The notes under the pieces: generated by a model
The model's database searches: none
Seen by the model: the letters and a program-made list of their open reading frames with translations, nothing else
Told to the model about the DNA's origin: nothing
IMG/VR virus record: IMGVR_UViG_3300033553_000372
Span: 1-64,000 of that record
Length of the DNA: 64,000 nucleotides
DNA from: a virus
Strand: one strand, 5' to 3'
In this document: positions 1 to 64,000 of the stretch, in pieces
How the letters are laid out: each line of letters starts with the position of its first letter
Numbering within the stretch: the first letter of the stretch is position 1
Made by a program: the position numbers and the translations under genes

Positions 1-35
1 AATATGCTTTAGCAATAAACGTATTTGATAATGCT

Positions 36-539
36 ATGACTACAGTTATTGAGAATGCAGAGATTGATGCTCACATTACCTCAAAAGATGTGGGAACAAG
101 ATTACATGATTCAGTTAGAATTGGCGATCAAGATAATGAGTTAGAAGTAAATGATGATGGATCAATTAATGTAAATATTGTTTCTTCAGTTTCTTCTAAT
201 GAGGTTGAAAAAAATATCTTTAATGAAGCTCCAGCTGTAGTTTCTGGTATAGAAACGTCTATAGTATCATATACAGTTCCAGCACTTATTACAGCTAAAA
301 TTCAAAGAATATCTTTTAGTGGACAATCAATTGGAACTTTCAATCTATATAAGAATGGAAATAAGATAGATGTGAAACATACTTGGTTTAATGGACCAAT
401 GTTTGGAGACTTTGTTTTCATTGGCGCATCTGAAGAGGGACAAGTTTTTGCAGCTGGAGATAAAATTGAATTGAAAGTTTTACATAATAGAACATCAGGC
501 GATTTTACAGGAAGAATCCAATTAATAGAGATAATGTAA
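36..539 (+). CDS. Putative virion structural (decoration-type, beta-rich) protein
   Basis: 167-aa ORF with beta-strand-rich composition, upstream of the neck genes. Confidence 0.5.
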   Translation: MTTVIENAEIDAHITSKDVGTRLHDSVRIGDQDNELEVNDDGSINVNIVSSVSSNEVEKNIFNEAPAVVSGIETSIVSYTVPALITAKIQRISFSGQSIGTFNLYKNGNKIDVKHTWFNGPMFGDFVFIGASEEGQVFAAGDKIELKVLHNRTSGDFTGRIQLIEIM

Positions 540-562
540 GTATAAAATGACGGAGCTTTATA

Positions 563-742
563 ATGACTAAATTAGAAATTTTAAGAATCAAATCTCAACT
601 AGCATCTGTATCTGCTGCGAAGATGGAGCAAGAATACCAGTTGGAATTAAAAAAAGATGAGTGTAAGCGCTTAGAGAATGCAATTAAAGTTCAGGACGAA
701 AAAATAATTGAATTAACAGACATTTTAAATAAAGGGGAATAA
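563..742 (+). CDS. Small coiled-coil hypothetical protein (59 aa, below ORF-track cutoff)
   Basis: GGAG SD then ATG at 563; MTKLEILRIKSQLASVSAAKMEQEYQLELKKDECKRLENAIKVQDEKIIELTDILNKGE*; fills the gap between neighbours. Confidence 0.75.
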   Translation: MTKLEILRIKSQLASVSAAKMEQEYQLELKKDECKRLENAIKVQDEKIIELTDILNKGE

Positions 743-745
743 CTT

Positions 746-1507
746 ATGTCAGATCAAAATACAGCTTTGCCAGTTCGTACTGAAGGAGATCTTCAAGAGA
801 AGATTCAATCTAAAATTGTAGATTTTATTGATCCAACTAAAGGTGCCCAAGTCGATGGAGATAAAAATCTTCACGTTGAAATGCATGGTGATGATCCTGC
901 TGGAACTGATAGAGTTATGAAATTATCAGAAGCTGGAAATGTTGTTTTAGACGGTGTTTATAATGTTGGGACAAATACTGTTCCTGCAAGTGTTGGCTTA
1001 GTTGCTGCAGTTAGAAATGCTGCTCCAGGCTTAGTAAACATGCTTCAAAGAATTACTTCAGTTACTAATGGATTAAAAAGATTATTAGACGTTTCTATTC
1101 ATGATGAAAATGGAGATTTCTTTTCAACTTCTAATCCACTTCCAGTTACAATTACTGATTCTGAAGGAGTTGAGATTAATGATTATAAAACTTCAGCTGC
1201 AGTAGCGGCTAACGCTTCAGTTAATCATGATTATACAGTAACAGCTTTAAAGATTTTAAAGTTATCTCAAATTTTAGTAAGTGCTTCTGGTAAAATTAAA
1301 GCAGAAGTAAAAGTTGAAACTGCAGTAGCATCTGGAGTATTTAATACTGTAGCTGTTCAATTCAACTCAACAGCTAATCCAAATCTTCCATTCATTATTG
1401 TGGAAAATGTAACTGTTGCCGCAGGTGTTAAAGTTAGACTAACAATTACAAATAAAGATAATCAACCTCAAGATGTTTACTCAACAACTTCTGGTCATGA
1501 AATTTAA
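746..1507 (+). CDS. Putative virion structural protein
   Basis: 253 aa, V/T/A/N-rich, C-terminal jelly-roll-like strand pattern, GGGG SD. Confidence 0.55.
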   Translation: MSDQNTALPVRTEGDLQEKIQSKIVDFIDPTKGAQVDGDKNLHVEMHGDDPAGTDRVMKLSEAGNVVLDGVYNVGTNTVPASVGLVAAVRNAAPGLVNMLQRITSVTNGLKRLLDVSIHDENGDFFSTSNPLPVTITDSEGVEINDYKTSAAVAANASVNHDYTVTALKILKLSQILVSASGKIKAEVKVETAVASGVFNTVAVQFNSTANPNLPFIIVENVTVAAGVKVRLTITNKDNQPQDVYSTTSGHEI

Positions 1508-1518
1508 TTAGGTAAAAA

Positions 1519-1899
1519 ATGGTAGATTTAACAGACGTACAATCAGGCCTTCAAGTTAAAATAATAGGCCAAAGCTCCACTGGATCAGAAACAAATCCTG
1601 TTGGAGCTACGACTTTACTTGATCTTCAAACGGCAGATGTTCCTAATCAATTAGGACTGAATACTATTTTGAATTTAACAACTACTCCAACAGAAGGAAA
1701 AGTTGGAGCAACTGCTTTGGCTAATAGAAAGATAGTTGAGATGCAAGGCTTAACTACAAATGTTAAGTGGGGATATGACGCAACATGTCCATTTGATTTA
1801 TTCAAGAGTCAATTCTTTAGTTTACCAATGGGATTTAACTGTAAAATTTATTTCAAGATGTCTACTGGTACAGGATCAGTTGCATTTGGGGAGAAATAA
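1519..1899 (+). CDS. Putative virion structural protein
   Basis: 126 aa in the structural operon, AGGT SD. Confidence 0.5.
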   Translation: MVDLTDVQSGLQVKIIGQSSTGSETNPVGATTLLDLQTADVPNQLGLNTILNLTTTPTEGKVGATALANRKIVEMQGLTTNVKWGYDATCPFDLFKSQFFSLPMGFNCKIYFKMSTGTGSVAFGEK

Positions 1900-2412
1900 A
1901 TGTCAGGTCCATTTACATCACCAGTAGCACAATCAGTTCCGTTTGAACCAGATAGAAATCCACAATATAATGGAAATCCTGGTCCATCTGGAATTTCTTC
2001 ATTAAACGTTCAAGATGCAATTGAAGAAGCAAAAGCAGATGCACTTGCTAATGATCGCTTTGTTCTTCTAACTTCATACGGTGGTAATGCAAATTCAGGA
2101 AGATACACTGAATGGTATGCAGGATCTGCAGGTGATGTTTCTCCAATTTTATTATCTGCTCCTGCAAGATTATTAAACATCACTTGTCAAACAACTGCAG
2201 CAAATTCAAATGCAACCATTGGAGTTTTTGATTTAAATGTTAGCTCTTCAATTCCAATTTATTCTTTTGATATGGGTGGAAATAAGAGAGTGGAATTTAT
2301 TGGTGCTCCTTCATTAGCAAATTTTACAGCAGGTGCTTTAGTTGCAATTCGAGTTATCACTGGATCAATCAACACTCCAACAATGCAAGTTACATTTAGT
2401 GCATCAACTTAA
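1900..2412 (+). CDS. Putative virion structural/fibre-like protein
   Basis: Contains the NVQDAIEE motif typical of fibre/decoration proteins; abuts the upstream gene. Confidence 0.5.
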   Translation: MSGPFTSPVAQSVPFEPDRNPQYNGNPGPSGISSLNVQDAIEEAKADALANDRFVLLTSYGGNANSGRYTEWYAGSAGDVSPILLSAPARLLNITCQTTAANSNATIGVFDLNVSSSIPIYSFDMGGNKRVEFIGAPSLANFTAGALVAIRVITGSINTPTMQVTFSAST

Positions 2413-2421
2413 GGAATTTTT

Positions 2422-3444
2422 ATGACTAAGAAAATTAAAAATATAGATTCAATAGCTCATTCTTATGGTGGAGTTTATATTGAAGCAAATTCATTTTATG
2501 AATGTCAAAATCAAATAGAAGCAGAACTTTTCTCCAAAGATAATATTTTTTTAAATGATTTAAATTCTAATCTTGCAGAAGTTTATAACGATGCAATAAA
2601 AATAATTGGACTAAGTGAATCAATACTTTTTTTAAATGATAATGCTCAAACTGTAAAATTAGATGTTGAAAAAACATCAACTGGATTGCAAAAAATTGCA
2701 GTTTATGAACCAGAAGGTGACTCAGCAACTATAGTTACTTTTGACTTAACAGATAAGTGTTCATGGTATCCATCATCAATTCAAATCGTTCAAGAAACAT
2801 TAACAACTTCCGATAATTTAATTTACTCAAGTGTAAATCCATTCTGGATAGATTTAACTCATGGTCGCTGCTATGATGAAGATAATATCATGGAAGGAAA
2901 TGCTTTTAAGTGGGCTGTCAAACTTTATATTGACGATGTTCTTCAGGCGGTTAATGAAGCTTTATGGACAGTTGATTATATTACTGGAAAAGTTATTTTT
3001 TCTAATGCTCAAACCGGAATTATAAAAGTTAGTTACTCGTATGCAACAAATTCATATTATTCTGTTAGACCAAAAATTGGAAAGAAGCTTTCCGTTAAAG
3101 CAGCTGAAGTTCAATTTTCAACAAATATTTCACTACCTTCTCCAATTATTTTTGAACCATGGTTTATTAATCATCCATATTATGGTACCATGGCTATCCC
3201 AGGAAAGAAAATTGTTTATAAAAATATGAAAGATTTCGTCAGTGCCTGCAATGAAGGTCAGGGATTAATTCCAAAATTAGGTGAACTAAATTATGATGTT
3301 CATGTTTTCCCATTTGATTATGCAAGACCAAAACCAATTAAATATTCTGACTATGTAGAGATAAGAGTTTATATTAAAAACCATGAACCATTAACAGGTG
3401 AATATGCTACTGGAACCTTCTATGTAGCAATTGATTCGGAGTAA
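2422..3444 (+). CDS. Putative virion structural protein
   Basis: 340 aa; contains WTVDYITGKVIF...IKVSYSY, a small beta-module common in tail/baseplate proteins. Confidence 0.5.
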   Translation: MTKKIKNIDSIAHSYGGVYIEANSFYECQNQIEAELFSKDNIFLNDLNSNLAEVYNDAIKIIGLSESILFLNDNAQTVKLDVEKTSTGLQKIAVYEPEGDSATIVTFDLTDKCSWYPSSIQIVQETLTTSDNLIYSSVNPFWIDLTHGRCYDEDNIMEGNAFKWAVKLYIDDVLQAVNEALWTVDYITGKVIFSNAQTGIIKVSYSYATNSYYSVRPKIGKKLSVKAAEVQFSTNISLPSPIIFEPWFINHPYYGTMAIPGKKIVYKNMKDFVSACNEGQGLIPKLGELNYDVHVFPFDYARPKPIKYSDYVEIRVYIKNHEPLTGEYATGTFYVAIDSE

Positions 3445-3446
3445 AA

Positions 3447-3962
3447 ATGAAAAAGTTAACCTTTGGATTTTCGACAACACATTTACCATTAAGCTGGCTA
3501 ATCAGAAAAATTCAAGGAATTGATTGTTCTCATTGCTATATTCAATATACCTCTTCATCTGGAGAAGAATTGATTTACGAAGCTGAAGGAATGCAAACGC
3601 ATTTAGTTAATAAGAAAAATTTTATTGTTTCTTCTATGGTTGTTAGAGAATACGAAATAGAAGTAACCCAAGAAAAATATGATGAAGTGAAAATCTTCAT
3701 TGAAAGAGATATTGGAGTGCCTTATGGTTGGATGCAACTAGTAGGATTTTTAATTAAATTCGTTGTTAAATTCATAACATTTAATCATATTATTATCAAG
3801 AATCCATTTCCTTCTAAGGATACCATTTGCTCTGAGGCTTCAGGTCATATTTATATTGAGTATTTAGGTGGAGATAGAGGAGGCATATTGGATGATGATA
3901 TTGATATTGTATGGATTTTGAGTAAAATAGAATCAGACAATAGATTCAAAAGGATAAAATAA
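3447..3962 (+). CDS. Permuted papain-like NlpC/P60 (YiiX/YebB-like) amidase/peptidase
   Basis: Motif order SH(C)YI...YEA...GxPY...ICSE, with His before the catalytic Cys. Confidence 0.65.
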   Translation: MKKLTFGFSTTHLPLSWLIRKIQGIDCSHCYIQYTSSSGEELIYEAEGMQTHLVNKKNFIVSSMVVREYEIEVTQEKYDEVKIFIERDIGVPYGWMQLVGFLIKFVVKFITFNHIIIKNPFPSKDTICSEASGHIYIEYLGGDRGGILDDDIDIVWILSKIESDNRFKRIK

Positions 3963-4720
3963 TGGCAACATATACATCAATTTTAAAACCTACGGCTTAC
4001 TTAACTTTGCAAGAAGTAGCTGAATGGTTAAATATTAAACCAAACTTATACGCTGTACCAGCTGATCCTGCTCCATTTTTATCAGGACAAGAAGAACTAA
4101 GAAGATTACTTGAAAGAGTAATCAATATTGCTTGTGATAAAGTTCAAAACATTTTACAAACGTCTGTTATTGCTAAACAATTTGAAGAAACGTTAGATGG
4201 AAATAACTCAAACGTAATACTTCCATCTAAGTGGCCTATTGTTTCTGTTCAAGAAGTAAGAATAGATTATAATAGAAACTTTGGTCCAGAGACAATTGTT
4301 TCATCTGTTAATCAAATTTTAAGGGGATATGCAGATGTAAGACAAGAGTTTACTGATTTGGCATTAAGAATTGTCGGAAACGATATCGTATTAAGAGATG
4401 ATGGCTTTGATACCATTATTGGAAAGATATTTTCTGGATCTGTTATTGGAAGCACAAAAATAAAATATACCGCCGGTTGGGCTAAAGATGCTGAAGATAT
4501 TCCTTTTGACTTAAGACACGCAACAACTTTATTAGTTGAATATTATTATTTCCAAAGAAGCAATAGAGATTTGAATATAACTTCAAAAGGTGTTCGTGGA
4601 GAATCCTTCTCTAAAATTAAAGATGGTATTCCGGATACGATTTTAGAATTGCTTGAGCCGTATAAAGATGTAACAATGCCATTATTCGAGAAATCTCAAA
4701 CGAATATATTTGGAGTTTAA
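3962..4720 (+). CDS. Head-tail adaptor/connector protein
   Basis: YLTLQEVAEWL N-terminus, WPIVSV, YTAGW..IP.DLR.A, LLEPY; position before neck genes. Confidence 0.8.
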   Translation: MATYTSILKPTAYLTLQEVAEWLNIKPNLYAVPADPAPFLSGQEELRRLLERVINIACDKVQNILQTSVIAKQFEETLDGNNSNVILPSKWPIVSVQEVRIDYNRNFGPETIVSSVNQILRGYADVRQEFTDLALRIVGNDIVLRDDGFDTIIGKIFSGSVIGSTKIKYTAGWAKDAEDIPFDLRHATTLLVEYYYFQRSNRDLNITSKGVRGESFSKIKDGIPDTILELLEPYKDVTMPLFEKSQTNIFGV

Positions 4721-5206
4721 TTGAAGTTAATAATTGCTGATAACATTAAAGAAGTTGTTGCAAAAATGAGCGAAAATGCTTCTCTTGTAAATAGAGGCAT
4801 GGCCATTCAAATGTATCAAGCTTTAACAATGTTAGAAGCAGCCATGAAACAAAATATTAGAGTTCGATCTGGATTACATGTTAGATCTGGATCGCTCTTA
4901 AACTCTGTCCAAAAAGATCTACAAGTTAATGGTAATACTGTAACAGGTCGCGTCGGTCCTGAAAATATTTCATACGCTGCTATCCACGAGTATGGTGGTA
5001 TGATACCAGCAAGAAGAGTTGAGCCGAGAAATACTCAAGCATTAAAGTTTATGGGTGGAAATGGACAATTTTGGTTTTCAAAAGGCCACGATATCCCAGC
5101 AACAAGAATACCTGCTAGACCATATATGCAACCTGCGATAGATGAAAAAGCAGATATCATAAGAGAAAAGTTTAGATTTTTTATAAAACAAACGATGGAT
5201 AAATAA
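4721..5206 (+). CDS. Neck/tail-completion protein (HK97 gp10-like, virion morphogenesis)
   Basis: RSGSLLNS, YAAIHEYGG and IPARPYMQPA motifs; TTG start with GGAG SD. Confidence 0.8.
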   Translation: MKLIIADNIKEVVAKMSENASLVNRGMAIQMYQALTMLEAAMKQNIRVRSGLHVRSGSLLNSVQKDLQVNGNTVTGRVGPENISYAAIHEYGGMIPARRVEPRNTQALKFMGGNGQFWFSKGHDIPATRIPARPYMQPAIDEKADIIREKFRFFIKQTMDK

Positions 5207-5700
5207 TGGAACTACCAATATCAGAACTTGAAGTAATACAGACAGCGGCAAATGTTTTCAAGTCTCGTCGACTTAGAATTTTAAAGGCTCTTCAATCAAT
5301 ATTGCAAACAATAACAATTGCAAATGGGTACACGAGAGATATTCAAGATGTTCGAATGGATACTAAATCATGGAGAGATGTTTCAGCTCCTGAGTGTCCA
5401 ATTATATTTTTAGTTGATGATCAGGTTCAAATTGTTCGACACGCTGGTAAAACTAGAGAATATGTGTGGACTATAAGAATGTTCGGCGTTCTAAAGGAAA
5501 CTACATTAGAAGAATTTGAAGAATTTATTTCTGATGTGGAAGAATGTATTGAAGACAACAATCATTTAGCAGGAATTGTTAATAAAGCTGAGATTCAACA
5601 AGTTATAACTGATAATGGTTTATTTGACAATACTAATACAAGATTATTCGAAATTGAATTAAGATGCGAATTCATTAGGTGTCTTGGTAGACCAAGATAA
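5206..5700 (+). CDS. Tail terminator-like protein
   Basis: LQTITIANGYTRD motif and position before the tube gene. Confidence 0.65.
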   Translation: MELPISELEVIQTAANVFKSRRLRILKALQSILQTITIANGYTRDIQDVRMDTKSWRDVSAPECPIIFLVDDQVQIVRHAGKTREYVWTIRMFGVLKETTLEEFEEFISDVEECIEDNNHLAGIVNKAEIQQVITDNGLFDNTNTRLFEIELRCEFIRCLGRPR

Positions 5701-5705
5701 TTGCT

Positions 5706-5713
5706 ATTGTAAA
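5706..5713 (+). promoter_or_regulatory. Candidate late-promoter motif ATTGTAAA
   Basis: Same 8-mer recurs in short intergenic gaps at 15242, 21962 and 60872, and at 32013 overlapping a stop codon. Confidence 0.35.
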
Positions 5714-5761
5714 TACTTGTTGTAAACCCGAGTTGAAAAACTTACAACATAGGAAGAAACA

Positions 5762-6052
5762 ATGTCACAACCTAACGCTTTCATTCGCTCTAAACTTCAC
5801 GACCCAGCTTATTTAGCTAAATTTCTTACAAAAATTGAAGATCTTTACGCTAAAAAATCAAACTCATTCAACGTTTACTTTGGTACACAAAGATACCTTG
5901 GTGAAAAAATGACTTTAGTTGATTTTTCTACTCCTGGTCAAATTTCTTTTACAGTAAATGCTGTAATTTACACTTTTTTAGTAGCAGATATCAGCATCGT
6001 TAAAAAAATACGTGCTCAAAAATATGTGTTTAAGGTAAACGCTTTAACATAA
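5762..6052 (+). CDS. Hypothetical protein
   Basis: 96-aa ORF with AGGA SD, preceded by an 8-bp inverted repeat (5718-5725/5742-5749). Confidence 0.7.
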   Translation: MSQPNAFIRSKLHDPAYLAKFLTKIEDLYAKKSNSFNVYFGTQRYLGEKMTLVDFSTPGQISFTVNAVIYTFLVADISIVKKIRAQKYVFKVNALT

Positions 6053-6095
6053 TAATAAATGAACAATAAACTAATTAAAAAATGAGGGTAATTAT

Positions 6096-7346
6096 ATGGC
6101 TGGAAGAAAATTAAAAGCAAGAAGTTATGAATTTTTAGGAGTCGATCAAAAAGTTTGGTTGGGCTCTGAAACAGGTGGATTTGGTGATGATGCTACTGGT
6201 GGATTACTTCCATTAGCTGCAAACGCTATCGACTTTATTACATGCGATATTAAGTTTGATATTCCAAGAGAAGATTCTCCCTCAAGATCGGGAAGATCGG
6301 TAGTTGCAAGATTATCTGGAAAGAAAACGGTTGAAGTAAAAGTTGAATCTCACATTATTCCAGGAACTCCAGTTGGATTAAATCCAAGTTTACCACCAAT
6401 GCACCCACTTATTCTTTCTGCATTTGGTGAAGTTGATCTTTCTAATCCTGCTGAAATTAAATATAAGCTATCAAGATTCAATGGAAACTCTGCAAGAATC
6501 GTTGAAGAAGCAACCCACTATGCAAGACTTGCGGTTGGTGTTGTTGGTGATAAATTAACATTTAGTTTACCAGGTGATGGTAAAGCTCAAATGAGTTTTG
6601 AAGGTTTTGCTCAAGACGCATATATCGCTGGTGAGTCTAATTTAGTTTCAGACACGGTTATTGGAAATGATATTGAAGTAACTGTTGGCCACGGCTTTAG
6701 ATTTGAAGTTGACTCTTTAGTTGATGTTATCGATGGTGTTGATGGAAATACAATCATTGTTTCTGCTAGAAAAGTAGTCGCAGTAGTTGGAGATATAGTA
6801 ACTCTTGATGGAGCAGCGTTCAGTGCAACAACTGGAGACTTTGCTATTGGTCACGCCCCAGCAGATTATTTACCAATCACAGCTGAATATGCTCTTCTTG
6901 GATTAAGAGGAACTTTTAATGTTGCAGGATTTCCAATTGGAGACTGTGAATTAATTATGGCTGAAATTGGTTTGTCTAACAACTATACTAAAAAAGATTT
7001 CTTATACGGTACAGATAAAATTTGTGGATTTATTGCAGATAAAAGAAGAGAAGTTTCTGTAAAAATTGAAGTTCTTTTGAATAAAGACACTTTAAGTTTT
7101 TATATGAGAAATAAACAATTTATTGCAGAAGAATTAACTATCACACTTGAGCCACAAAGAATACCAGGTCCATCTTTTTCTTCTTCAGTTGGTAGAACTT
7201 TTGAGTTTTATTTACCAAAAGTAGAATTTAACATTCCACCAATTGCTAACGAAGCAGATGCTTATGTTACATTATCTTTGGAAGGTAAAGCATTAGCTCC
7301 TGATAGTAATTCACTTGATGAAGAATTTACTTTAACAATTAAGTAA
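6096..7346 (+). CDS. Major tail tube protein with an inserted accessory domain
   Basis: 416 aa; C-terminal tube-type motifs (RREVSVKIE, FEFYLPKVEF, LSLEGKAL); followed by a terminator, chaperone and tape measure. Confidence 0.8.
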   Translation: MAGRKLKARSYEFLGVDQKVWLGSETGGFGDDATGGLLPLAANAIDFITCDIKFDIPREDSPSRSGRSVVARLSGKKTVEVKVESHIIPGTPVGLNPSLPPMHPLILSAFGEVDLSNPAEIKYKLSRFNGNSARIVEEATHYARLAVGVVGDKLTFSLPGDGKAQMSFEGFAQDAYIAGESNLVSDTVIGNDIEVTVGHGFRFEVDSLVDVIDGVDGNTIIVSARKVVAVVGDIVTLDGAAFSATTGDFAIGHAPADYLPITAEYALLGLRGTFNVAGFPIGDCELIMAEIGLSNNYTKKDFLYGTDKICGFIADKRREVSVKIEVLLNKDTLSFYMRNKQFIAEELTITLEPQRIPGPSFSSSVGRTFEFYLPKVEFNIPPIANEADAYVTLSLEGKALAPDSNSLDEEFTLTIK

Positions 7347-7377
7347 TGTTTTATAAGAAATAAATTAAGTAGAATAT

Positions 7378-7406
7378 AATAGGATCCGAAAGGGTCCTAT
7401 TTTTTT
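7378..7406 (+). terminator. Rho-independent terminator
   Basis: AATAGGATCC-GAAA-GGGTCCTATT stem-loop followed by a T-run. Confidence 0.85.
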
Positions 7407-7425
7407 AATCGAAAAGGAGATACTT

Positions 7426-7890
7426 GTGGCAATTAATTTTATTAAAATGAACGAAACTAAAAAAGTTGTGAGCGTACAAGATGACGCGATCGATAAAGAA
7501 AAATCTGACATGGTAGCATATTCAAAAGAATATGATATCTCACATTTAGTTTTTATTGATGGTCAAACTCCAGATTTCTTTGTAATTAATAACGTTTCAT
7601 CTTCTGATTTAGTTGCTATCCAACAAGATCATTATGTAACTGAAATTGCTCCAATTAAACCAGGTGCAACTTTAGAAGAAATGAAGAGAAATCAAGTTAT
7701 CATTAAGCCTGTTAAAACCGGCGAAATGTTAATTAAATATTTCTCTAAAGGATGTAAAGCTATACACTCTGGAACAAAAGTAACAGCAGTTGATGAGGCA
7801 TTGATTGATACTATTCCATCAACAATTCTTCAAGAAATTGGGTCTTATATTATGATGAGATCAACTGTGTCTGAGTCTAAAAAAAAATAA
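7426..7890 (+). CDS. Tail assembly chaperone (gpG-like)
   Basis: Lies between tube and tape measure; GTG start with AAGGAG SD; ends in an A9 slippery run. Confidence 0.8.
   Translation: MAINFIKMNETKKVVSVQDDAIDKEKSDMVAYSKEYDISHLVFIDGQTPDFFVINNVSSSDLVAIQQDHYVTEIAPIKPGATLEEMKRNQVIIKPVKTGEMLIKYFSKGCKAIHSGTKVTAVDEALIDTIPSTILQEIGSYIMMRSTVSESKKK
7879..7887 (+). other. Programmed -1 frameshift slippery site (A9)
   Basis: TCT AAA AAA AAA TAA; the -1 frame is open from 7887 (ATA ATC TCT ACT CTT GTT GAT ATG) into ORF 7908-8261. Confidence 0.8.
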
Positions 7891-8261
7891 TCTCTACTCT
7901 TGTTGATATGGTCCTAGATAATGAAAAATCTAGGACTTTTGATTGTTCAACATGCGACTATAATCTCCAACTTAATAGAAACTGTAGTAACTATTATACG
8001 CCTACTAAAATAATCCTCAATGATAACCTTTATGAGCAATGCCCAAGATCCATGATATTTAATCATCGCGACGATAGGTTTTTGGTTGATCTTTATTTTG
8101 AATGTAAAGAAAATAAATGTTATCCAAATCAAGGTACAATAGTTGACCAAACTGCTTATGTAAAAGACCTATTTGACTATATAGATGGGATTGTAAATAA
8201 GTATAGAGCAAAGAAACTTTCAGAACAAAACGCAAAATCAAATCCACAAAAGAAAAAATAA
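7887..8261 (+). CDS. Tail chaperone frameshift extension (gpT-like), Cys-rich
   Basis: -1 frame relative to the 7426 ORF, no SD before ATG 7908; CxxC...C...CP motif. Confidence 0.75.
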   Translation: MISTLVDMVLDNEKSRTFDCSTCDYNLQLNRNCSNYYTPTKIILNDNLYEQCPRSMIFNHRDDRFLVDLYFECKENKCYPNQGTIVDQTAYVKDLFDYIDGIVNKYRAKKLSEQNAKSNPQKKK

Positions 8262-8273
8262 GGCAATATAGTT

Positions 8274-11200
8274 ATGGCAAATAACGAAGTCAAATTAATC
8301 TTAACAGCAGAAGACAATATATCTTCCGCTATTAAAAAAGTAACTGAAGCATTGGGTGAAGGTGGACTTGGCCAAGCTGTAACTGCCGTTTCAACTTCCT
8401 TTCTTGCGTTTAAAAGTATAGCCGAAACAGTTGTTAATGTTATTGGAAAAGTTAACGCTGAGATAATGGAAGGCGTAAATGATGCCAGCAATGCAGAAAA
8501 CGTAAATAAAAGATTGGCTATGTCAATGTCTTTAGTTGGCCAATATACCGATGAAGCATTTATTTCAGTTAATGAGTGGGCTGGAGCATTAGAAGGGGTT
8601 ACTGGAGTTTCAGATGAAACTTTAAGAAGCATGATTGCTTTAGGTATGCAACAAGGATTAAATGTTGAGCAATCAAAAAAAGCTGTTCAGACAGCGATGG
8701 ACTTATCTGCAGCAACTGGCGAAAGTTTAGATGGATCTTTTAGACAGTTAACTATGACATTATCTGGTATTGGTGGAAGATTAGAAAAAACGAATACAGA
8801 GATAGGAAACTTAACAGAGGAAGAACTAAAAAATGGTGGAGCAATAGATCTTCTTTCTAAGAAATATAAAGGCTTTGCTGATAATGCTTCAAATTCATAT
8901 TCTGGTTCTATGATCAGATTCCATACACAAATAGGAAATATTAAAGAAGAATTAGGTAGACTAATTGCTCAGAATCCAATGATCATAGCCGCATTTGATT
9001 CATTATCGAATGTTTTAGCAACAATGTCGTCAAATGCAGCTGAGCTTTCAACTTGGCTTTTAACTAATGGCGATACAATAAAAGATTTAGCTATAGCCTT
9101 TGGATTAGCAACTACAGCTGTAGGTATTTATATCATCGCAGTAAATTGGTTAACCATAGCAACTACAGCTTCTACGGTTGCTGGAATAGCATTAGCTGGA
9201 GTAATGGCAGTAATTACCTCACCAATAACATTAGCGATTGTTGCAATTGCTGGACTAACCGCTGGATTTTATTTTCTAATAAAAAATATCGATTTAGTTG
9301 TTGGTGCTTTAAAGTTTGGTTTAGGTAAAGCATTAGAATGGATTATGGTTCCATTAGGTATGTATATCGAATCTCTTGGGGCTGTAGTAGGTATCTTTAA
9401 TGAAGAATGGGGTAAGTCTTTAAAGTCTGCTTCTGATAAAATTAACCAATTCTCTAAAGATTTACAAAAATCTGGCCAAGCACAAATGGATGCGGCCAAA
9501 GCTGCAAAAGTTCATGGAAAAGAGGTTGATACTAATGCATTAATGATTGCAAGATCTACAGCTGGATTAAATGAACAACTGGCAAAACAAGAACAACAGT
9601 TATCTCAACTAAGACAAGCTTTTGGAAAAGCTTTAGATTCTGGAAAAACAGCATTTAATGCACTAAAAGATTTGGCCCCAAGAATGTCTTTGGAAATGTT
9701 TAAAGAAGATGCTAAAAATTGGACAAAGTCTATTGAGACCTTAAGGAAATCTGCTGAAGGATTAAAAATTAGACTTCAAACTGAAGTTCAAACTGATTCA
9801 GTAAAAGCTGAGCTTGAAAAAGTTAACCAACAATTAATGTACGCTAGCGAATCTGAAAAAGCCTTAAAAATAAAAACTGCTAATGAGATTCGTGGAGCGG
9901 TTACAAAAGAAGAACAAATAAGATTAGATCTAATTAAAAATAGAGAAATTTCTGTACAAGCAGAAATAGCTCAAATGAAATTAGATTCTGCGAAAGGCAT
10001 TAGAGACCAACTTATTCAAATTGATGAACAAAGAATCTTAAAGATGAGAGGTCTTGCTAGTTTAGATTCTCAATCTGGAGTTGATGCTAAAACACAAGCT
10101 ATTTTAAATGTTAATAAAATTGAGCTTGATGCTTTTAAGGCAAATTTAGATGCTCAGAAGCAAATGGCAATATCTATTGAATCTCAAAAGCAAGCTGAAT
10201 TAGCAAATTTAAAAGCTAGTTTAATGTCTGGATCTACAGGCGGTGGAGCACAAGCAAAGCAAGATGCTGAAGTAATTCAAGCACAACAAAAACAAGCGCA
10301 ACTTGCTCAATTAAGAGATCAAGATAAAATTACTGAGCAGCAGTATCAAGAACAAATTACTCAAATTAAAATTGATTCTATTAGTTCAAGAACTATGATG
10401 GAAGCTCAACTTAATGAACAGCGAGCGGCTATTTTAGGAACTTCTCCAGAAGCGCTTGCTCTAAGGCTTCAGCAAGAACAATTACAAAATGAAAGTGAAT
10501 TATTAATTCTTCAAGAAAAATATACTAATGAGCAAATAACTGACGCTGAATTTAAGTTAGCGCAAGAAGCCGCTATGGAAGAGCATACTATTCGTATGAA
10601 TGGTATCAAAGAAGCTCATTTACAAAAAGATTTAGAAAATAATCAGAAGTTAAAGAATCAATGGGGAACAACTTTAGCACAAATTAGACTTGAGCAAGAA
10701 AAGCACGGCAAATTAATGGGTACTGTTAGAGGTATTCAAGCTTCCCAAGAATTTCAAGGATTAAATACTGCACTAAATAATACAGCCAGCTTAATGCAAT
10801 CTTCAAACTCAAGCCAATTTAAAATTGGTCAAGCTGCTGCAATTGCTCAAGCAGCTATAAATATTCCACTATCAGCAATTGCAGCTTATACCTCAATGGC
10901 AAGCATTCCATTTGTTGGTCCAGCCCTTGGTATTGCAGCAGCCGCCGCCGCTGTAGCTGCTGGAGCAATGAATATACAAAAAATTAAATCTCAACGACCT
11001 CCAGGATCTCAAGCTCACGGGGGATTAGATGAAGTTCCCAAATCTTTATCAAATTCAACTTTTTTACTTAAGGGTGGTGAGAGAGTTGTCCAATCTGAAC
11101 AAAATGTTGGCCTAGGACAAGCTATTGATAAGATTAACAATAACCAAACTGGTGGAGGCCATTCAATAACTGTTAATGTGAGCGGATCCGTAGATGGTAG

Positions 11201-11300
11201 TACTATTGATAAAATGAAATCCGCAATAATTGATGCGCTTAGAGAAGCATCGGAACGCGGAGTTCCAATTATATCTGAGAGAGGCATTATAAGATCATGA
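8274..11300 (+). CDS. Tape measure protein
   Basis: 1008 aa, Ala/Gln-rich helical, central hydrophobic segments, IPFVGPALG...AHGG C-terminal motifs; follows the chaperone. Confidence 0.92.
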   Translation: MANNEVKLILTAEDNISSAIKKVTEALGEGGLGQAVTAVSTSFLAFKSIAETVVNVIGKVNAEIMEGVNDASNAENVNKRLAMSMSLVGQYTDEAFISVNEWAGALEGVTGVSDETLRSMIALGMQQGLNVEQSKKAVQTAMDLSAATGESLDGSFRQLTMTLSGIGGRLEKTNTEIGNLTEEELKNGGAIDLLSKKYKGFADNASNSYSGSMIRFHTQIGNIKEELGRLIAQNPMIIAAFDSLSNVLATMSSNAAELSTWLLTNGDTIKDLAIAFGLATTAVGIYIIAVNWLTIATTASTVAGIALAGVMAVITSPITLAIVAIAGLTAGFYFLIKNIDLVVGALKFGLGKALEWIMVPLGMYIESLGAVVGIFNEEWGKSLKSASDKINQFSKDLQKSGQAQMDAAKAAKVHGKEVDTNALMIARSTAGLNEQLAKQEQQLSQLRQAFGKALDSGKTAFNALKDLAPRMSLEMFKEDAKNWTKSIETLRKSAEGLKIRLQTEVQTDSVKAELEKVNQQLMYASESEKALKIKTANEIRGAVTKEEQIRLDLIKNREISVQAEIAQMKLDSAKGIRDQLIQIDEQRILKMRGLASLDSQSGVDAKTQAILNVNKIELDAFKANLDAQKQMAISIESQKQAELANLKASLMSGSTGGGAQAKQDAEVIQAQQKQAQLAQLRDQDKITEQQYQEQITQIKIDSISSRTMMEAQLNEQRAAILGTSPEALALRLQQEQLQNESELLILQEKYTNEQITDAEFKLAQEAAMEEHTIRMNGIKEAHLQKDLENNQKLKNQWGTTLAQIRLEQEKHGKLMGTVRGIQASQEFQGLNTALNNTASLMQSSNSSQFKIGQAAAIAQAAINIPLSAIAAYTSMASIPFVGPALGIAAAAAAVAAGAMNIQKIKSQRPPGSQAHGGLDEVPKSLSNSTFLLKGGERVVQSEQNVGLGQAIDKINNNQTGGGHSITVNVSGSVDGSTIDKMKSAIIDALREASERGVPIISERGIIRS

Positions 11301-11929
11301 TAATTTATAAAGCAACAAATGTAATTGATGGAAAATTTTATATTGGTTTAACTAAGGGGCCTATAAGTGGGCCAATTGGAAGACATAAAAATAAGTCTAA
11401 AAAAGTTGTGTCTATATTTTATAATGCAATTAGAAAACATGGTTTTGAAAACTTTACTTGGGAAATAATAGATTCTGATGCTATATCTTACGAACATCTT
11501 CAAGAATTAGAAATCTGGTATATAGCAGAATTAAAACCAGACTATAATTCTACCAAAGGTGGCGAAGGTACGTTGGGTTTTTCTCCAAGCATAGAATCAA
11601 TAAATAAAGGAAGACTTAAGAGAATTGGGGTTCCATTATCAAAAGAACATAGGGCAAATTTACGTACAGCTAAATTAGGGAAGAAGGGTCCACCAAGTAA
11701 AAGAAAAGGAAGAAAGTTTGGACCAATCTCAGAAGAACATAAATTAGCTATTTCTAAGGCTAGCAAAAATAAAAAACTTTCAGAAAAATGTAAATTCAAT
11801 TTATCTAAAGCTCATAAAGGAAAGAAACTTTCAGAAGACCATAAGAGCAGTATTTCGAAGACATTAATTGGAAATATTCCCTGGAATAAGGGAATTAAAC
11901 AAATAGATTACAAAAAGAAGGGCGCTTAA
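11297..11929 (+). CDS. Free-standing GIY-YIG homing endonuclease with NUMOD3 repeats
   Basis: IIYKATN...FYIG, E...YN.T.GG, repeated SEEHKxxIS motifs, PWNKG. Confidence 0.88.
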   Translation: MIIYKATNVIDGKFYIGLTKGPISGPIGRHKNKSKKVVSIFYNAIRKHGFENFTWEIIDSDAISYEHLQELEIWYIAELKPDYNSTKGGEGTLGFSPSIESINKGRLKRIGVPLSKEHRANLRTAKLGKKGPPSKRKGRKFGPISEEHKLAISKASKNKKLSEKCKFNLSKAHKGKKLSEDHKSSISKTLIGNIPWNKGIKQIDYKKKGA

Positions 11930-11932
11930 TAT

Positions 11933-12742
11933 ATGTCAACATCTAAAAGTATTTCATTTCTCTACAATTTTGATCTTGGAAACAGAAATGTTGATAATCC
12001 AGGAATAAATATTTTATCTGTAACTTCCACTAAAGCTGGAGATTTTTCTGTCAATAATATTCTTAGTGAATCTACAAGAAATGTTTGGAGAAGTGACAGT
12101 ATTCTCACAACACAAGAAATTATAATTAAGGCAGAAAAGAAAAGCAATATTGATTGTTTTGCAATTATTGGCCATAATTTTACAGATACGGCTGTAGTTA
12201 AAGTGCAAGCTAATATATCAAATAACTTCTTAGTTCCTCCAATAACTAAAATTATACCATATAATAAATACATAATGATTAGCATTGGACAATTTGGAGG
12301 CCAATATGAATATTATAAGATTTCTATTTTAGATCCAGCAAATCCTTGTGGATATGTTCAAATTGGAAGAGTCGTCGGCGGAAGATTACTTCAATTAGAT
12401 AAAAATGAAGACATAACTGAAAACTACAATATTCAATTTAAAGATATGTCTGAAGTAATGAAGACTGCGGGGTTCTTTAGACAATCTAATGAAAATATTA
12501 TAGCTAGAACACTAAGTGCAAATTTTCAAAAATTAAGAACTGATACTACTAATGATGACAATTATAAAAATCTTAGAAAAATGTTTGAAACAGTAAAAAT
12601 AACTAGACCATTCTTGACAATAGTTGATCCAGCAGATCCATATAGATTAAATATATGGGGTCAATTGATGGATATACCAGATGAGGCTTACACAGTTAAT
12701 AACTACGTCTCTTTGCCATTTAAAATTGACGAAGTCTTTTAA
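11933..12742 (+). CDS. Distal tail (Dit-like) protein
   Basis: Position after the tape measure; WRS...IIGHNF...YVQIGR galactose-binding-like pattern; ends in DEVF. Confidence 0.55.
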   Translation: MSTSKSISFLYNFDLGNRNVDNPGINILSVTSTKAGDFSVNNILSESTRNVWRSDSILTTQEIIIKAEKKSNIDCFAIIGHNFTDTAVVKVQANISNNFLVPPITKIIPYNKYIMISIGQFGGQYEYYKISILDPANPCGYVQIGRVVGGRLLQLDKNEDITENYNIQFKDMSEVMKTAGFFRQSNENIIARTLSANFQKLRTDTTNDDNYKNLRKMFETVKITRPFLTIVDPADPYRLNIWGQLMDIPDEAYTVNNYVSLPFKIDEVF

Positions 12743-12821
12743 TGTATAAAACTATAGAACGCTAATCTTTAATCAAATCAACTAAAATAAAAATGATTAT
12801 ATACCTTATGGAGAAACATAA

Positions 12822-15242
12822 GTGAGTCAAAATATTTTTCTAAACCCAACTGTATCGGTGACGCCAAGCTTGACATTTTCGTCAGTTGGTAATGGTACAT
12901 TAACAGTTGATAAATTATCTCATTTTACCATTAATCAAAACTATACGGTCATCTGTACAGCAATTGATCCATTCACTGTTTTTAATGTTGTTGGAGATTT
13001 AGATGGAGCTGTTGGTGTAGCTGTCGTTGGAACACAATTTTCAGATGAAGACAAAAAGGTTTTCTTAACTATCCAGCAAGGTCCAACGTTATTTGCAATT
13101 GGTGATACGTTTAATTTTTCAGTTGCTCAAGGTACTGATGTCACACAAGATAATATAGATTTATACGATGAGTTGCCACAAAAGAATTTTGGTCCTGGTC
13201 CTGTAGGCCAAAACAAAGGTGATCATAATTTAAGATTTAATGCTGTTCCAAGTTTTGCTTTTAAAAATATTGGTGATATAAAATATTCTGCGTTAGTGGC
13301 AGGACCTAATGGAAACGAAATCTCAATTGAATATATAGCTGGCTCACTATTGGCAGCTGCAGCAAGAACTGTACAGGCATTAACGTATACAGCTAATGCG
13401 CCTGGAACTATTGGAAATAGTATCCAAATTCAATATGAAGATTATACCCCAGCAATTCAAGCTAGCAAAGCTATTCAGAATTTGCTTTATTCTGCAGATA
13501 ATGGTGGCGTAGCTGGAAATAACATAAGCATTCAATATACTAATACAGCAACAGCTGGATCAGAAACAGTCAGTGTAGTTGGAAATGCTATCACTGTTGG
13601 AATCCAATCTGGAGTTTCTACAGCTGATCAAATTAGATTAGCAATAGGATTACACATTACCGCTCCAACATTAATTGATGTTTTAGCAACAGGAACAGGA
13701 TCAGAACCACAAATTACTCAAGCTCAAACGTTTTTAACTGGTGGTGTTAATGCTATCGGTGATGCTGGAAATGAAGTAGTAACAGTAACAATAAATCTTA
13801 TAAAAATAAAATTTCAATCTGGAGTTTCTACAGCTCAACAAATTTATAATAAAATTATATTAAGTGGAGCAGCTTTAGGATTAATAACTCCAACAATTAC
13901 TGGAGTTTCTTCATCTACACAAATAGCTCCAGTTGGTCCATTAAATTTAGAAAATGGAACTAACGATGTTGGTGATCCAGGAAATGAGATAGTAAATGTA
14001 GTTAATAAAGAAATAAAAATAACTTTTGTTAATGGTCTATCTACAGCAAATCAAATTATTTCTAAAATTATAGCTAGTGTTCCGGCTTCAGCCTTAATAA
14101 CTACTTTATTATTAGGAACAGGTTCAGAATTACAAAGCTCTCCCATTTCAAGATCTTTTTTAACTAGTGGACAAAATTCTGGAACATATGCTTTTAATAC
14201 TACTGAATTAACTAGTCCAGGATCTTTCTTTGAAGGTAATGCTCCAATTTTAATTAATGGACAAACCAATCAAGGAAATGAATTAACTTTAGGTGAAACA
14301 TTAAAGAAAGGTAAAGTTACACTAGACGATTCTATTCTTGGAAATTTACCTGGTCCTTTAGTTAATCATGTTCAACAAACTATAAATAACCTTATTCAAA
14401 ATGGCAAATGTTTCTTAGTATCTGATTTAGATGCAAAAACAGAGTGGAGTAAGCCTGCTGGAACATTATCACTTAATGGTAATTTAGTTTTAGTTTTTTC
14501 TGAAACAAATACGAAAAATATTCTATTAAATACAGCTGGACCATTTGCATTAGCTGATGGTGAACATATTTATTTTGTTGTTGATAGATTCAATAATATA
14601 AATGTAACACCAATTATATCAACTACTGTACCAAGCTCTCCAAATGGAGAAAATATTTTCAGACTAGTTTCGAGAGTAGGAACAACACTTTATTGGTGGG
14701 ACAATACTGCTCAAAGAGAAGGAAAGAAAATTAGAATTGGAGAAGGTGGATCCTCTGGCGCTTGGCAAGAGAAAATTGGTGTAGGTAATGGTGCTAACTT
14801 AAATTTCCCTATTCTAAGCGGCCTTTTTCCAATAGCTCAAGAATCTATATTAGTTTTCTCTAACACAACTCATTTCGTTAATACCGAATGGGTATATAAT
14901 GTTCTTCAAAATCAAATTGAATTTTTAGTTGCTCCAGCTAGTGGTGTCGAGATTTATATTTATTTCTTAACAGATGGTGACAGCATTGTTGTTCCATCTC
15001 CATCTGGTGTTCAACAATTCATTTATCATGTTCTGACTGCATTAGAAATAACTAATAAATCATTAACTTTACCTGTTTCTCCAGCAGTGCCAGCAAAAAC
15101 TTTTGTTGACTACGTAGGTGGAACAACTCAAGTAAGTGGATTAGATTTCACTATAACTGGAAATATTATGAATTGGTCTGGTTTAGGATTAGATGGTCTA
15201 GCAGCTTCAGGAGATATTATTAGGATCGTGTATCAATCATAA
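12822..15242 (+). CDS. Large virion protein with three nested repeat domains and C-terminal beta-modules
   Basis: 806 aa; repeated LxYxA...GxxGNxIxIxY and GxE...SGVSTAxQI segments. Confidence 0.7.
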   Translation: MSQNIFLNPTVSVTPSLTFSSVGNGTLTVDKLSHFTINQNYTVICTAIDPFTVFNVVGDLDGAVGVAVVGTQFSDEDKKVFLTIQQGPTLFAIGDTFNFSVAQGTDVTQDNIDLYDELPQKNFGPGPVGQNKGDHNLRFNAVPSFAFKNIGDIKYSALVAGPNGNEISIEYIAGSLLAAAARTVQALTYTANAPGTIGNSIQIQYEDYTPAIQASKAIQNLLYSADNGGVAGNNISIQYTNTATAGSETVSVVGNAITVGIQSGVSTADQIRLAIGLHITAPTLIDVLATGTGSEPQITQAQTFLTGGVNAIGDAGNEVVTVTINLIKIKFQSGVSTAQQIYNKIILSGAALGLITPTITGVSSSTQIAPVGPLNLENGTNDVGDPGNEIVNVVNKEIKITFVNGLSTANQIISKIIASVPASALITTLLLGTGSELQSSPISRSFLTSGQNSGTYAFNTTELTSPGSFFEGNAPILINGQTNQGNELTLGETLKKGKVTLDDSILGNLPGPLVNHVQQTINNLIQNGKCFLVSDLDAKTEWSKPAGTLSLNGNLVLVFSETNTKNILLNTAGPFALADGEHIYFVVDRFNNINVTPIISTTVPSSPNGENIFRLVSRVGTTLYWWDNTAQREGKKIRIGEGGSSGAWQEKIGVGNGANLNFPILSGLFPIAQESILVFSNTTHFVNTEWVYNVLQNQIEFLVAPASGVEIYIYFLTDGDSIVVPSPSGVQQFIYHVLTALEITNKSLTLPVSPAVPAKTFVDYVGGTTQVSGLDFTITGNIMNWSGLGLDGLAASGDIIRIVYQS

Positions 15243-15250
15243 TTGTAAAA
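15241..15250 (+). promoter_or_regulatory. Candidate late-promoter motif AATTGTAAAA
   Basis: About 34 nt upstream of ATG 15276; motif shared with other intergenic gaps. Confidence 0.35.
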
Positions 15251-15275
15251 ACTTAGTAAATTTAGGAGATCTCAC

Positions 15276-16310
15276 ATGTCATTATTAAAAGCAAAATTTA
15301 TTCCAGCCGACCTTATTGATGGGTCAAAAATCAAATTAAACAATGCCGAAACTTTAAGAGCAAGAAATTTTGCAAACTCTGCAGATATTGCACTTTTTAG
15401 CTTAACAGCTTCAGATAAGCTTGTTTTTAATATTCAACCAGAATATGCTGCTGATCCAACATTGGCTGATCATTTAACAAGATACTCTTGGGTTAACACT
15501 CAATTAGGAACTAAGCAATCAACATCTGAAAAAGGTGCTGCTAATGGATATGCAGGATTAGATGCAAACTCTTTTGTTCCTTTAGTAAATATTCCACCAA
15601 CTGCTTTAGAGAGATTAGTTATTGTTGCTGATCAGACTGCAAGATTTGCTTTAACAACTGCCACTGTTCAAAATGGTGATACTGTAAAACAAGTTGATAC
15701 TAATGTTTTATATTTTGTTAAGGATGATACTAATTTAGGAAATGTTGCTGGATATGAAGTTTATTCAGCTGGAACAGCATCTTCAGTTGCTTGGTCCGGA
15801 GTCACTGGGACACCAACAACAGTTGCTGGATATGGAATCACTGACATTGCTTCAGACACTGCTTTTGGTGTTGGCTGGAATGGAGAGGTAGCAATACCAC
15901 CTTCTAAGAATGCTGTTTATGATGAGATGATTTTAAAAGCAGCTTTAACAGATTTAGCATCAACTGCTAATGGAAAGGGCGCTAGCTTAATCGGAATTGA
16001 AGATGCTGCTGCAAAATTCACAGCAACAACTATTGAAGCCGCTTTATTAGAACTTTATAATAAAGCACCAAATATGGGCCGTGAAGTAATTACTTTAATT
16101 GCTGGCGATATTACTAATGGATATGTTGAGCTTGCCCAACCAGCAGTTGCAAATTCTCTTCAAGTGACCCCAAAAGGTGGATTGCTTCAAGAACCTGGTG
16201 TAGATTTTACAGAATCAATAGTTGTTACGAATACAAGAATCACTTTTGCTGGTGACTTGTTAACACTTTTGGCTACCGGTGATAAATTAATTTGTTATTA
16301 TGTTTATTAA
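15276..16310 (+). CDS. Tail fibre/structural protein
   Basis: KGAANGYAGLDA, VAWSGVTGTPTTVAGYGITD and GASLIGIED fibre motifs. Confidence 0.75.
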   Translation: MSLLKAKFIPADLIDGSKIKLNNAETLRARNFANSADIALFSLTASDKLVFNIQPEYAADPTLADHLTRYSWVNTQLGTKQSTSEKGAANGYAGLDANSFVPLVNIPPTALERLVIVADQTARFALTTATVQNGDTVKQVDTNVLYFVKDDTNLGNVAGYEVYSAGTASSVAWSGVTGTPTTVAGYGITDIASDTAFGVGWNGEVAIPPSKNAVYDEMILKAALTDLASTANGKGASLIGIEDAAAKFTATTIEAALLELYNKAPNMGREVITLIAGDITNGYVELAQPAVANSLQVTPKGGLLQEPGVDFTESIVVTNTRITFAGDLLTLLATGDKLICYYVY

Positions 16311-16320
16311 GGATTGTTAA

Positions 16321-16569
16321 ATGTCTTTGTTACAACAAAAATGGTCTAATGCCGGAAGTGGGACTTTTCAAAAAGAAGTTCCAACCGGCACTATAAACGG
16401 AGTGAATGTAAACTTCGTTACTTCTCAGGTCCCCAAAGCGGGATCTCTTTTAGTTTTTGTAGATAAAATATTAGAAATCAATTACACTTATACAAATGGA
16501 ACAAAAACTATAGCATTAGCAGTTGCACCAAAAGCTGGTCAAGATGTTTATGTTACTTATAGTTACTAA
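16321..16569 (+). CDS. Small single-domain structural protein
   Basis: EVPTGTINGVNVNF...APKAGQDVYVTY beta-module, similar to modules in the upstream genes. Confidence 0.65.
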   Translation: MSLLQQKWSNAGSGTFQKEVPTGTINGVNVNFVTSQVPKAGSLLVFVDKILEINYTYTNGTKTIALAVAPKAGQDVYVTYSY

Positions 16570-16578
16570 GAGGAATAT

Positions 16579-19500
16579 ATGGCTGGAAAAATCCAAAATG
16601 CTGACTTAAAATCATTATCAGAACTAACAGGATTAGGAGCAACTAAGACAGAGCTTCTAAATACTGATAAAATGTATTCACCTAAAACAACAAATGTTTT
16701 AGAAACAGATTTAAGAAAAAATAATGATGCAGCAACTACTGATCCAGCTGTTGGAAACGATTCCTCTCAGAATTATGAACCAGGAAGTCGATGGATAAAT
16801 GTAACTTCAGGAAAAGTTTTCGCATGTAAGTCTAATGGAGTTGGTGCTGCTGTTTGGATTGAAGAAGTAAATATTTCAGCTACCCAAACACTTGCTTCTA
16901 AAACTTTAACTTCTCCAGTTTTAAATAGTCCAAGTATAGTTACTCCAATTCGTTTGGACGTAAAACAAGATACTAAAGCTAACTTAATTACGTATGCTCT
17001 TACCGCAACAAACGGACAAATCGTTTTTGCTACAGATACAAAAGAATACTTTGCAATTAAAGACACGTTATTGTCAGATCTTGGCGGAGGCGGTGCTGGT
17101 GTTGGTGGGACAGATATCCTTTCAGCAGATCAAGCAGATAAATCAGCAGTTACAGATTACACACAAACTGGTCTAGAAATACTAGACACACCTATCGTTT
17201 TACACGGTACTAAATCATTCCGCTTACAACACGCTACCAGCATTAAATCATTCAAAAAAGTTATTCCTGTGGACAAAAAGTTCCGTGGTAAAAACAATAC
17301 AGTTTGGCTTGATGTCGTTTCTACAGCTACTCAAGGTAACTTAAACATCATTTTCAGAGATGAAACAAACTCTGTAGATTTAACTACGTCTCAACAAATT
17401 ACCACAGGTTCTTTACCTGTAACTGGTACAACTGCAAATGCTAGTAATCAGCTTACATCTTTAGATAACGTAACAGTTAATAGTTTAAAAGTTGGTATGG
17501 TGATTACTGGTAGTGCTATTCCGGTTGGAACAACTATCACAGCTATCAGCACAAGTTCTGCAACAATGTCTCAAAACGCTACAGGCGTTTCTACAGGTAT
17601 TAGAGTTTCAGCTTTAGTATCTAAGCAAGTTTACTCTTTTAATATTCCTGCTAACTGTTCAAGTTTATCTTGGGCAATCAGTACGGTAGTTGAAGCAAAT
17701 GTTGAATCTTATATTGACGATGTAGTTGTTCAGCTTTCAGAGTTTGCAAAAACTAGCACAAGTGTAACGGTGCCAAAGAATAACGATTTTTCGGGGAGAA
17801 ATGACGGCGCAATTACAATTGGTGCGGTAACAACTGCTCCAACAAAAGGAACTGTAGTTACAGATAGAATTATTTCTACGAGAAGTGGAAATAGATTGAT
17901 TGCTGATTATCAATATGAGCAATCAGCAGGGGGAACTGCTGGATCAGGAGACTATTTATACTCACTACCATCGGGATTAAGTTTTGACTCTTCTGTGATT
18001 CCGTATACGGGTGCAGGTTCTGCTTTAATAGGAGCCTCTAAAGCGTTTGTTGGGAGTGGTAGAATATCGGACGACGTGACAGTAATGCAGAACGCTCAAT
18101 TAATTGCCTACAGTACGACAAGCTTTAGAGTAATATCAAATTATACTTCTGGAAGCCAAAACTTCATAGGTAGCGGAGTAACCGCACTTACAGGAGCTAG
18201 ATCCCTTGGCTTCCACTTAGACGCTCCCATCTCTGGCTGGTCATCAAACGAAACAGAAGCAAAAACCATCGAGCTGAGTACTTCGCAGTTGGTGCAGACT
18301 CCTGATAGTAATTTACAATTTGGCGGTTTTACTGGAGCATTAGCTTCTACGGGCAATAAAATATTCACACTTACTACTCCAACATTTGTTAATAATTTTG
18401 GTAGTTCGATTCAATATGTTAAAGATTCTATTAATGGTGATAGATTTATCGCTCTTGTTGATGGAAATTACTCTTTTAGTATTTCTGGTGTAGTTACCGC
18501 CAACACCTCATTCGGATTAACTAAAAACGCATCATCTTTAACAACGGCTTTTAGTGGATTATCTGCATCAGAGAGATTGATCGATGGAACAACTCCGGGT
18601 GCGGGATTAATTTTAAGTTTTTCTTGGACAGGTAGATTAGTTGCTGGGGATATTTTAAGACTTCAGTCAGACAACTCAACAACAATTTCAGATGGTGGAT
18701 ATGCCCTTATTTCATTTGCTACATCAGGAAGCTTGAAACAACTCAACGTCTCTTCAGACAGCAAAATAATCATCCCAACTCACCAGTTACGTTTTGAAGG
18801 TGCTTCTTCTAGAGGCTCTACAGATACAGCAATTGTTAAGTTCGACACTCAAGCAATTACTCAAGGTGATGCTTGGGACGTAGTTAATACTGCTGCTAAT
18901 GGTACTGTAGTTACGATGAAGAAAGCTGGGAAGCTTTCAGTAAGTTCTGGGATTTTAGGTGCAGCTGGCTTGCAAATATTATTGACTAAAAATCAATCAA
19001 TATTAACAGGGTCTCCAACTAATGCTTCTGAAATAATACAATCTAGTTATGCAAACGTACTTAGTAGGTTAGTAGTGTCTGCTGAGTTCAACGTAGTTAT
19101 TGGAGATAAAATCAGAATATCAGCGACTACGGCTATCTCAACTGATATATCTACCGCTTTAAATCTTTCACTAACAGAAAACAGCATCCCTGCGAACTTT
19201 TCAAACGTGTTACCGCAATGGTCTGAGGGTGATAGTAGTGTTAGATTGAATACTGCAAATGGATTTGGTTCTACTGCTACAAAAATTAGAAGATTTACAA
19301 ATAACCCTTTAAACGAAGGTACTGCTATCACCTACACGGATAGTGCTACTAATGGTGCAAGTTTTACAATTAACGAAAATGGCGTTTATAACATAAGTTT
19401 TTCTGACGATCCTAACGTTGCTGGATCTTATGCAGGTATATCTTTAAACTCAGGAAGCTTAACAGCAAACGTACAATCATTGGCAGTATCAGAAGTTATT

Positions 19501-21108
19501 GCTATTGAACGTCAATCTGGAACAAACGAAGGTGTTTCATTTGCTACTTCTCCAAGACTATCTAAAGGTGATGTAATCAGGGTACACACGGACGGTAATG
19601 CAAGTGCTTCAAATAATCTATGTCATTTTAACATCTCAAAAGTCGGTAAACCAAACCTATCAAGCGTAGACGTTACGTCTTTCGTTAACATGAAAACTAC
19701 AGATGTTGAAGCTATTGAAGCTTTAACAGCTACTACAACTTCTGGTTCTACGAATACAGGCGTTCCAGTATTAAACATTACAAGAAATACAAATCTTGGA
19801 GTGATTCGAATTGATAGCAGTGCTGCGAATGGAACTAGTTTTGTTGCTTTAAAAGATTGTACTGTAAATATAAATGCTAGTGCTGATGTTACAGCAAATA
19901 CTTTTGTATACATTACAAGAAACGCAACAATATTAACAGCTACTGCTCCAGATGGCATTATCGAAAGAGTGGCTTCAAATGGGACAAATGGCTCTGCATT
20001 TATTGGAACCCAGATTAAGGTTAATGCTGGGGATGTTATAAGATTTCAAAAAGCAGCCGCAGCCGCAGCAAGTTGGAACTATTTAACTCTAACAGCAACA
20101 GCAGACAACAACGCCACAGCTTCACCTACTCAGCAAGTGTCCTCAGACACAATGAGCTTTAACTTTAAAGCTACTGCAATAACTGATACTGATGCTATAG
20201 GGACGTTTAATACTTACACTTATGCTGCTAGTACGAATACTGCAACGATAGCTGGAACTGCTCCAACTCAGACTGTAGCCAGTATGAATGTGAATGGTAT
20301 TCAAGTTTTTGCTAGGGCTGGTATTGCTACAAGTACTGCTGCTTCTCCTTCAAGAGTAGATATTTTTATTGGTAAAGGATTACAAAGCACGAACTTAAGC
20401 TTATTTAAAAGTACAGCTAAAAGTATTATTGGGACAATTGACTATGCTCAAGCTGATGGGAAATTAGATGCTCATGGTTGCAGAATAAAAGAATACAATC
20501 CCACCACTGGGATATTGCAAATAGACGCAGGTGGAGTACTGTACCCTGCTTCAAACACGGTTCACACTTTTCAATTCTCGGATAATACTGAACAAAATAA
20601 TGGTTACGTAACATTTAACGCTTCAAAGTCACCTTCACTGGTCACGATACCAAACTTAGCTCCGAGGATTGCTTATTTGAGTGATGTTAAGCCGAGTGGT
20701 ACGGCTGGAGGTAGTTCAGTTGCAGGGACTCAAACTAGAACACTGAATACGATTGTAGATAATACTGGAATAGTAACTAGTTTAGTAGCTAATCAGTTTG
20801 TATTACCCGCTGGGACGTATTCAATTGAAGCGAGTGCTCCAGCCACCTCATCTGAGCAACATAGAATAAGATTAAGAAATATAAGTGATTCTTTAACTGC
20901 AATTGTCGGTTCATCAGAATATATTCAGTCTACAGCAAATGTTACTACTAGATCACTACTTAGTGGAGAAATTACAATTACTAGTTTAAAAACATTCGAG
21001 TTACAACACTATATAACAACTATTAGGACTACGAATGGATTGGGAGTTGCTTTAGCTTCTGGTGAAAATGAAGTTTACTCAATGTTGAAAATCACAAAAA
21101 TTAAATAA
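16579..21108 (+). CDS. Long modular tail fibre / receptor-binding protein
   Basis: 1509 aa, S/T/G/A-rich, tandem ~140-aa modules ending in GDxIR, C-terminal LPAGTY...FELQH domain. Confidence 0.85.
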   Translation: MAGKIQNADLKSLSELTGLGATKTELLNTDKMYSPKTTNVLETDLRKNNDAATTDPAVGNDSSQNYEPGSRWINVTSGKVFACKSNGVGAAVWIEEVNISATQTLASKTLTSPVLNSPSIVTPIRLDVKQDTKANLITYALTATNGQIVFATDTKEYFAIKDTLLSDLGGGGAGVGGTDILSADQADKSAVTDYTQTGLEILDTPIVLHGTKSFRLQHATSIKSFKKVIPVDKKFRGKNNTVWLDVVSTATQGNLNIIFRDETNSVDLTTSQQITTGSLPVTGTTANASNQLTSLDNVTVNSLKVGMVITGSAIPVGTTITAISTSSATMSQNATGVSTGIRVSALVSKQVYSFNIPANCSSLSWAISTVVEANVESYIDDVVVQLSEFAKTSTSVTVPKNNDFSGRNDGAITIGAVTTAPTKGTVVTDRIISTRSGNRLIADYQYEQSAGGTAGSGDYLYSLPSGLSFDSSVIPYTGAGSALIGASKAFVGSGRISDDVTVMQNAQLIAYSTTSFRVISNYTSGSQNFIGSGVTALTGARSLGFHLDAPISGWSSNETEAKTIELSTSQLVQTPDSNLQFGGFTGALASTGNKIFTLTTPTFVNNFGSSIQYVKDSINGDRFIALVDGNYSFSISGVVTANTSFGLTKNASSLTTAFSGLSASERLIDGTTPGAGLILSFSWTGRLVAGDILRLQSDNSTTISDGGYALISFATSGSLKQLNVSSDSKIIIPTHQLRFEGASSRGSTDTAIVKFDTQAITQGDAWDVVNTAANGTVVTMKKAGKLSVSSGILGAAGLQILLTKNQSILTGSPTNASEIIQSSYANVLSRLVVSAEFNVVIGDKIRISATTAISTDISTALNLSLTENSIPANFSNVLPQWSEGDSSVRLNTANGFGSTATKIRRFTNNPLNEGTAITYTDSATNGASFTINENGVYNISFSDDPNVAGSYAGISLNSGSLTANVQSLAVSEVIAIERQSGTNEGVSFATSPRLSKGDVIRVHTDGNASASNNLCHFNISKVGKPNLSSVDVTSFVNMKTTDVEAIEALTATTTSGSTNTGVPVLNITRNTNLGVIRIDSSAANGTSFVALKDCTVNINASADVTANTFVYITRNATILTATAPDGIIERVASNGTNGSAFIGTQIKVNAGDVIRFQKAAAAAASWNYLTLTATADNNATASPTQQVSSDTMSFNFKATAITDTDAIGTFNTYTYAASTNTATIAGTAPTQTVASMNVNGIQVFARAGIATSTAASPSRVDIFIGKGLQSTNLSLFKSTAKSIIGTIDYAQADGKLDAHGCRIKEYNPTTGILQIDAGGVLYPASNTVHTFQFSDNTEQNNGYVTFNASKSPSLVTIPNLAPRIAYLSDVKPSGTAGGSSVAGTQTRTLNTIVDNTGIVTSLVANQFVLPAGTYSIEASAPATSSEQHRIRLRNISDSLTAIVGSSEYIQSTANVTTRSLLSGEITITSLKTFELQHYITTIRTTNGLGVALASGENEVYSMLKITKIK

Positions 21109-21116
21109 GGAATTAT

Positions 21117-21959
21117 ATGAACTATAAAAAAGTATTAGAGTATTTAGGCTTCATTGATGGAAAGGATTTTGCTTTAAACGCAATATCTTTTGATATGCTT
21201 CAACAATCAAGAATGATTCCAGAGATTATCCATCATGATTTAGTCCCTGCGGTTTTAGATACTGATGGAGTTACTATCTTAACAGAAGAAATTCCAGCTT
21301 ATGATGAAACAGTTATGATTCATCATCTAGAATCTCCAGAAGTGTTAGAAGTTTTAGATACTGATGGAGTCACTGTGCTAGTTCCATATTCCCCTTATGT
21401 TGCTGCTTACGATGAAGTCTCAATGATTCAAGAATTATTTACTTTAACTTCTCCAACTCAATTACAATTAGATGAAACTTGGAAGCAAGTTCAATTATCT
21501 GATACAGACATTGCTCTATTAGTAAGTGAGTATTTGAAAAATCCATTATTTATTAAAGATCAAGAAAATGATTCAATCAATATAGTTAATGGTAATATTC
21601 ATTCATGGAATTTTAAAAATATACCTCAACCAACTATCGATGAACTAGTGGCTTTAATTGCTCCAATGACATTAAAAAATACAAAAGCAAAAATGTTAAG
21701 TGATTTAAAAGAAGCCGGTAAAAAAGATAGAGAAATGTGCGAAAATGTTTTAAATCTTATTGATGGTTTTAACAGAACTAGAGTTCTAACAAGCCAACAA
21801 GTAACAGATATGCAAACAGCATTCTCAACAATCCTTTTATTGCTTCAGGCAAATAGACCATCTTCTGCTAAAGTTTTAATTACAGCAATAGTTCCAGATG
21901 AAATCCTGGTAACAACTGAAATGAAAAATCTGATACTGGAAGAACTGATCAACGCTTAA
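21117..21959 (+). CDS. Tail fibre assembly/chaperone-like protein
   Basis: Directly after the fibre; W....PQPTIDEL motif; internal VLDTDGVT...AYDE duplication. Confidence 0.5.
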   Translation: MNYKKVLEYLGFIDGKDFALNAISFDMLQQSRMIPEIIHHDLVPAVLDTDGVTILTEEIPAYDETVMIHHLESPEVLEVLDTDGVTVLVPYSPYVAAYDEVSMIQELFTLTSPTQLQLDETWKQVQLSDTDIALLVSEYLKNPLFIKDQENDSINIVNGNIHSWNFKNIPQPTIDELVALIAPMTLKNTKAKMLSDLKEAGKKDREMCENVLNLIDGFNRTRVLTSQQVTDMQTAFSTILLLLQANRPSSAKVLITAIVPDEILVTTEMKNLILEELINA

Positions 21960-21960
21960 A

Positions 21961-21972
21961 AATTGTAAAGAT
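21961..21972 (+). promoter_or_regulatory. Candidate late-promoter motif AATTGTAAAGAT
   Basis: Identical 12-mer at 60871-60882; both copies are intergenic. Confidence 0.4.
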
Positions 21973-21983
21973 ATTTCATAAGC

Positions 21984-22010
21984 AAAGGGGATCAATTGAA
22001 TCCCCTTTTT
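21984..22010 (+). terminator. Hairpin with T-tract overlapping the holin translation start
   Basis: AAAGGGGAT-caattga-ATCCCCTTT followed by TT. Confidence 0.6.
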
Positions 22011-22475
22011 AGTTTTAGGAAGACCATCATGGATAAAGCGCCACATTTAGATATAGAAGGTATGAAGGAAATCATATTTAAGATTATCGGATTCTCTAAC
22101 CTAAAGTGGCTCATGTCGTTTATTTTTTTATTATTTAGTTGGATATTTAACGGGAGTGCCGAAATACTAGCAACAATTTACATTTTGATCTTATTGGATA
22201 CTATTACAGGATTAAGGATTGCTTCTATAAAAAAAGAAGTTAGTTCTCATAAGTTTTTTAGAGTGGCAACGAAGTGTTTAGTTTATTTTATAATGTTGAT
22301 CATAGGTCGCTTAGTTGATAAACATGTACCTATAAAATTCGCCGCACCAATTATGGACTCATTTTTAGTTATTACTGAATCCATATCTATATTAGAAAAT
22401 TTTTCAAAACTAGGCTACCCTGTTCCAACTATGTTGGTTAATAAACTGAAATCTTACTATGAGAAAAAAGAATGA
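21996..22475 (+). CDS. Holin (phage holin family 4-like); start may be 22029 or 22062
   Basis: Hydrophobic TM segments with LDTITG, SS and ESISILEN..KLG.PVP family motifs. Confidence 0.85.
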   Translation: MNPLFSFRKTIMDKAPHLDIEGMKEIIFKIIGFSNLKWLMSFIFLLFSWIFNGSAEILATIYILILLDTITGLRIASIKKEVSSHKFFRVATKCLVYFIMLIIGRLVDKHVPIKFAAPIMDSFLVITESISILENFSKLGYPVPTMLVNKLKSYYEKKE

Positions 22476-25400
22476 GTTGCGGTGGAAATTTAGGTAAATT
22501 TAGGTGGTTTTATTCTGGAAATCAAGTAGGTTGCTTCAACCACATGGGCTGCTTTAACTTTGTGGCTGGTGGACCAATTGGGTCTGGAATTTCAGCTGGA
22601 ACTTTATATAAGAAATTTTTTCCAGGAGAAATTTCAAGAGCATTATGGGAATACCCGACAGCTCAATTGAACCAAAAGTTATTAGATGCGTCGCATCCTT
22701 TCATCGATTTAGAGTGGATCGCTGATATAGAAATTTCACCAACAGTAATTTTTAGAGTAAGTGATAAAAATTTATATGTTCAAGATAAAGGTGGATTAGG
22801 TAGATTTTATGAAGCCAGAGTTCAAAAAGCTCCAAACATAAATATAACCTTAGGTGAATGGTTAGCTCCAAATTTTGAAATTGGCGATTTAAAAATAGAA
22901 ATAAATAATAGAGATGGATTTTTTAATGATTATCTTCCACATGGTATCAATTATCTCCAATGGATTGGTGCAAAGATCTCAATTAAAGTTGGTTTTGGAG
23001 AATTACTTTCTAACTATCATGAAATTTTTAGAGGCTTCGTATCTCAAAAACAAGGTATCACATCGACTAACGAAACGATTGTCTTAAAGTGTTATGATAG
23101 AGCTTCTCAAGATGAAATAAGTATTCCAGCAACTAGTTTCGATAGAACAAATTATCCAGAAACAGATAAAGAAAACATCGGTAAACCAGTTCCTATAGTT
23201 TATGGTGACTGGACAGAAGAGGTAGGCGAATATGGAGAAATCCCAGCATTTTGCTCTAATGCTCAAGATGAATCAGCTGATAGTTATATTTGGAACATTT
23301 CTGAAAATGCTCTCGAGTCAATTGGTAATGTCTACTTACACCGTGGAGATAACGTAGCAGACAAAGATGGACCTATTTTATTATTAGATAGCGCTATTTT
23401 CAAATATCCAGAAGATGGTAAAATAGAAGTGCCATCAACTATTCCAACTTTATCAAAAGGTTATCTATTATTAGATCGCGTAAGAGCTGGATTGGGATCA
23501 GGCGCCAACACTTTAGTTTCAGACTCTAGTCAAACTGATTATGTAAAAATTGGTGTTCAAATAAATGATATAATTATTCGCGACAATGATCCACTACAAT
23601 ATATTATCACATCCGTGTCATCTGGAATATTAACAACTTCAGCTGGAACATTTGCTCAAAATGACAACTATAGGATACTAACAGACAAATATAAATTTAA
23701 AGCTGGCGATAAAATTTCCATACTATGTAAAGGTAAAAATGTATCACTTCTTTCCGTTAATAGGATTGCTGATTCAGGATTAATAGGTATTAATCCAAGA
23801 TCATTATCTGTGGCGCTCGATAATACATATTGGACTATAGACAATGACGCGCAAAAGATTTATAATATATCGTTTGAAAACATATTAATTAAAACGATTA
23901 ATTTTTCCGATGTTGATCCGTCAATAACTTTCATATCTTCTCTAGTGTTTCAAAACGATAGAAGTCTTTGGTTATTAGAGAGAAATCAATCAAAAATTTA
24001 TAGATATTTGCCTGATGAAAATATATTAGGATTAAACTTTACCACGGTTCAAACCGAAATAGCCGCTTTGTTACCCAATGCAGCGGCAATAACAATTGAT
24101 GAAGGAAATATATTAACTATTTATGATAATGATCTCGGTCAATTTTATCGTATAGCTCCATATTCGCCTACAAAAGCAATTGTAGCCCAGTTCCATCGAA
24201 GCGTTTTTGCAGTTACAGCCTTAGATATTTATGATTTAGCGTTTGATGTGAACTTAGTTCACTTATTAGTAATTGATAGAAGCACAAATAAATTTTTTAG
24301 AGTTGATCCGAGCAACGGTTCTCTAATAGCGTCAAGTGATTTTAATTTAACTATAGTATCTAGTGCCATAACTTTTCCAGTTGGTGTAGGTTATTATATT
24401 GATGGGACTATATTTTTTCTAAATAAAGCAGACATATCAATTTATAACTATAATGAATTTCCAGAATCATCAACTAATATTGGATTTATTTGTAGAGATA
24501 TTCTTCAATCTTATGCTGGAAAAACTAGTTTTGATTTTGATTTATTATGGAATGAAACAAGTAGAAATGATTTATCTGAATATAAAGCAAGAGTTTACAT
24601 TAATGAAAAAGTTAATGCTATAAATCAAGTATTCAAATTATTAAGCTCTTTTAATGCTAATGCATACATTAGATTTCAAAAATACGCTTTATTTCAAATT
24701 AATTTTCAAAACTTTCGAGTTGATGGTGACATAATAAGAGAAGGCGATATAAAATTAGGGACATTTAATCCTTCAAAAGAATATAATCAATATTTCAATA
24801 CGTCTTTAGCTAAATATAAAGAGCTTCCATTTTCTGAAACAAGTATAGTTAGCGACGTATATGCTTCACCATCAGGAATAAAGTTAGCTGGCAGAGAAAT
24901 ATCAAAAACTTTAGATATGTCTCCAGTTTATTTAAGATCAGATTTAGATAAATTGGTACCATTATTTCTAAGACTAGCAGCCGCGGAGCCGGAGTTTGTT
25001 AATCTAACTGTAGGATTTAGATTTTTATTTATTCAGCCTTCTACTTTTTTTAATATCAACTTTATTAATATTGAAGATAATAAGATTAGCGGAAGAAGAT
25101 ATGAAATGATTCCTTCATTTGTTAGGTCTATAAATGTAGATCTAAACACAATGGAGATTAAATTAAAACTTTGGTCACTAGGAACTACTCAGTTTGGAAA
25201 CTTTGTTCCGGCTGGAATAACAGGCGGTGGAGAAAATGATCAAATTATTTTAACAAATCTTGGAACTGTAGGATATGTAGCTCCAATTGGAGCAATTACC
25301 ACATCATCTTTGAATTCTGTTGATTTGGAATTAGTTGGTGGAATAAATGCTCAATTAAGAACTGATAGTATTGTTGGAAAAGCCTGGAAACAAGGCTTTA

Positions 25401-25747
25401 AGGTAGACCTTATTGATGGGCTTACACAAGAAGTTGTTGAATCAAAAGAAATTTTATCTGTTATAGGCAACACTATTACATTTGTTAATAACTTAAATAA
25501 CTTAATTCTACCAACGGTTAGAAATTCCGCAAATTATATTATTGGTGGACATTATCTGAGGTTCTCAAGCTATAACTTATCAGACCAAACACAAACAGCG
25601 CAATTTGCATATTTCTCTAAACCTATAGACGGTTACCCAACAACAACTTCGAAAGAGATTGAAGAGCTGAGAGCTGGAAAGCATAAATTTGATGATGGAA
25701 GACTATCATATGTTCTTCATCCGTTTGATTATATTCCACAAGTTTAG
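22472..25747 (+). CDS. Tail tip/baseplate hub protein with beta-propeller insertion
   Basis: 1091 aa; INNRDGFF and GKPVPIVYGD motifs; NHL/YVTN-like repeats in the middle. Confidence 0.7.
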   Translation: MSCGGNLGKFRWFYSGNQVGCFNHMGCFNFVAGGPIGSGISAGTLYKKFFPGEISRALWEYPTAQLNQKLLDASHPFIDLEWIADIEISPTVIFRVSDKNLYVQDKGGLGRFYEARVQKAPNINITLGEWLAPNFEIGDLKIEINNRDGFFNDYLPHGINYLQWIGAKISIKVGFGELLSNYHEIFRGFVSQKQGITSTNETIVLKCYDRASQDEISIPATSFDRTNYPETDKENIGKPVPIVYGDWTEEVGEYGEIPAFCSNAQDESADSYIWNISENALESIGNVYLHRGDNVADKDGPILLLDSAIFKYPEDGKIEVPSTIPTLSKGYLLLDRVRAGLGSGANTLVSDSSQTDYVKIGVQINDIIIRDNDPLQYIITSVSSGILTTSAGTFAQNDNYRILTDKYKFKAGDKISILCKGKNVSLLSVNRIADSGLIGINPRSLSVALDNTYWTIDNDAQKIYNISFENILIKTINFSDVDPSITFISSLVFQNDRSLWLLERNQSKIYRYLPDENILGLNFTTVQTEIAALLPNAAAITIDEGNILTIYDNDLGQFYRIAPYSPTKAIVAQFHRSVFAVTALDIYDLAFDVNLVHLLVIDRSTNKFFRVDPSNGSLIASSDFNLTIVSSAITFPVGVGYYIDGTIFFLNKADISIYNYNEFPESSTNIGFICRDILQSYAGKTSFDFDLLWNETSRNDLSEYKARVYINEKVNAINQVFKLLSSFNANAYIRFQKYALFQINFQNFRVDGDIIREGDIKLGTFNPSKEYNQYFNTSLAKYKELPFSETSIVSDVYASPSGIKLAGREISKTLDMSPVYLRSDLDKLVPLFLRLAAAEPEFVNLTVGFRFLFIQPSTFFNINFINIEDNKISGRRYEMIPSFVRSINVDLNTMEIKLKLWSLGTTQFGNFVPAGITGGGENDQIILTNLGTVGYVAPIGAITTSSLNSVDLELVGGINAQLRTDSIVGKAWKQGFKVDLIDGLTQEVVESKEILSVIGNTITFVNNLNNLILPTVRNSANYIIGGHYLRFSSYNLSDQTQTAQFAYFSKPIDGYPTTTSKEIEELRAGKHKFDDGRLSYVLHPFDYIPQV

Positions 25748-25762
25748 AGGTAAAATAATTAT

Positions 25763-26293
25763 ATGACTATAAATATACCACAATTAAAACCTTCAAGAAT
25801 TTATGCTAATGAGTCAAACTTTGGCTCATCCGCTGCCTCTTTTATTTGGAAGAAGATAGTTAATAATCAAAATTGGATAGAGAAGAATATTCCAATAGGC
25901 TACATTATTTATCTTTATTCATCTCAAACATTGGCTAATGGTTTTCCAATTGATTTGCCTAATCCAAATATTTGGGTAAAATGTAACGGAACATTAATAT
26001 CAGATATCAATTCTCCTCTAAATGGACAAACTACACCAGATTTAAGAAATAAATTTTTTAAAGGAAATTCTACTATAGGATTGCTTGGTGGACAATCGAC
26101 AATTAATCTTCAACATAATCACGGTGGACAAACTGGCGTAACAGATGATAGACAACCAGATGTTCAAGCAGACGCTGGTGGTGGATATAATACCGGAGCG
26201 CCTCATACGCACTCAATAAATAGTCAACTTTCTACTGTTGAGCCTATTATACCTCCTTATGTTGAGTTACAAATTTATATGAGGTACAAATAA
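25763..26293 (+). CDS. Tail collar-domain protein, paralogue 1
   Basis: PIG...W.KCNG...PDLRNKF, HNH/HTH motifs, PPY...YMRYK. Confidence 0.8.
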   Translation: MTINIPQLKPSRIYANESNFGSSAASFIWKKIVNNQNWIEKNIPIGYIIYLYSSQTLANGFPIDLPNPNIWVKCNGTLISDINSPLNGQTTPDLRNKFFKGNSTIGLLGGQSTINLQHNHGGQTGVTDDRQPDVQADAGGGYNTGAPHTHSINSQLSTVEPIIPPYVELQIYMRYK

Positions 26294-26820
26294 TGGCTAC
26301 AAATTCAGATAAATTAGATAATGTAGGATATTCAGATTTTGGAGATGTTGTTTCAATTGAATTAGCTGAAGCAATGAGAAAAAATTTAGACTTTTTAAGA
26401 GCCGTTTGTGCAATTGGAGAAATAGCTCCTATCATGGTTAATATTCCAGGAGTTCCTTTACCAAATCCAGACTATTTTCAAGAATGTGATGGATCAGAAA
26501 TAGTAAATGAAAATTCTCCACTTAGATCTTTAGGTCTTACTCAAAGATTTACTCCAAATATGATTGATAGATATATTATAATTACCCCAACCGGAGGCCA
26601 AACTGCTGGTCAAGCTGGCGGATATAATAATACATATGCATTCAAACATAATCACTCTGGCTATACTGGATCTGTTGGATCAAACAGCGACAGTGATCAC
26701 TCGCATTCAGCAAGAGAAGCTGCATTCTCACATAACCACACTATAGCAGATGCTTTTCCAAGCCCAATAAATGTTGAGCCTCCATTTTATACAGTAAAAT
26801 TTTATATGAGGATCCAATGA
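26293..26820 (+). CDS. Tail collar-domain protein, paralogue 2
   Basis: AIGEI...CDGS...PNMIDRY, HNH motifs, PPFY...YMRIQ. Confidence 0.8.
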   Translation: MATNSDKLDNVGYSDFGDVVSIELAEAMRKNLDFLRAVCAIGEIAPIMVNIPGVPLPNPDYFQECDGSEIVNENSPLRSLGLTQRFTPNMIDRYIIITPTGGQTAGQAGGYNNTYAFKHNHSGYTGSVGSNSDSDHSHSAREAAFSHNHTIADAFPSPINVEPPFYTVKFYMRIQ

Positions 26821-27341
26821 GTATATTAACGCCAGTAGTTATTAGCCCTATTCATAATTCTGAAACAGACTATTTATCTTCAATTAATGAAGAAACTTTA
26901 CATAAGCTGATTGCAAATAATAATTGGTTATTGGACTTAAGACCAATTGGGTCTATTGTTTTTATTAACACAAACCAAGCTGGAGCATCAACTCCAGATT
27001 CAAATGTTTATCAAATATGCGATGGGTCTGAAATTACACACCCAAACTCTCCAATAAGATCAATAGGATTAAATCAAAGATTCACTCCAGACTTAAGAGA
27101 CAAGTATCCTCGTGGAGCAAACAGTTATGTGGTAAATCCAATTGGTGGAACTTGGGATCATAATGTTTCGCACGCACATTCTACTGGTGGACCATCAGCA
27201 ATTGGTGGAACTATTGATACAAAAGGCGACAGAAGAAGAAGAGATTTTCACACACATTCTATATCAAGTGCATTAGCTTCAACTTTAGTTGTAGAAACTC
27301 CAGCTTATATAGTATATAATGCATACATGAAAATTTCATAA
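26817..27341 (+). CDS. Tail collar-domain protein, paralogue 3
   Basis: PIGSI...CDGS...PDLRDKYPRG, HAH/HTH motifs, PAY...YMKIS. Confidence 0.8.
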   Translation: MSILTPVVISPIHNSETDYLSSINEETLHKLIANNNWLLDLRPIGSIVFINTNQAGASTPDSNVYQICDGSEITHPNSPIRSIGLNQRFTPDLRDKYPRGANSYVVNPIGGTWDHNVSHAHSTGGPSAIGGTIDTKGDRRRRDFHTHSISSALASTLVVETPAYIVYNAYMKIS

Positions 27342-27351
27342 GGACAAAAAT

Positions 27352-27648
27352 ATGTTTAACTTCGTCATTCTTCTAAATCAAGCTCCATTTTATATTTTTT
27401 CTGAAACAGAAAAAGACGTTTTAAAAACTGTAGGAGTTTATAGAGAAAAGGTAATTGGCGTAATTGAAGGCCAAAATCTTAATATGAAAGAATTAGAGGT
27501 AAGCGTTCAATTAAAAAACCAAAATGTAAAAGCTATAGATTTTGTAGAAATAGTAAATGAAGATTATAAGAAAAATAAAGTAGAAGTTTTATTAGATCCA
27601 GAAGAGCATCAAGATATGATTGATGATTTAGAATTAGGTATCGATTAA
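27352..27648 (+). CDS. Hypothetical protein (possible fibre chaperone)
   Basis: 98-aa ORF with AGGA SD, last gene of the tail operon. Confidence 0.6.
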   Translation: MFNFVILLNQAPFYIFSETEKDVLKTVGVYREKVIGVIEGQNLNMKELEVSVQLKNQNVKAIDFVEIVNEDYKKNKVEVLLDPEEHQDMIDDLELGID

Positions 27649-28995
27649 TTGAACTTTTTGCCCATAAGTTTCTTCTATAATTTTTAATCTAGTTCTGGAG
27701 TGAGATATTAAGTGTTTTGCTCCATAATCCATAAAATTAAAATAATAACCTACTTTCTTATTTGGAGACTTACGTACGACGCGACCAACTTTTTGCATAA
27801 TTTGCGATCTAGCTTTTCCACCAGACAAATCTATACAAGCGCCAGCGACTTTTGTATCAACACCTTCTCCTAATACAGAAGTACCAATTAAACAAGGTCT
27901 TTTAAATTCATTAAACTCTTTAATCATATCCATATTATATTGAGCTGATTCATCTTGGCCATTTAAAAATAATGAGTCACCTATTAAGCGTTGAATTTCT
28001 CTTCCATGTTCAACATGATCAACTAAAATTAAAGTAGGGATATTATTTCTCATCATCTTTTGAGCAGTTTCAATAGCTATAGCATTTCTATCTGCATTAT
28101 TATCAATAAAATGTTTTACGTCAGATCTATAAACTCCATGAGAAGTCTTATCATAATTCTTTATATTAAAAAACATTGGAACTACCGGGGTGATATAGCC
28201 TTTATTGATAGCATCTTGAACTGGAACTACATAAATAGTATCTGACAAAACACATTCCAAATAGATAGCTTCATTATCATCATTTTTAAAATTAGTAGCT
28301 GTTAGTCCATATCTATAATAGATATTTTTAAAATGAGTTTGAAAAAAGCTTCTACAAGTATTAGCTGCTGCATTATGAAACTCATCGAAAATAACTTGTT
28401 GAAATTGGTCAAAATACTCTGGAGGCATATTCTCAATTGCATGATAGTTGGTAACAACAATTGGTTTTGTAGCTCTTTTATCCATGAGGGACACGCTAGA
28501 GTTGCCAAAACAGGCTGAAATATAGTTATAAGTCTGAGTCTTTAGGTTACTTGAGGGTGTAATGATTAACGTAGGTCGTTGCGTTTTTAATAAAGCTTCC
28601 TTTATTGTTCTTGTTTTACCAATACCAGTTGGCATTTCAAGAATACCGCTATCATTTTTAGCAATAGCTGAAGATCCGAGTTCTTGTTCTAGATAAGCCG
28701 TTGGCTCGTCCAATTTATTAACTAATCCAATATTTATTTTATTAGGCTTTATTCTATTATCAGCAATCTGATATGGTAAATTTCTTTCCATTAAGAAAGT
28801 TTCAACTCTTTTTAATAATCCAGTTGGAAATCTACCAAGTTCATCTATTAATAATTTAGTAGCTGCTTGTCTATTTTTTCTTCTAATGAATATAGACATA
28901 TCAAAAAAAGCTACAGCTTGTCTAAGACTATAGAAGTCTTTTTGAGTTAAATTTAAAATTCTAGAATTTGAATTTTCTAATATAATAATTACCAT
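27634..28995 (-). CDS. Superfamily 2 DNA helicase (UvsW/ResIII-like)
   Basis: MPTGIGKT, DEFH, TAT, GEGVD and QKVGRVVR motifs. Confidence 0.92.
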   Translation of the reverse strand: MVIIILENSNSRILNLTQKDFYSLRQAVAFFDMSIFIRRKNRQAATKLLIDELGRFPTGLLKRVETFLMERNLPYQIADNRIKPNKINIGLVNKLDEPTAYLEQELGSSAIAKNDSGILEMPTGIGKTRTIKEALLKTQRPTLIITPSSNLKTQTYNYISACFGNSSVSLMDKRATKPIVVTNYHAIENMPPEYFDQFQQVIFDEFHNAAANTCRSFFQTHFKNIYYRYGLTATNFKNDDNEAIYLECVLSDTIYVVPVQDAINKGYITPVVPMFFNIKNYDKTSHGVYRSDVKHFIDNNADRNAIAIETAQKMMRNNIPTLILVDHVEHGREIQRLIGDSLFLNGQDESAQYNMDMIKEFNEFKRPCLIGTSVLGEGVDTKVAGACIDLSGGKARSQIMQKVGRVVRKSPNKKVGYYFNFMDYGAKHLISHSRTRLKIIEETYGQKVQLIDT

Positions 28996-29437
28996 ATATA
29001 TATTAATACTTAAAAACTATGGAAAACGCTAAATTTGTTGAGGCTATTGGCGTTAGAGAAACAGGCTACTAAAATAAACCTTGGAAATAGGCCGTAGGCA
29101 ACATTCGATCACCCACCCAAATCATAAAATATTAAAAAATTTTTTTCAAAAATAAAGAAAATATAAAAAATTCTTCCACATAAAAATAAAAAAATTATTT
29201 TATGTACTTGCGGGCCCGCCGGAATATAATAACATTGCCTGCTATGCTAGCATGATTGAAGCAGTGGCCTACTGGACAAAATGAATTTCTAATAGATTTG
29301 TTTTTGAGTCGAATATGTCCTAATCACTAAGGTTTTAATCTATTTAGATTTTTTAGAATTTAGATCTATATAGATTCTATCTTAAATAAATACTAAAATA
29401 AAATATTCTTATTCTTATGCTTGAACTATGTCCTGGG

Positions 29438-29465
29438 TTTATATACCCAATGCACAGTGTGTCAA
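29438..29465 (-). promoter_or_regulatory. Leftward sigma70-like promoter
   Basis: Minus strand reads TTGACA-16 nt-TATAAA. Confidence 0.55.
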
Positions 29466-29548
29466 TGCATTTTCAAATAAACGATGTAAAAAAATAAAAC
29501 TTAAGTAAAAATAGTTTCGAAGTATAGTTACAAAAACTAGGATATATA

Positions 29549-30904
29549 ATGACATCACCCAAATTTACTTTTGATGAAAGATTCCAGATTACCATCTTCG
29601 AATTATTGACTACAGATAAATATTTTGCAGAAAAATGTTTTGAACATGTAAGTCCAGAAAGTTTTAAGAATGAATATTTTGCTACCATCTATAATATTCT
29701 TCTCGGTCTATATAGAAAATATGAGTCAGTTCCGACAATTAATCAATTAAAAAATGAAATGCTTCAGATAAGTAATCCAACTAAGTCTGAGATTTTATTA
29801 GGAATTTATAAAAGAATAATAGATCCAACAGATACTAGAGATTATGAATACGTTAAAAAGAATTTAGAGAATTTTATAACACATAACCATATGCATCAGT
29901 TAGTTAATGGTATTATAAAGAACCAAAATGATCCACAAAAAGCAATTGAGGCTGCCACTAAAGAAATGGAAGCCATTTCAAATATCTCTTTCTCTACTAC
30001 AAAAACCGAAAACTTGTCAAATATAGAATCAATTCTACAAAGGTCTGCTGAATCATCAACACAATTAATACCAACTTTTATGCCTACAATGGATAATGAA
30101 ATGGGTGGCGGTGTTCCAAGAGGAACTTTAACCTGTGGATTAGCTGGAACAAATGTTGGTAAATCTATTTGGATGATTAATTGGGCTTATCATTTAATAA
30201 ACAATGGATATAAAGTTTTCTATGTAAATTTAGAAGGATACGCTGATCAACCATTATTAAGAATGATAACGCGTTCTCTAAAAGCCAATTTCTTTCAAGT
30301 GAGATGGAACAAGATTTCTGAACATGAAAGGGAAATGGCATTGAAATTTCAAAATGAAAAAGGAAAGAATTTTGAGTTTATGCATAACTCTTCATTTGAT
30401 TTTACAGTTGAAGACTTATTGCCAATGGTTAGAAAAATGCACGCTGATTTTCAATTTGATGTTTTAATGGTAGACTATGGGCAACTTTTAAAATCTAAAA
30501 GAAAATTTGAAGGCATTCGTCACGAACAATCTTATGTCCATAGAGCATTAGCGACTATTGCGGGCGAATTAAATATTGCTGCAGTTACAGTTGCTCAAGG
30601 AACTCGAGATACAAATGTAAAAAATCATAATGGTTCTAGCTTAATAAGAATGACTGATATCTCAGAGTGTTTTGAGATTATGAGAGCATGTGCTACCGTA
30701 TTCACACTAAATAGATCTGAAAGAGACGAAGAAATGGAAAAGGTAAGAATACTTTGTGATAAACAAAGAGATGGTAAAAAGAATATTATTGAAATTTGCA
30801 AGACAGATTTTGGTAAAATGTGCTTTTATGGCCCAGAATCAGAAGGCCTTGGTTTTATGAATGTTAAACAATATTTAGAAGAAAATCCAAAAGAAAAAAT
30901 GTAA
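29549..30904 (+). CDS. dnaB: Replicative DnaB-family helicase (T4 gp41-like)
   Basis: GLAGTNVGKS Walker A, NLE, VDYGQL, TVAQ, KQRDG. Confidence 0.92.
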   Translation: MTSPKFTFDERFQITIFELLTTDKYFAEKCFEHVSPESFKNEYFATIYNILLGLYRKYESVPTINQLKNEMLQISNPTKSEILLGIYKRIIDPTDTRDYEYVKKNLENFITHNHMHQLVNGIIKNQNDPQKAIEAATKEMEAISNISFSTTKTENLSNIESILQRSAESSTQLIPTFMPTMDNEMGGGVPRGTLTCGLAGTNVGKSIWMINWAYHLINNGYKVFYVNLEGYADQPLLRMITRSLKANFFQVRWNKISEHEREMALKFQNEKGKNFEFMHNSSFDFTVEDLLPMVRKMHADFQFDVLMVDYGQLLKSKRKFEGIRHEQSYVHRALATIAGELNIAAVTVAQGTRDTNVKNHNGSSLIRMTDISECFEIMRACATVFTLNRSERDEEMEKVRILCDKQRDGKKNIIEICKTDFGKMCFYGPESEGLGFMNVKQYLEENPKEKM

Positions 30905-32019
30905 TGTCACAATTCAACTATAAAGATTTAGAAAATTTACTTCAAGAAGTTGATATAAACTATATTGAAAACAATTCTCACTTTATAATTAAAGAATGTC
31001 CAAACTGTAATGGTGAAGATAAACTATTTATCTCTAAATCTAATTTATTATGGCAATGCTTTAAATGCAAAGATGTTGGTAATCCAGAATTTGGTAAAGG
31101 TAACTTATATTTTTTATTAAAAAACGTTCTTTATTTAGATAATATTCAAATAAAGTCTATTATTTTTGATAATAAGACTATTGAATATGCCCCAGAAGTT
31201 TTAACAATACCAGAAGAAAAAATTAAAGAAGAAAAAGTTTTACATAAAAATATAACTCAATATGAAGTTCCATCTTATTTTTATAAATTAGATTGTTCTG
31301 AAGAATCTATGAAAAAATATCCAGAAGCATATAGATATTTAATTCAAAGAAAAGTGACATCAAAAGATCAGATATTAAAGTTTGATTTAAGATATAATTC
31401 TGCTCAAAAAAGAATAATATTTCCTGCTTATATTGAAAAAGATTTTATAGTTGGAGTTCAAGCTAGAGATATAACTTTGCGATATAAAGAGCACCACCCA
31501 AAATGTCAAAATTTTAAGTGCAATTTATCTAGAAAATATTATTTTAAAAATGAAACAGTAGCCCCAATACATTGTCCAGAGTGTAATGAAAAATTAGTAG
31601 ACTCTTTTTATCCAAAGGCAACTAATTCAAAGGATTTTCCAAAAACAGAATTATTCTTTAATCAACAAAATGTAAACTGGAATTTACCAGTTGTTTTAGT
31701 TGAAGGGCCATTTGATACTATAATGACACCAAATTCATTAGGATTATTAGGAAGAACACTTTCTTCTAATCAATTCAATATCTTGGTTAATAATATAAAA
31801 AGAGATAATAAACTAATTTTATTTTTAGACGGCGACGAAGCTGGGACACTTTCGACCTTAGATGTGTATAGAAAACTATATCCATTTATTAATATAAAAA
31901 TATGTCCTCTTTATAATGACGACGATCCTGGTTCACACTCTTTAGAGCAAAATGTTATAATGTTAAATACTATTTTATCCCCATTTGATTGGGCTATTTC
32001 AAAAAATATCTTATTGTAA
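30904..32019 (+). CDS. dnaG: DNA primase (Zn-binding + TOPRIM)
   Basis: CPNC...CFKC, RIIFP, VEGPFD, DGDEAG, DPG. Confidence 0.9.
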   Translation: MSQFNYKDLENLLQEVDINYIENNSHFIIKECPNCNGEDKLFISKSNLLWQCFKCKDVGNPEFGKGNLYFLLKNVLYLDNIQIKSIIFDNKTIEYAPEVLTIPEEKIKEEKVLHKNITQYEVPSYFYKLDCSEESMKKYPEAYRYLIQRKVTSKDQILKFDLRYNSAQKRIIFPAYIEKDFIVGVQARDITLRYKEHHPKCQNFKCNLSRKYYFKNETVAPIHCPECNEKLVDSFYPKATNSKDFPKTELFFNQQNVNWNLPVVLVEGPFDTIMTPNSLGLLGRTLSSNQFNILVNNIKRDNKLILFLDGDEAGTLSTLDVYRKLYPFINIKICPLYNDDDPGSHSLEQNVIMLNTILSPFDWAISKNILL

Positions 32020-32136
32020 ATAAAATTTATATAAATCAATAGTGTAACAAAAAGTTATATTTTTATAGTATCAAAAGTTAAACAAATGGTTAATGATCCA
32101 TCCACAACAATTTACGCTACTTTTTGGAGGATTTCA

Positions 32137-32766
32137 ATGAAAAATCAAGAGACATATGTCTATTCTGAAGAACTGTTTAATTCATTAAAAGGCATCACTA
32201 TTAAGAACATTCGCAGAGAAATGGGTGGAGTTGATTTAGATCAAGCGGGTTATGATTATGAGGATTTAGAACAAGAATGTAGGATTTGGCTATTGGAAGC
32301 ATGTAAGCAATTTAATCCAGAATGTGGAATGAAATTTCATAACTTTTATTGGATCAAGATTTCTTCTAAATTAGGAAACTATAGAAACAAATTCCAACGT
32401 CAGCAGAAAAAAGGAAGAGTCAGAAACTTTACCTCAATAGGCGAATCTTTTTGGGGACTAGTTGGATTAGAATCTTCCGGTGAAGAATCTTCTGGTCATT
32501 ATAGTTCATATATGGAATCAAATCATAATGATAATAATGATGTTATTGATAGTATAATTGAAGTAAAGAAAATTTTACCATTATTGAATCCAACAGAAAA
32601 GGTTATTTACAATGATTTTTTCATTTTAGGTAAATCTTTACCAGAAATCGTAAGAACTAATGAATTTAAAAAGAATGATAAGCCTCTCAAATATTATCAA
32701 ATTAGAAAAATTATTGACGATTTGAAAGGTATTCATTCAACATTAGTATTAAGTGAGTATACTTAA
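32137..32766 (+). CDS. Sigma70-family-like factor 1
   Basis: Region-2-like EDLEQE..IWLLEA...FNP..GMKF; region-4-like LNPTEK..Y..F..GKSL.EI; GGAGG SD before ATG 32137. Confidence 0.75.
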   Translation: MKNQETYVYSEELFNSLKGITIKNIRREMGGVDLDQAGYDYEDLEQECRIWLLEACKQFNPECGMKFHNFYWIKISSKLGNYRNKFQRQQKKGRVRNFTSIGESFWGLVGLESSGEESSGHYSSYMESNHNDNNDVIDSIIEVKKILPLLNPTEKVIYNDFFILGKSLPEIVRTNEFKKNDKPLKYYQIRKIIDDLKGIHSTLVLSEYT

Positions 32767-32780
32767 TTTAGGAGATACTT

Positions 32781-33212
32781 ATGATTAATCCAGAAAACCA
32801 ATGTGCTCACCTTACGGATAAAGAAACTAAAAGTCTTTCATTAAAAGAAATGTTTGATATGCAATTATCACTTCAACTAAATATGTTTGAAAGAGGCAGA
32901 GGTGTTGATTATGTTAATGGAACATTTAAAGAAAAGGTAGATAATTTAACAATTCAAAAAAGAAACTTAGATACTGAGTTTGTTGAGTTAATTGAAAGAC
33001 TTCCTTGGAAAGAGTGGAAAACATACTCTGCAGAACAATTATCTGGTTGGACTTCAAAAGAACAAGAGCTTGAAACTAAGTTTGAATATGTAGATATGTT
33101 ACATTTCTTCATTAACTTAGGACTATTAATTGGAATTTCAGCTGAAGAAGTTGGTCAATTATATTATTTAAAAAATAAAGAGAATTTCGATAGACAAGAA
33201 AGAGGATATTAA
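32781..33212 (+). CDS. All-alpha dimeric dUTPase/dCTPase (T4 gp56-like family)
   Basis: ELIERLPWKEWK, EYVDMLHF, KNKEN.DRQ..GY motifs. Confidence 0.88.
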   Translation: MINPENQCAHLTDKETKSLSLKEMFDMQLSLQLNMFERGRGVDYVNGTFKEKVDNLTIQKRNLDTEFVELIERLPWKEWKTYSAEQLSGWTSKEQELETKFEYVDMLHFFINLGLLIGISAEEVGQLYYLKNKENFDRQERGY

Positions 33213-33228
33213 ACAATAGGAGTTATAT

Positions 33229-33585
33229 ATGGAAAATGTTAAAAAAGAAAAAGTAGCTAAAAAATCAAGATCAACTTACATTATTCAATGGTGGAACGAA
33301 GGATTTAAAACTAAAGCAGAAATCGCCACAAAACTTCATGAAATTGAAAATAACGGAACACTTGTTCAAAAGAAAACTTCTATTATAAGAGATGAAAAGT
33401 TTTTTGTTGGTGTTGCAAATTGGTATATCACGCAATTAGCAAGAGCTGGAAAGATTGATTATGTTGTTGCTGTTAGAAAACCAAGAGTAAAGAAAGCTGA
33501 AGCGCCAGTTGTTGAGGAAACTATTAAATCTGAAGATGTTACTGTTGTATCTACTTCAGAAGAAACTGAAATTCCTACCTTGTAA
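33229..33585 (+). CDS. Hypothetical protein (possible DNA-binding, acidic tail)
   Basis: 118-aa ORF with AGGAG SD. Confidence 0.7.
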   Translation: MENVKKEKVAKKSRSTYIIQWWNEGFKTKAEIATKLHEIENNGTLVQKKTSIIRDEKFFVGVANWYITQLARAGKIDYVVAVRKPRVKKAEAPVVEETIKSEDVTVVSTSEETEIPTL

Positions 33586-33596
33586 TTTTTGGAGCA

Positions 33597-34097
33597 ATGA
33601 TGATAGTTATTTGGATCGAAGGTGTAGACAATAGCGGAAAATCAACCTTAGCTAAAAAGTTAATAGAAGCCTTTAATTTAGAATACATTCATTGCTCTAA
33701 ACCAAAAACCGATAATCCGTTTTTAGAATATAAAGAAATGATTCAACAAATTAATAAGCCCACAGTATTTGATAGAGGATATTGTGGCGAATTTGTTTAT
33801 TCACAATTATGGAGAGGTGGACTATCTATGAAAATGGACGAGTTCCATCAATTAGATGATTTATGTAAAGAAAGATTTGGATTTAAAACCATTATTATTC
33901 ATGCACAAGCTCCACTACATATCATAAAAGATAGGTGTATTAAAGAAAAAGAAGACTTGCTTCAGTTAGATCAGATTGAAAAATGTCAGCACTTGTTTAC
34001 TGAAATCATGTTTCATACAAAAATGCCAGTATTAGATTACTTTTCTCATACTCAAGAGCCAAAAGATATAATCGAAAAGCTATCTGCATTTCTTTAA
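33597..34097 (+). CDS. dNMP (thymidylate-kinase-like) kinase
   Basis: IEGVDNSGKST P-loop, FDR...EFVY. Confidence 0.88.
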   Translation: MMIVIWIEGVDNSGKSTLAKKLIEAFNLEYIHCSKPKTDNPFLEYKEMIQQINKPTVFDRGYCGEFVYSQLWRGGLSMKMDEFHQLDDLCKERFGFKTIIIHAQAPLHIIKDRCIKEKEDLLQLDQIEKCQHLFTEIMFHTKMPVLDYFSHTQEPKDIIEKLSAFL

Positions 34098-34124
34098 GTA
34101 ATATAAAAATATTAAGGATTATAT

Positions 34125-35072
34125 ATGACAAACTATTCCACTGTGTTTAGAAATTGTGTTACTGAAATTATGAATCATGGCGATGAAGTCTCACCAAGAG
34201 GACAACTAACTAAAGAAAAATTATCTCACACAATTAAAGTTAATCCATTAAAGAGTATTTTTTCATCTCCTATTAGAGAAATAAATCATTCATTCTTATT
34301 TGCTGAAAATTTATGGTACCTTTCTGGAAGAAATTCAATGTTTCTTCTAACTCATTATAATAAAAATTACCATAATTTTGCAGATGATTCTATATTACAA
34401 GGCGCCTATGGCCCAATGATATTAGAGCAAATTAGGTATATTGTTAATACGCTTAAAAAGGACAATGATTCGAGACAAGCTGTAATTTCTTTGTGGAGAC
34501 CTAATCCATCTGAAGCAAAAGATAAACCATGTACGCTCAATTTTCATTTTATGATTCGCAATGGTCAACTTAATCTTCATGTTACTATGAGATCAAATGA
34601 TGCTGTTTGGGGACAAAATTATGATGTTCCATCTTTTAGCTTACTTTTATTAGTGATAGCTGGATCTCTTGCTGTCAAACCAGGACATTTATATTTAACG
34701 GCTAATAGTTTACATATATACGAAAAACACTTTGAATTAGCTAACGAAATAAAAAATTCTCAAGATTCTGATTATAAAGATGTAGAGTTTATTGAAGCAC
34801 CAAATGAAACGCTTGAATGTCAACTATATTATGTTGAACAATGCATCATGGCTCATTATCTTTTAGTTTCAAATAATTTTGATTTATTGAAATTTAATTC
34901 ATTACCAAATTTTTACAAACAATATGTTGGAGCTATGGCTTATCATATTCAACATAAAGTTAAATCAGAAATATTAGTAGAAGATATTATCTATTATATT
35001 AGTGACGCAAATAGTTCTTTAGGTAATATGTTCAATGACAAATATAAATCGTACTTACTCAAATCTAAATAA
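34125..35072 (+). CDS. Thymidylate-synthase homologue, predicted dCMP-modifying (hydroxymethylase/methylase/hydroxylase)
   Basis: AE.LWY, AYG, SRQA, PCT catalytic Cys, MRSND..WG..YD (Asp at the substrate-specificity position), SLHIY. Confidence 0.8.
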   Translation: MTNYSTVFRNCVTEIMNHGDEVSPRGQLTKEKLSHTIKVNPLKSIFSSPIREINHSFLFAENLWYLSGRNSMFLLTHYNKNYHNFADDSILQGAYGPMILEQIRYIVNTLKKDNDSRQAVISLWRPNPSEAKDKPCTLNFHFMIRNGQLNLHVTMRSNDAVWGQNYDVPSFSLLLLVIAGSLAVKPGHLYLTANSLHIYEKHFELANEIKNSQDSDYKDVEFIEAPNETLECQLYYVEQCIMAHYLLVSNNFDLLKFNSLPNFYKQYVGAMAYHIQHKVKSEILVEDIIYYISDANSSLGNMFNDKYKSYLLKSK

Positions 35073-38000
35073 TAAAAGCCATTTTTCTTGTGGAATTGGT
35101 ATTGGTAAACCAATAGAGATTATCAATAAAGCAAAAGAAAAAGGTCTTAGTGGTATAGCTATAACAGACAGGTATACTATCGCCGGACTTCTTGATTTTT
35201 ATTTTCTAGCAAAAAAAGAAAAATTTCCACTTGCTTTAGGTGTAGAACTTTTCTTTTTCGATTATTCTAATAAGATAAATAGAATTATTTTGATTGCTAA
35301 AAATCAAGAAGGATATTTTAATCTTTGTAAATTAGTTTCTTCTTCTCATAATAATATAGATATGCATAAAGTTCCTTGTGTTTCTTTTTACGATCTTAAT
35401 GAATTTAAAGATTCACTTTATTGCTTAATAGACAATCATGATTATCATAAAATATTAGAGCCTATCTTTAAAGAAAATTTAATATATGAAATTATTCTTG
35501 ATAGTGATCATATTGACAAAAATAAATCTATTATAGAAAGCGGTAATAAATTCGTAATAACTTCAGACGCATTTATTCCTGATGAGACATTTAAAATACT
35601 TCAAGACATTATGATAGATAATGCATCATTTAATTCTACAAAAGAAGTTTTCACAGAGTCTAAACATATTTTATCCTTTAATGAATTAGTAGAAAAATGG
35701 AAGAATCATATAGATTACTTTCCAGCCCAAAAGTTTATAGAAGGAATCGACTTATCAAATTTAATATTAAATGAATGCTCAAAAATAGAATTAAAATTTA
35801 ATGATCAAGTTGTAAATTTCCCACACCTCCTTCATCCATTTAATTTAGAAGGACATTCAAAAACAGAATTAGTTTGGAAAATTGCTAAAGAATATGGTAG
35901 ACTTCAAGATAATTCTATCTATAGAGAAAGATTTGAATTTGAAATGGATGCTATTCAGAATAATGGTCGAGTAGATTTAATAGATTATTTTTTAGTTTTA
36001 GAGGATTTGTGTCGCTGGTGTAGAGAAAATGGAGTCATGGTTGGGCCTGGAAGAGGTTCTGGAGCTGGATCATTAGTTAACTATTGTCTTAAAATAACTC
36101 ACCTAGATCCAATAAAATATAATTTGCTGTTTGAAAGATTTATCTCTAAAGGTCGTATTCAAATGGGTACGTTACCAGATATTGATTTAGATTTTTCTCA
36201 CCCAGATAAAGCGAGAGAATATTTAATTGAAAAATATGGATATGATAGAGTCATAAGAATAGGAACTGCTCAAACACTAAAAGCAGCTGGATCAGTTAAA
36301 GATGTAGCTAAGTTTTTAAATCCAGAATTAGATTTTATGACAATTAATAATATCACAAGAACTTTTGGTGTTAAAGACCAAGATGAAACTGAGCTTCAAT
36401 TCTTTGAAAGAAACTGTAATGAAAATGATGTTGCTAAATTATTTTTTGACCAATATCCACAAATCAAAGAAAACGTTGGTAGATTATTAGGATACAATAG
36501 ACAATATGGAACTCATCCCTGTTTTAGTGGCGATTCAACTATACTTACAGATGAAGGTTTTAAATCTTTTAGTGAACTCAATGGTTCAATAAAGAAGGTT
36601 TTAACACCAGATGGTTGGAAAGAAGCTATTTTTTTTACAAATGGATATAAAGATATTAACGTATTTAAATTTAAAAGTAAGCAATTATCTAACAAATCTT
36701 ATTACACAAAAAATACTGAAGATCATTTATTTTTAAATAACAAAAATGAATTTGAGAATTTATCCTCGAATTTTATTCCTTCTCAATTATTAGCTAACGA
36801 TTTCGATAGATTATTTATTCTTTTAGGTTGGTTATGGAATGATGGAACATATTTAAAAAATAAGAAGAGATTTTTTCTTTATCTTACAAAAGAAAAAGAT
36901 GAGGCGATTTTATCATTATTAAATGAGAACGATTACGAGATTACAAATAGATCTGATAGAGTGCTATTATCGCTAGAACTATCTAAACAAATTTTTAATT
37001 TAGGTTATTGCTGTGAATTAGTTAGAAATAAAACTTTTCCTATTAATTGGAATATTTGGACTTTAAAACAAAAGTTCTCTTGGTTAAGGGGTATGTTTAG
37101 TGCCAATGGCTGTGTGATCAGGTCTGCAATAACATTAAAGCTCACATCTATTCCTCTTATACAAGAAATTCATAATTTTTTAAAGGAAAATAAATACGTT
37201 AATGTTAAGCTTGGAATTGGAACTCAAGATTTAAAAGGTTGGAAATCTAGACCAACAGGAAGCTTTTATTTATCATTTTATGGTAATTGTCTTTTTTCTA
37301 AAACGATAGGGTTTTTACAAGAATATAAAAATTTAAAGATTTATAATAAAATATCTTATATAAATAAAGAATTAATAATAGAAAATCAATTAGTATATGA
37401 CTTTACTGTATTAGATGGATCTTGTCCTATTGGTTTAGTTAATGGATTATGGGCTCACAATTGTGGAATAGCTATAACACAAGATCCATTATTTAATTTT
37501 GCTCCACTAAGAAAAGTAAAAGGACAACATGTTTTAGAATTTTCTGCAAAAAGTTGTGAATTATCTGGCATTATTAAATACGATATACTTGGACTAATGA
37601 CATTATTATTTTTACAAAATTGTTGTGAATTAGTAGGCATCGACGATATATATGATATACCACTAGACGATAAAGAAACATTTAAAGGCTTTATTGATGG
37701 ACTAACAGCTGGAACATTTCAGTTTAATTCAGATGTAGCAATAAATATTTTATCTCATCTCCCTTTAGAATTAATGAATCTTGATTTATTGTCAATGACA
37801 ACTTCAGTTGGTAGACCTGGTCCAATGAAGAATCATCAACACGTTGAATTTTACAAGAGAGTTTTAGGAGATAAATTTTCTAGTCCGCCACATCCAGCTT
37901 TAGAAGAAGAATTGAGAGGAACTTATGGTATTATGATTTATCAAGAATCTGTAATGAAGGCTTCACAAATTCTTGGAGGATTCACTTTAGCAGAAGCAGA

Positions 38001-39030
38001 TGATATTAGAAAAGCAATGGGTAAAAAAGATCCAAAAGTTCTCATACCATATAAAGAAAGATTTATTAATCACTGTTTTCTAAAGTATCCAGAAACTAAA
38101 TTTGATTTTTATGATAGTGATGGAAACAAAGTTTCTACTGTTGGAGAACATATATGGGAACTAATGGCTACTTTCTCAGCTTATGGATTCAATAAGTCTC
38201 ATTCAATGTCATATGCATTAATAGGTTACTATTGTCAATATTTAAAAACGCATTATCCAATTCAATGGTGGATCAGTTGTTTTAAATTTGTAGATTCAGA
38301 AAAATTAAGAGAATATTATTCTGTTGCAAAAGAATATTGTGTTGATCCAGATATTAATTTATCTGAGATGGATTACATTATAAATAAAAATAATAAAATT
38401 CAGTTTCCATTTTCTTCTATAAAAGGATTAGGTCCTAAAGCAACAGAAGAAATTTATAAATGTAGACCATTCGTTTCATTTGATGATTTTATAACTAGAG
38501 TAAATAAAACTAGAGTAAATAAAACTGTAGTTCAGCAGCTTATATTCTCAGGTTGCTTTGAATCTCTACATCCAAATCAAACTCAAATACTAATAGATCA
38601 ATATTTTATAAGTAGAAAAGAAAAGACTCCACCTGAATTAACAGCTTTAGATAAATTTCAATTAAAAGAAAAAAGGGTAAATGCGTTATCATTTCTACAA
38701 GATGATCTTTATGATACATATGTCGATAGATATAGCGATACATTTACCACATATGATCAAGCATTGATTGAAAATAAAGCTCGAAAGTTTATTAATATAT
38801 TAGGTACTATAAAGAAAATAACTTTAAAGAAGACTAAAACTAATAAAGCATTTGGAACTGTTGAGGTTGAAAATGCAGGTGAAACTTTAAAACTTAGAAT
38901 ATGGGAAGATGAGATAGATTTCTACAAAGAAACTTTAAAAGATAAAGTAAGAGTTAAAATTAAATGTGGAGTTTCTGGATATAATGGAACAGTTCAATTA
39001 ACATTAGTAAGTATGGAGATATTAAAATGA
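35035..39030 (+). CDS. dnaE: DNA polymerase III alpha subunit (family C) with intein
   Basis: PHP region, GPGRGSGAGSL, FERF, PDIDLD, KYDILGL, YQE, YGFNKSH, C-terminal OB fold. Confidence 0.95.
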   Translation: MTNINRTYSNLNNKSHFSCGIGIGKPIEIINKAKEKGLSGIAITDRYTIAGLLDFYFLAKKEKFPLALGVELFFFDYSNKINRIILIAKNQEGYFNLCKLVSSSHNNIDMHKVPCVSFYDLNEFKDSLYCLIDNHDYHKILEPIFKENLIYEIILDSDHIDKNKSIIESGNKFVITSDAFIPDETFKILQDIMIDNASFNSTKEVFTESKHILSFNELVEKWKNHIDYFPAQKFIEGIDLSNLILNECSKIELKFNDQVVNFPHLLHPFNLEGHSKTELVWKIAKEYGRLQDNSIYRERFEFEMDAIQNNGRVDLIDYFLVLEDLCRWCRENGVMVGPGRGSGAGSLVNYCLKITHLDPIKYNLLFERFISKGRIQMGTLPDIDLDFSHPDKAREYLIEKYGYDRVIRIGTAQTLKAAGSVKDVAKFLNPELDFMTINNITRTFGVKDQDETELQFFERNCNENDVAKLFFDQYPQIKENVGRLLGYNRQYGTHPCFSGDSTILTDEGFKSFSELNGSIKKVLTPDGWKEAIFFTNGYKDINVFKFKSKQLSNKSYYTKNTEDHLFLNNKNEFENLSSNFIPSQLLANDFDRLFILLGWLWNDGTYLKNKKRFFLYLTKEKDEAILSLLNENDYEITNRSDRVLLSLELSKQIFNLGYCCELVRNKTFPINWNIWTLKQKFSWLRGMFSANGCVIRSAITLKLTSIPLIQEIHNFLKENKYVNVKLGIGTQDLKGWKSRPTGSFYLSFYGNCLFSKTIGFLQEYKNLKIYNKISYINKELIIENQLVYDFTVLDGSCPIGLVNGLWAHNCGIAITQDPLFNFAPLRKVKGQHVLEFSAKSCELSGIIKYDILGLMTLLFLQNCCELVGIDDIYDIPLDDKETFKGFIDGLTAGTFQFNSDVAINILSHLPLELMNLDLLSMTTSVGRPGPMKNHQHVEFYKRVLGDKFSSPPHPALEEELRGTYGIMIYQESVMKASQILGGFTLAEADDIRKAMGKKDPKVLIPYKERFINHCFLKYPETKFDFYDSDGNKVSTVGEHIWELMATFSAYGFNKSHSMSYALIGYYCQYLKTHYPIQWWISCFKFVDSEKLREYYSVAKEYCVDPDINLSEMDYIINKNNKIQFPFSSIKGLGPKATEEIYKCRPFVSFDDFITRVNKTRVNKTVVQQLIFSGCFESLHPNQTQILIDQYFISRKEKTPPELTALDKFQLKEKRVNALSFLQDDLYDTYVDRYSDTFTTYDQALIENKARKFINILGTIKKITLKKTKTNKAFGTVEVENAGETLKLRIWEDEIDFYKETLKDKVRVKIKCGVSGYNGTVQLTLVSMEILK
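36520..37461 (+). mobile_element. Intein (314 aa) with LAGLIDADG-type domain in DnaE
   Basis: THP|CFSGDS...TEDH...LLGWLWNDG...LRGMFSANG...VYDFTV...GLWAHN|CG; removal restores the HPCG motif. Confidence 0.93.
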
Positions 39031-39578
39031 GTGTAGAACAAGAATTAATAGATGAAATGAAAAAAATTAATCTTCATTTGAATATGAAGCCTTCAAAAAT
39101 TGAAGGTAATTTTTTAATTGTTGAATGTGATATAGATACTAAAATAGAATTAGAATGGATTGAAAAGATTTCTCTTGAAAAAATTACAAAGAGAAATTCT
39201 AAATTCTATGTTTGGTTTAAAACAACAGATACTACTACAACTATATATTTCGCAACTGAAGTTCCAAAAGATTTCTTTTTAACTCACTGTATCTCAGAAA
39301 CAATTATAGCAACTACATTTCCAGACTTATGTTGGATTCATTCAGATGGAACAACTCCAGAAAATGTTAATGAAATTGCTACAAAGATGAGAGAAGGAAA
39401 AGAGTATAAAACAGGTGATTTAACTTGGCATCTTCCTTCTAAATATTTAGATGATCTTATTGAGATGCTCCACACTATTAATCCAAGCTTTATGTCTGGA
39501 TTAATGCAAGATGGATTACTTTATGGACCATATGTAAAATCAGCAATTAACTTTAACCAAGCTCAAGTCGAGCTATAA
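39027..39578 (+). CDS. Hypothetical protein coupled to dnaE
   Basis: ATGA overlap, GGAG SD, 183 aa. Confidence 0.7.
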   Translation: MSVEQELIDEMKKINLHLNMKPSKIEGNFLIVECDIDTKIELEWIEKISLEKITKRNSKFYVWFKTTDTTTTIYFATEVPKDFFLTHCISETIIATTFPDLCWIHSDGTTPENVNEIATKMREGKEYKTGDLTWHLPSKYLDDLIEMLHTINPSFMSGLMQDGLLYGPYVKSAINFNQAQVEL

Positions 39579-39589
39579 TAGGAGAATTT

Positions 39590-40474
39590 ATGAGTACAGA
39601 ATTTTACGGATTTTCAGATGACATGTTTACATCTTCACAGAAGATTCAATTTCACAGTTTTAAAAATGGACAACATAAGTTTAGATTGTTGCCACCATAT
39701 GCTCCAGGAAAAATGTTTGAACAAGTTGGTCTTCACTGGGGATACACAGATGAAAACAATAGAGTAAAAGCTTTAAAGTGCACAAAGTTTTCTCATAAGT
39801 TTTGTCCAATTTGTGACGAAGTTGAAAAAATGAATGGTCAAATTGAAATGATCAAAACTGGAGCAACGGCTTATCCAAACATTAAAGAAGCTGAAGAAGC
39901 AATTGGTGTTATTTTAAAAAGAGCTTCAGATATTAAAAGAAAGCCTACATATCTTTGGAACATTCTTACAGAAAATGGAGAACAAAAAGTTCTTTCTTTA
40001 TCTTGGAACGGTCATGATCCACTTTATAATAAAGTAAAATTATTCTGGGAGCAGAAAAAAATTAACGTAACTAATCCAAATGAGAATTACTTACTGTTTT
40101 GTGAAAGATCTGGTCAAGCAGCAAAAACAAGATACACTTATGAAGTTTTAGATAATACGACTAGAAAATTAGAAGGTGTCTCTTCTCTAACAGATTTATC
40201 AAAAGTTTATAGAGACTACACTCCTTCAGAGCTTCAATTAATTGTAGACCAAGGTCATGCTTCAAATCCAACCGAAGATCCAAATGATAGAAATTTTGCT
40301 GCTAATATGCCAAGCGGAATGAATCAAACAACTACACAGTCAACTGTTGCTCAAACAACTGTTGTTGCTCAACAATTTGCTACCACTCCTCCTCCAGCAG
40401 CTCCAGTTCCAACTGAATCTGTAAATGATACTGTAGCTCAAGAATTAGCAAATATGAAAGCATTATTAGGATAA
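39590..40474 (+). CDS. Single-stranded DNA-binding protein (gp32-like)
   Basis: FRLLPP, H...C......CPIC Zn ligands, YLWNI, TRY; low-complexity tail; precedes UvsY/RecA. Confidence 0.75.
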   Translation: MSTEFYGFSDDMFTSSQKIQFHSFKNGQHKFRLLPPYAPGKMFEQVGLHWGYTDENNRVKALKCTKFSHKFCPICDEVEKMNGQIEMIKTGATAYPNIKEAEEAIGVILKRASDIKRKPTYLWNILTENGEQKVLSLSWNGHDPLYNKVKLFWEQKKINVTNPNENYLLFCERSGQAAKTRYTYEVLDNTTRKLEGVSSLTDLSKVYRDYTPSELQLIVDQGHASNPTEDPNDRNFAANMPSGMNQTTTQSTVAQTTVVAQQFATTPPPAAPVPTESVNDTVAQELANMKALLG

Positions 40475-40482
40475 GGTGAATT

Positions 40483-40920
40483 ATGTATTTTCGTAAATAT
40501 AAAAACTATGAAGACTTTTATGCTCAAAATCAGACTAAGTTTGATTGTGTTCAAATGGCAGCTGCAAAAATGAAATCAGTCAATGAGTTATCTCAAACTG
40601 GATCTGCTTTAGCAGAGTCTGAGAAGTTAACTTTTGATTTTTTGAACTTATCTAGTTTGTGTAGTGATTTATTGTTTGGCTTATCTTCTTCAGTTTTGGA
40701 CGCAAAGTCTGATTATAAAAAAATAGAAGGAGTTTTCCATAGAGCATCAGAAGAAAAATCTGTAGCAGCAAAAGAAAAACTTTGTCAATGTGATCCAGAT
40801 TTTGTTGAATCCCATAAAAGGTTTAATGAGCTGACAGACATTTTTGAATACATCACAAATAAGAAAAGAGATTTTGATGCTGCATACTATTATTATCGCA
40901 ATATGAATTCAGATAAATAA
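40483..40920 (+). CDS. UvsY-like recombination mediator (putative)
   Basis: Helical 145 aa between SSB and RecA; KSVAAKEK...DPDF pattern. Confidence 0.5.
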   Translation: MYFRKYKNYEDFYAQNQTKFDCVQMAAAKMKSVNELSQTGSALAESEKLTFDFLNLSSLCSDLLFGLSSSVLDAKSDYKKIEGVFHRASEEKSVAAKEKLCQCDPDFVESHKRFNELTDIFEYITNKKRDFDAAYYYYRNMNSDK

Positions 40921-40930
40921 GGAAAATAAT

Positions 40931-42022
40931 ATGGAAGAAAAACCTAACCTATTCGGTACCCTCTTGAAAAAAGAGGGTTTTTATAAAGCATCAACAATAG
41001 TTCAAGACTTAGTTTTAAAAGTTCCACCAAGGGCTCCAGCTTTTTCTTCTTCTCCAAGTTTAGCTTGGATGAGTTCAGTTGGATTTGAAGCCGGAACTAT
41101 GTCGCTTTGGTTTGGACCAAAGTCTTCTGGTAAGACAATGTTAGTTCTAGATCTCATGAAAGATTTTATGAGACAAGAGCTAGATGCTGTAGCTGTTTTT
41201 ATTGACGCTGAAATGTCATTTGAATTTGAAGCAACATTAAGATGGATGGCTGCAAATGGAATTGATCTTGATAGAGTTTTAGTTATAAGAGAAGTCTGTA
41301 TTATGGAAATTTTCGAAACTAAAGTTTTAAAAGAATTAAATCTTGCTATAAAAAATGAAGGAGTTAAGATTTGCTTTATGGCTGCCGACTCAATCCAAGC
41401 AATGTCTGTAATGAAAATTCCAGACACAGAAGCTCAAATTAATAAAGCAGCAAAAGATGGAGCCTTAACAAAAGCCGATTATGGAAAGAGAGCAAACTAC
41501 TTAGCAAAGATATTTCCATTCTTGAGAATGTTTTGTAGAGATAATCGTATCCATTTAGCCTTTATTGGACAAGCAAGATCAGGTGGAGAAGATACGTTTG
41601 GAAATCAAATATGGGAAACAAATGGTGGAGAAGCCCTTTATCATGAAGTTCAATATAGATTTTTAATTACTCCAGCTGGTGAGCCAATATTCCATTCTAC
41701 AGATTTAGATGCAAACGGTAAGCCTGTAAAAATAGGTCACCAAATAAAATGTATCTGCCAAAAGAATAAAATGGGTGAAGGTCAAGATAGAGTCGGTTGG
41801 ATTAATATCGAATATATGAAAGGCGTAGTTAATAAAGAAAATGAACTCGTTGACATTTGTTCTAAATTGTCTATCATTGAAGGTGGTGGAGCTTGGCTTA
41901 ATTACAATGGATCTAAGTACAATGGATCTAAAAAGATGGCTGAAGCTTTAAGAGAAGATCCATTGCTTTATAGAGAACTATTTAACAAAATGATGATGAG
42001 AGCATCTACCGGAGCAACATGA
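40931..42022 (+). CDS. recA: RecA/UvsX recombinase
   Basis: GPKSSGKT, FIDAE, DSI, GGEAL, KNK, GGAW. Confidence 0.92.
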   Translation: MEEKPNLFGTLLKKEGFYKASTIVQDLVLKVPPRAPAFSSSPSLAWMSSVGFEAGTMSLWFGPKSSGKTMLVLDLMKDFMRQELDAVAVFIDAEMSFEFEATLRWMAANGIDLDRVLVIREVCIMEIFETKVLKELNLAIKNEGVKICFMAADSIQAMSVMKIPDTEAQINKAAKDGALTKADYGKRANYLAKIFPFLRMFCRDNRIHLAFIGQARSGGEDTFGNQIWETNGGEALYHEVQYRFLITPAGEPIFHSTDLDANGKPVKIGHQIKCICQKNKMGEGQDRVGWINIEYMKGVVNKENELVDICSKLSIIEGGGAWLNYNGSKYNGSKKMAEALREDPLLYRELFNKMMMRASTGAT

Positions 42023-45000
42023 ATACAAAGTTAATCGTAATTTCAGACGTCCATTTATCATTAAAGAATTTAGACGTATCAATTGAAACATTAACTCAAG
42101 CATTAAAATTATCGAGGGACTTAAAGGTCCCTCTTTTTATTGCTGGAGACCTTAATGATGGGAAGGCCTTAATTAGATCTGAGTGGGCAAATCCACTAAT
42201 AGATTTATTCAATGAATATAATGATGTTTTAATTTATATTCTTATTGGAAACCATGATCTTCAAAATAAAAATGCTTCCTCTAATTCACTTTATTTTCTT
42301 AAAGCTTTATCAAATGTTTGCTTAATAGACAAACACATTACAAAAAATATTAATGGAATAGATTTTGGAATTATTCCATATCAAGTTTCTACAGTTGAAT
42401 TGCAAGATATTATCTTACAAATGAAAGATAGGGATGTTAAGAGCCTATTGATCCACCAAGGTATTTGGGGCGCATATATGGGCGATTATATAGTAGATGA
42501 ATCATCTATATCTCCTGATGCCTTTAAAGATTTTGATTTTGTAGGCTCTGGACATTATCATAGATCACAAAGGCCAGCTGATAATATTCTTTATTGGGGT
42601 TCGCCATTCACAACAAATTTTTCAGAAGCTAATGAAGAGAAGTTTATATGGAAAGTTGAATTATTAAATGATAAAATTAATACAGTTCCAGTAATGACAA
42701 ATGTTAGAAGACACAAGCAAATAGTATTTGAAGATTCAATTACTCAAGTTGAAAAGCTTCCAGCAAATTCATTAGTCAAAGTTCTATTGAAAGGAACAAA
42801 AGAATTTACTCAATCAGTTACGGTAGAATATTTAAAAGAATTATTAGGCGTAAACTCAGTTACCATCTCGACAGAGATAACAAAACAATCAGAACAAAGA
42901 GTCTCATCTGAGATATTAAATAACCCAATTAAAGTTATTGAGTTCTATTTGGCTAACTGTAAAACTACTTATGATAAATTAGAATTAGAGAAATATTTTA
43001 AATCTGCTGTAGGCGATCTCATTAATAATTTCTCTCAATCTTCTTCTAAACAATTTAGGCTTAAGAAAGCTAATTGGAATAATTTTCTTTCATTTAAAGA
43101 AGAATCGTTTGAATATTCACCAATGGGATTAACATTAATTGAAGGCTACGATGAAGACCTTGGCGTTAATACTGGATCTGGAAAGTCAAGCTTTTTAGAT
43201 GTTCCATGTTATGGAATGTACGGTGAGACTTCAAAATCTCTTAAGGCTGATGAGGTTATCAATAGACAAGTTGGAAGAGATTTATTTGTTGAATTATTTT
43301 TAGAATCTAATGGCGAAGAATATATTATTCGTAGATATAGAAAACATAGATTATTTGAAAACGATTTACATATGGTTATGCCAAATGGACAAGAGTTAAG
43401 AGGAAAAGATAATAGAGAAACTCAAAAACTTATTGAACAAGAATTAGGAAAGTCTTTAGATATTTTTCTTAAATCAAGTTACTTCACTCAATTTGGACCA
43501 ATGGATAGATTTTTATCTGCATCTGATACAGAAAAGAAACAATTGATTGCAGAAATTACTGACCTATCTATATATGATACTATATTAGATCGTGTTAAAG
43601 ATCTTCTTAAGGAAGATCAGAAGTCTCTTGATTCTGCTGAAACCCAACTAAAACAAGATTCTTATGTAGTATCTCATTTAAATGTTACGATTCAAGATAA
43701 TACGAATAAATCTATTAATTGGAATATAGCCCATAATAATAGAATAATTGAAACTGGAATTTTAGTTGATAAAGAAAATATTAGAATAGCTAACGATAAA
43801 ATTGAATTTAATAATAAATCAAATGAGTGGTTAAATCAAAGTTCTCAATCAATTAAGAACCTTAAATCTCAAGAAAAAGGTTTTGAACAACTTAGATTAG
43901 AGATGATTGATAACTTCAATACAGATCTATTAATGTTTAATGCTAACCAACAAGGTAAAATTGAATCTATTAATAATGAGATTGAAGAGTTAAGAAATAA
44001 GATAACTCCACTTCAAGATAAACATGATGAGTTATTAAAAACTCTTCCTGATATGTTGACATTAGAAAATGAGAGAAAAGAATTATTAACTAAAAAAGAA
44101 ACTATTGCTCAATTAAAAATAAAAGAGCAAAACATTTCAAATGAACTTTTCTCTAATGATAAACAAATAGAAGCTCTTCATAATAAGATTGCCGCTGATA
44201 TAAAAAAGATTAATGGAGGTGATTCATCTGAATGTCCACATTGTTATCAAGAGCTAGATGCAAACTGTATTCATAAAAATATTGAGGTATTTCAACATGA
44301 TATAGATAAGTTGGATAATCTTTCAAATGATTTAAGAAAAAAATCAGATGCTATTAAATTCTACATCGATCAGACTCCACAAGTATTAGAGAGACTTCAG
44401 CAAATAGAAAAAAGTGGATATGAAAAAAAGAATATTGAATTAGAACTTGAAACTATATTGAGAACAATAAAGTCTATTGGTGAGACTATTAAATTCAAGA
44501 ACGATATGTTAGATCAAATCAATAGTTCAGTGAGTCCTGCTTTAGCTCAGATAGAAAATAAAAAGAAAGAAGCTAATCCATACACACAGTTAATTATAAA
44601 TGAAGAGAGCAAAACTAATCCATATCTTGAATATAGAGATATAGAGAATAAATATATTTTATCATTAGAAAATCTTAATAAAGAGATTAATCCATACCTC
44701 TCAATACTAGAACAAAATGGATTTGATATTCAACAAGCTCAATTTGCAGAACTTAAAGGCCTTGAGACTCTAGATTATTGGGTAACCAAAGTTGATTATG
44801 GAACTTGGTGGAAACAAGCCCTACATGTTTATATTAAATCTTATTTAATGGACTCTTGTTTTGAGCAAATTAATATTATAGCAAATGAGCACCTTAATAC
44901 ATTATTTGACGGCGTATTAAAAATTAATATTTCAGCCACAACTGAAGCAAAGTCTGACATAAAAGAAAAGATTTCTGTTCAAATTATAAACAATGGAGAT

Positions 45001-45297
45001 GAATGTTCTTATAATTCATTATCAGGCGGTGAGAGAGCTAGAATATGCTTAGCTTTAAATCTTTCATTAGCTAAAGTAATTGCTAAAAGTTCAGGAAATA
45101 AATTGAATTGGATAGCTTTAGATGAGATTCTTAATGGCTTAGATGAAGTTGGTAAAGCTCAAACTATGAAGTTCTTAAAGGAACTTGAATCAGAATATGA
45201 AACTATATTTGTGATTGATCATGATGAATCATTTAAGTCTATGTTTACGAATTCTATATCGATAGTTAAGAAAAGCAAAGTGTCAACGATTGTATAG
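42019..45297 (+). CDS. Fused SbcD(Mre11)-SbcC(Rad50) nuclease-ATPase
   Basis: SDVH, GDLND, GNHD, GHYH phosphoesterase motifs; NFLSF, GSGKS, CPHC hook, LSGGE, LDE, IDH, all in one ORF. Confidence 0.92.
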   Translation: MNTKLIVISDVHLSLKNLDVSIETLTQALKLSRDLKVPLFIAGDLNDGKALIRSEWANPLIDLFNEYNDVLIYILIGNHDLQNKNASSNSLYFLKALSNVCLIDKHITKNINGIDFGIIPYQVSTVELQDIILQMKDRDVKSLLIHQGIWGAYMGDYIVDESSISPDAFKDFDFVGSGHYHRSQRPADNILYWGSPFTTNFSEANEEKFIWKVELLNDKINTVPVMTNVRRHKQIVFEDSITQVEKLPANSLVKVLLKGTKEFTQSVTVEYLKELLGVNSVTISTEITKQSEQRVSSEILNNPIKVIEFYLANCKTTYDKLELEKYFKSAVGDLINNFSQSSSKQFRLKKANWNNFLSFKEESFEYSPMGLTLIEGYDEDLGVNTGSGKSSFLDVPCYGMYGETSKSLKADEVINRQVGRDLFVELFLESNGEEYIIRRYRKHRLFENDLHMVMPNGQELRGKDNRETQKLIEQELGKSLDIFLKSSYFTQFGPMDRFLSASDTEKKQLIAEITDLSIYDTILDRVKDLLKEDQKSLDSAETQLKQDSYVVSHLNVTIQDNTNKSINWNIAHNNRIIETGILVDKENIRIANDKIEFNNKSNEWLNQSSQSIKNLKSQEKGFEQLRLEMIDNFNTDLLMFNANQQGKIESINNEIEELRNKITPLQDKHDELLKTLPDMLTLENERKELLTKKETIAQLKIKEQNISNELFSNDKQIEALHNKIAADIKKINGGDSSECPHCYQELDANCIHKNIEVFQHDIDKLDNLSNDLRKKSDAIKFYIDQTPQVLERLQQIEKSGYEKKNIELELETILRTIKSIGETIKFKNDMLDQINSSVSPALAQIENKKKEANPYTQLIINEESKTNPYLEYRDIENKYILSLENLNKEINPYLSILEQNGFDIQQAQFAELKGLETLDYWVTKVDYGTWWKQALHVYIKSYLMDSCFEQINIIANEHLNTLFDGVLKINISATTEAKSDIKEKISVQIINNGDECSYNSLSGGERARICLALNLSLAKVIAKSSGNKLNWIALDEILNGLDEVGKAQTMKFLKELESEYETIFVIDHDESFKSMFTNSISIVKKSKVSTIV

Positions 45298-45342
45298 TAT
45301 AATTCTATTATGGATACAATAATAATAAATTAAGGAGTTTTT

Positions 45343-45660
45343 ATGACAGAAGCAACAGCGACAGTTCCAGCACCATCAACAGTAGTATTTGTTGAGAAAA
45401 CAATTAAAGTAACTAAAGAAGCAAATGATGTTGCTGTAGCTTTAGTAAAATTAACTGAATCAATTATGGAAGCCAATAAAGATGGATTTCAAGCAATGAC
45501 AGATGTTCCAATGGTAATCATGGAAAACCTTAAAACCTTAGGCGCAGCTATTGATAATGCAGGACAAATGAAGGTTGAAGCAAAAGAAGCTATGCCAGAA
45601 TTTATTAATGCCTTCACTTCAGCTGGAGCTGAAATCGCTGGAAAAGTTCTTAAGAAATAA
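45343..45660 (+). CDS. Hypothetical helical protein
   Basis: AAGGAG SD; followed by a terminator. Confidence 0.75.
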   Translation: MTEATATVPAPSTVVFVEKTIKVTKEANDVAVALVKLTESIMEANKDGFQAMTDVPMVIMENLKTLGAAIDNAGQMKVEAKEAMPEFINAFTSAGAEIAGKVLKK

Positions 45661-45682
45661 TTGTTAGTAAAATTATTTAAAC

Positions 45683-45712
45683 AAATGCCACTCTTTTTGG
45701 GTGGCATTTTTA
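45683..45712 (+). terminator. Rho-independent terminator
   Basis: AAATGCCACTC-ttttt-GGGTGGCATTT followed by T. Confidence 0.8.
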
Positions 45713-45725
45713 TTTGAGGTTAAAG

Positions 45726-46412
45726 ATGAAACTATTACTTTTGTTATTATTTACTGGATGCGTGTCTCAACAATCTAACTTTTCAGATGAAGCCTATAAG
45801 AATTCGTTTTATAAAAAGGATATGAAGCTATCTTCTAATGGATTTAAAGGTATTGGAACACTTGTTCTTCCAAAGGCTACAGATTATAAGATGGACTTTG
45901 AGTCTTATGGAACATTGGATTTGTTTACATTTTCAACTTGTCACAGAGAAATCTCAATTGAGGAAGCTGGAGAGCGTGGAATTTTTGGTAATAAGAAAAA
46001 AACTAAGCTCACTTATTCTCCAAATTCTATGGAACTAGTTGCATGTCCAATTGATATTGGTGGATATGATGCAGATAAAGGTAGACACTCTTGGGCCTTT
46101 ATTGCTATCGAAACAGATAAACATACACTTCCAGCAAATGTGCAATGTAATGGAGACACCTATAACTCGAGAGGAACGACTATTTGTCAAGCAAGAGCTG
46201 GACTTGTTCAATCTATTTCATTTGAAAATGAAGTTGTTTTCGTACTAGACAAATCATGTTCAGATTTAAAATACACTTATGAAAATAAGACGCTTACTTT
46301 TACAATGAACAAAGGACCTTGCGTAAACTATTTTAAAGAAATAAAGGCCCCAAATAGAATACATGAGCTAACTACATTTGGTTATGAAAAAATATTAATT
46401 AGAAAAATTTAG
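45726..46412 (+). CDS. Putative lipoprotein (Cys-rich)
   Basis: GAGGT SD; MKLLLLLLFTG-C lipobox. Confidence 0.7.
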   Translation: MKLLLLLLFTGCVSQQSNFSDEAYKNSFYKKDMKLSSNGFKGIGTLVLPKATDYKMDFESYGTLDLFTFSTCHREISIEEAGERGIFGNKKKTKLTYSPNSMELVACPIDIGGYDADKGRHSWAFIAIETDKHTLPANVQCNGDTYNSRGTTICQARAGLVQSISFENEVVFVLDKSCSDLKYTYENKTLTFTMNKGPCVNYFKEIKAPNRIHELTTFGYEKILIRKI

Positions 46413-46422
46413 GAGACTCATT

Positions 46423-46647
46423 ATGCCATGGAATTTATTATTAACAATAGGCGTTAAACTTGTTGGTGCTTACTTTACAAAACATAAGGCAAAACAAGAA
46501 GAAAGACAAAAGTTTTTAGAGTTCGTAACTTACTTAGATTCTAAAGAATTAATTTCAGCTAAAATAAAAATGTCTTATAAAGACACAATGTCTGAATTAG
46601 ATCAAAAAATTGCAGAGGCAAATAAGAATGAAAATACTGTCTCTTGA
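46423..46647 (+). CDS. Small membrane-anchored coiled-coil protein
   Basis: AGGAG SD; hydrophobic N-terminus then charged helix. Confidence 0.6.
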   Translation: MPWNLLLTIGVKLVGAYFTKHKAKQEERQKFLEFVTYLDSKELISAKIKMSYKDTMSELDQKIAEANKNENTVS

Positions 46648-47353
46648 TCTCTCCACAAAATCTGGTTGGTCCATAATAGATAATGGTAAACTTATTTGTT
46701 ATGGACTTGTTGTTTCAAAAATAGAAGGAGATTCTTTCTCTAATGATTATCCTCATAATTATATTAGAGCAGCTAAACAGATGGCAGTTGATTTAAAAGA
46801 AATAGCTATTAAGAATAAACCTGATTATATTGTTATTGAAGAAACAAATAAAGGCAAGAATAGATTTTCTCAAAAGTGTTTAGAATTTATTCATTATGCA
46901 ATCAATGAATCATTTGGTTGCAAGGTTCATTACATAGATACCTCTGAGTGGAGAAGCTTATTAGAAATTTCATTAGATAAAGAACAACGATCAGACAATA
47001 AAGAAATTAAACAAGCAAGAGATGAAATGTTTAATCAAATTTATAATGATGAATGTTCTCATTATAAACCAATACTTGATTTTAAATTAGCTTCATTGAT
47101 TAAAAAAAGAGAGATTACAAAAGCTCAAAAAACTTTTAATATAGAGATGATCCAAAGAACTAAAATCAGAATGAGATCGTTTAGATTTAAGGTAGAAGGA
47201 AAAGTTAAAGGCAAAATAGATGCTAAAACTTTATCGGTGAATTACGTAAATGAGTATTTTAATCTTAACTTTAAGAAAAAAGATAATGATGTTGCTGATT
47301 CAATTTGTTTAGGATTAGCCTTTATTAAAAAACTAGAGAAAAAAAATGAATAG
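46628..47353 (+). CDS. RuvC-like Holliday junction resolvase
   Basis: MKILSLDLSTKSGW, IVIEE, SEWR, DVADSICL; long helical insertion. Confidence 0.8.
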   Translation: MKILSLDLSTKSGWSIIDNGKLICYGLVVSKIEGDSFSNDYPHNYIRAAKQMAVDLKEIAIKNKPDYIVIEETNKGKNRFSQKCLEFIHYAINESFGCKVHYIDTSEWRSLLEISLDKEQRSDNKEIKQARDEMFNQIYNDECSHYKPILDFKLASLIKKREITKAQKTFNIEMIQRTKIRMRSFRFKVEGKVKGKIDAKTLSVNYVNEYFNLNFKKKDNDVADSICLGLAFIKKLEKKNE

Positions 47354-47540
47354 TCAACACATTATTAGAACAGGCGATAAGGTTCTTTCTTTAGATAATA
47401 AAAGATTAACAGTTGTTCATCTTGTAAACTCTAATGGGCAACTTTGTTTATATGAATCAGTTTCTAATATAAAAGAGGTTTTTTTATTTAATGGTAATGA
47501 GAATATAAAATTAAAAATTAATGAGATAAAAATAGTATAG
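47346..47540 (+). CDS. Hypothetical protein
   Basis: 64-aa ORF overlapping the upstream stop. Confidence 0.55.
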   Translation: MNSQHIIRTGDKVLSLDNKRLTVVHLVNSNGQLCLYESVSNIKEVFLFNGNENIKLKINEIKIV

Positions 47541-47548
47541 GAGCAAGT

Positions 47549-47953
47549 ATGTTTAGCATTGAAGAATTAGGACAGATTAAGGTTAAGAAATTGGCTACTC
47601 TTTTAGAAAAGGGGTCGCGACAGATTAATTTAAGACTACAAGATTTTGTTGATAATACAAATAAAGATCTAGCTTTATATAAAACTAGAGTTGATAACAT
47701 GTATAACCACTTAATGAGAACTTTTCTAGTTGGATTAGAAAAAAGATTATATGGTTGTGAAGTTGTTTCTAAAGCTTCACTTGAGGTTATTTATGTTAAG
47801 TTCTTTGAGTTAGAGAAATTAAAAGATCCATCATTTAATATGGAATTTAATGAATATACAAGAAGAACTAATGAGCAAGTCCAAGCTCATATCAATAAAA
47901 TAATGGAAGAAGAAGAAGCTAAAACAAAAAAAGAAAATAAAGATGAAGCTTAA
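47549..47953 (+). CDS. Hypothetical helical protein
   Basis: AGGAG SD, 134 aa. Confidence 0.7.
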   Translation: MFSIEELGQIKVKKLATLLEKGSRQINLRLQDFVDNTNKDLALYKTRVDNMYNHLMRTFLVGLEKRLYGCEVVSKASLEVIYVKFFELEKLKDPSFNMEFNEYTRRTNEQVQAHINKIMEEEEAKTKKENKDEA

Positions 47954-48143
47954 GAACCCATTTGCTAAAAAGAAATCAAAAGAAAAAGTTACAGATGAGC
48001 AGTTAGAATCTGCTCGTCAACTTATAGATAGTATCCTATACCCAAAAATAACCAAAGATCTAAAGATTTTAAATGATTTCTTAAAAGATAAGAAGATTCA
48101 GATAGGTATGGATATCACTTGGATATTTCAAAAGATCGAATAG
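47943..48143 (+). CDS. Hypothetical protein
   Basis: 66-aa overlapping ORF. Confidence 0.6.
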   Translation: MKLKNPFAKKKSKEKVTDEQLESARQLIDSILYPKITKDLKILNDFLKDKKIQIGMDITWIFQKIE

Positions 48144-48207
48144 AAAAATGAAAATAAATTAAAATAAAGTAATATTTTATATTATAGTTAACCAAGAGGA
48201 ATATAAA

Positions 48208-48561
48208 ATGTTAGTTAAAACCTTTTCATTCAACAGAATCCAAAAAACAATCTCTGCAATTGAAGATCAGATCAATGAATTTTTAGTTGAAAATACACTT
48301 AAGTTCGCTACCCAAAATGAATCTGCAGTTAAAGGAAAATTTGTAGTTTCTTTATTTCACGAGCAAAAGAAAGGAAATATTAGAGCTAAAGTTTTTAAGA
48401 GTCAATCAGCTACTCATATCGATGAAATGGTAAATGAATTTTTGAATGAACATGATATGAAACTAGTTACACAAACATTTGTTGGATCGAATATTTATAC
48501 GATCATTTTCTATGTCGAGAAGAAATCAACGCAAGCCCCAATATCAGAAGATAATATTTAA
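48208..48561 (+). CDS. Hypothetical protein with an internal duplicated domain (Cse60-like pattern)
   Basis: VKTF...IEDQINEFL and AKVF...IDEMVNEFL halves. Confidence 0.65.
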   Translation: MLVKTFSFNRIQKTISAIEDQINEFLVENTLKFATQNESAVKGKFVVSLFHEQKKGNIRAKVFKSQSATHIDEMVNEFLNEHDMKLVTQTFVGSNIYTIIFYVEKKSTQAPISEDNI

Positions 48562-48576
48562 CATTAGGTAAAATAT

Positions 48577-49164
48577 ATGGCTAAGATGGCTAGAAATAAG
48601 ACAAGGAATGCTTTACTAGCTTTATCAGAGGCAGAGTCTAATAAAATTGGATTAGAAGTTGAAAGATTAATTCATAATGAAATGTCGTTTATTGTTAATA
48701 AATATATTTATAAGTATAAAAACGCAGCAGCCGATACTTTTGGTTGGGACTCAGACGATTTACTTCAACATATTCGTATACTTATGTGGAGAGGTGTAGC
48801 CACTTTCAATCCAGAAAGAAAATTGAAAATGACTACATATTTATCATCGATTCTTTATTATCAAATGGGTAATCTCTCAAAAAAGATTTCATCAAAGAAA
48901 AACTCTCAATCAAAACTTTATTGCCCAGAAGTATTTTTTGACTCAGATGAAATGATAGACTTTACAACAGCAGAAGATTGGTTATTATATGCTAGAAAAT
49001 TTGAGCATCTAATTGGTAAACTAACTGATTTAGAAACTAAAGTATTAGTGCAACACTTAATATATGGACATACACTATCTGATATGGAAACAAAACTGTC
49101 AGTAAAAAAAATAGACCTAATTAAATCAATTAAAGTTATTAAAATAAAAATGGAGAGCATTTAA
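48577..49164 (+). CDS. Sigma70-family-like factor 2
   Basis: DDLLQ...MWRG..TFNPER..KMTTY region 2; LTDLE..VL...I.G.TL.D region 4. Confidence 0.75.
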   Translation: MAKMARNKTRNALLALSEAESNKIGLEVERLIHNEMSFIVNKYIYKYKNAAADTFGWDSDDLLQHIRILMWRGVATFNPERKLKMTTYLSSILYYQMGNLSKKISSKKNSQSKLYCPEVFFDSDEMIDFTTAEDWLLYARKFEHLIGKLTDLETKVLVQHLIYGHTLSDMETKLSVKKIDLIKSIKVIKIKMESI

Positions 49165-49496
49165 TGAGAGAGCAAATCTATATTCATAATGATGAGCAAG
49201 CTTGCATCGTTCTTTCTAAAGATCATCATAACGCGATTGTAGTTCAGTTAGCAGTTTATGTTTTTACTTTAGTTCCAAATATAGATAATCAACTTATTTA
49301 TAGCAGAAACACTAAAGTTATCTATGAAGCAATTATAGCCACTACTACACATAACTTTAAAAACGCGGTAGCTGATAGTATAAAATTAGCTCAACATAAA
49401 TTATCTGAAGTTCAACAACAACATAAAGTTTTAGACGGTGTGTTGAATGATTATTACAGCGCATATCGAGATTTAAATGAACCAAGAGAACAATAG
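49164..49496 (+). CDS. Hypothetical protein
   Basis: Coupled ORF, GGAG SD. Confidence 0.65.
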   Translation: MREQIYIHNDEQACIVLSKDHHNAIVVQLAVYVFTLVPNIDNQLIYSRNTKVIYEAIIATTTHNFKNAVADSIKLAQHKLSEVQQQHKVLDGVLNDYYSAYRDLNEPREQ

Positions 49497-50139
49497 TATT
49501 CCAGAGTTAGAAAAAGAAAAGGTTGAAGAAATTCAAGCCGAAGTAAAAGACTCTATTCCAAATAACGGAAAGAATTTCTATACTGAACTGGTTAAGTCGA
49601 TGTTGGTAGATTATGTTGTTAATGACTTATCTGTTCAACAACTATCTGACAAATACCATATCACGATTGAGATTGCAAGAAAAATTTATAAAGGTTATTC
49701 ATTTCAAAAGAGAAAAGAAGACTATCAAAATAAATTATATGATGCTGTATTAAAGAAGGTAGCCAAATCTCAAACTGGACTAATAGCTAAAATAACTGAA
49801 GCAATAACTATTCAAGTAAATAGGATATTACTACTTCAAGCAAAAGATCCAACATATATGATTTCAAATAATAATATGAAGGACTTACTTTCTTCTCTAA
49901 CGATTTTTACTAGAGAATTTAAAGACTCAACAAATCCAGCTAATGATAAGCGCGTTGTTAATATAAATGTTGAAATGCCTAATTATATTCCAATAGTTAC
50001 AGATAACAATAAAACAATAGTTGATATTAATAATGAAGAGCCAATTAATGTTGAGCCCGAAATAAAAGAACAATCAAAAGAAGAAATAAAAGTAGAGATA
50101 CCAGAATCAGAAGATTTATTTGGTGGATTCGTTGAATGA
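49477..50139 (+). CDS. Terminase small subunit (putative)
   Basis: N-terminal HTH (LSVQQLSDKYHIT), helical core, overlaps the TerL start. Confidence 0.65.
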   Translation: MNQENNSIPELEKEKVEEIQAEVKDSIPNNGKNFYTELVKSMLVDYVVNDLSVQQLSDKYHITIEIARKIYKGYSFQKRKEDYQNKLYDAVLKKVAKSQTGLIAKITEAITIQVNRILLLQAKDPTYMISNNNMKDLLSSLTIFTREFKDSTNPANDKRVVNINVEMPNYIPIVTDNNKTIVDINNEEPINVEPEIKEQSKEEIKVEIPESEDLFGGFVE

Positions 50140-51521
50140 AAACGGCTACAATAAAAATAAACTATGAGCCACATGAAGGACAAAAAGAAGTTCTGCAACA
50201 AATCATGGAGTCCGGCGCAGATGTAATTGTTATTGTTTGTTCACGTGGTTGGGGTAAAACACTTTTTGTTTCCTGTTCTATAGTTCTTCCTCCAATATTA
50301 AAACACGCTAATCTTCAAGTTTGTTGGATCGCACCAAATTATAAGATTGCAAAGGCTCCAATTGAAGATGTTTTCTTTGGTGTTAATGAAAATACTGGTG
50401 AAAGATTTATAAATGATAAATGTCCTGAAACTGGATTTGTTTTCTTTGAACATAAAAAAGGAGACAATGAGCTTCATTTTTGGAATGATTCAAAATTATT
50501 TTTAAGATCTGCTGATGCACCAGAATCTATCGTATCAAAAGGATATAACTTAGTTATTATAGATGAAGCAGCTTTAATTTCAAAAACAGTATTTCAACAA
50601 AATATATTACCAATTGCTAGAAAAAAGAATTGTAAGATTGTATTGATCACAACTCCGCGTGGAAAAAATTGGGTGTATCATTTATTTTTAGATGGTAAAG
50701 ATCCAGCAAAGAAAAGATATTTTGCTGCCCAACAACCGTGGAACAAGAGACCAGATTATCCACCTTTATTAATTGATTTAATGAAAGACTTACCAGATCA
50801 TGTAAGGCGTCAAGAGTTCGGAGCAGAATTTATTGATGGTGGTGGCGGTATCTTTAAAAATATGGATGGAATTTTTAGAGGTAAATTGATAGAGTTTGCT
50901 TCAGATCAGCAAGAATGGTATGATCCAAAATGGAAAAATATATCTTCAGAAGAAGCTACAATTATGGCTATCGACTGGGCTAAATCTGTAGACTTTACTG
51001 TTATATCGATATTTTCTCTAACGACTAAGAAAATGATTTATTATGCTAGATTAAATAAAACTGATTATAAAACTGTTTTAGAAAAATGTTCTTTACTTGG
51101 TACAAGATTTAATTGCACTGATATGATTTATGATGCGACTGGAGTCGGTAGTGGTTTAACAGATTTTATTCCAGCAGAATTTAATGCAGTACCATATGTC
51201 TTTACTAATCAATCTAAAAACGATTTAATTAATAAACTAATTATGTCATTTGAATATGGAATTTTAGATATACCAAATATTGCGACGATTAGAAATGAGT
51301 TTGAAATTTTAGAAGTTTCATTTACAAAAACTGGAAAGTTTAGCTATGAAGCTCCAGATAGTAAACATGACGACTGTGTTATGTCAATTGCATTAGCTAA
51401 CTTCTACATCGAGGATAATACTGGCGTTGGTGAAGTAGGTGAAATTGATAGCATTATTGATACCTATACACAAGCTCGTAGGTCAATTCTAGATGATGAA
51501 GATGATGACGAATATAATTAA
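50136..51521 (+). CDS. terL: Terminase large subunit
   Basis: PHEGQ, SRGWGKT, IIDEAA, TTPRG, QEFGAEF, AIDWAK..DFT, HDDCV. Confidence 0.95.
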   Translation: MKTATIKINYEPHEGQKEVLQQIMESGADVIVIVCSRGWGKTLFVSCSIVLPPILKHANLQVCWIAPNYKIAKAPIEDVFFGVNENTGERFINDKCPETGFVFFEHKKGDNELHFWNDSKLFLRSADAPESIVSKGYNLVIIDEAALISKTVFQQNILPIARKKNCKIVLITTPRGKNWVYHLFLDGKDPAKKRYFAAQQPWNKRPDYPPLLIDLMKDLPDHVRRQEFGAEFIDGGGGIFKNMDGIFRGKLIEFASDQQEWYDPKWKNISSEEATIMAIDWAKSVDFTVISIFSLTTKKMIYYARLNKTDYKTVLEKCSLLGTRFNCTDMIYDATGVGSGLTDFIPAEFNAVPYVFTNQSKNDLINKLIMSFEYGILDIPNIATIRNEFEILEVSFTKTGKFSYEAPDSKHDDCVMSIALANFYIEDNTGVGEVGEIDSIIDTYTQARRSILDDEDDDEYN

Positions 51522-51593
51522 TAACTTATAAGTATTTAATATCATTCATAATAAAATCAACAACTTACACTTAAAATAAATTCAACAAACATT

Positions 51594-51666
51594 AAATTAA
51601 TGTTTACATTATCTGTAAACTATAGTATAATGAATTAACAGCAACAAAACAAAAGGTTGATTATGA
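51594..51666 (+). promoter_or_regulatory. Early sigma70-type promoter plus leader, copy 1
   Basis: TTTACA(51603)-17 nt-TATAAT(51626); leader identical to copy 2. Confidence 0.88.
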
Positions 51667-51920
51667 ACGAATTAAACAAAATGACTCTTGAAGAATTAAC
51701 TCTACTTAATAGAAAAGTTGTAGAACAAATTAAATTTTTACAAACTCAAAAGCAAGCAATTGCAGCAACAGCATTTAGAATTGGTGATAAAGCTTTTTTC
51801 GTATCAAAATTTGGAGAAAAAGTTGAAGGTGAGATTTTAAAAGTTAATATTAAATCAATTAAAGTTAAAACTGAAAAAGGAATGTGGAACGTTTCACCAT
51901 CACTTTTAACAAAAATATAA
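51663..51920 (+). CDS. Early hypothetical protein (SH3-like C-terminus)
   Basis: ATG after the AAGG SD of the duplicated leader; FRIGD..F...GEI.KVN.KS..V...WNVSPSLL. Confidence 0.75.
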   Translation: MNELNKMTLEELTLLNRKVVEQIKFLQTQKQAIAATAFRIGDKAFFVSKFGEKVEGEILKVNIKSIKVKTEKGMWNVSPSLLTKI

Positions 51921-51929
51921 GAGGTTTAT

Positions 51930-52097
51930 ATGTTAACAAATAAAGAAGTAAACAAAGTTGTTAAAGAATTAGAAGAATTAATTGTTAAGTGTGATGATGA
52001 AGACCAAAGAGCAAGAATGTTTATCTTAATTAAAAAATATAAGAAACTGCAAAGAGAAACTAGACAACTAAATAAAATCCTAAAAAAAGGAGAATAG
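51930..52097 (+). CDS. Small hypothetical protein (55 aa, below cutoff)
   Basis: GAGG SD; MLTNKEVNKVVKELEELIVKC...KKGE*. Confidence 0.75.
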   Translation: MLTNKEVNKVVKELEELIVKCDDEDQRARMFILIKKYKKLQRETRQLNKILKKGE

Positions 52098-52098
52098 T

Positions 52099-52380
52099 TT
52101 GAAAACAATAAGTGAAGTATTTAAAGAACAAAACAGAACAAGATTTAGTGCATTAAAACAAAAACACTTTGATTTTATAATTGCTTATTTAGAGTATAAT
52201 CAAAATAAAGAGTTTCATGCATTTCATCATGACTTAAATAGAGTTTTTTTAGACAATAAGCCTGAAATACTAAATGAAGTTGTGTATGAGTATGAAGCAG
52301 TTTGTCCAAATAAGAAAAACATTGGAGTAGTTCAAGAATTTATCTCTAATGTTTTCAATGAATTTAAAAAGCAAGGATAA
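52099..52380 (+). CDS. Hypothetical protein
   Basis: TTG start with AGGAG SD. Confidence 0.7.
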   Translation: MKTISEVFKEQNRTRFSALKQKHFDFIIAYLEYNQNKEFHAFHHDLNRVFLDNKPEILNEVVYEYEAVCPNKKNIGVVQEFISNVFNEFKKQG

Positions 52381-52385
52381 TTTAT

Positions 52386-52634
52386 ATGATAATGAAACAA
52401 CCATTCGGACCATTCTTAAAAGAGATTAGAGAAAAACATAGTCTTTCACAAGCTCAAATGGCCGATATATTAGGTTTTAATAACTCTCAATCTATAGCAA
52501 TTCTTGAAGGTGGTAGAAAAATGTTACCACTTCAAAAGTATGAATCTTTTTGTAAATTTTTTCACATAAATCTAAAAGAGTTTACTTTTGAAATGTATCA
52601 ACAAACTTTAGTTTTTAAAGCCAAAGAAGATTAA
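52386..52634 (+). CDS. XRE-family HTH protein
   Basis: LKEIREKHSLSQAQMADILG...IAILEGG. Confidence 0.85.
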   Translation: MIMKQPFGPFLKEIREKHSLSQAQMADILGFNNSQSIAILEGGRKMLPLQKYESFCKFFHINLKEFTFEMYQQTLVFKAKED

Positions 52635-52673
52635 TTAGTAGTATAACCCCAATACAAAATATTGGAGAGTTAT

Positions 52674-53273
52674 ATGGATTATATCGAGTTTTTTAAAGGT
52701 AAAAAAATTGTAGCAGTTGATGCTGAATGTTTAAGAGATGTAAAGCCTCCTTTTTCTTTTCAAGCTTCAGAGTATTTAGGTAACGCAGTTACGTGTTCAT
52801 TAACTAATGATGGTGAATATCGTGATTGGGTAGAATCTAGAACAATGACTAACTTCTTTTCATACTTAAATTCATTTGATTATGTTGTAGGATATAACAC
52901 TCTTAATTTTGATTATCCATTATGGGGTGGTGAAGTTAAAACTCCAGAACATCTTGCAGCTAGAAAATTATTTCAAACAGCTTTAAAAGGAAAGACAATT
53001 GATCTTTGTTTAGACTTTCATAAAGCAGTTGGCCAAAGAGTAGGTCTTAATTCTGTATCTGTTCCAACGCTTGGTGATATGAAAGAAATGGAAGGTGGAT
53101 TTGCGCCTCAATTGTGGCGTGAAGGAAAATGTATGGAAGTAATCCAATATTGTAGGGGTGATGTGAGAAGAACAATGGACCTTTTTATGTTAGTAGTTAA
53201 TGGTCAAAAATTAAAACATAAGAAAAAAGATGGAAACGTTATAGAGTTTTCTTCTAATATTGAGATTAGATAA
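52674..53273 (+). CDS. DnaQ/RNase H-like 3'-5' exonuclease
   Basis: VDAE (ExoI), GYN..NFD (ExoII), YC..DV (ExoIII). Confidence 0.8.
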   Translation: MDYIEFFKGKKIVAVDAECLRDVKPPFSFQASEYLGNAVTCSLTNDGEYRDWVESRTMTNFFSYLNSFDYVVGYNTLNFDYPLWGGEVKTPEHLAARKLFQTALKGKTIDLCLDFHKAVGQRVGLNSVSVPTLGDMKEMEGGFAPQLWREGKCMEVIQYCRGDVRRTMDLFMLVVNGQKLKHKKKDGNVIEFSSNIEIR

Positions 53274-53339
53274 TAGCTCTTCCATGAGCCTTAATATCTT
53301 CCGTGACATAATATAAGTACATTAAATGAGGAGCTTCAC

Positions 53340-53600
53340 ATTATTTTTTCAACTTCTGAAATTATATTAATATTTGGTTTTGTTGCCTCATCTATTTATG
53401 GATTTAGATTATATATAAGAAACAATGCGTTAACTAATTTATATGCCTCATCAAGAGAATATAATTATCATATTATTGAAATGTATAATGTGAACGTTAA
53501 TACCTTATCAAGATTAATAGATAGTTTAGATGAAACATCAAAAGCATTATTAAATTGCCAAATAGAACTAATGAAAGAAAAATCTAACAATAAAGTGTAA
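53340..53600 (+). CDS. Putative membrane protein with non-canonical ATT start (not in ORF track)
   Basis: GAGGAG SD 6 nt before ATT; 86-aa open frame with N-terminal TM helix; in-frame TGA upstream. Confidence 0.55.
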   Translation: MIFSTSEIILIFGFVASSIYGFRLYIRNNALTNLYASSREYNYHIIEMYNVNVNTLSRLIDSLDETSKALLNCQIELMKEKSNNKV

Positions 53601-53626
53601 AAATCTCTGCAAAGGAGATAAATACC

Positions 53627-53881
53627 ATGGATGGTATCGAAAAAAGTTCTCTTATCGCTCTTAATAATAAAAAAATTAGAGAGCTTGAAAGAAAAAATCA
53701 AATTTATCGTTTAGCTTTAGAGAATTATGCTAACCCGCTATATCCATATGATAATGGAGAATTAGCCAGACAGTCCTTATTAAAATCAAGTAACAAAAAA
53801 TATAAACCAAAACGATTAGATGATTGTACTTTTGATGTAAGCTATTTACAATTTAATCTATTTGGAGAGACAGATGAATAA
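53627..53881 (+). CDS. Hypothetical protein with C-terminal QFNLF motif
   Basis: AAGGAG SD; ALENYA...DNGELAR pattern. Confidence 0.7.
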   Translation: MDGIEKSSLIALNNKKIRELERKNQIYRLALENYANPLYPYDNGELARQSLLKSSNKKYKPKRLDDCTFDVSYLQFNLFGETDE

Positions 53882-54500
53882 ACTAAAAGCTGATAAAAAT
53901 GATTTGATTAACTTTTCTATATCCAAACTAAAGGATTACGAAGGTTGTCCAGACGCCTCAAAGCTCTTGTTTAAGCATTTTGGAGACCAAGTTGATAGTC
54001 TATTCAACCACGAACAATACGTCCTCAAGCTTATATTAGAACATAATAAGCCTCATTGGGCTATTAATTTTATTCTTAATTTGATTCATGAAGAGTATAG
54101 ATTAAAGTTCTTTAATTTAGTTTTCAAAGACTGTTTAGATGAAATAAAAGATAAGAACTTATTGAAAGAATTAAAGAAAGGATTAAAGGCCCTAAAGAAT
54201 AATGAAGACTACGAATTAAAAGATATGATGGCTAAAAAGAAATTTGAAGCCGAAACCTTAGAGCAAGATATTCTTTTAAACGAAGAGAAGTATAATTTCA
54301 TTATGTTTCAAATAAAAACGATTGAGTCATTAATGAATTTATTATGTGATAAAGAAAAGAGATACACTCGCTCTCTAACTCTTGCTCTATCTAAAATTGC
54401 AGATGCAAAAAGCTATTTAGATATTTCTACTGCTAATGAAAACCTTAACAATAAACAAATAGCTCTTAAATTATTAGATTATTCAGGAATATTTAAATGA
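53874..54500 (+). CDS. Hypothetical protein
   Basis: GGAG SD before ATG 53874. Confidence 0.7.
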   Translation: MNKLKADKNDLINFSISKLKDYEGCPDASKLLFKHFGDQVDSLFNHEQYVLKLILEHNKPHWAINFILNLIHEEYRLKFFNLVFKDCLDEIKDKNLLKELKKGLKALKNNEDYELKDMMAKKKFEAETLEQDILLNEEKYNFIMFQIKTIESLMNLLCDKEKRYTRSLTLALSKIADAKSYLDISTANENLNNKQIALKLLDYSGIFK

Positions 54501-54742
54501 AAGTAAAAGATAGACTAAGGAATGGTCTTCATTTAAGAGATGCTTTACAAAGTAAATCAAATGCTAAGATGATTATTAATGGCCACGAAATATTAGTTAA
54601 AGACTATATGTTAGATCCACAAAAATATAATTCTCTTCCAATGGCTAAAGAATATGTGGAAGAAATAATCCAAACATGTGAACAAAACAAACTAGACAAA
54701 GCTAAAATTATTGAATTAAATCATTATGAAAGTCTAGAATAA
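54497..54742 (+). CDS. Hypothetical protein
   Basis: ATGA-coupled ORF. Confidence 0.65.
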   Translation: MKVKDRLRNGLHLRDALQSKSNAKMIINGHEILVKDYMLDPQKYNSLPMAKEYVEEIIQTCEQNKLDKAKIIELNHYESLE

Positions 54743-54793
54743 AGTTATTTTAAAAATAGAGTACTATTGCTTTTATAATAAAGGAGCAATAGT

Positions 54794-55084
54794 ATGGACA
54801 TCGATAAATTTAATGAAGAAATTGGTAAAGTTATGGTCTCTCTTGGAGAAGACTTAATTGTTATTGATGATTCAAAACAATATGAAGAAGTAATTCCTAA
54901 GATGGATTTAGTTATTGAAAATGCTAAGGCTGCTGTAGATTCTATCTATAACCTATGTAAAACAAAACAAATTACTGCAACAGGTCCTCAAGTATTTTCT
55001 GAGTTTGTTTTGCAAGCCTCACTATTATTAGTAAAATATAACAACATGTCTGAAATAATAACAAATGGAGAAGAAAATGCTTAA
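54794..55084 (+). CDS. Hypothetical protein
   Basis: AAGGAG SD. Confidence 0.7.
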   Translation: MDIDKFNEEIGKVMVSLGEDLIVIDDSKQYEEVIPKMDLVIENAKAAVDSIYNLCKTKQITATGPQVFSEFVLQASLLLVKYNNMSEIITNGEENA

Positions 55085-55517
55085 TGAAACAGAAGTAGAA
55101 TCAAATAATAATCAACCAATTCCAGATGCTCCGGTAACAAATGTTCGACCACCTAAAATTGAAGAGTCTGAAGTAAAAGAAGCTTTAATTTTTGAATTAA
55201 CAGATTCAGAGATTCTAAAAATAGCTAAATCAACTTCTCTTTTGGCCGTTCTTCAAAGAGAAAAAGAATCTTCTTTAAAGAATATTGTGGAAGATAAGAA
55301 AGAAGAAATTAAAGGAATTATTTCAGATATTAAAATCAATCACAAATTAATTGAAACTGGAAAACAAGGTCGATTAGTTGATTGCATTAAAAGAATCGAC
55401 TTTGATCGTAAGATTGTTCAATGGTTATTTGCTGGTGTGGTAATGAAAGAGAGAAGCTTAGAGTCTTATGAAACGCCTCGTCCACAAGACAATACTACCT
55501 CTTCTGTTAATCAATAA
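55065..55517 (+). CDS. Hypothetical coiled-coil protein
   Basis: 150-aa ORF; true start possibly 55077. Confidence 0.7.
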   Translation: MEKKMLNETEVESNNNQPIPDAPVTNVRPPKIEESEVKEALIFELTDSEILKIAKSTSLLAVLQREKESSLKNIVEDKKEEIKGIISDIKINHKLIETGKQGRLVDCIKRIDFDRKIVQWLFAGVVMKERSLESYETPRPQDNTTSSVNQ

Positions 55518-55526
55518 GGATATAAT

Positions 55527-55742
55527 ATGAAATATGTTGTTAATGGTTATATTCCATTTGAAGTTGAAATAGAGGCCTTATCTCCAGAAGAAGCTAAAAC
55601 TCAAGCAATGGATCTATTTGATGCGGCTGAGTATGTTTCTTATAATGAGGTTAATCCAATTTTTAAAAGCGTAGCGCTATCTGACTCTGAAGAAGTAGAA
55701 GAAATAATTGAAGAAGATGAAGACTCAGAATATGATGATTAA
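55527..55742 (+). CDS. Small acidic hypothetical protein
   Basis: AAGGA SD; IEAxSxEEA motif. Confidence 0.7.
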   Translation: MKYVVNGYIPFEVEIEALSPEEAKTQAMDLFDAAEYVSYNEVNPIFKSVALSDSEEVEEIIEEDEDSEYDD

Positions 55743-55923
55743 AAATGCAGCAGCAATATTTCTATTTTCTCTAATTAGTATGTACTATTGTATGGTAGTT
55801 CCTTCTTTGTTGGATTCAAATAGTTATATTTTATTCTTTATTGGAATGATCAGCATTTCTCTCGTTATCTTTTTAATTTTAAAAAGTGTTTATTTATATT
55901 TAAGAAAGTATTTTTATATTTAA
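55708..55923 (+). CDS. Small two-TM membrane protein
   Basis: Two hydrophobic segments; true start probably near 55732. Confidence 0.55.
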   Translation: MKKMKTQNMMIKNAAAIFLFSLISMYYCMVVPSLLDSNSYILFFIGMISISLVIFLILKSVYLYLRKYFYI

Positions 55924-55952
55924 TGAGCCTTTCACACACGACTAAATATGGC

Positions 55953-55987
55953 AAATAGCCTTAATCTAAAAAATTAAGGCTATTTTT
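55953..55987 (+). terminator. Stem-loop/terminator
   Basis: AAATAGCCTTAAT-ctaaaaa-ATTAAGGCTATTT followed by TT. Confidence 0.7.
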
Positions 55988-56002
55988 ACAAAGGAGTCCA
56001 TA

Positions 56003-56362
56003 ATGATGGCATTAGTTTTTTCTCTCTGTTTTAATGTTAATCCAACTTTAATGAAATCTGTAATGAGAGTTGAATCTAACTTTCAAGAATCTGCAATATC
56101 TTCTGGTGGAGACTATGGCCTTATGCAAATAAGATTAAATACAGCAAAGCATTTCTGTAATATTAAAAATATTCCAACACTTATGAATCCATATAACAAT
56201 GTAGAATGTGGATGTAAGATACTACACTCTCTTTCTAAGAGATATAAAGGAAAAGTTCCATTAATAATTTCAGCTTATAATGCTGGAACAGCTACCTCAA
56301 CTAATAAAGAATATGTTAAACTAGTTTTAAAATATAAGGACCTATATGCAAGAACAAATTAA
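56003..56362 (+). CDS. Soluble lytic transglycosylase (SLT domain)
   Basis: VES, GLMQI and AYNAG motifs. Confidence 0.9.
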   Translation: MMALVFSLCFNVNPTLMKSVMRVESNFQESAISSGGDYGLMQIRLNTAKHFCNIKNIPTLMNPYNNVECGCKILHSLSKRYKGKVPLIISAYNAGTATSTNKEYVKLVLKYKDLYARTN

Positions 56363-56603
56363 TTTACTAAAAGCTAAAAATCTAGACCTCAAAAGAGAAA
56401 ACTCTACCAAAACAGAAATTATTAAATCAATTTCACCTAAGCTTCAAGGTTATAAAAATAGAGACTGGCATCTTTTTAAATCTCTTAATGAGATAATGAA
56501 TAACCCAGATATAGATAAAGCAAAATCAGATATGAAAGTATTAATCGCCAATATGAAAGCAGGTATAACTAGTAACCTTTTGGTAGATAATGGATTCGAA
56601 TAA
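56346..56603 (+). CDS. Hypothetical protein
   Basis: AAGGA SD, overlapping ORF. Confidence 0.6.
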   Translation: MQEQINLLKAKNLDLKRENSTKTEIIKSISPKLQGYKNRDWHLFKSLNEIMNNPDIDKAKSDMKVLIANMKAGITSNLLVDNGFE

Positions 56604-56772
56604 TGTTATATTCATATTAGAAGCTAAGCTTATTACTAATTGTGAGAAATGTTCTGCCCCAATGAAAGGAAACTACGACCCATCAAAATCTTTCTTAGTT
56701 TCATTTAAGTGTGTCGGTTGCTCTAATGAAAAAGAATTAGAGTTTGAGGTAAATAATGAGAAAACAATTTAA
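56590..56772 (+). CDS. Small Zn-ribbon protein
   Basis: CEKC...CVGC. Confidence 0.6.
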   Translation: MDSNNVIFILEAKLITNCEKCSAPMKGNYDPSKSFLVSFKCVGCSNEKELEFEVNNEKTI

Positions 56773-56974
56773 TCTAAAAGTTCCTAGATTCGATCCTTTT
56801 AAAAATGTTTTTATTGGTATAGATTCTATAACGAAAATCTGCACTAAATGTGGTAAAGATAAACCTCTATCTTATGAGACTTACTGTAAAGATAGCCAAA
56901 GAGAATATGGATTCAAATCTCAATGCAGACAGTGTGGTAAAGATTATTATAAAAACTATAAAGAGATCAAATGA
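56756..56974 (+). CDS. Zn-finger protein (HNH-associated treble-clef type)
   Basis: KICTKCGKDKPL...SQCRQC. Confidence 0.7.
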   Translation: MRKQFNLKVPRFDPFKNVFIGIDSITKICTKCGKDKPLSYETYCKDSQREYGFKSQCRQCGKDYYKNYKEIK

Positions 56975-56990
56975 ATTAAAAAGGAAGTGA

Positions 56991-57344
56991 GTGATGGATG
57001 TTTACTATAAAGAATCCACAATTAGTGGTGTTGAATACGTAACTAAACAAGACATGGAAAATGAATGTATTCATAGAGAAAAAGAAATCCAAAAACTAAA
57101 AGAAGAAGTTAATTTTGATGGATTTAAAAACTTGAAATCCGCAAATGAAAATATCAAAAAAGAGAACGATTCTTTATTTTCTAAAAATGTCATACTCAAA
57201 GAGCAGTTAAAAAGAGAAAGGGAATGCGTGGATGAGGCAATTTTCAATATAGAAAGAATGCTTGAAAGCGATGAAGTGATAATTCATAGCAATGCCCAAG
57301 ATTTTTTACTTAGGGTCAAGTTAACCCAACAGCAAAGGAAGTGA
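56991..57344 (+). CDS. Hypothetical coiled-coil protein
   Basis: 117-aa ORF. Confidence 0.6.
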   Translation: MMDVYYKESTISGVEYVTKQDMENECIHREKEIQKLKEEVNFDGFKNLKSANENIKKENDSLFSKNVILKEQLKRERECVDEAIFNIERMLESDEVIIHSNAQDFLLRVKLTQQQRK

Positions 57345-57347
57345 GAG

Positions 57348-57479
57348 ATGCAAGCCAGTAAAGCAAGTGGTTTAAAATTTAAACTATTCAAATATAAAAT
57401 TAGAATCTGGAAATATGGATGGGAATATTCTGACGGAATGGTCGGGAGAGTTTTCTTTTTCCCGTGGAGGATTAAATGA
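57348..57479 (+). CDS. Small aromatic-rich hypothetical protein (43 aa)
   Basis: MQASKASGLKFKLFKYKIRIWKYGWEYS...PWRIK*, ATGA-coupled to the next gene. Confidence 0.5.
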   Translation: MQASKASGLKFKLFKYKIRIWKYGWEYSDGMVGRVFFFPWRIK

Positions 57480-57856
57480 AAACAAAAATCAAATGTGGTG
57501 ATAATATTTTATTTAGAGAACTAGAAGGAGAAGTAGTTCAATTCATAAGCCATTATCCAAAATGTAATCTAAGAAAATGTAAAACCTTTAGAATAAACTT
57601 TTACATAGATGATATTGATCTAGAATTTAAAGTAACAAAGAATGGATATAAAATCATTACCTCTAATTCTCCTAAATGGTTAATCAATTCAACTTATAAA
57701 CCAAAAGAGTTCCATATTCTTTTTAGACCCGGCAACGGTATGAAAGATTATCTCAACTATAAAGAAATCAAAGACTATTTAAGCTCAATACAAGACTGGA
57801 AAAATCCAGGACTAATAAGAGCTAAAGCTACTATATTATTAAGAAAATACAAATGA
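57476..57856 (+). CDS. Hypothetical protein
   Basis: GGAGG SD. Confidence 0.7.
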   Translation: MKTKIKCGDNILFRELEGEVVQFISHYPKCNLRKCKTFRINFYIDDIDLEFKVTKNGYKIITSNSPKWLINSTYKPKEFHILFRPGNGMKDYLNYKEIKDYLSSIQDWKNPGLIRAKATILLRKYK

Positions 57857-57972
57857 GTATCAAACTATCCATAAGCAAATATTTCAGACACAAATTAGAA
57901 TATAATCATTCAAAAAGCTTCAAGTATATCCAAATAGGTTGGCTTTATTTATATATAACAATAGAGTGGTAA
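57853..57972 (+). CDS. Small hypothetical protein (39 aa)
   Basis: ATGA-coupled; MSIKLSISKYFRHK...IGWLLLYITIEW*. Confidence 0.45.
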   Translation: MSIKLSISKYFRHKLEYNHSKSFKYIQIGWLYLYITIEW

Positions 57973-58218
57973 ATCCAATATAATAAATATTCCCATAATG
58001 GAAGCTTTTCTCTAATATCCCACAATATTATTTCATTTAAATGTTCCTCATCTATTGAATAAAATAAATCATAATGAACAACTAAATTAACGACTGCACA
58101 AATTCATCAAAAATATCACATGTATTATTAATAACTTATAAATTTAAATGAACTAATAGACTAGAATACAAATAGATCGCTTAAATCCAATAGACTCATT
58201 AAGACCAAATATAATCCA

Positions 58219-58268
58219 AATAGGCCCAAAAATTAAAACCTTTAATCTAATAGGCCCAAAAATTAAAA
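58219..58268. repeat. Direct repeat AATAGGCCCAAAAATTAAAA x2 (30-bp period)
   Basis: Copies at 58219-58238 and 58249-58268 in a non-coding gap. Confidence 0.9.
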
Positions 58269-58336
58269 AGTCCTATATCAGGACATATGAGCCCTCGAAT
58301 TAAAAGCATTTTCTCTAAATCAAGTAATAAACAAAT

Positions 58337-58777
58337 ATGCCAAATCAATATACGAATAAACCTGGATTAACGGTCAAACAAATTAATGAAGCATATTATT
58401 ATTATTCATTTGGTAGAATGAGCTGTAAAGATGTGGCCATAAAATTTGGGGTATCGAGAGGATCAATATTTAATTATTTCAAACGCTTAGGTCTCAAAAC
58501 TAGACCTCTCAAATATAAACTAAAAGATAATCCATTCATTGAGTATAAAGGAATGAAATACTATAAAGATAATTATGGATCATATCGTGCTTCAACTAAA
58601 GCAAGAATACCTTTACATAAGGCTATCTGGATTGATAATCACGGTCCCTTACAAGGACGAGAAATTGTTTCCTTTATAGACGGTGATAAGAACAATATAG
58701 TATTAGAGAACTTATTTATAACGACACGTATGGCCTTGATGGATAAGGCACATAAAACCAAAGGTAAAAAAGAATGA
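58337..58777 (+). CDS. HTH + HNH-type endonuclease (possibly degenerate)
   Basis: DVAIKFGVSRGSI HTH; LHKAIW...VSFIDGDKNN...ENL HNH pattern lacking the His. Confidence 0.7.
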   Translation: MPNQYTNKPGLTVKQINEAYYYYSFGRMSCKDVAIKFGVSRGSIFNYFKRLGLKTRPLKYKLKDNPFIEYKGMKYYKDNYGSYRASTKARIPLHKAIWIDNHGPLQGREIVSFIDGDKNNIVLENLFITTRMALMDKAHKTKGKKE

Positions 58778-59067
58778 AAATGCTTTATTTAATTAGCCAA
58801 AATGATAATAATCATTATGATACGTATGATTCTGCTATTGTTTGTGCTGAATCTGAAGAGCAAGCAAGAACAATATCACCATCTTCTTTTTATGTTTGGG
58901 ATGAAAGTATTAAAAGTTGGTGCTTTCATTTTAATAATGGACTAATGAAACTTGAAATAATGAACTCATGGGTTGATGATTTAAGCTTAATTACAGTTAA
59001 GTGCATCGGAAAAGCAGATAAGTCGGTAGATATTGGTGTGGTCTGTGCTTCATATAACGCAGGATAA
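58774..59067 (+). CDS. Hypothetical phage protein
   Basis: YDTYDSAIVCAESEEQAR...GVVCASYNAG. Confidence 0.7.
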   Translation: MKMLYLISQNDNNHYDTYDSAIVCAESEEQARTISPSSFYVWDESIKSWCFHFNNGLMKLEIMNSWVDDLSLITVKCIGKADKSVDIGVVCASYNAG

Positions 59068-59129
59068 CAATAACTTATAAACTAAAGTGTCACCGCTGGC
59101 TAGGTAGAAATAGAATTTAAGGATAAAAT

Positions 59130-59501
59130 GTGACCAGAATTAATCTAATTGACCCATCTGAATTGAATACTAAACATCTTGTAGCAGAATATAGAGAGAT
59201 TACTAGATTGCCGGGTAATTTAAAACAATCGCTCAATAGAATATCAAAACCTTTTTCTCTAATTGAGATACCTCAACAATATGTATTAGGACCCGGCCAT
59301 GTTAAGTTCTTCTACAATAAGATGAGATTCTTAGAGAAAAGATTTATTGCTTTAGTTAATGAGATGCTTAATCGCGGATATAAGCCAACTCATACTGATC
59401 CATCTATCTTTCAAGTTGATGATATGTTCTATAAAGACTACGAACCAGATGAAGTATCTATTGCTTTAAATAAACAAAGAATCAAAGAGAGAACTAAATG
59501 A
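59130..59501 (+). CDS. denV: Pyrimidine-dimer DNA glycosylase/endonuclease V
   Basis: MTRINL....L...HL.AEYRE..R, IP..Y.LG.GHVKFFYNK, EM..RG. Confidence 0.93.
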   Translation: MTRINLIDPSELNTKHLVAEYREITRLPGNLKQSLNRISKPFSLIEIPQQYVLGPGHVKFFYNKMRFLEKRFIALVNEMLNRGYKPTHTDPSIFQVDDMFYKDYEPDEVSIALNKQRIKERTK

Positions 59502-59707
59502 CATTAGATGAAATTGTTAAACATTATCTTTTTGAATATAAAGGCAAAAGATACTGTGTTCAACGAACCGTTAAGATCAAGAGTCCAGTTCCAAGTCGTT
59601 GGTTTGATGGTATCTTATATAGACCAGAATATGATGGTGAAGTTGATTCAACTCAATTTTATGTGAGACCATATCAAGACTTTATTGAAAAGTTTAAACC
59701 AGTATGA
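59498..59707 (+). CDS. Small hypothetical protein (DUF1653-like pattern)
   Basis: W..GILY...YVRP..DF..KF. Confidence 0.55.
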   Translation: MTLDEIVKHYLFEYKGKRYCVQRTVKIKSPVPSRWFDGILYRPEYDGEVDSTQFYVRPYQDFIEKFKPV

Positions 59708-59802
59708 AAATCGCAATCATCATTTTATCATTTATAGCCTTACATCTCATTATGAGTATCTATAAAGATAAGATTATAGCAGAAATAAAGAGACACAAAT
59801 GA
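59704..59802 (+). CDS. Small membrane peptide (32 aa)
   Basis: ATGA-coupled on both sides; hydrophobic N-terminus. Confidence 0.45.
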   Translation: MKIAIIILSFIALHLIMSIYKDKIIAEIKRHK

Positions 59803-59942
59803 GAGCACAAATAACTGGATTCAATAATCTTAAATTAAAACATATTGCAAGATTAACAATTCTTCTAAGACTTAAAGGCTATAAGTATAATGTTACAAAG
59901 CAACCAATTAATGGTTATCAAATAACATGGAGTAAAAAGTAA
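59799..59942 (+). CDS. Small basic hypothetical protein (47 aa)
   Basis: Coupled by ATGA and TAATG overlaps. Confidence 0.5.
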   Translation: MRAQITGFNNLKLKHIARLTILLRLKGYKYNVTKQPINGYQITWSKK

Positions 59943-60142
59943 TGGGACACATGATCTATCCAAAAGAGAAGTTGACAGCAGTAAAATTTGATGAATTCAA
60001 AGGCTCACGTATCTTTGGCATCTGGGAAGTAGATGAGGATAATAATAATCTTGGTGATAGACCTTTAGTTTCGTTTGGTAAAGGCAAAGCAAAAGCTATA
60101 GTAAAACACATAGAAGAATTGCAAGAGTTTATCGACGAATAG
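59942..60142 (+). CDS. Small hypothetical protein (possible PC4-like fold)
   Basis: EFKG..IF.IW...SFG..KAKAI..H.EEL..F. Confidence 0.6.
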   Translation: MGHMIYPKEKLTAVKFDEFKGSRIFGIWEVDEDNNNLGDRPLVSFGKGKAKAIVKHIEELQEFIDE

Positions 60143-60150
60143 GAGTTATT

Positions 60151-60870
60151 ATGATAGTTGATTTTTTTAAGGCAGCAGTACAAGATAGAAAGCCCACAGT
60201 TAAAACTAATCAGTTAAAATGTGGACCATTTCTACAAGATGAGTTAGTTTTATTAGTTACTAGAATTAAAAATGATTACCACATTATAGACTTTCATGCA
60301 TCACGGCCAGACAAAAGTGGCCAATGTAAAACTTTATATGGTGAGTTTGAATGGAAGAAAGGTTTTCCTTATATCGATGTTGGACACAAACAGCCTCTTG
60401 AAGTAGTAGAAATCGTTAAGTATAGCAACCAACAACAAAGAAATGAATTCATCAAACAGATTCAACAAAAGTATGGTGATAAAATGTTTGGTTATATTGA
60501 GCCAAATGCTGAAGTGAAAGAATTAACTGCTCCTTCGCCTATCAAATTAGACTTTTGTGAGAAGAATGCTGAACCAGCTTTTAGACCAGAGTATTCAAAT
60601 GATCATCATATCCATATTATCTTAGGTGGATACTTAGATCGTAATCATCGACTATTGGATACAAAAGAACTTCATAAGAGAATTAGAGCAAAAGATGAAG
60701 AAATAGCTGCGCTAAAAAATATTATTTTAAATCAAAATGATGAAGGAGCCAAACAATCAGCAAGAGATGTTTGGTACACTAAGTTCCATGATATAGTTAA
60801 AGAAGAACATCTGTCTCCTTTACAATATAAGAAAATAAATGAATTCATGTTTAGTGAGTATGATAGATAA
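60151..60870 (+). CDS. Hypothetical protein
   Basis: AGGAG SD, 239 aa. Confidence 0.7.
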   Translation: MIVDFFKAAVQDRKPTVKTNQLKCGPFLQDELVLLVTRIKNDYHIIDFHASRPDKSGQCKTLYGEFEWKKGFPYIDVGHKQPLEVVEIVKYSNQQQRNEFIKQIQQKYGDKMFGYIEPNAEVKELTAPSPIKLDFCEKNAEPAFRPEYSNDHHIHIILGGYLDRNHRLLDTKELHKRIRAKDEEIAALKNIILNQNDEGAKQSARDVWYTKFHDIVKEEHLSPLQYKKINEFMFSEYDR

Positions 60871-60882
60871 AATTGTAAAGAT
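60871..60882 (+). promoter_or_regulatory. Candidate late-promoter motif AATTGTAAAGAT
   Basis: Identical to 21961-21972; upstream of the endolysin-containing unit. Confidence 0.4.
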
Positions 60883-60912
60883 GAAACATTAACCCTAAAT
60901 AGGAGATTCAAC

Positions 60913-61200
60913 ATGGGAAAAGTATACGTAACTGTAGATGGAAAGAAAAAAGCTTTTGATACAATGGAAGAAGCTAAAGCATTTCAAGATGGTTTACCAG
61001 TAGAGTTTAAGAAACAATCGGTAGTAACAGAATCAAAAGAAGAAACACTTTCTTCTAATGCTGAAACTAAAGTCTTTCCAATTGATTTATCAGATGTGAA
61101 GATCGATAAAGAAGGCAAAGAGCAAGAAGTTCTACCAACTGAAGAAGCAACTCAAGAAGAAGTTGAAGCTATGGCTGAAACTGACGCTGAACTAAATTAA
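60913..61200 (+). CDS. Acidic hypothetical protein
   Basis: AGGAG SD, Glu-rich. Confidence 0.75.
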   Translation: MGKVYVTVDGKKKAFDTMEEAKAFQDGLPVEFKKQSVVTESKEETLSSNAETKVFPIDLSDVKIDKEGKEQEVLPTEEATQEEVEAMAETDAELN

Positions 61201-61280
61201 TTTTATTGCGGTGTGGGTAGACCTCTATGGCTCTGGAAACCCTTAATGTTAACTGTGCTCATAACAGCCGCTTATTTTAT

Positions 61281-61604
61281 ATGGAAAAGAAATTCTGTTG
61301 CTCTAAATTCAATGATGTTAAAGACGCTTTTACTTGGAAGATCATTCCAAATCATGAACAATATGTAATCAATCAATATGGCGACATCTTTAATAGATTA
61401 TCTGGTCTCAATATTAGAATGGCTGTTAATGTAAAAAGTTCTAACTTTGTTCCATTAATAAACAACATCGGTAAATTATCCAACATTTCTGTAAAAAAAC
61501 AAGTTCGTGATCTATTCGATATAGGCTATCTTAAGCAAGATGAAATACGAAATGAAAAGTTATCTACATTTTACTTAGCTCAATATTTAAAATCTAATGT
61601 ATAG
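61281..61604 (+). CDS. NUMOD4-like domain protein lacking a nuclease domain
   Basis: WKIIPNHEQYVINQYGDIF pattern; start uncertain (61227 or 61281). Confidence 0.5.
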   Translation: MEKKFCCSKFNDVKDAFTWKIIPNHEQYVINQYGDIFNRLSGLNIRMAVNVKSSNFVPLINNIGKLSNISVKKQVRDLFDIGYLKQDEIRNEKLSTFYLAQYLKSNV

Positions 61605-61630
61605 AATTCGCAAACAAATGGAGATTAACT

Positions 61631-62830
61631 ATGAACCTATTTAAAATGTTTCTTTCATTATTTAAAAAGAAAAGCGCTACACCAATAACTCATGTTTCAC
61701 CAACAGTATCAACACCTAAACAACAAGCAGTTGAGGAAGAAATAGACTCTGTTGTTTCAAACTTCATTTCAAATTGTCCAAACTTATTGGCTCATAATTC
61801 AAATGTATTTTTTTGGCAATGTCAAATTAAAGCAATTGTTTCTCCTGAGTCTGGATTTAATCCATATTCAAGATATGTTGAAACAGGATTATCAAAGGAC
61901 GCTGTAACTGGAAAACAAAATGCTTCAGAAGGCTTAATGCAATTATCTTATCAAGATGCAAAATATCATGGTGCCAACTTTGATTGGAATAAAGATAAGT
62001 CATTATCAGACACAGATATTGGAAAGTCAATCTTCAATATAAAGAATAATATTGAAGCCGGAATGATGATCTTAGATAAGCAATTAAAGTTGAAAGGAAC
62101 CATCATTACAAAAGGTTCACCTTATTATTGGGCTGTACTTGATACGTCGAGACCAGGTCATCCTAAATACTTAGCTGAGTTAAATAAATATTTAGCATTA
62201 AAACCTACACCTATAGAAATAAAACCTATTGAGACAAAACCAGTAATCACTGAAACAGTAAAGCCTTTGCCGACTGTATTAACTAAAAAAATGAAGATAG
62301 CTATTATTGAAGGTCATGGAGATAAAAGCTCAAAAGGAATTGATACCGGATCTGTTCAATGGAACGGCATGACTGAATTAGCATATACACGCGAATGTAC
62401 GGTTTTAATTAATCTTAGAAAAGATGAGTTCAAACATGAAGTGAAAACGTTCACACAGTTTCCTACAGTTGGAGACGCTGCCCATCAAGTTTTAGCATGG
62501 AAACCAGACATGAGTATGGAGCTACATACGAATGCATATAATGGAAAAGCAAAAGGTTGTCAGTGTAACGTTCTCTCTAATGATCCGGCTTCATTAAAAG
62601 TAGGTCGTAAGTTTTCAGAAATGTTCTGTAAGAAATTCAATAGAGTTTTAAGAGATGGCGATGGTGTTCTTGAAGCTGGAAGAAATGAAAGAGGTGTTTA
62701 TAACTTAGCTGTAGTTGAAGCATTACCAGTTTCAATTTTATGTGAGCCATTCTTTGGTGATAATAAAGCTGAGTGGATTAGTCCAGACGTTTATGTTTCA
62801 TTCTTAATTGAATTTGTTAATTCATTATAG
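61631..62830 (+). CDS. Endolysin: SLT-like transglycosylase + N-acetylmuramoyl-L-alanine amidase (Amidase_3)
   Basis: ESGF...GLMQLS...NIEAG; P/T-rich linker; IAIIEGHG, TEL, ELHTNA, LCEPFF.DN. Confidence 0.88.
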   Translation: MNLFKMFLSLFKKKSATPITHVSPTVSTPKQQAVEEEIDSVVSNFISNCPNLLAHNSNVFFWQCQIKAIVSPESGFNPYSRYVETGLSKDAVTGKQNASEGLMQLSYQDAKYHGANFDWNKDKSLSDTDIGKSIFNIKNNIEAGMMILDKQLKLKGTIITKGSPYYWAVLDTSRPGHPKYLAELNKYLALKPTPIEIKPIETKPVITETVKPLPTVLTKKMKIAIIEGHGDKSSKGIDTGSVQWNGMTELAYTRECTVLINLRKDEFKHEVKTFTQFPTVGDAAHQVLAWKPDMSMELHTNAYNGKAKGCQCNVLSNDPASLKVGRKFSEMFCKKFNRVLRDGDGVLEAGRNERGVYNLAVVEALPVSILCEPFFGDNKAEWISPDVYVSFLIEFVNSL

Positions 62831-62835
62831 TCTCA

Positions 62836-63066
62836 TTACTGAATATATGGTAGAATAGGACAACCAACATCTATCATATATTCAGTATTTTTTATAAGCT
62901 CAGTTTTTGTAAAAACAAAGCTTCTCGTTTTAAAGGTCGTTTCAATCTCATATTGAGCAATATTTCTAGCTTCTTCTTTTGATCTAGCACTAACAATTAA
63001 TTCACGTTCAACTTTAACATTAAATTTATATTTGACTTTATAATGTGAGACTTTTATTAAGTTCAT
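62836..63066 (-). CDS. Hypothetical protein
   Basis: VSARSKEEARNIA motif; convergent with the endolysin. Confidence 0.55.
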   Translation of the reverse strand: MNLIKVSHYKVKYKFNVKVERELIVSARSKEEARNIAQYEIETTFKTRSFVFTKTELIKNTEYMIDVGCPILPYIQ

Positions 63067-63189
63067 AATGGGTACAGTAACATAAGTTTAATAAAAATGA
63101 ACTCATATTGGTATTAAATATATATAAATTATATTTACTTACAGATATCAATCACTTAGTGACTCTATATTAATTAATGAGTATACTGT

Positions 63190-63262
63190 AAATTAATGTT
63201 TACATGTATGATTACATGTGTTATAATGAATTAACAGCAACAAAACAAAAGGTTGATTATGA
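63190..63262 (+). promoter_or_regulatory. Early sigma70-type promoter plus leader, copy 2
   Basis: TTTACA(63199)-17 nt-TATAAT(63222); 41 nt from the -10 through ATGA identical to copy 1. Confidence 0.88.
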
Positions 63263-63408
63263 GAGCATTTCTTTATATGAATCAAGTTAATAAAAAAGAA
63301 CTAATAGAACTACACAGACAAGCTAAATTAAATGGTAGAACTTTAAATTGGATGATTGCAAATGTTCCAATGTCAGTAAGAAACTTTATTAAAACAATAA
63401 GAGGTTAA
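63259..63408 (+). CDS. Small early protein (49 aa, below cutoff)
   Basis: ATG of the duplicated leader; MRAFLYMNQVNKKELIELHRQAKLNGRTLNWMIANVPMSVRNFIKTIRG*. Confidence 0.7.
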   Translation: MRAFLYMNQVNKKELIELHRQAKLNGRTLNWMIANVPMSVRNFIKTIRG

Positions 63409-63409
63409 T

Positions 63410-63655
63410 ATGATCACATTAAAAAAAGGATACTATGGCTCAAATGTTCAACACTATGGAGCTTATGTAGAAAAAATAGAAGTGATCGTTTCATCAAGCA
63501 ATGGCGATACACCAAAAGAAGGCTATGAATATACTGTTGGATTTTATACAGAAGAAGGACAAGTTTGCATAGACCAATTTACAGTAGAAAATTTCTCAGT
63601 TGAATCGGCTCAAATTAAAGCTCAAGAACTTTATAACTTTTTACTTAACGCTTAA
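63410..63655 (+). CDS. Hypothetical protein
   Basis: GAGG SD, 81 aa. Confidence 0.7.
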   Translation: MITLKKGYYGSNVQHYGAYVEKIEVIVSSSNGDTPKEGYEYTVGFYTEEGQVCIDQFTVENFSVESAQIKAQELYNFLLNA

Positions 63656-63668
63656 TAAAGGAGAATTT

Positions 63669-64000
63669 ATGAAAAACGTAATTATACTTTTATCATTAGT
63701 CTTATTAGCATCATGTAAAGGAAGTGGAGGCTCAACTGCAGCGAGCTCAATTGCTTCTAACACTCCAAATAACTTTACGACAATATCGAGAACAGACAAT
63801 GTAGTACAAAATGTTGTTTATGATATAACAAATGGTGGTTCATCGTATTACTCATCAACAAATAATTTAGCAGATAATGATGTGTTTACAATTCCATCAG
63901 TTGTTACTTTAACTTCTGATTCAATTGGAGCAATTCAATCAGACGATTATGTTGAGCTACAAATAGTGAATAGAATTAGATGTAACTACGCAAAGAGTGG
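63669..64000 (+). CDS. Putative lipoprotein, truncated by the window end
   Basis: AAGGAG SD; MKNVIILLSLVLLAS-C lipobox followed by a G/S linker. Confidence 0.75.
   Translation, partial: MKNVIILLSLVLLASCKGSGGSTAASSIASNTPNNFTTISRTDNVVQNVVYDITNGGSSYYSSTNNLADNDVFTIPSVVTLTSDSIGAIQSDDYVELQIVNRIRCNYAKS

Follow-up and report, generated by a model that had tools for sequence, protein, structure and literature searches.

Gene content and order of the block

The window, which is the whole 64,000-nt stretch of DNA analysed here, belongs to the 77-kb genome of an uncultured cold-spring phage. An operon of pyrophosphatase, orphan ORF, kinase, thymidylate synthase (TS) homologue and DnaE polymerase had been claimed for it, and the ORFs are located exactly where the original prediction placed them. 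All genes of the block are on the plus strand and are separated by gaps of 11-27 nt or overlap. The features are listed below.

32086..32766, +: sigma-70 region-2-like ORF, 226 aa (Pfam Sigma70_r2 E 0.0035, below the cut-off; phrog_351 E 3.8e-6)
32781..33212, +: T4 gp56-type pyrophosphatase, putatively for dCTP/dUTP, 143 aa (dimeric all-alpha dUTPase family, PF08761)
33229..33585, +: ORF118, small fast-evolving protein, 118 aa
33597..34097, +: P-loop nucleoside-monophosphate kinase, thymidylate-kinase-like, 166 aa (phrog_761 E 1e-17)
34125..35072, +: TS-superfamily dCMP hydroxymethylase candidate (P0001), 315 aa (PF00303)
35035..39030, +: DnaE-type (family C) DNA polymerase, 1331 aa including the intein (phrog_405 E 1e-199)
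36520..37461, +: intein inside DnaE, 314 aa (residue and motif pattern; gap in the DnaE of relative L015)
39027..39578, +: ORF183, conserved phage protein, 183 aa, between DnaE and an SSB-like gene

The sigma-70 region-2-like ORF is the first gene in this tightly packed block and is syntenic in the relatives L015 and L098. A promoter-like site, identified by consensus only, is present at 31932-31961 with a match of 11/12.

The polymerase contains the PHP, DNA_pol3_alpha (NTPase), finger and HHH_6 domains in this order, and its identity with the DnaE of Cellulophaga phage phiST, which is split, is 33%. The reported 38-nt overlap between the TS and DnaE genes is real, as no start codon other than the ATG at 35035 precedes the PHP domain, whose start is near residue 8. 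It had further been proposed that the pathway is wired to DnaE. The link consists of gene adjacency only, and in L015 the two genes lie 62 nt apart without overlap. We read the position beside DnaE as a slot that this lineage uses for nucleotide-pool genes rather than as a sign of functional coupling.

The intein occupies DnaE residues 496-809 and is inserted between GTHP and CG of a conserved motif past the NTPase domain. Its first residue is Cys and its last two are His-Asn, with a Cys next in DnaE, and its two LAGLIDADG-like motifs are found at DnaE residues 596 and 684. The L015 DnaE is precisely without this segment. None of the Pfam intein models matched DnaE at E 0.01.

Nucleotide and sugar genes within and beyond the window

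The pyrophosphatase scores 31.5 bits against PF08761 (dUTPase_2, cut-off 22.9), matches phrog_173 with E 8e-21, and is 36% identical to T4 gp56 over its full length (E 4e-24, residues 6-143 against 5-171). It is matched by 1311 phage records, nearly all of them Straboviridae gene 56, while the C. jejuni dUTPase 1w2y gives an E-value of 3.5e-4 only. From this kinship, its substrates would be dCTP and dUTP. Since gp56-family enzymes hydrolyse dUTP as well, we only infer that dCTP is depleted.

The dNMP kinase had been taken as the counterpart of T4 gp1. By homology it is not: BLASTP against gp1 gives an E-value of 0.47, over the P-loop only, and the enzyme is instead a Tmk-like analogue. Its matches to Thymidylate_kin and AAA P-loop models are below cut-off, and it is weakly similar to the RB69p045 Tmk-like protein (E 1e-6). 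Because the kinase is not a gp1 homologue, its acceptance of 5-hydroxymethyl-dCMP (5hm-dCMP) is assumed. About 24 unrelated loci, from viruses or metagenomes, have a homologue of the kinase directly upstream of a TS homologue.

The original prediction recognised no glycosyltransferase, which is correct for the window but not for the genome, where a homologue of the T4 beta-glucosyltransferase (BGT) is encoded about 2.9 kb past the window end. Its position just past the window explains why it was missed. The genes below are given in genome coordinates.

65940-66932: GalE (score over the TIGR01179 cut-off)
66929-68092: T4 BGT homologue (GT63; PDB 1bgt)
70150-70638: dCMP deaminase

The BGT homologue matches PDB 1bgt with an E-value of 4.7e-17 across both domains (residues 61-366 against 50-329). 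In L015 the transferase is inside the cassette, whose row reads gp56-like, ORF, kinase, BGT, TS and DnaE. Kinase, TS, BGT and deaminase are contiguous in L076, and in L094 the TS is followed by BGT.

The thymidylate synthase homologue

P0001 is the only TS homologue in the genome. It matches Thymidylat_synt (PF00303) with 97.2 bits against a cut-off of 24.3 over residues 8-213, and it consists of a catalytic core (about residues 1-215) and a C-terminal extension of about 100 aa that is specific to its clade. A canonical ThyA was rejected, as the best score is 76 bits against the NCBIfam equivalog cut-off of 327 and the residues are Asp/Asp/Thr, not Asn177/Leu143/His147. The best solved relative is the CMP hydroxymethylase MilA (E 2e-21). 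The motif quoted earlier, MRSNDAVWGQNYDVPSF, is found in P0001, and its Asp (D167) aligns without gaps with E. coli N177, T4 gp42 D179 and the MilA Asp.

In E. coli numbering, the signature of P0001 is E58, Y94, R126, D143, C146, T147, M165, S167, D169, D177, H207 and Y209; in the alignment it is identical to T4 gp42 at D143, C146, T147, M165, R166, S167, N168, D169, G173 and D177. The catalytic Cys136 (E. coli C146, T4 C148) is invariant in 20 clade members. Asp133 (E. coli L143, T4 D145) stands in D-K-P-C, three residues ahead of the catalytic Cys, where an Asp has been published as the hydroxymethylase signature (PMC6400193). It has been reported that N177D selects dCMP, that L143D/E leads to a hydroxymethyl product and that D169N marks 5-hydroxy-dCMP synthases (PMC13326640). 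Ser157 and Arg117 (E. coli S167 and R126) are of the type that marks deoxyribose substrates (PMC5175136), where ribo enzymes have Ala and Lys. One element of the published dCH signature, the T4 Ser-x-Tyr (S94, Y96), reads Gly93-Ala94-Tyr95 in P0001, with the Tyr kept and the Ser absent. Gly-Ala-Tyr is found at this place in 88 of the 108 Asp177 homologues, and the element varies in verified hydroxymethylases outside T4 (A-P-Y in SPO1 gp29, T-A-Y in MilA).

P0001 is thus a candidate dCMP hydroxymethylase, i.e. a 5hm-dCMP synthase. Three products had been offered, namely 5hmC, 5mC and 5-hydroxy-C; the first is retained, and the others are disfavoured by D143 and D169. We narrow the likely product to 5-hydroxymethyl-dCMP because a 5-hydroxy-C enzyme would require D169N and one of the methylase type would retain L143.

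P0001 and RB69 gp48 have in common Asp177, Thr147 and an acidic residue at position 143. Glycosyl derivatives of 5-hydroxycytosine are known in diverse phages (PMC13326640), and the genome has genes for a glycosyltransferase and a sugar epimerase. P0001 might on these grounds be a flavin-dependent 5-hydroxy-dCMP synthase of the RB69/DLP3/HY126 type, giving DNA with glycosylated 5-hydroxycytosine. We consider this very unlikely, as the diagnostic D169N is absent (Asp159 of P0001 corresponds to D169 and is aligned with an Asn of RB69 gp48), gp48 differs from P0001 at 168 and 173 too, and the transferase is homologous to the 5hmC-specific T4 BGT, not to the arabinosyltransferases described for RB69.

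There is even less to expect of a dCMP methyltransferase of the Xp12 type, with 5-methylcytosine in the DNA. Asp177 would direct such an enzyme to dCMP, and the syntenic TS slot of L098 holds a ThyA-like enzyme with L143, H147 and D177 that fits this chemistry and is predicted to be a dCMP methylase. In P0001, however, position 143 is Asp, not Leu, and position 147 is Thr, not His, which is the hydroxymethylase pattern (PMC6400193, PMC13326640). Moreover, 5mC would give the BGT homologue no acceptor, and BGT is linked to the TS clade of P0001 in L015, L076 and L094.

In the tree, P0001 falls into a 100%-supported clade of 27 proteins, all with Asp177, and the N177 homologues are all in one separate clade with SPO1 gp29. 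P0001 is not demonstrably the sister of T4 gp42 in this tree, where T4, RB69 and E. coli are on long, unplaced branches. This topology bears on an SPO1-type route from dCMP via the deaminase to dUMP and a dUMP hydroxymethylase, by which thymine would be replaced by 5-hydroxymethyluracil or a derivative. Several of the nearest named isolate matches to P0001 (34-42% identity) are annotated as dUMP hydroxymethylase, and the genome encodes both a dCMP deaminase and an enzyme of the dUTPase family. Nevertheless, such a route is scarcely credible: N177, N/C147 and I/V/N165 are found in SPO1 gp29, whose action on dUMP is verified, and throughout its clade, in contrast to D177, T147 and M165 in P0001 and the 27-member clade. 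PW916 and AXL3, which are annotated as dUMP enzymes, also carry Asp177, and therefore their names are probably mis-annotations.

ORF118 and ORF183

These ORFs had been put forward as candidates for accessory or hypermodification steps. ORF118 has no match in Pfam, PHROG or NCBIfam and no homologue in a search of 5.8 billion proteins, and its AF2 model is poor (pLDDT 45). Positional homologues were found in L098 (28% identity, E 2e-8) and L015 (E 1e-5), and therefore ORF118 is present whatever the TS type. The ORF183 family comprises 82 representative clusters, all stand-alone proteins of about 170-200 aa, one member of which matches PF21688 (E 0.0055), and the gene is syntenic after DnaE in L015, L097 and L098. 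Its AF2 model (pLDDT 75, pTM 0.77) has no Foldseek match, and the VIA-align hit to 3nlc_A at Z 8.1 is within the chance range. Neither ORF is bound to the hydroxymethyl chemistry, and both are poor hypermodification candidates because they are kept in L098, which has a methylase-type TS and in 63 kb of which BGT was not found.

Proposed pathway

From gene content, gene order, homologies and active-site signatures, we infer the activities and the DNA composition as follows. The block at 32781-39030 probably covers the steps before replication in a cytosine-replacement pathway of the T4 type, of which the other half is encoded elsewhere in the 77-kb genome. The core of the original prediction, that a DnaE phage replaces cytosine before replication in the manner of T4, is supported and is sharpened to 5hmC. 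The gp56-like pyrophosphatase would hydrolyse dCTP (and dUTP) to the monophosphate, emptying the dCTP pool and feeding dCMP forward. Cys136 of the TS homologue would attack C6 of dCMP, with Asp167 reading the cytosine base; the enzyme would take the methylene from methylene-tetrahydrofolate, and a water activated by Asp133 would replace hydride transfer, yielding 5-hydroxymethyl-dCMP. The Tmk-like kinase would make the diphosphate and the host NDP kinase 5hm-dCTP, which the phage DnaE polymerase would incorporate. After replication, the BGT homologue may put a hexose on the hydroxymethyl group, using UDP-sugar from the adjacent GalE, while the dCMP deaminase may turn some of the dCMP into dUMP to supply the host's thymidylate synthase. 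This would be a well-known anti-restriction strategy, sugar-coated hydroxymethylcytosine in place of cytosine, in a phage with a bacterial-type DnaE polymerase; the kind of pathway is not new.

On the other hand, the genes may only tune nucleotide pools (salvage, dUTP sanitation), or the modification may be partial, with genome-wide substitution absent. The DNA composition is predicted here from the genes. Palindromes had been described as not obviously avoided, which is true of GATC (257 observed, 268 expected) but not of GAATTC, which occurs about half as often as expected (12 against 26-28). Such mild depletion, seen for GAATTC and some other palindromes, would be needless in a fully protected genome, although the palindrome statistics tell nothing about protection by modification. 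We regard pool tuning or partial modification as unlikely, since no role other than DNA modification is known for the hydroxymethylase signature, the gp56 homologue and the DNA glucosyltransferase homologue, and the combination recurs as a linked cassette.

Comparison with known systems

The pathway logic is that of T4, with homologues of gp56 (36% identity), b-gt and dCMP deaminase and the active-site signature of gp42. Unlike T4, the phage has a Tmk-like kinase in place of gp1, carries a family C replicase (DnaE) where T4 uses family B, couples GalE to the transferase, and keeps its pool genes in one operon beside the polymerase, whereas those of T4 are scattered. P0001 itself is in a separate environmental clade, bears the C-terminal extension of about 100 aa and has no counterpart of T4 Ser94. 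MilA (Streptomyces rimofaciens, PDB 5jnh, 5b6d) shares Asp at 143 and 177 and hydroxymethylase chemistry, but it has Ala and Lys where P0001 and deoxy-specific enzymes have Ser167 and Arg126, and it serves antibiotic biosynthesis, not DNA modification. RB69 gp48, DLP3 gp80 and HY126 (PMC13326640) are likewise TS-fold enzymes with Asp177, an acidic 143 and a kinase and glycosyltransferases alongside; they differ by D169N and bound flavin, where P0001 has Asp169.

By DnaE, the closest isolated relative is Cellulophaga phage phiST (Cbastvirus), in which guanine is completely replaced by 7-deazaguanine via FolE, QueD, QueE and DpdA3 (PMC10516641). In phiST, too, the polymerase genes are directly preceded by a base-replacement cassette, which includes a P-loop ATPase and a pyrophosphatase of the dUTPase_2/MazG type. 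However, phiST lacks a TS homologue, and two separate genes with no intein encode its DnaE. In the metagenomic contigs of the MetaGPA study, TS changes at 147 and 177 track modified-cytosine phage contigs (PMC8670742), and P0001 has both changes. The follow-on enzyme characterised there is a 5hmC carbamoyltransferase, whereas here it is the BGT homologue.

Diagnostic residues of the TS homologue

P0001, the TS-superfamily protein (315 aa, window 34125-35072), matched PF00303 with 97 bits and stayed far under every one of the NCBIfam ThyA equivalogs (76 bits, with a cut-off of 327 bits). Its best solved relative is MilA, a CMP hydroxymethylase (E 2e-21). The protein was aligned with E. coli ThyA, T4 gp42, RB69 gp48, SPO1 gp29 and 119 database homologues, and the published diagnostic positions were read off in E. 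coli ThyA numbering. Cytosine is chosen by N177D (PMC13326640; PMC8670742). L143D/E, three residues ahead of the catalytic Cys, leads to a hydroxymethyl and not a methyl product (PMC6400193; PMC13326640), and 5-hydroxy-dCMP synthases, which depend on flavin, are recognised by D169N (PMC13326640). S167 and R126 go with deoxyribose substrates, their places being taken by Ala and Lys in ribo-specific enzymes (PMC5175136).

It was found that P0001 has D143, C146, T147, M165, R166, S167, N168, D169, G173 and D177, equal to T4 gp42 at 10 of the 10 positions, and R126 is also present. RB69 gp48 departs from P0001 at 143 (E), 168, 169 (N) and 173, and SPO1 gp29 at 147, 165 and 177 (N). The Ser94-x-Tyr96 element of T4 is replaced in P0001 by Gly-Ala-Tyr, as it is in 88 of the 108 Asp177 homologues. 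This element also varies in verified hydroxymethylases outside T4, being A-P-Y in SPO1 gp29 and, from the P0001-MilA alignment, T-A-Y in MilA.

In the maximum-likelihood tree, P0001 belongs to a clade with 100% support (n=27 proteins, all Asp177), and every Asn177 homologue groups with SPO1 gp29 in one clade. T4 gp42, RB69 gp48 and E. coli ThyA are left unplaced because of their long branches. As judged from residues and tree, P0001 carries the dCMP hydroxymethylase signature, and its clade is an environmental one, apart from the T-even enzymes. Its closest homologues, P0002-P0010, are 57-78% identical to it; a metagenome scan for contigs bearing them recovered none.

TS homologues with D143, T147 and D177 were also observed in Pseudoxanthomonas phage PW916 and Stenotrophomonas phage AXL3 (loci L010 and L013), adjoining genes for NTP pyrophosphohydrolase, methyltransferase and dCMP deaminase. 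They are annotated as dUMP hydroxymethyltransferase or thymidylate synthase, annotations which probably name the wrong substrate.

Pathway partners and gene order

The source record is a 77,040-bp IMG/VR virus genome with direct terminal repeats, rated complete. DNA of this virus is present in two cold-spring metagenomes, both from the same study, and no RNA data set is listed as containing it. All long ORFs from 29.5 to 45.7 kb are on the + strand, and the five genes from the pyrophosphatase to DnaE are spaced by 11-27 nt or overlap. The features are listed below, where BGT denotes a T4 beta-glucosyltransferase homologue.

Features of the block, of the remaining genome and of the compared loci
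First within 29.5-45.7 kb, +: DnaB-like helicase, primase-like and sigma-like ORFs
Next, +: pyrophosphatase (32781-33212), ORF118 (33229-33585), kinase (33597-34097), P0001 (34125-35072), DnaE (35035-39030)
After DnaE, +: ORF183 (39027-39578), SSB-like ORF, ORF145, RecA/UvsX-like ORF, fused SbcD-SbcC-like ORF
45683-45709, 3' of the block: terminator-like hairpin
Genome 65940-66932, outside the window: GalE, scoring above the TIGR01179 cut-off
Genome 66929-68092, outside the window: BGT homologue adjoining GalE (PDB 1bgt, E 4.7e-17)
Genome 70150-70638, outside the window: dCMP deaminase
L015 (syntenic relative, IMGVR_UViG_3300024262_004767), 8853-9965: BGT homologue inside the cassette, between kinase and TS
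L076: kinase, TS, BGT, deaminase, in this order
L094: TS, BGT, in this order

From the arrangement of the genes, co-transcription of the block as one operon is plausible. In the promoter scan sigma-70-like sites were rarer than in shuffles, and therefore we can only infer the operon limits.

The pyrophosphatase is homologous to T4 gp56 over its full length (36% identity, E 4e-24), and nearly all of its 1311 matching phage records are Straboviridae gene 56; for part of the gene a match was seen even at the DNA level. The bona fide dimeric dUTPase 1w2y is far more distant from it than gp56. The kinase is a Tmk-like P-loop protein, and comparison with T4 gp1 ruled out that it is a gp1 homologue. 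Since about 24 unrelated loci have a kinase homologue directly 5' of an Asp177 TS gene, kinase and TS form a common module. The BGT gene follows the TS gene at a distance of about 32 kb, and a glycosyltransferase is linked to the TS clade of P0001 in other DNA as well, namely in L015, L076 and L094.

When compared to the glucosyl-hmC pathway of T4, the predicted working scheme is the same, with homologues of gp56, gp42, b-gt and cd. This phage differs in that the kinase is non-orthologous, the polymerase is of family C, the TS is of another subclade and has a C-terminal extension, the transferase is coupled to GalE, and the pool genes are clustered in one inferred operon. The T4-type glycosyl-5hmC strategy would thereby be extended to a cold-spring phage that is uncultured and has a replicase of family C (DnaE). 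The principle of TS N177D, kinase, dCTPase and glycosyltransferase is long established, and such TS variants are widespread in metagenomic phages, with published signature rules (PMC8670742, PMC13326640); therefore, the finding adds breadth and not a new mechanism.

DnaE and the genomic slot

DnaE is a genuine family C polymerase. Its 38-nt overlap with the TS gene is real, ATG 35035 being the sole start ahead of the PHP domain. The original prediction took the pathway to be wired to DnaE, which is not borne out, as the overlap is not conserved and the homologues in L015 are 62 nt apart; the association is best taken to reflect a shared genomic slot. Among isolates, Cellulophaga phage phiST comes closest by DnaE, and in it guanine is wholly replaced by 7-deazaguanine (PMC10516641). 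The modification cassette of phiST, which contains a dUTPase_2/MazG-type enzyme, is directly upstream of the polymerase genes, and so base replacement in a DnaE phage has a precedent.

A full-size intein of 314 aa (residues 496-809, nt 36520-37461) is present in DnaE. Its first residue is Cys, its C-terminal junction reads His-Asn followed by Cys, and it contains two LAGLIDADG motifs. The insertion point is in the conserved GTHP|CG motif of DnaE, and the intein is precisely missing from the L015 homologue. The near-full-length DnaE matches in L097 (75%) and L098 (53%, a 1329-aa ORF) suggest that these carry the intein too.

The N-terminal PHP motif of DnaE (window 35035-35100) reads L-N-N-K-S-H-F-S where His-x-His is usual. 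Because this motif looks degenerate, the metal site of the PHP domain may be inactive. An ORF at window 52662-53273 has a faint likeness to 3'-5' exonucleases (PF10108, E 9e-5).

In the syntenic relative L098 (IMGVR_UViG_3300045825_000308), the TS slot at 5116-5997 holds a ThyA-like enzyme (PF00303, 263 bits) in the same backbone as that of the window. It has L143 and H147 but Asp at 177, and it is predicted to be a dCMP methylase (5mC). There is no BGT homologue in the 63 kb on hand of this record, which is 56% complete. Syntenic relatives with hydroxymethylase- and methylase-type TS in one slot offer a natural comparison for the signature rules at 143, 147, 169 and 177, and the same comparison would tell whether DnaE polymerases take 5hm-dCTP or 5m-dCTP.

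ORF118 and ORF183

For ORF118, no match was found in Pfam, PHROG or NCBIfam, nor was a homologue found by a word-indexed search of 5.8 billion proteins. The single-sequence AF2 model is a poor fold (pLDDT 45), and Atlas scores of at most 0.82 are in the chance range. L098 (E 2e-8) and L015 (E 1e-5) have homologues at the corresponding position.

The family of ORF183 comprises about 80 clusters of phage proteins, all stand-alone and about 180 aa long, with conserved Asp, Cys and Arg positions. ORF183 follows DnaE in L015, L097 and L098. Its model is usable (pLDDT 75) and has no convincing fold match: Atlas gave nothing informative, Foldseek against PDB gave no match at E 0.001 or better, and the 3nlc_A hit of the wide VIA-align search (Z 8.1) is within the typical chance range of the tool. 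The family profile had no match among PDB sequences, and a Pfam scan of 47 family members gave single-member matches only, one of them to PF21688 (E 0.0055). The sole and weak lead is the C-terminal domain of VP0956-type FAD-dependent proteins (3nlc; PF21688).

Both ORFs had been proposed as candidate hypermodification steps. This does not agree with their recurrence in L098, where the TS is ThyA-like and of the methylase type and BGT is absent from the 63 kb; they are therefore probably unconnected with hydroxymethyl chemistry, and look like replication or pool factors specific to the lineage rather than hypermodification enzymes.

A broader reading, which we consider improbable, takes the region bounded by the sigma-like gene and dnaE as a modular base-replacement cassette with a constant chassis and an exchangeable TS. 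The chassis would comprise the gp56-like pyrophosphatase, the fast-evolving ORF118, the Tmk-like kinase, and ORF183 after DnaE; the TS would be of the hydroxymethylase type in this phage and L015, and in L098 a ThyA-like N177D enzyme of the methylase type. At the same place phiST, which is more distant, has its 7-deazaguanine cassette. On this reading, ORF118 and/or ORF183 may be the lineage-specific factors that fit the family C replisome, or the nucleotide supply, to non-canonical dNTPs.

Palindromes and other observations

Against Markov expectation over the whole genome (77,040 bp), CATG (O/E 0.63), CTAG (0.70), GAATTC (0.43), GGATCC (0.43) and GAGCTC (0.22) are depleted, and GATC, AGCT, TCGA and the all-A/T palindromes are at expectation. 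Of the earlier statement that GATC and GAATTC are not avoided, the part on GATC stands, while GAATTC is about 2-fold depleted. As an argument for modification, palindrome avoidance was given no weight; it fails to discriminate between readings.

No tRNA genes were found in the window. Two sigma-70 region-2-like ORFs are located at 32086-32766 and 48577-49164, the former heading the modification/replication block and being syntenic in L015 and L098. In L015, the SF2 helicase match is in two pieces (851-1621 and 2479-3117), which suggests an insertion. The 1092-aa ORF at window 42019-45297 begins with a metallophosphatase of the Mre11/SbcD type, has an SbcC/Rad50 Walker B region in its C-terminal part, and appears to be a fused SbcCD.
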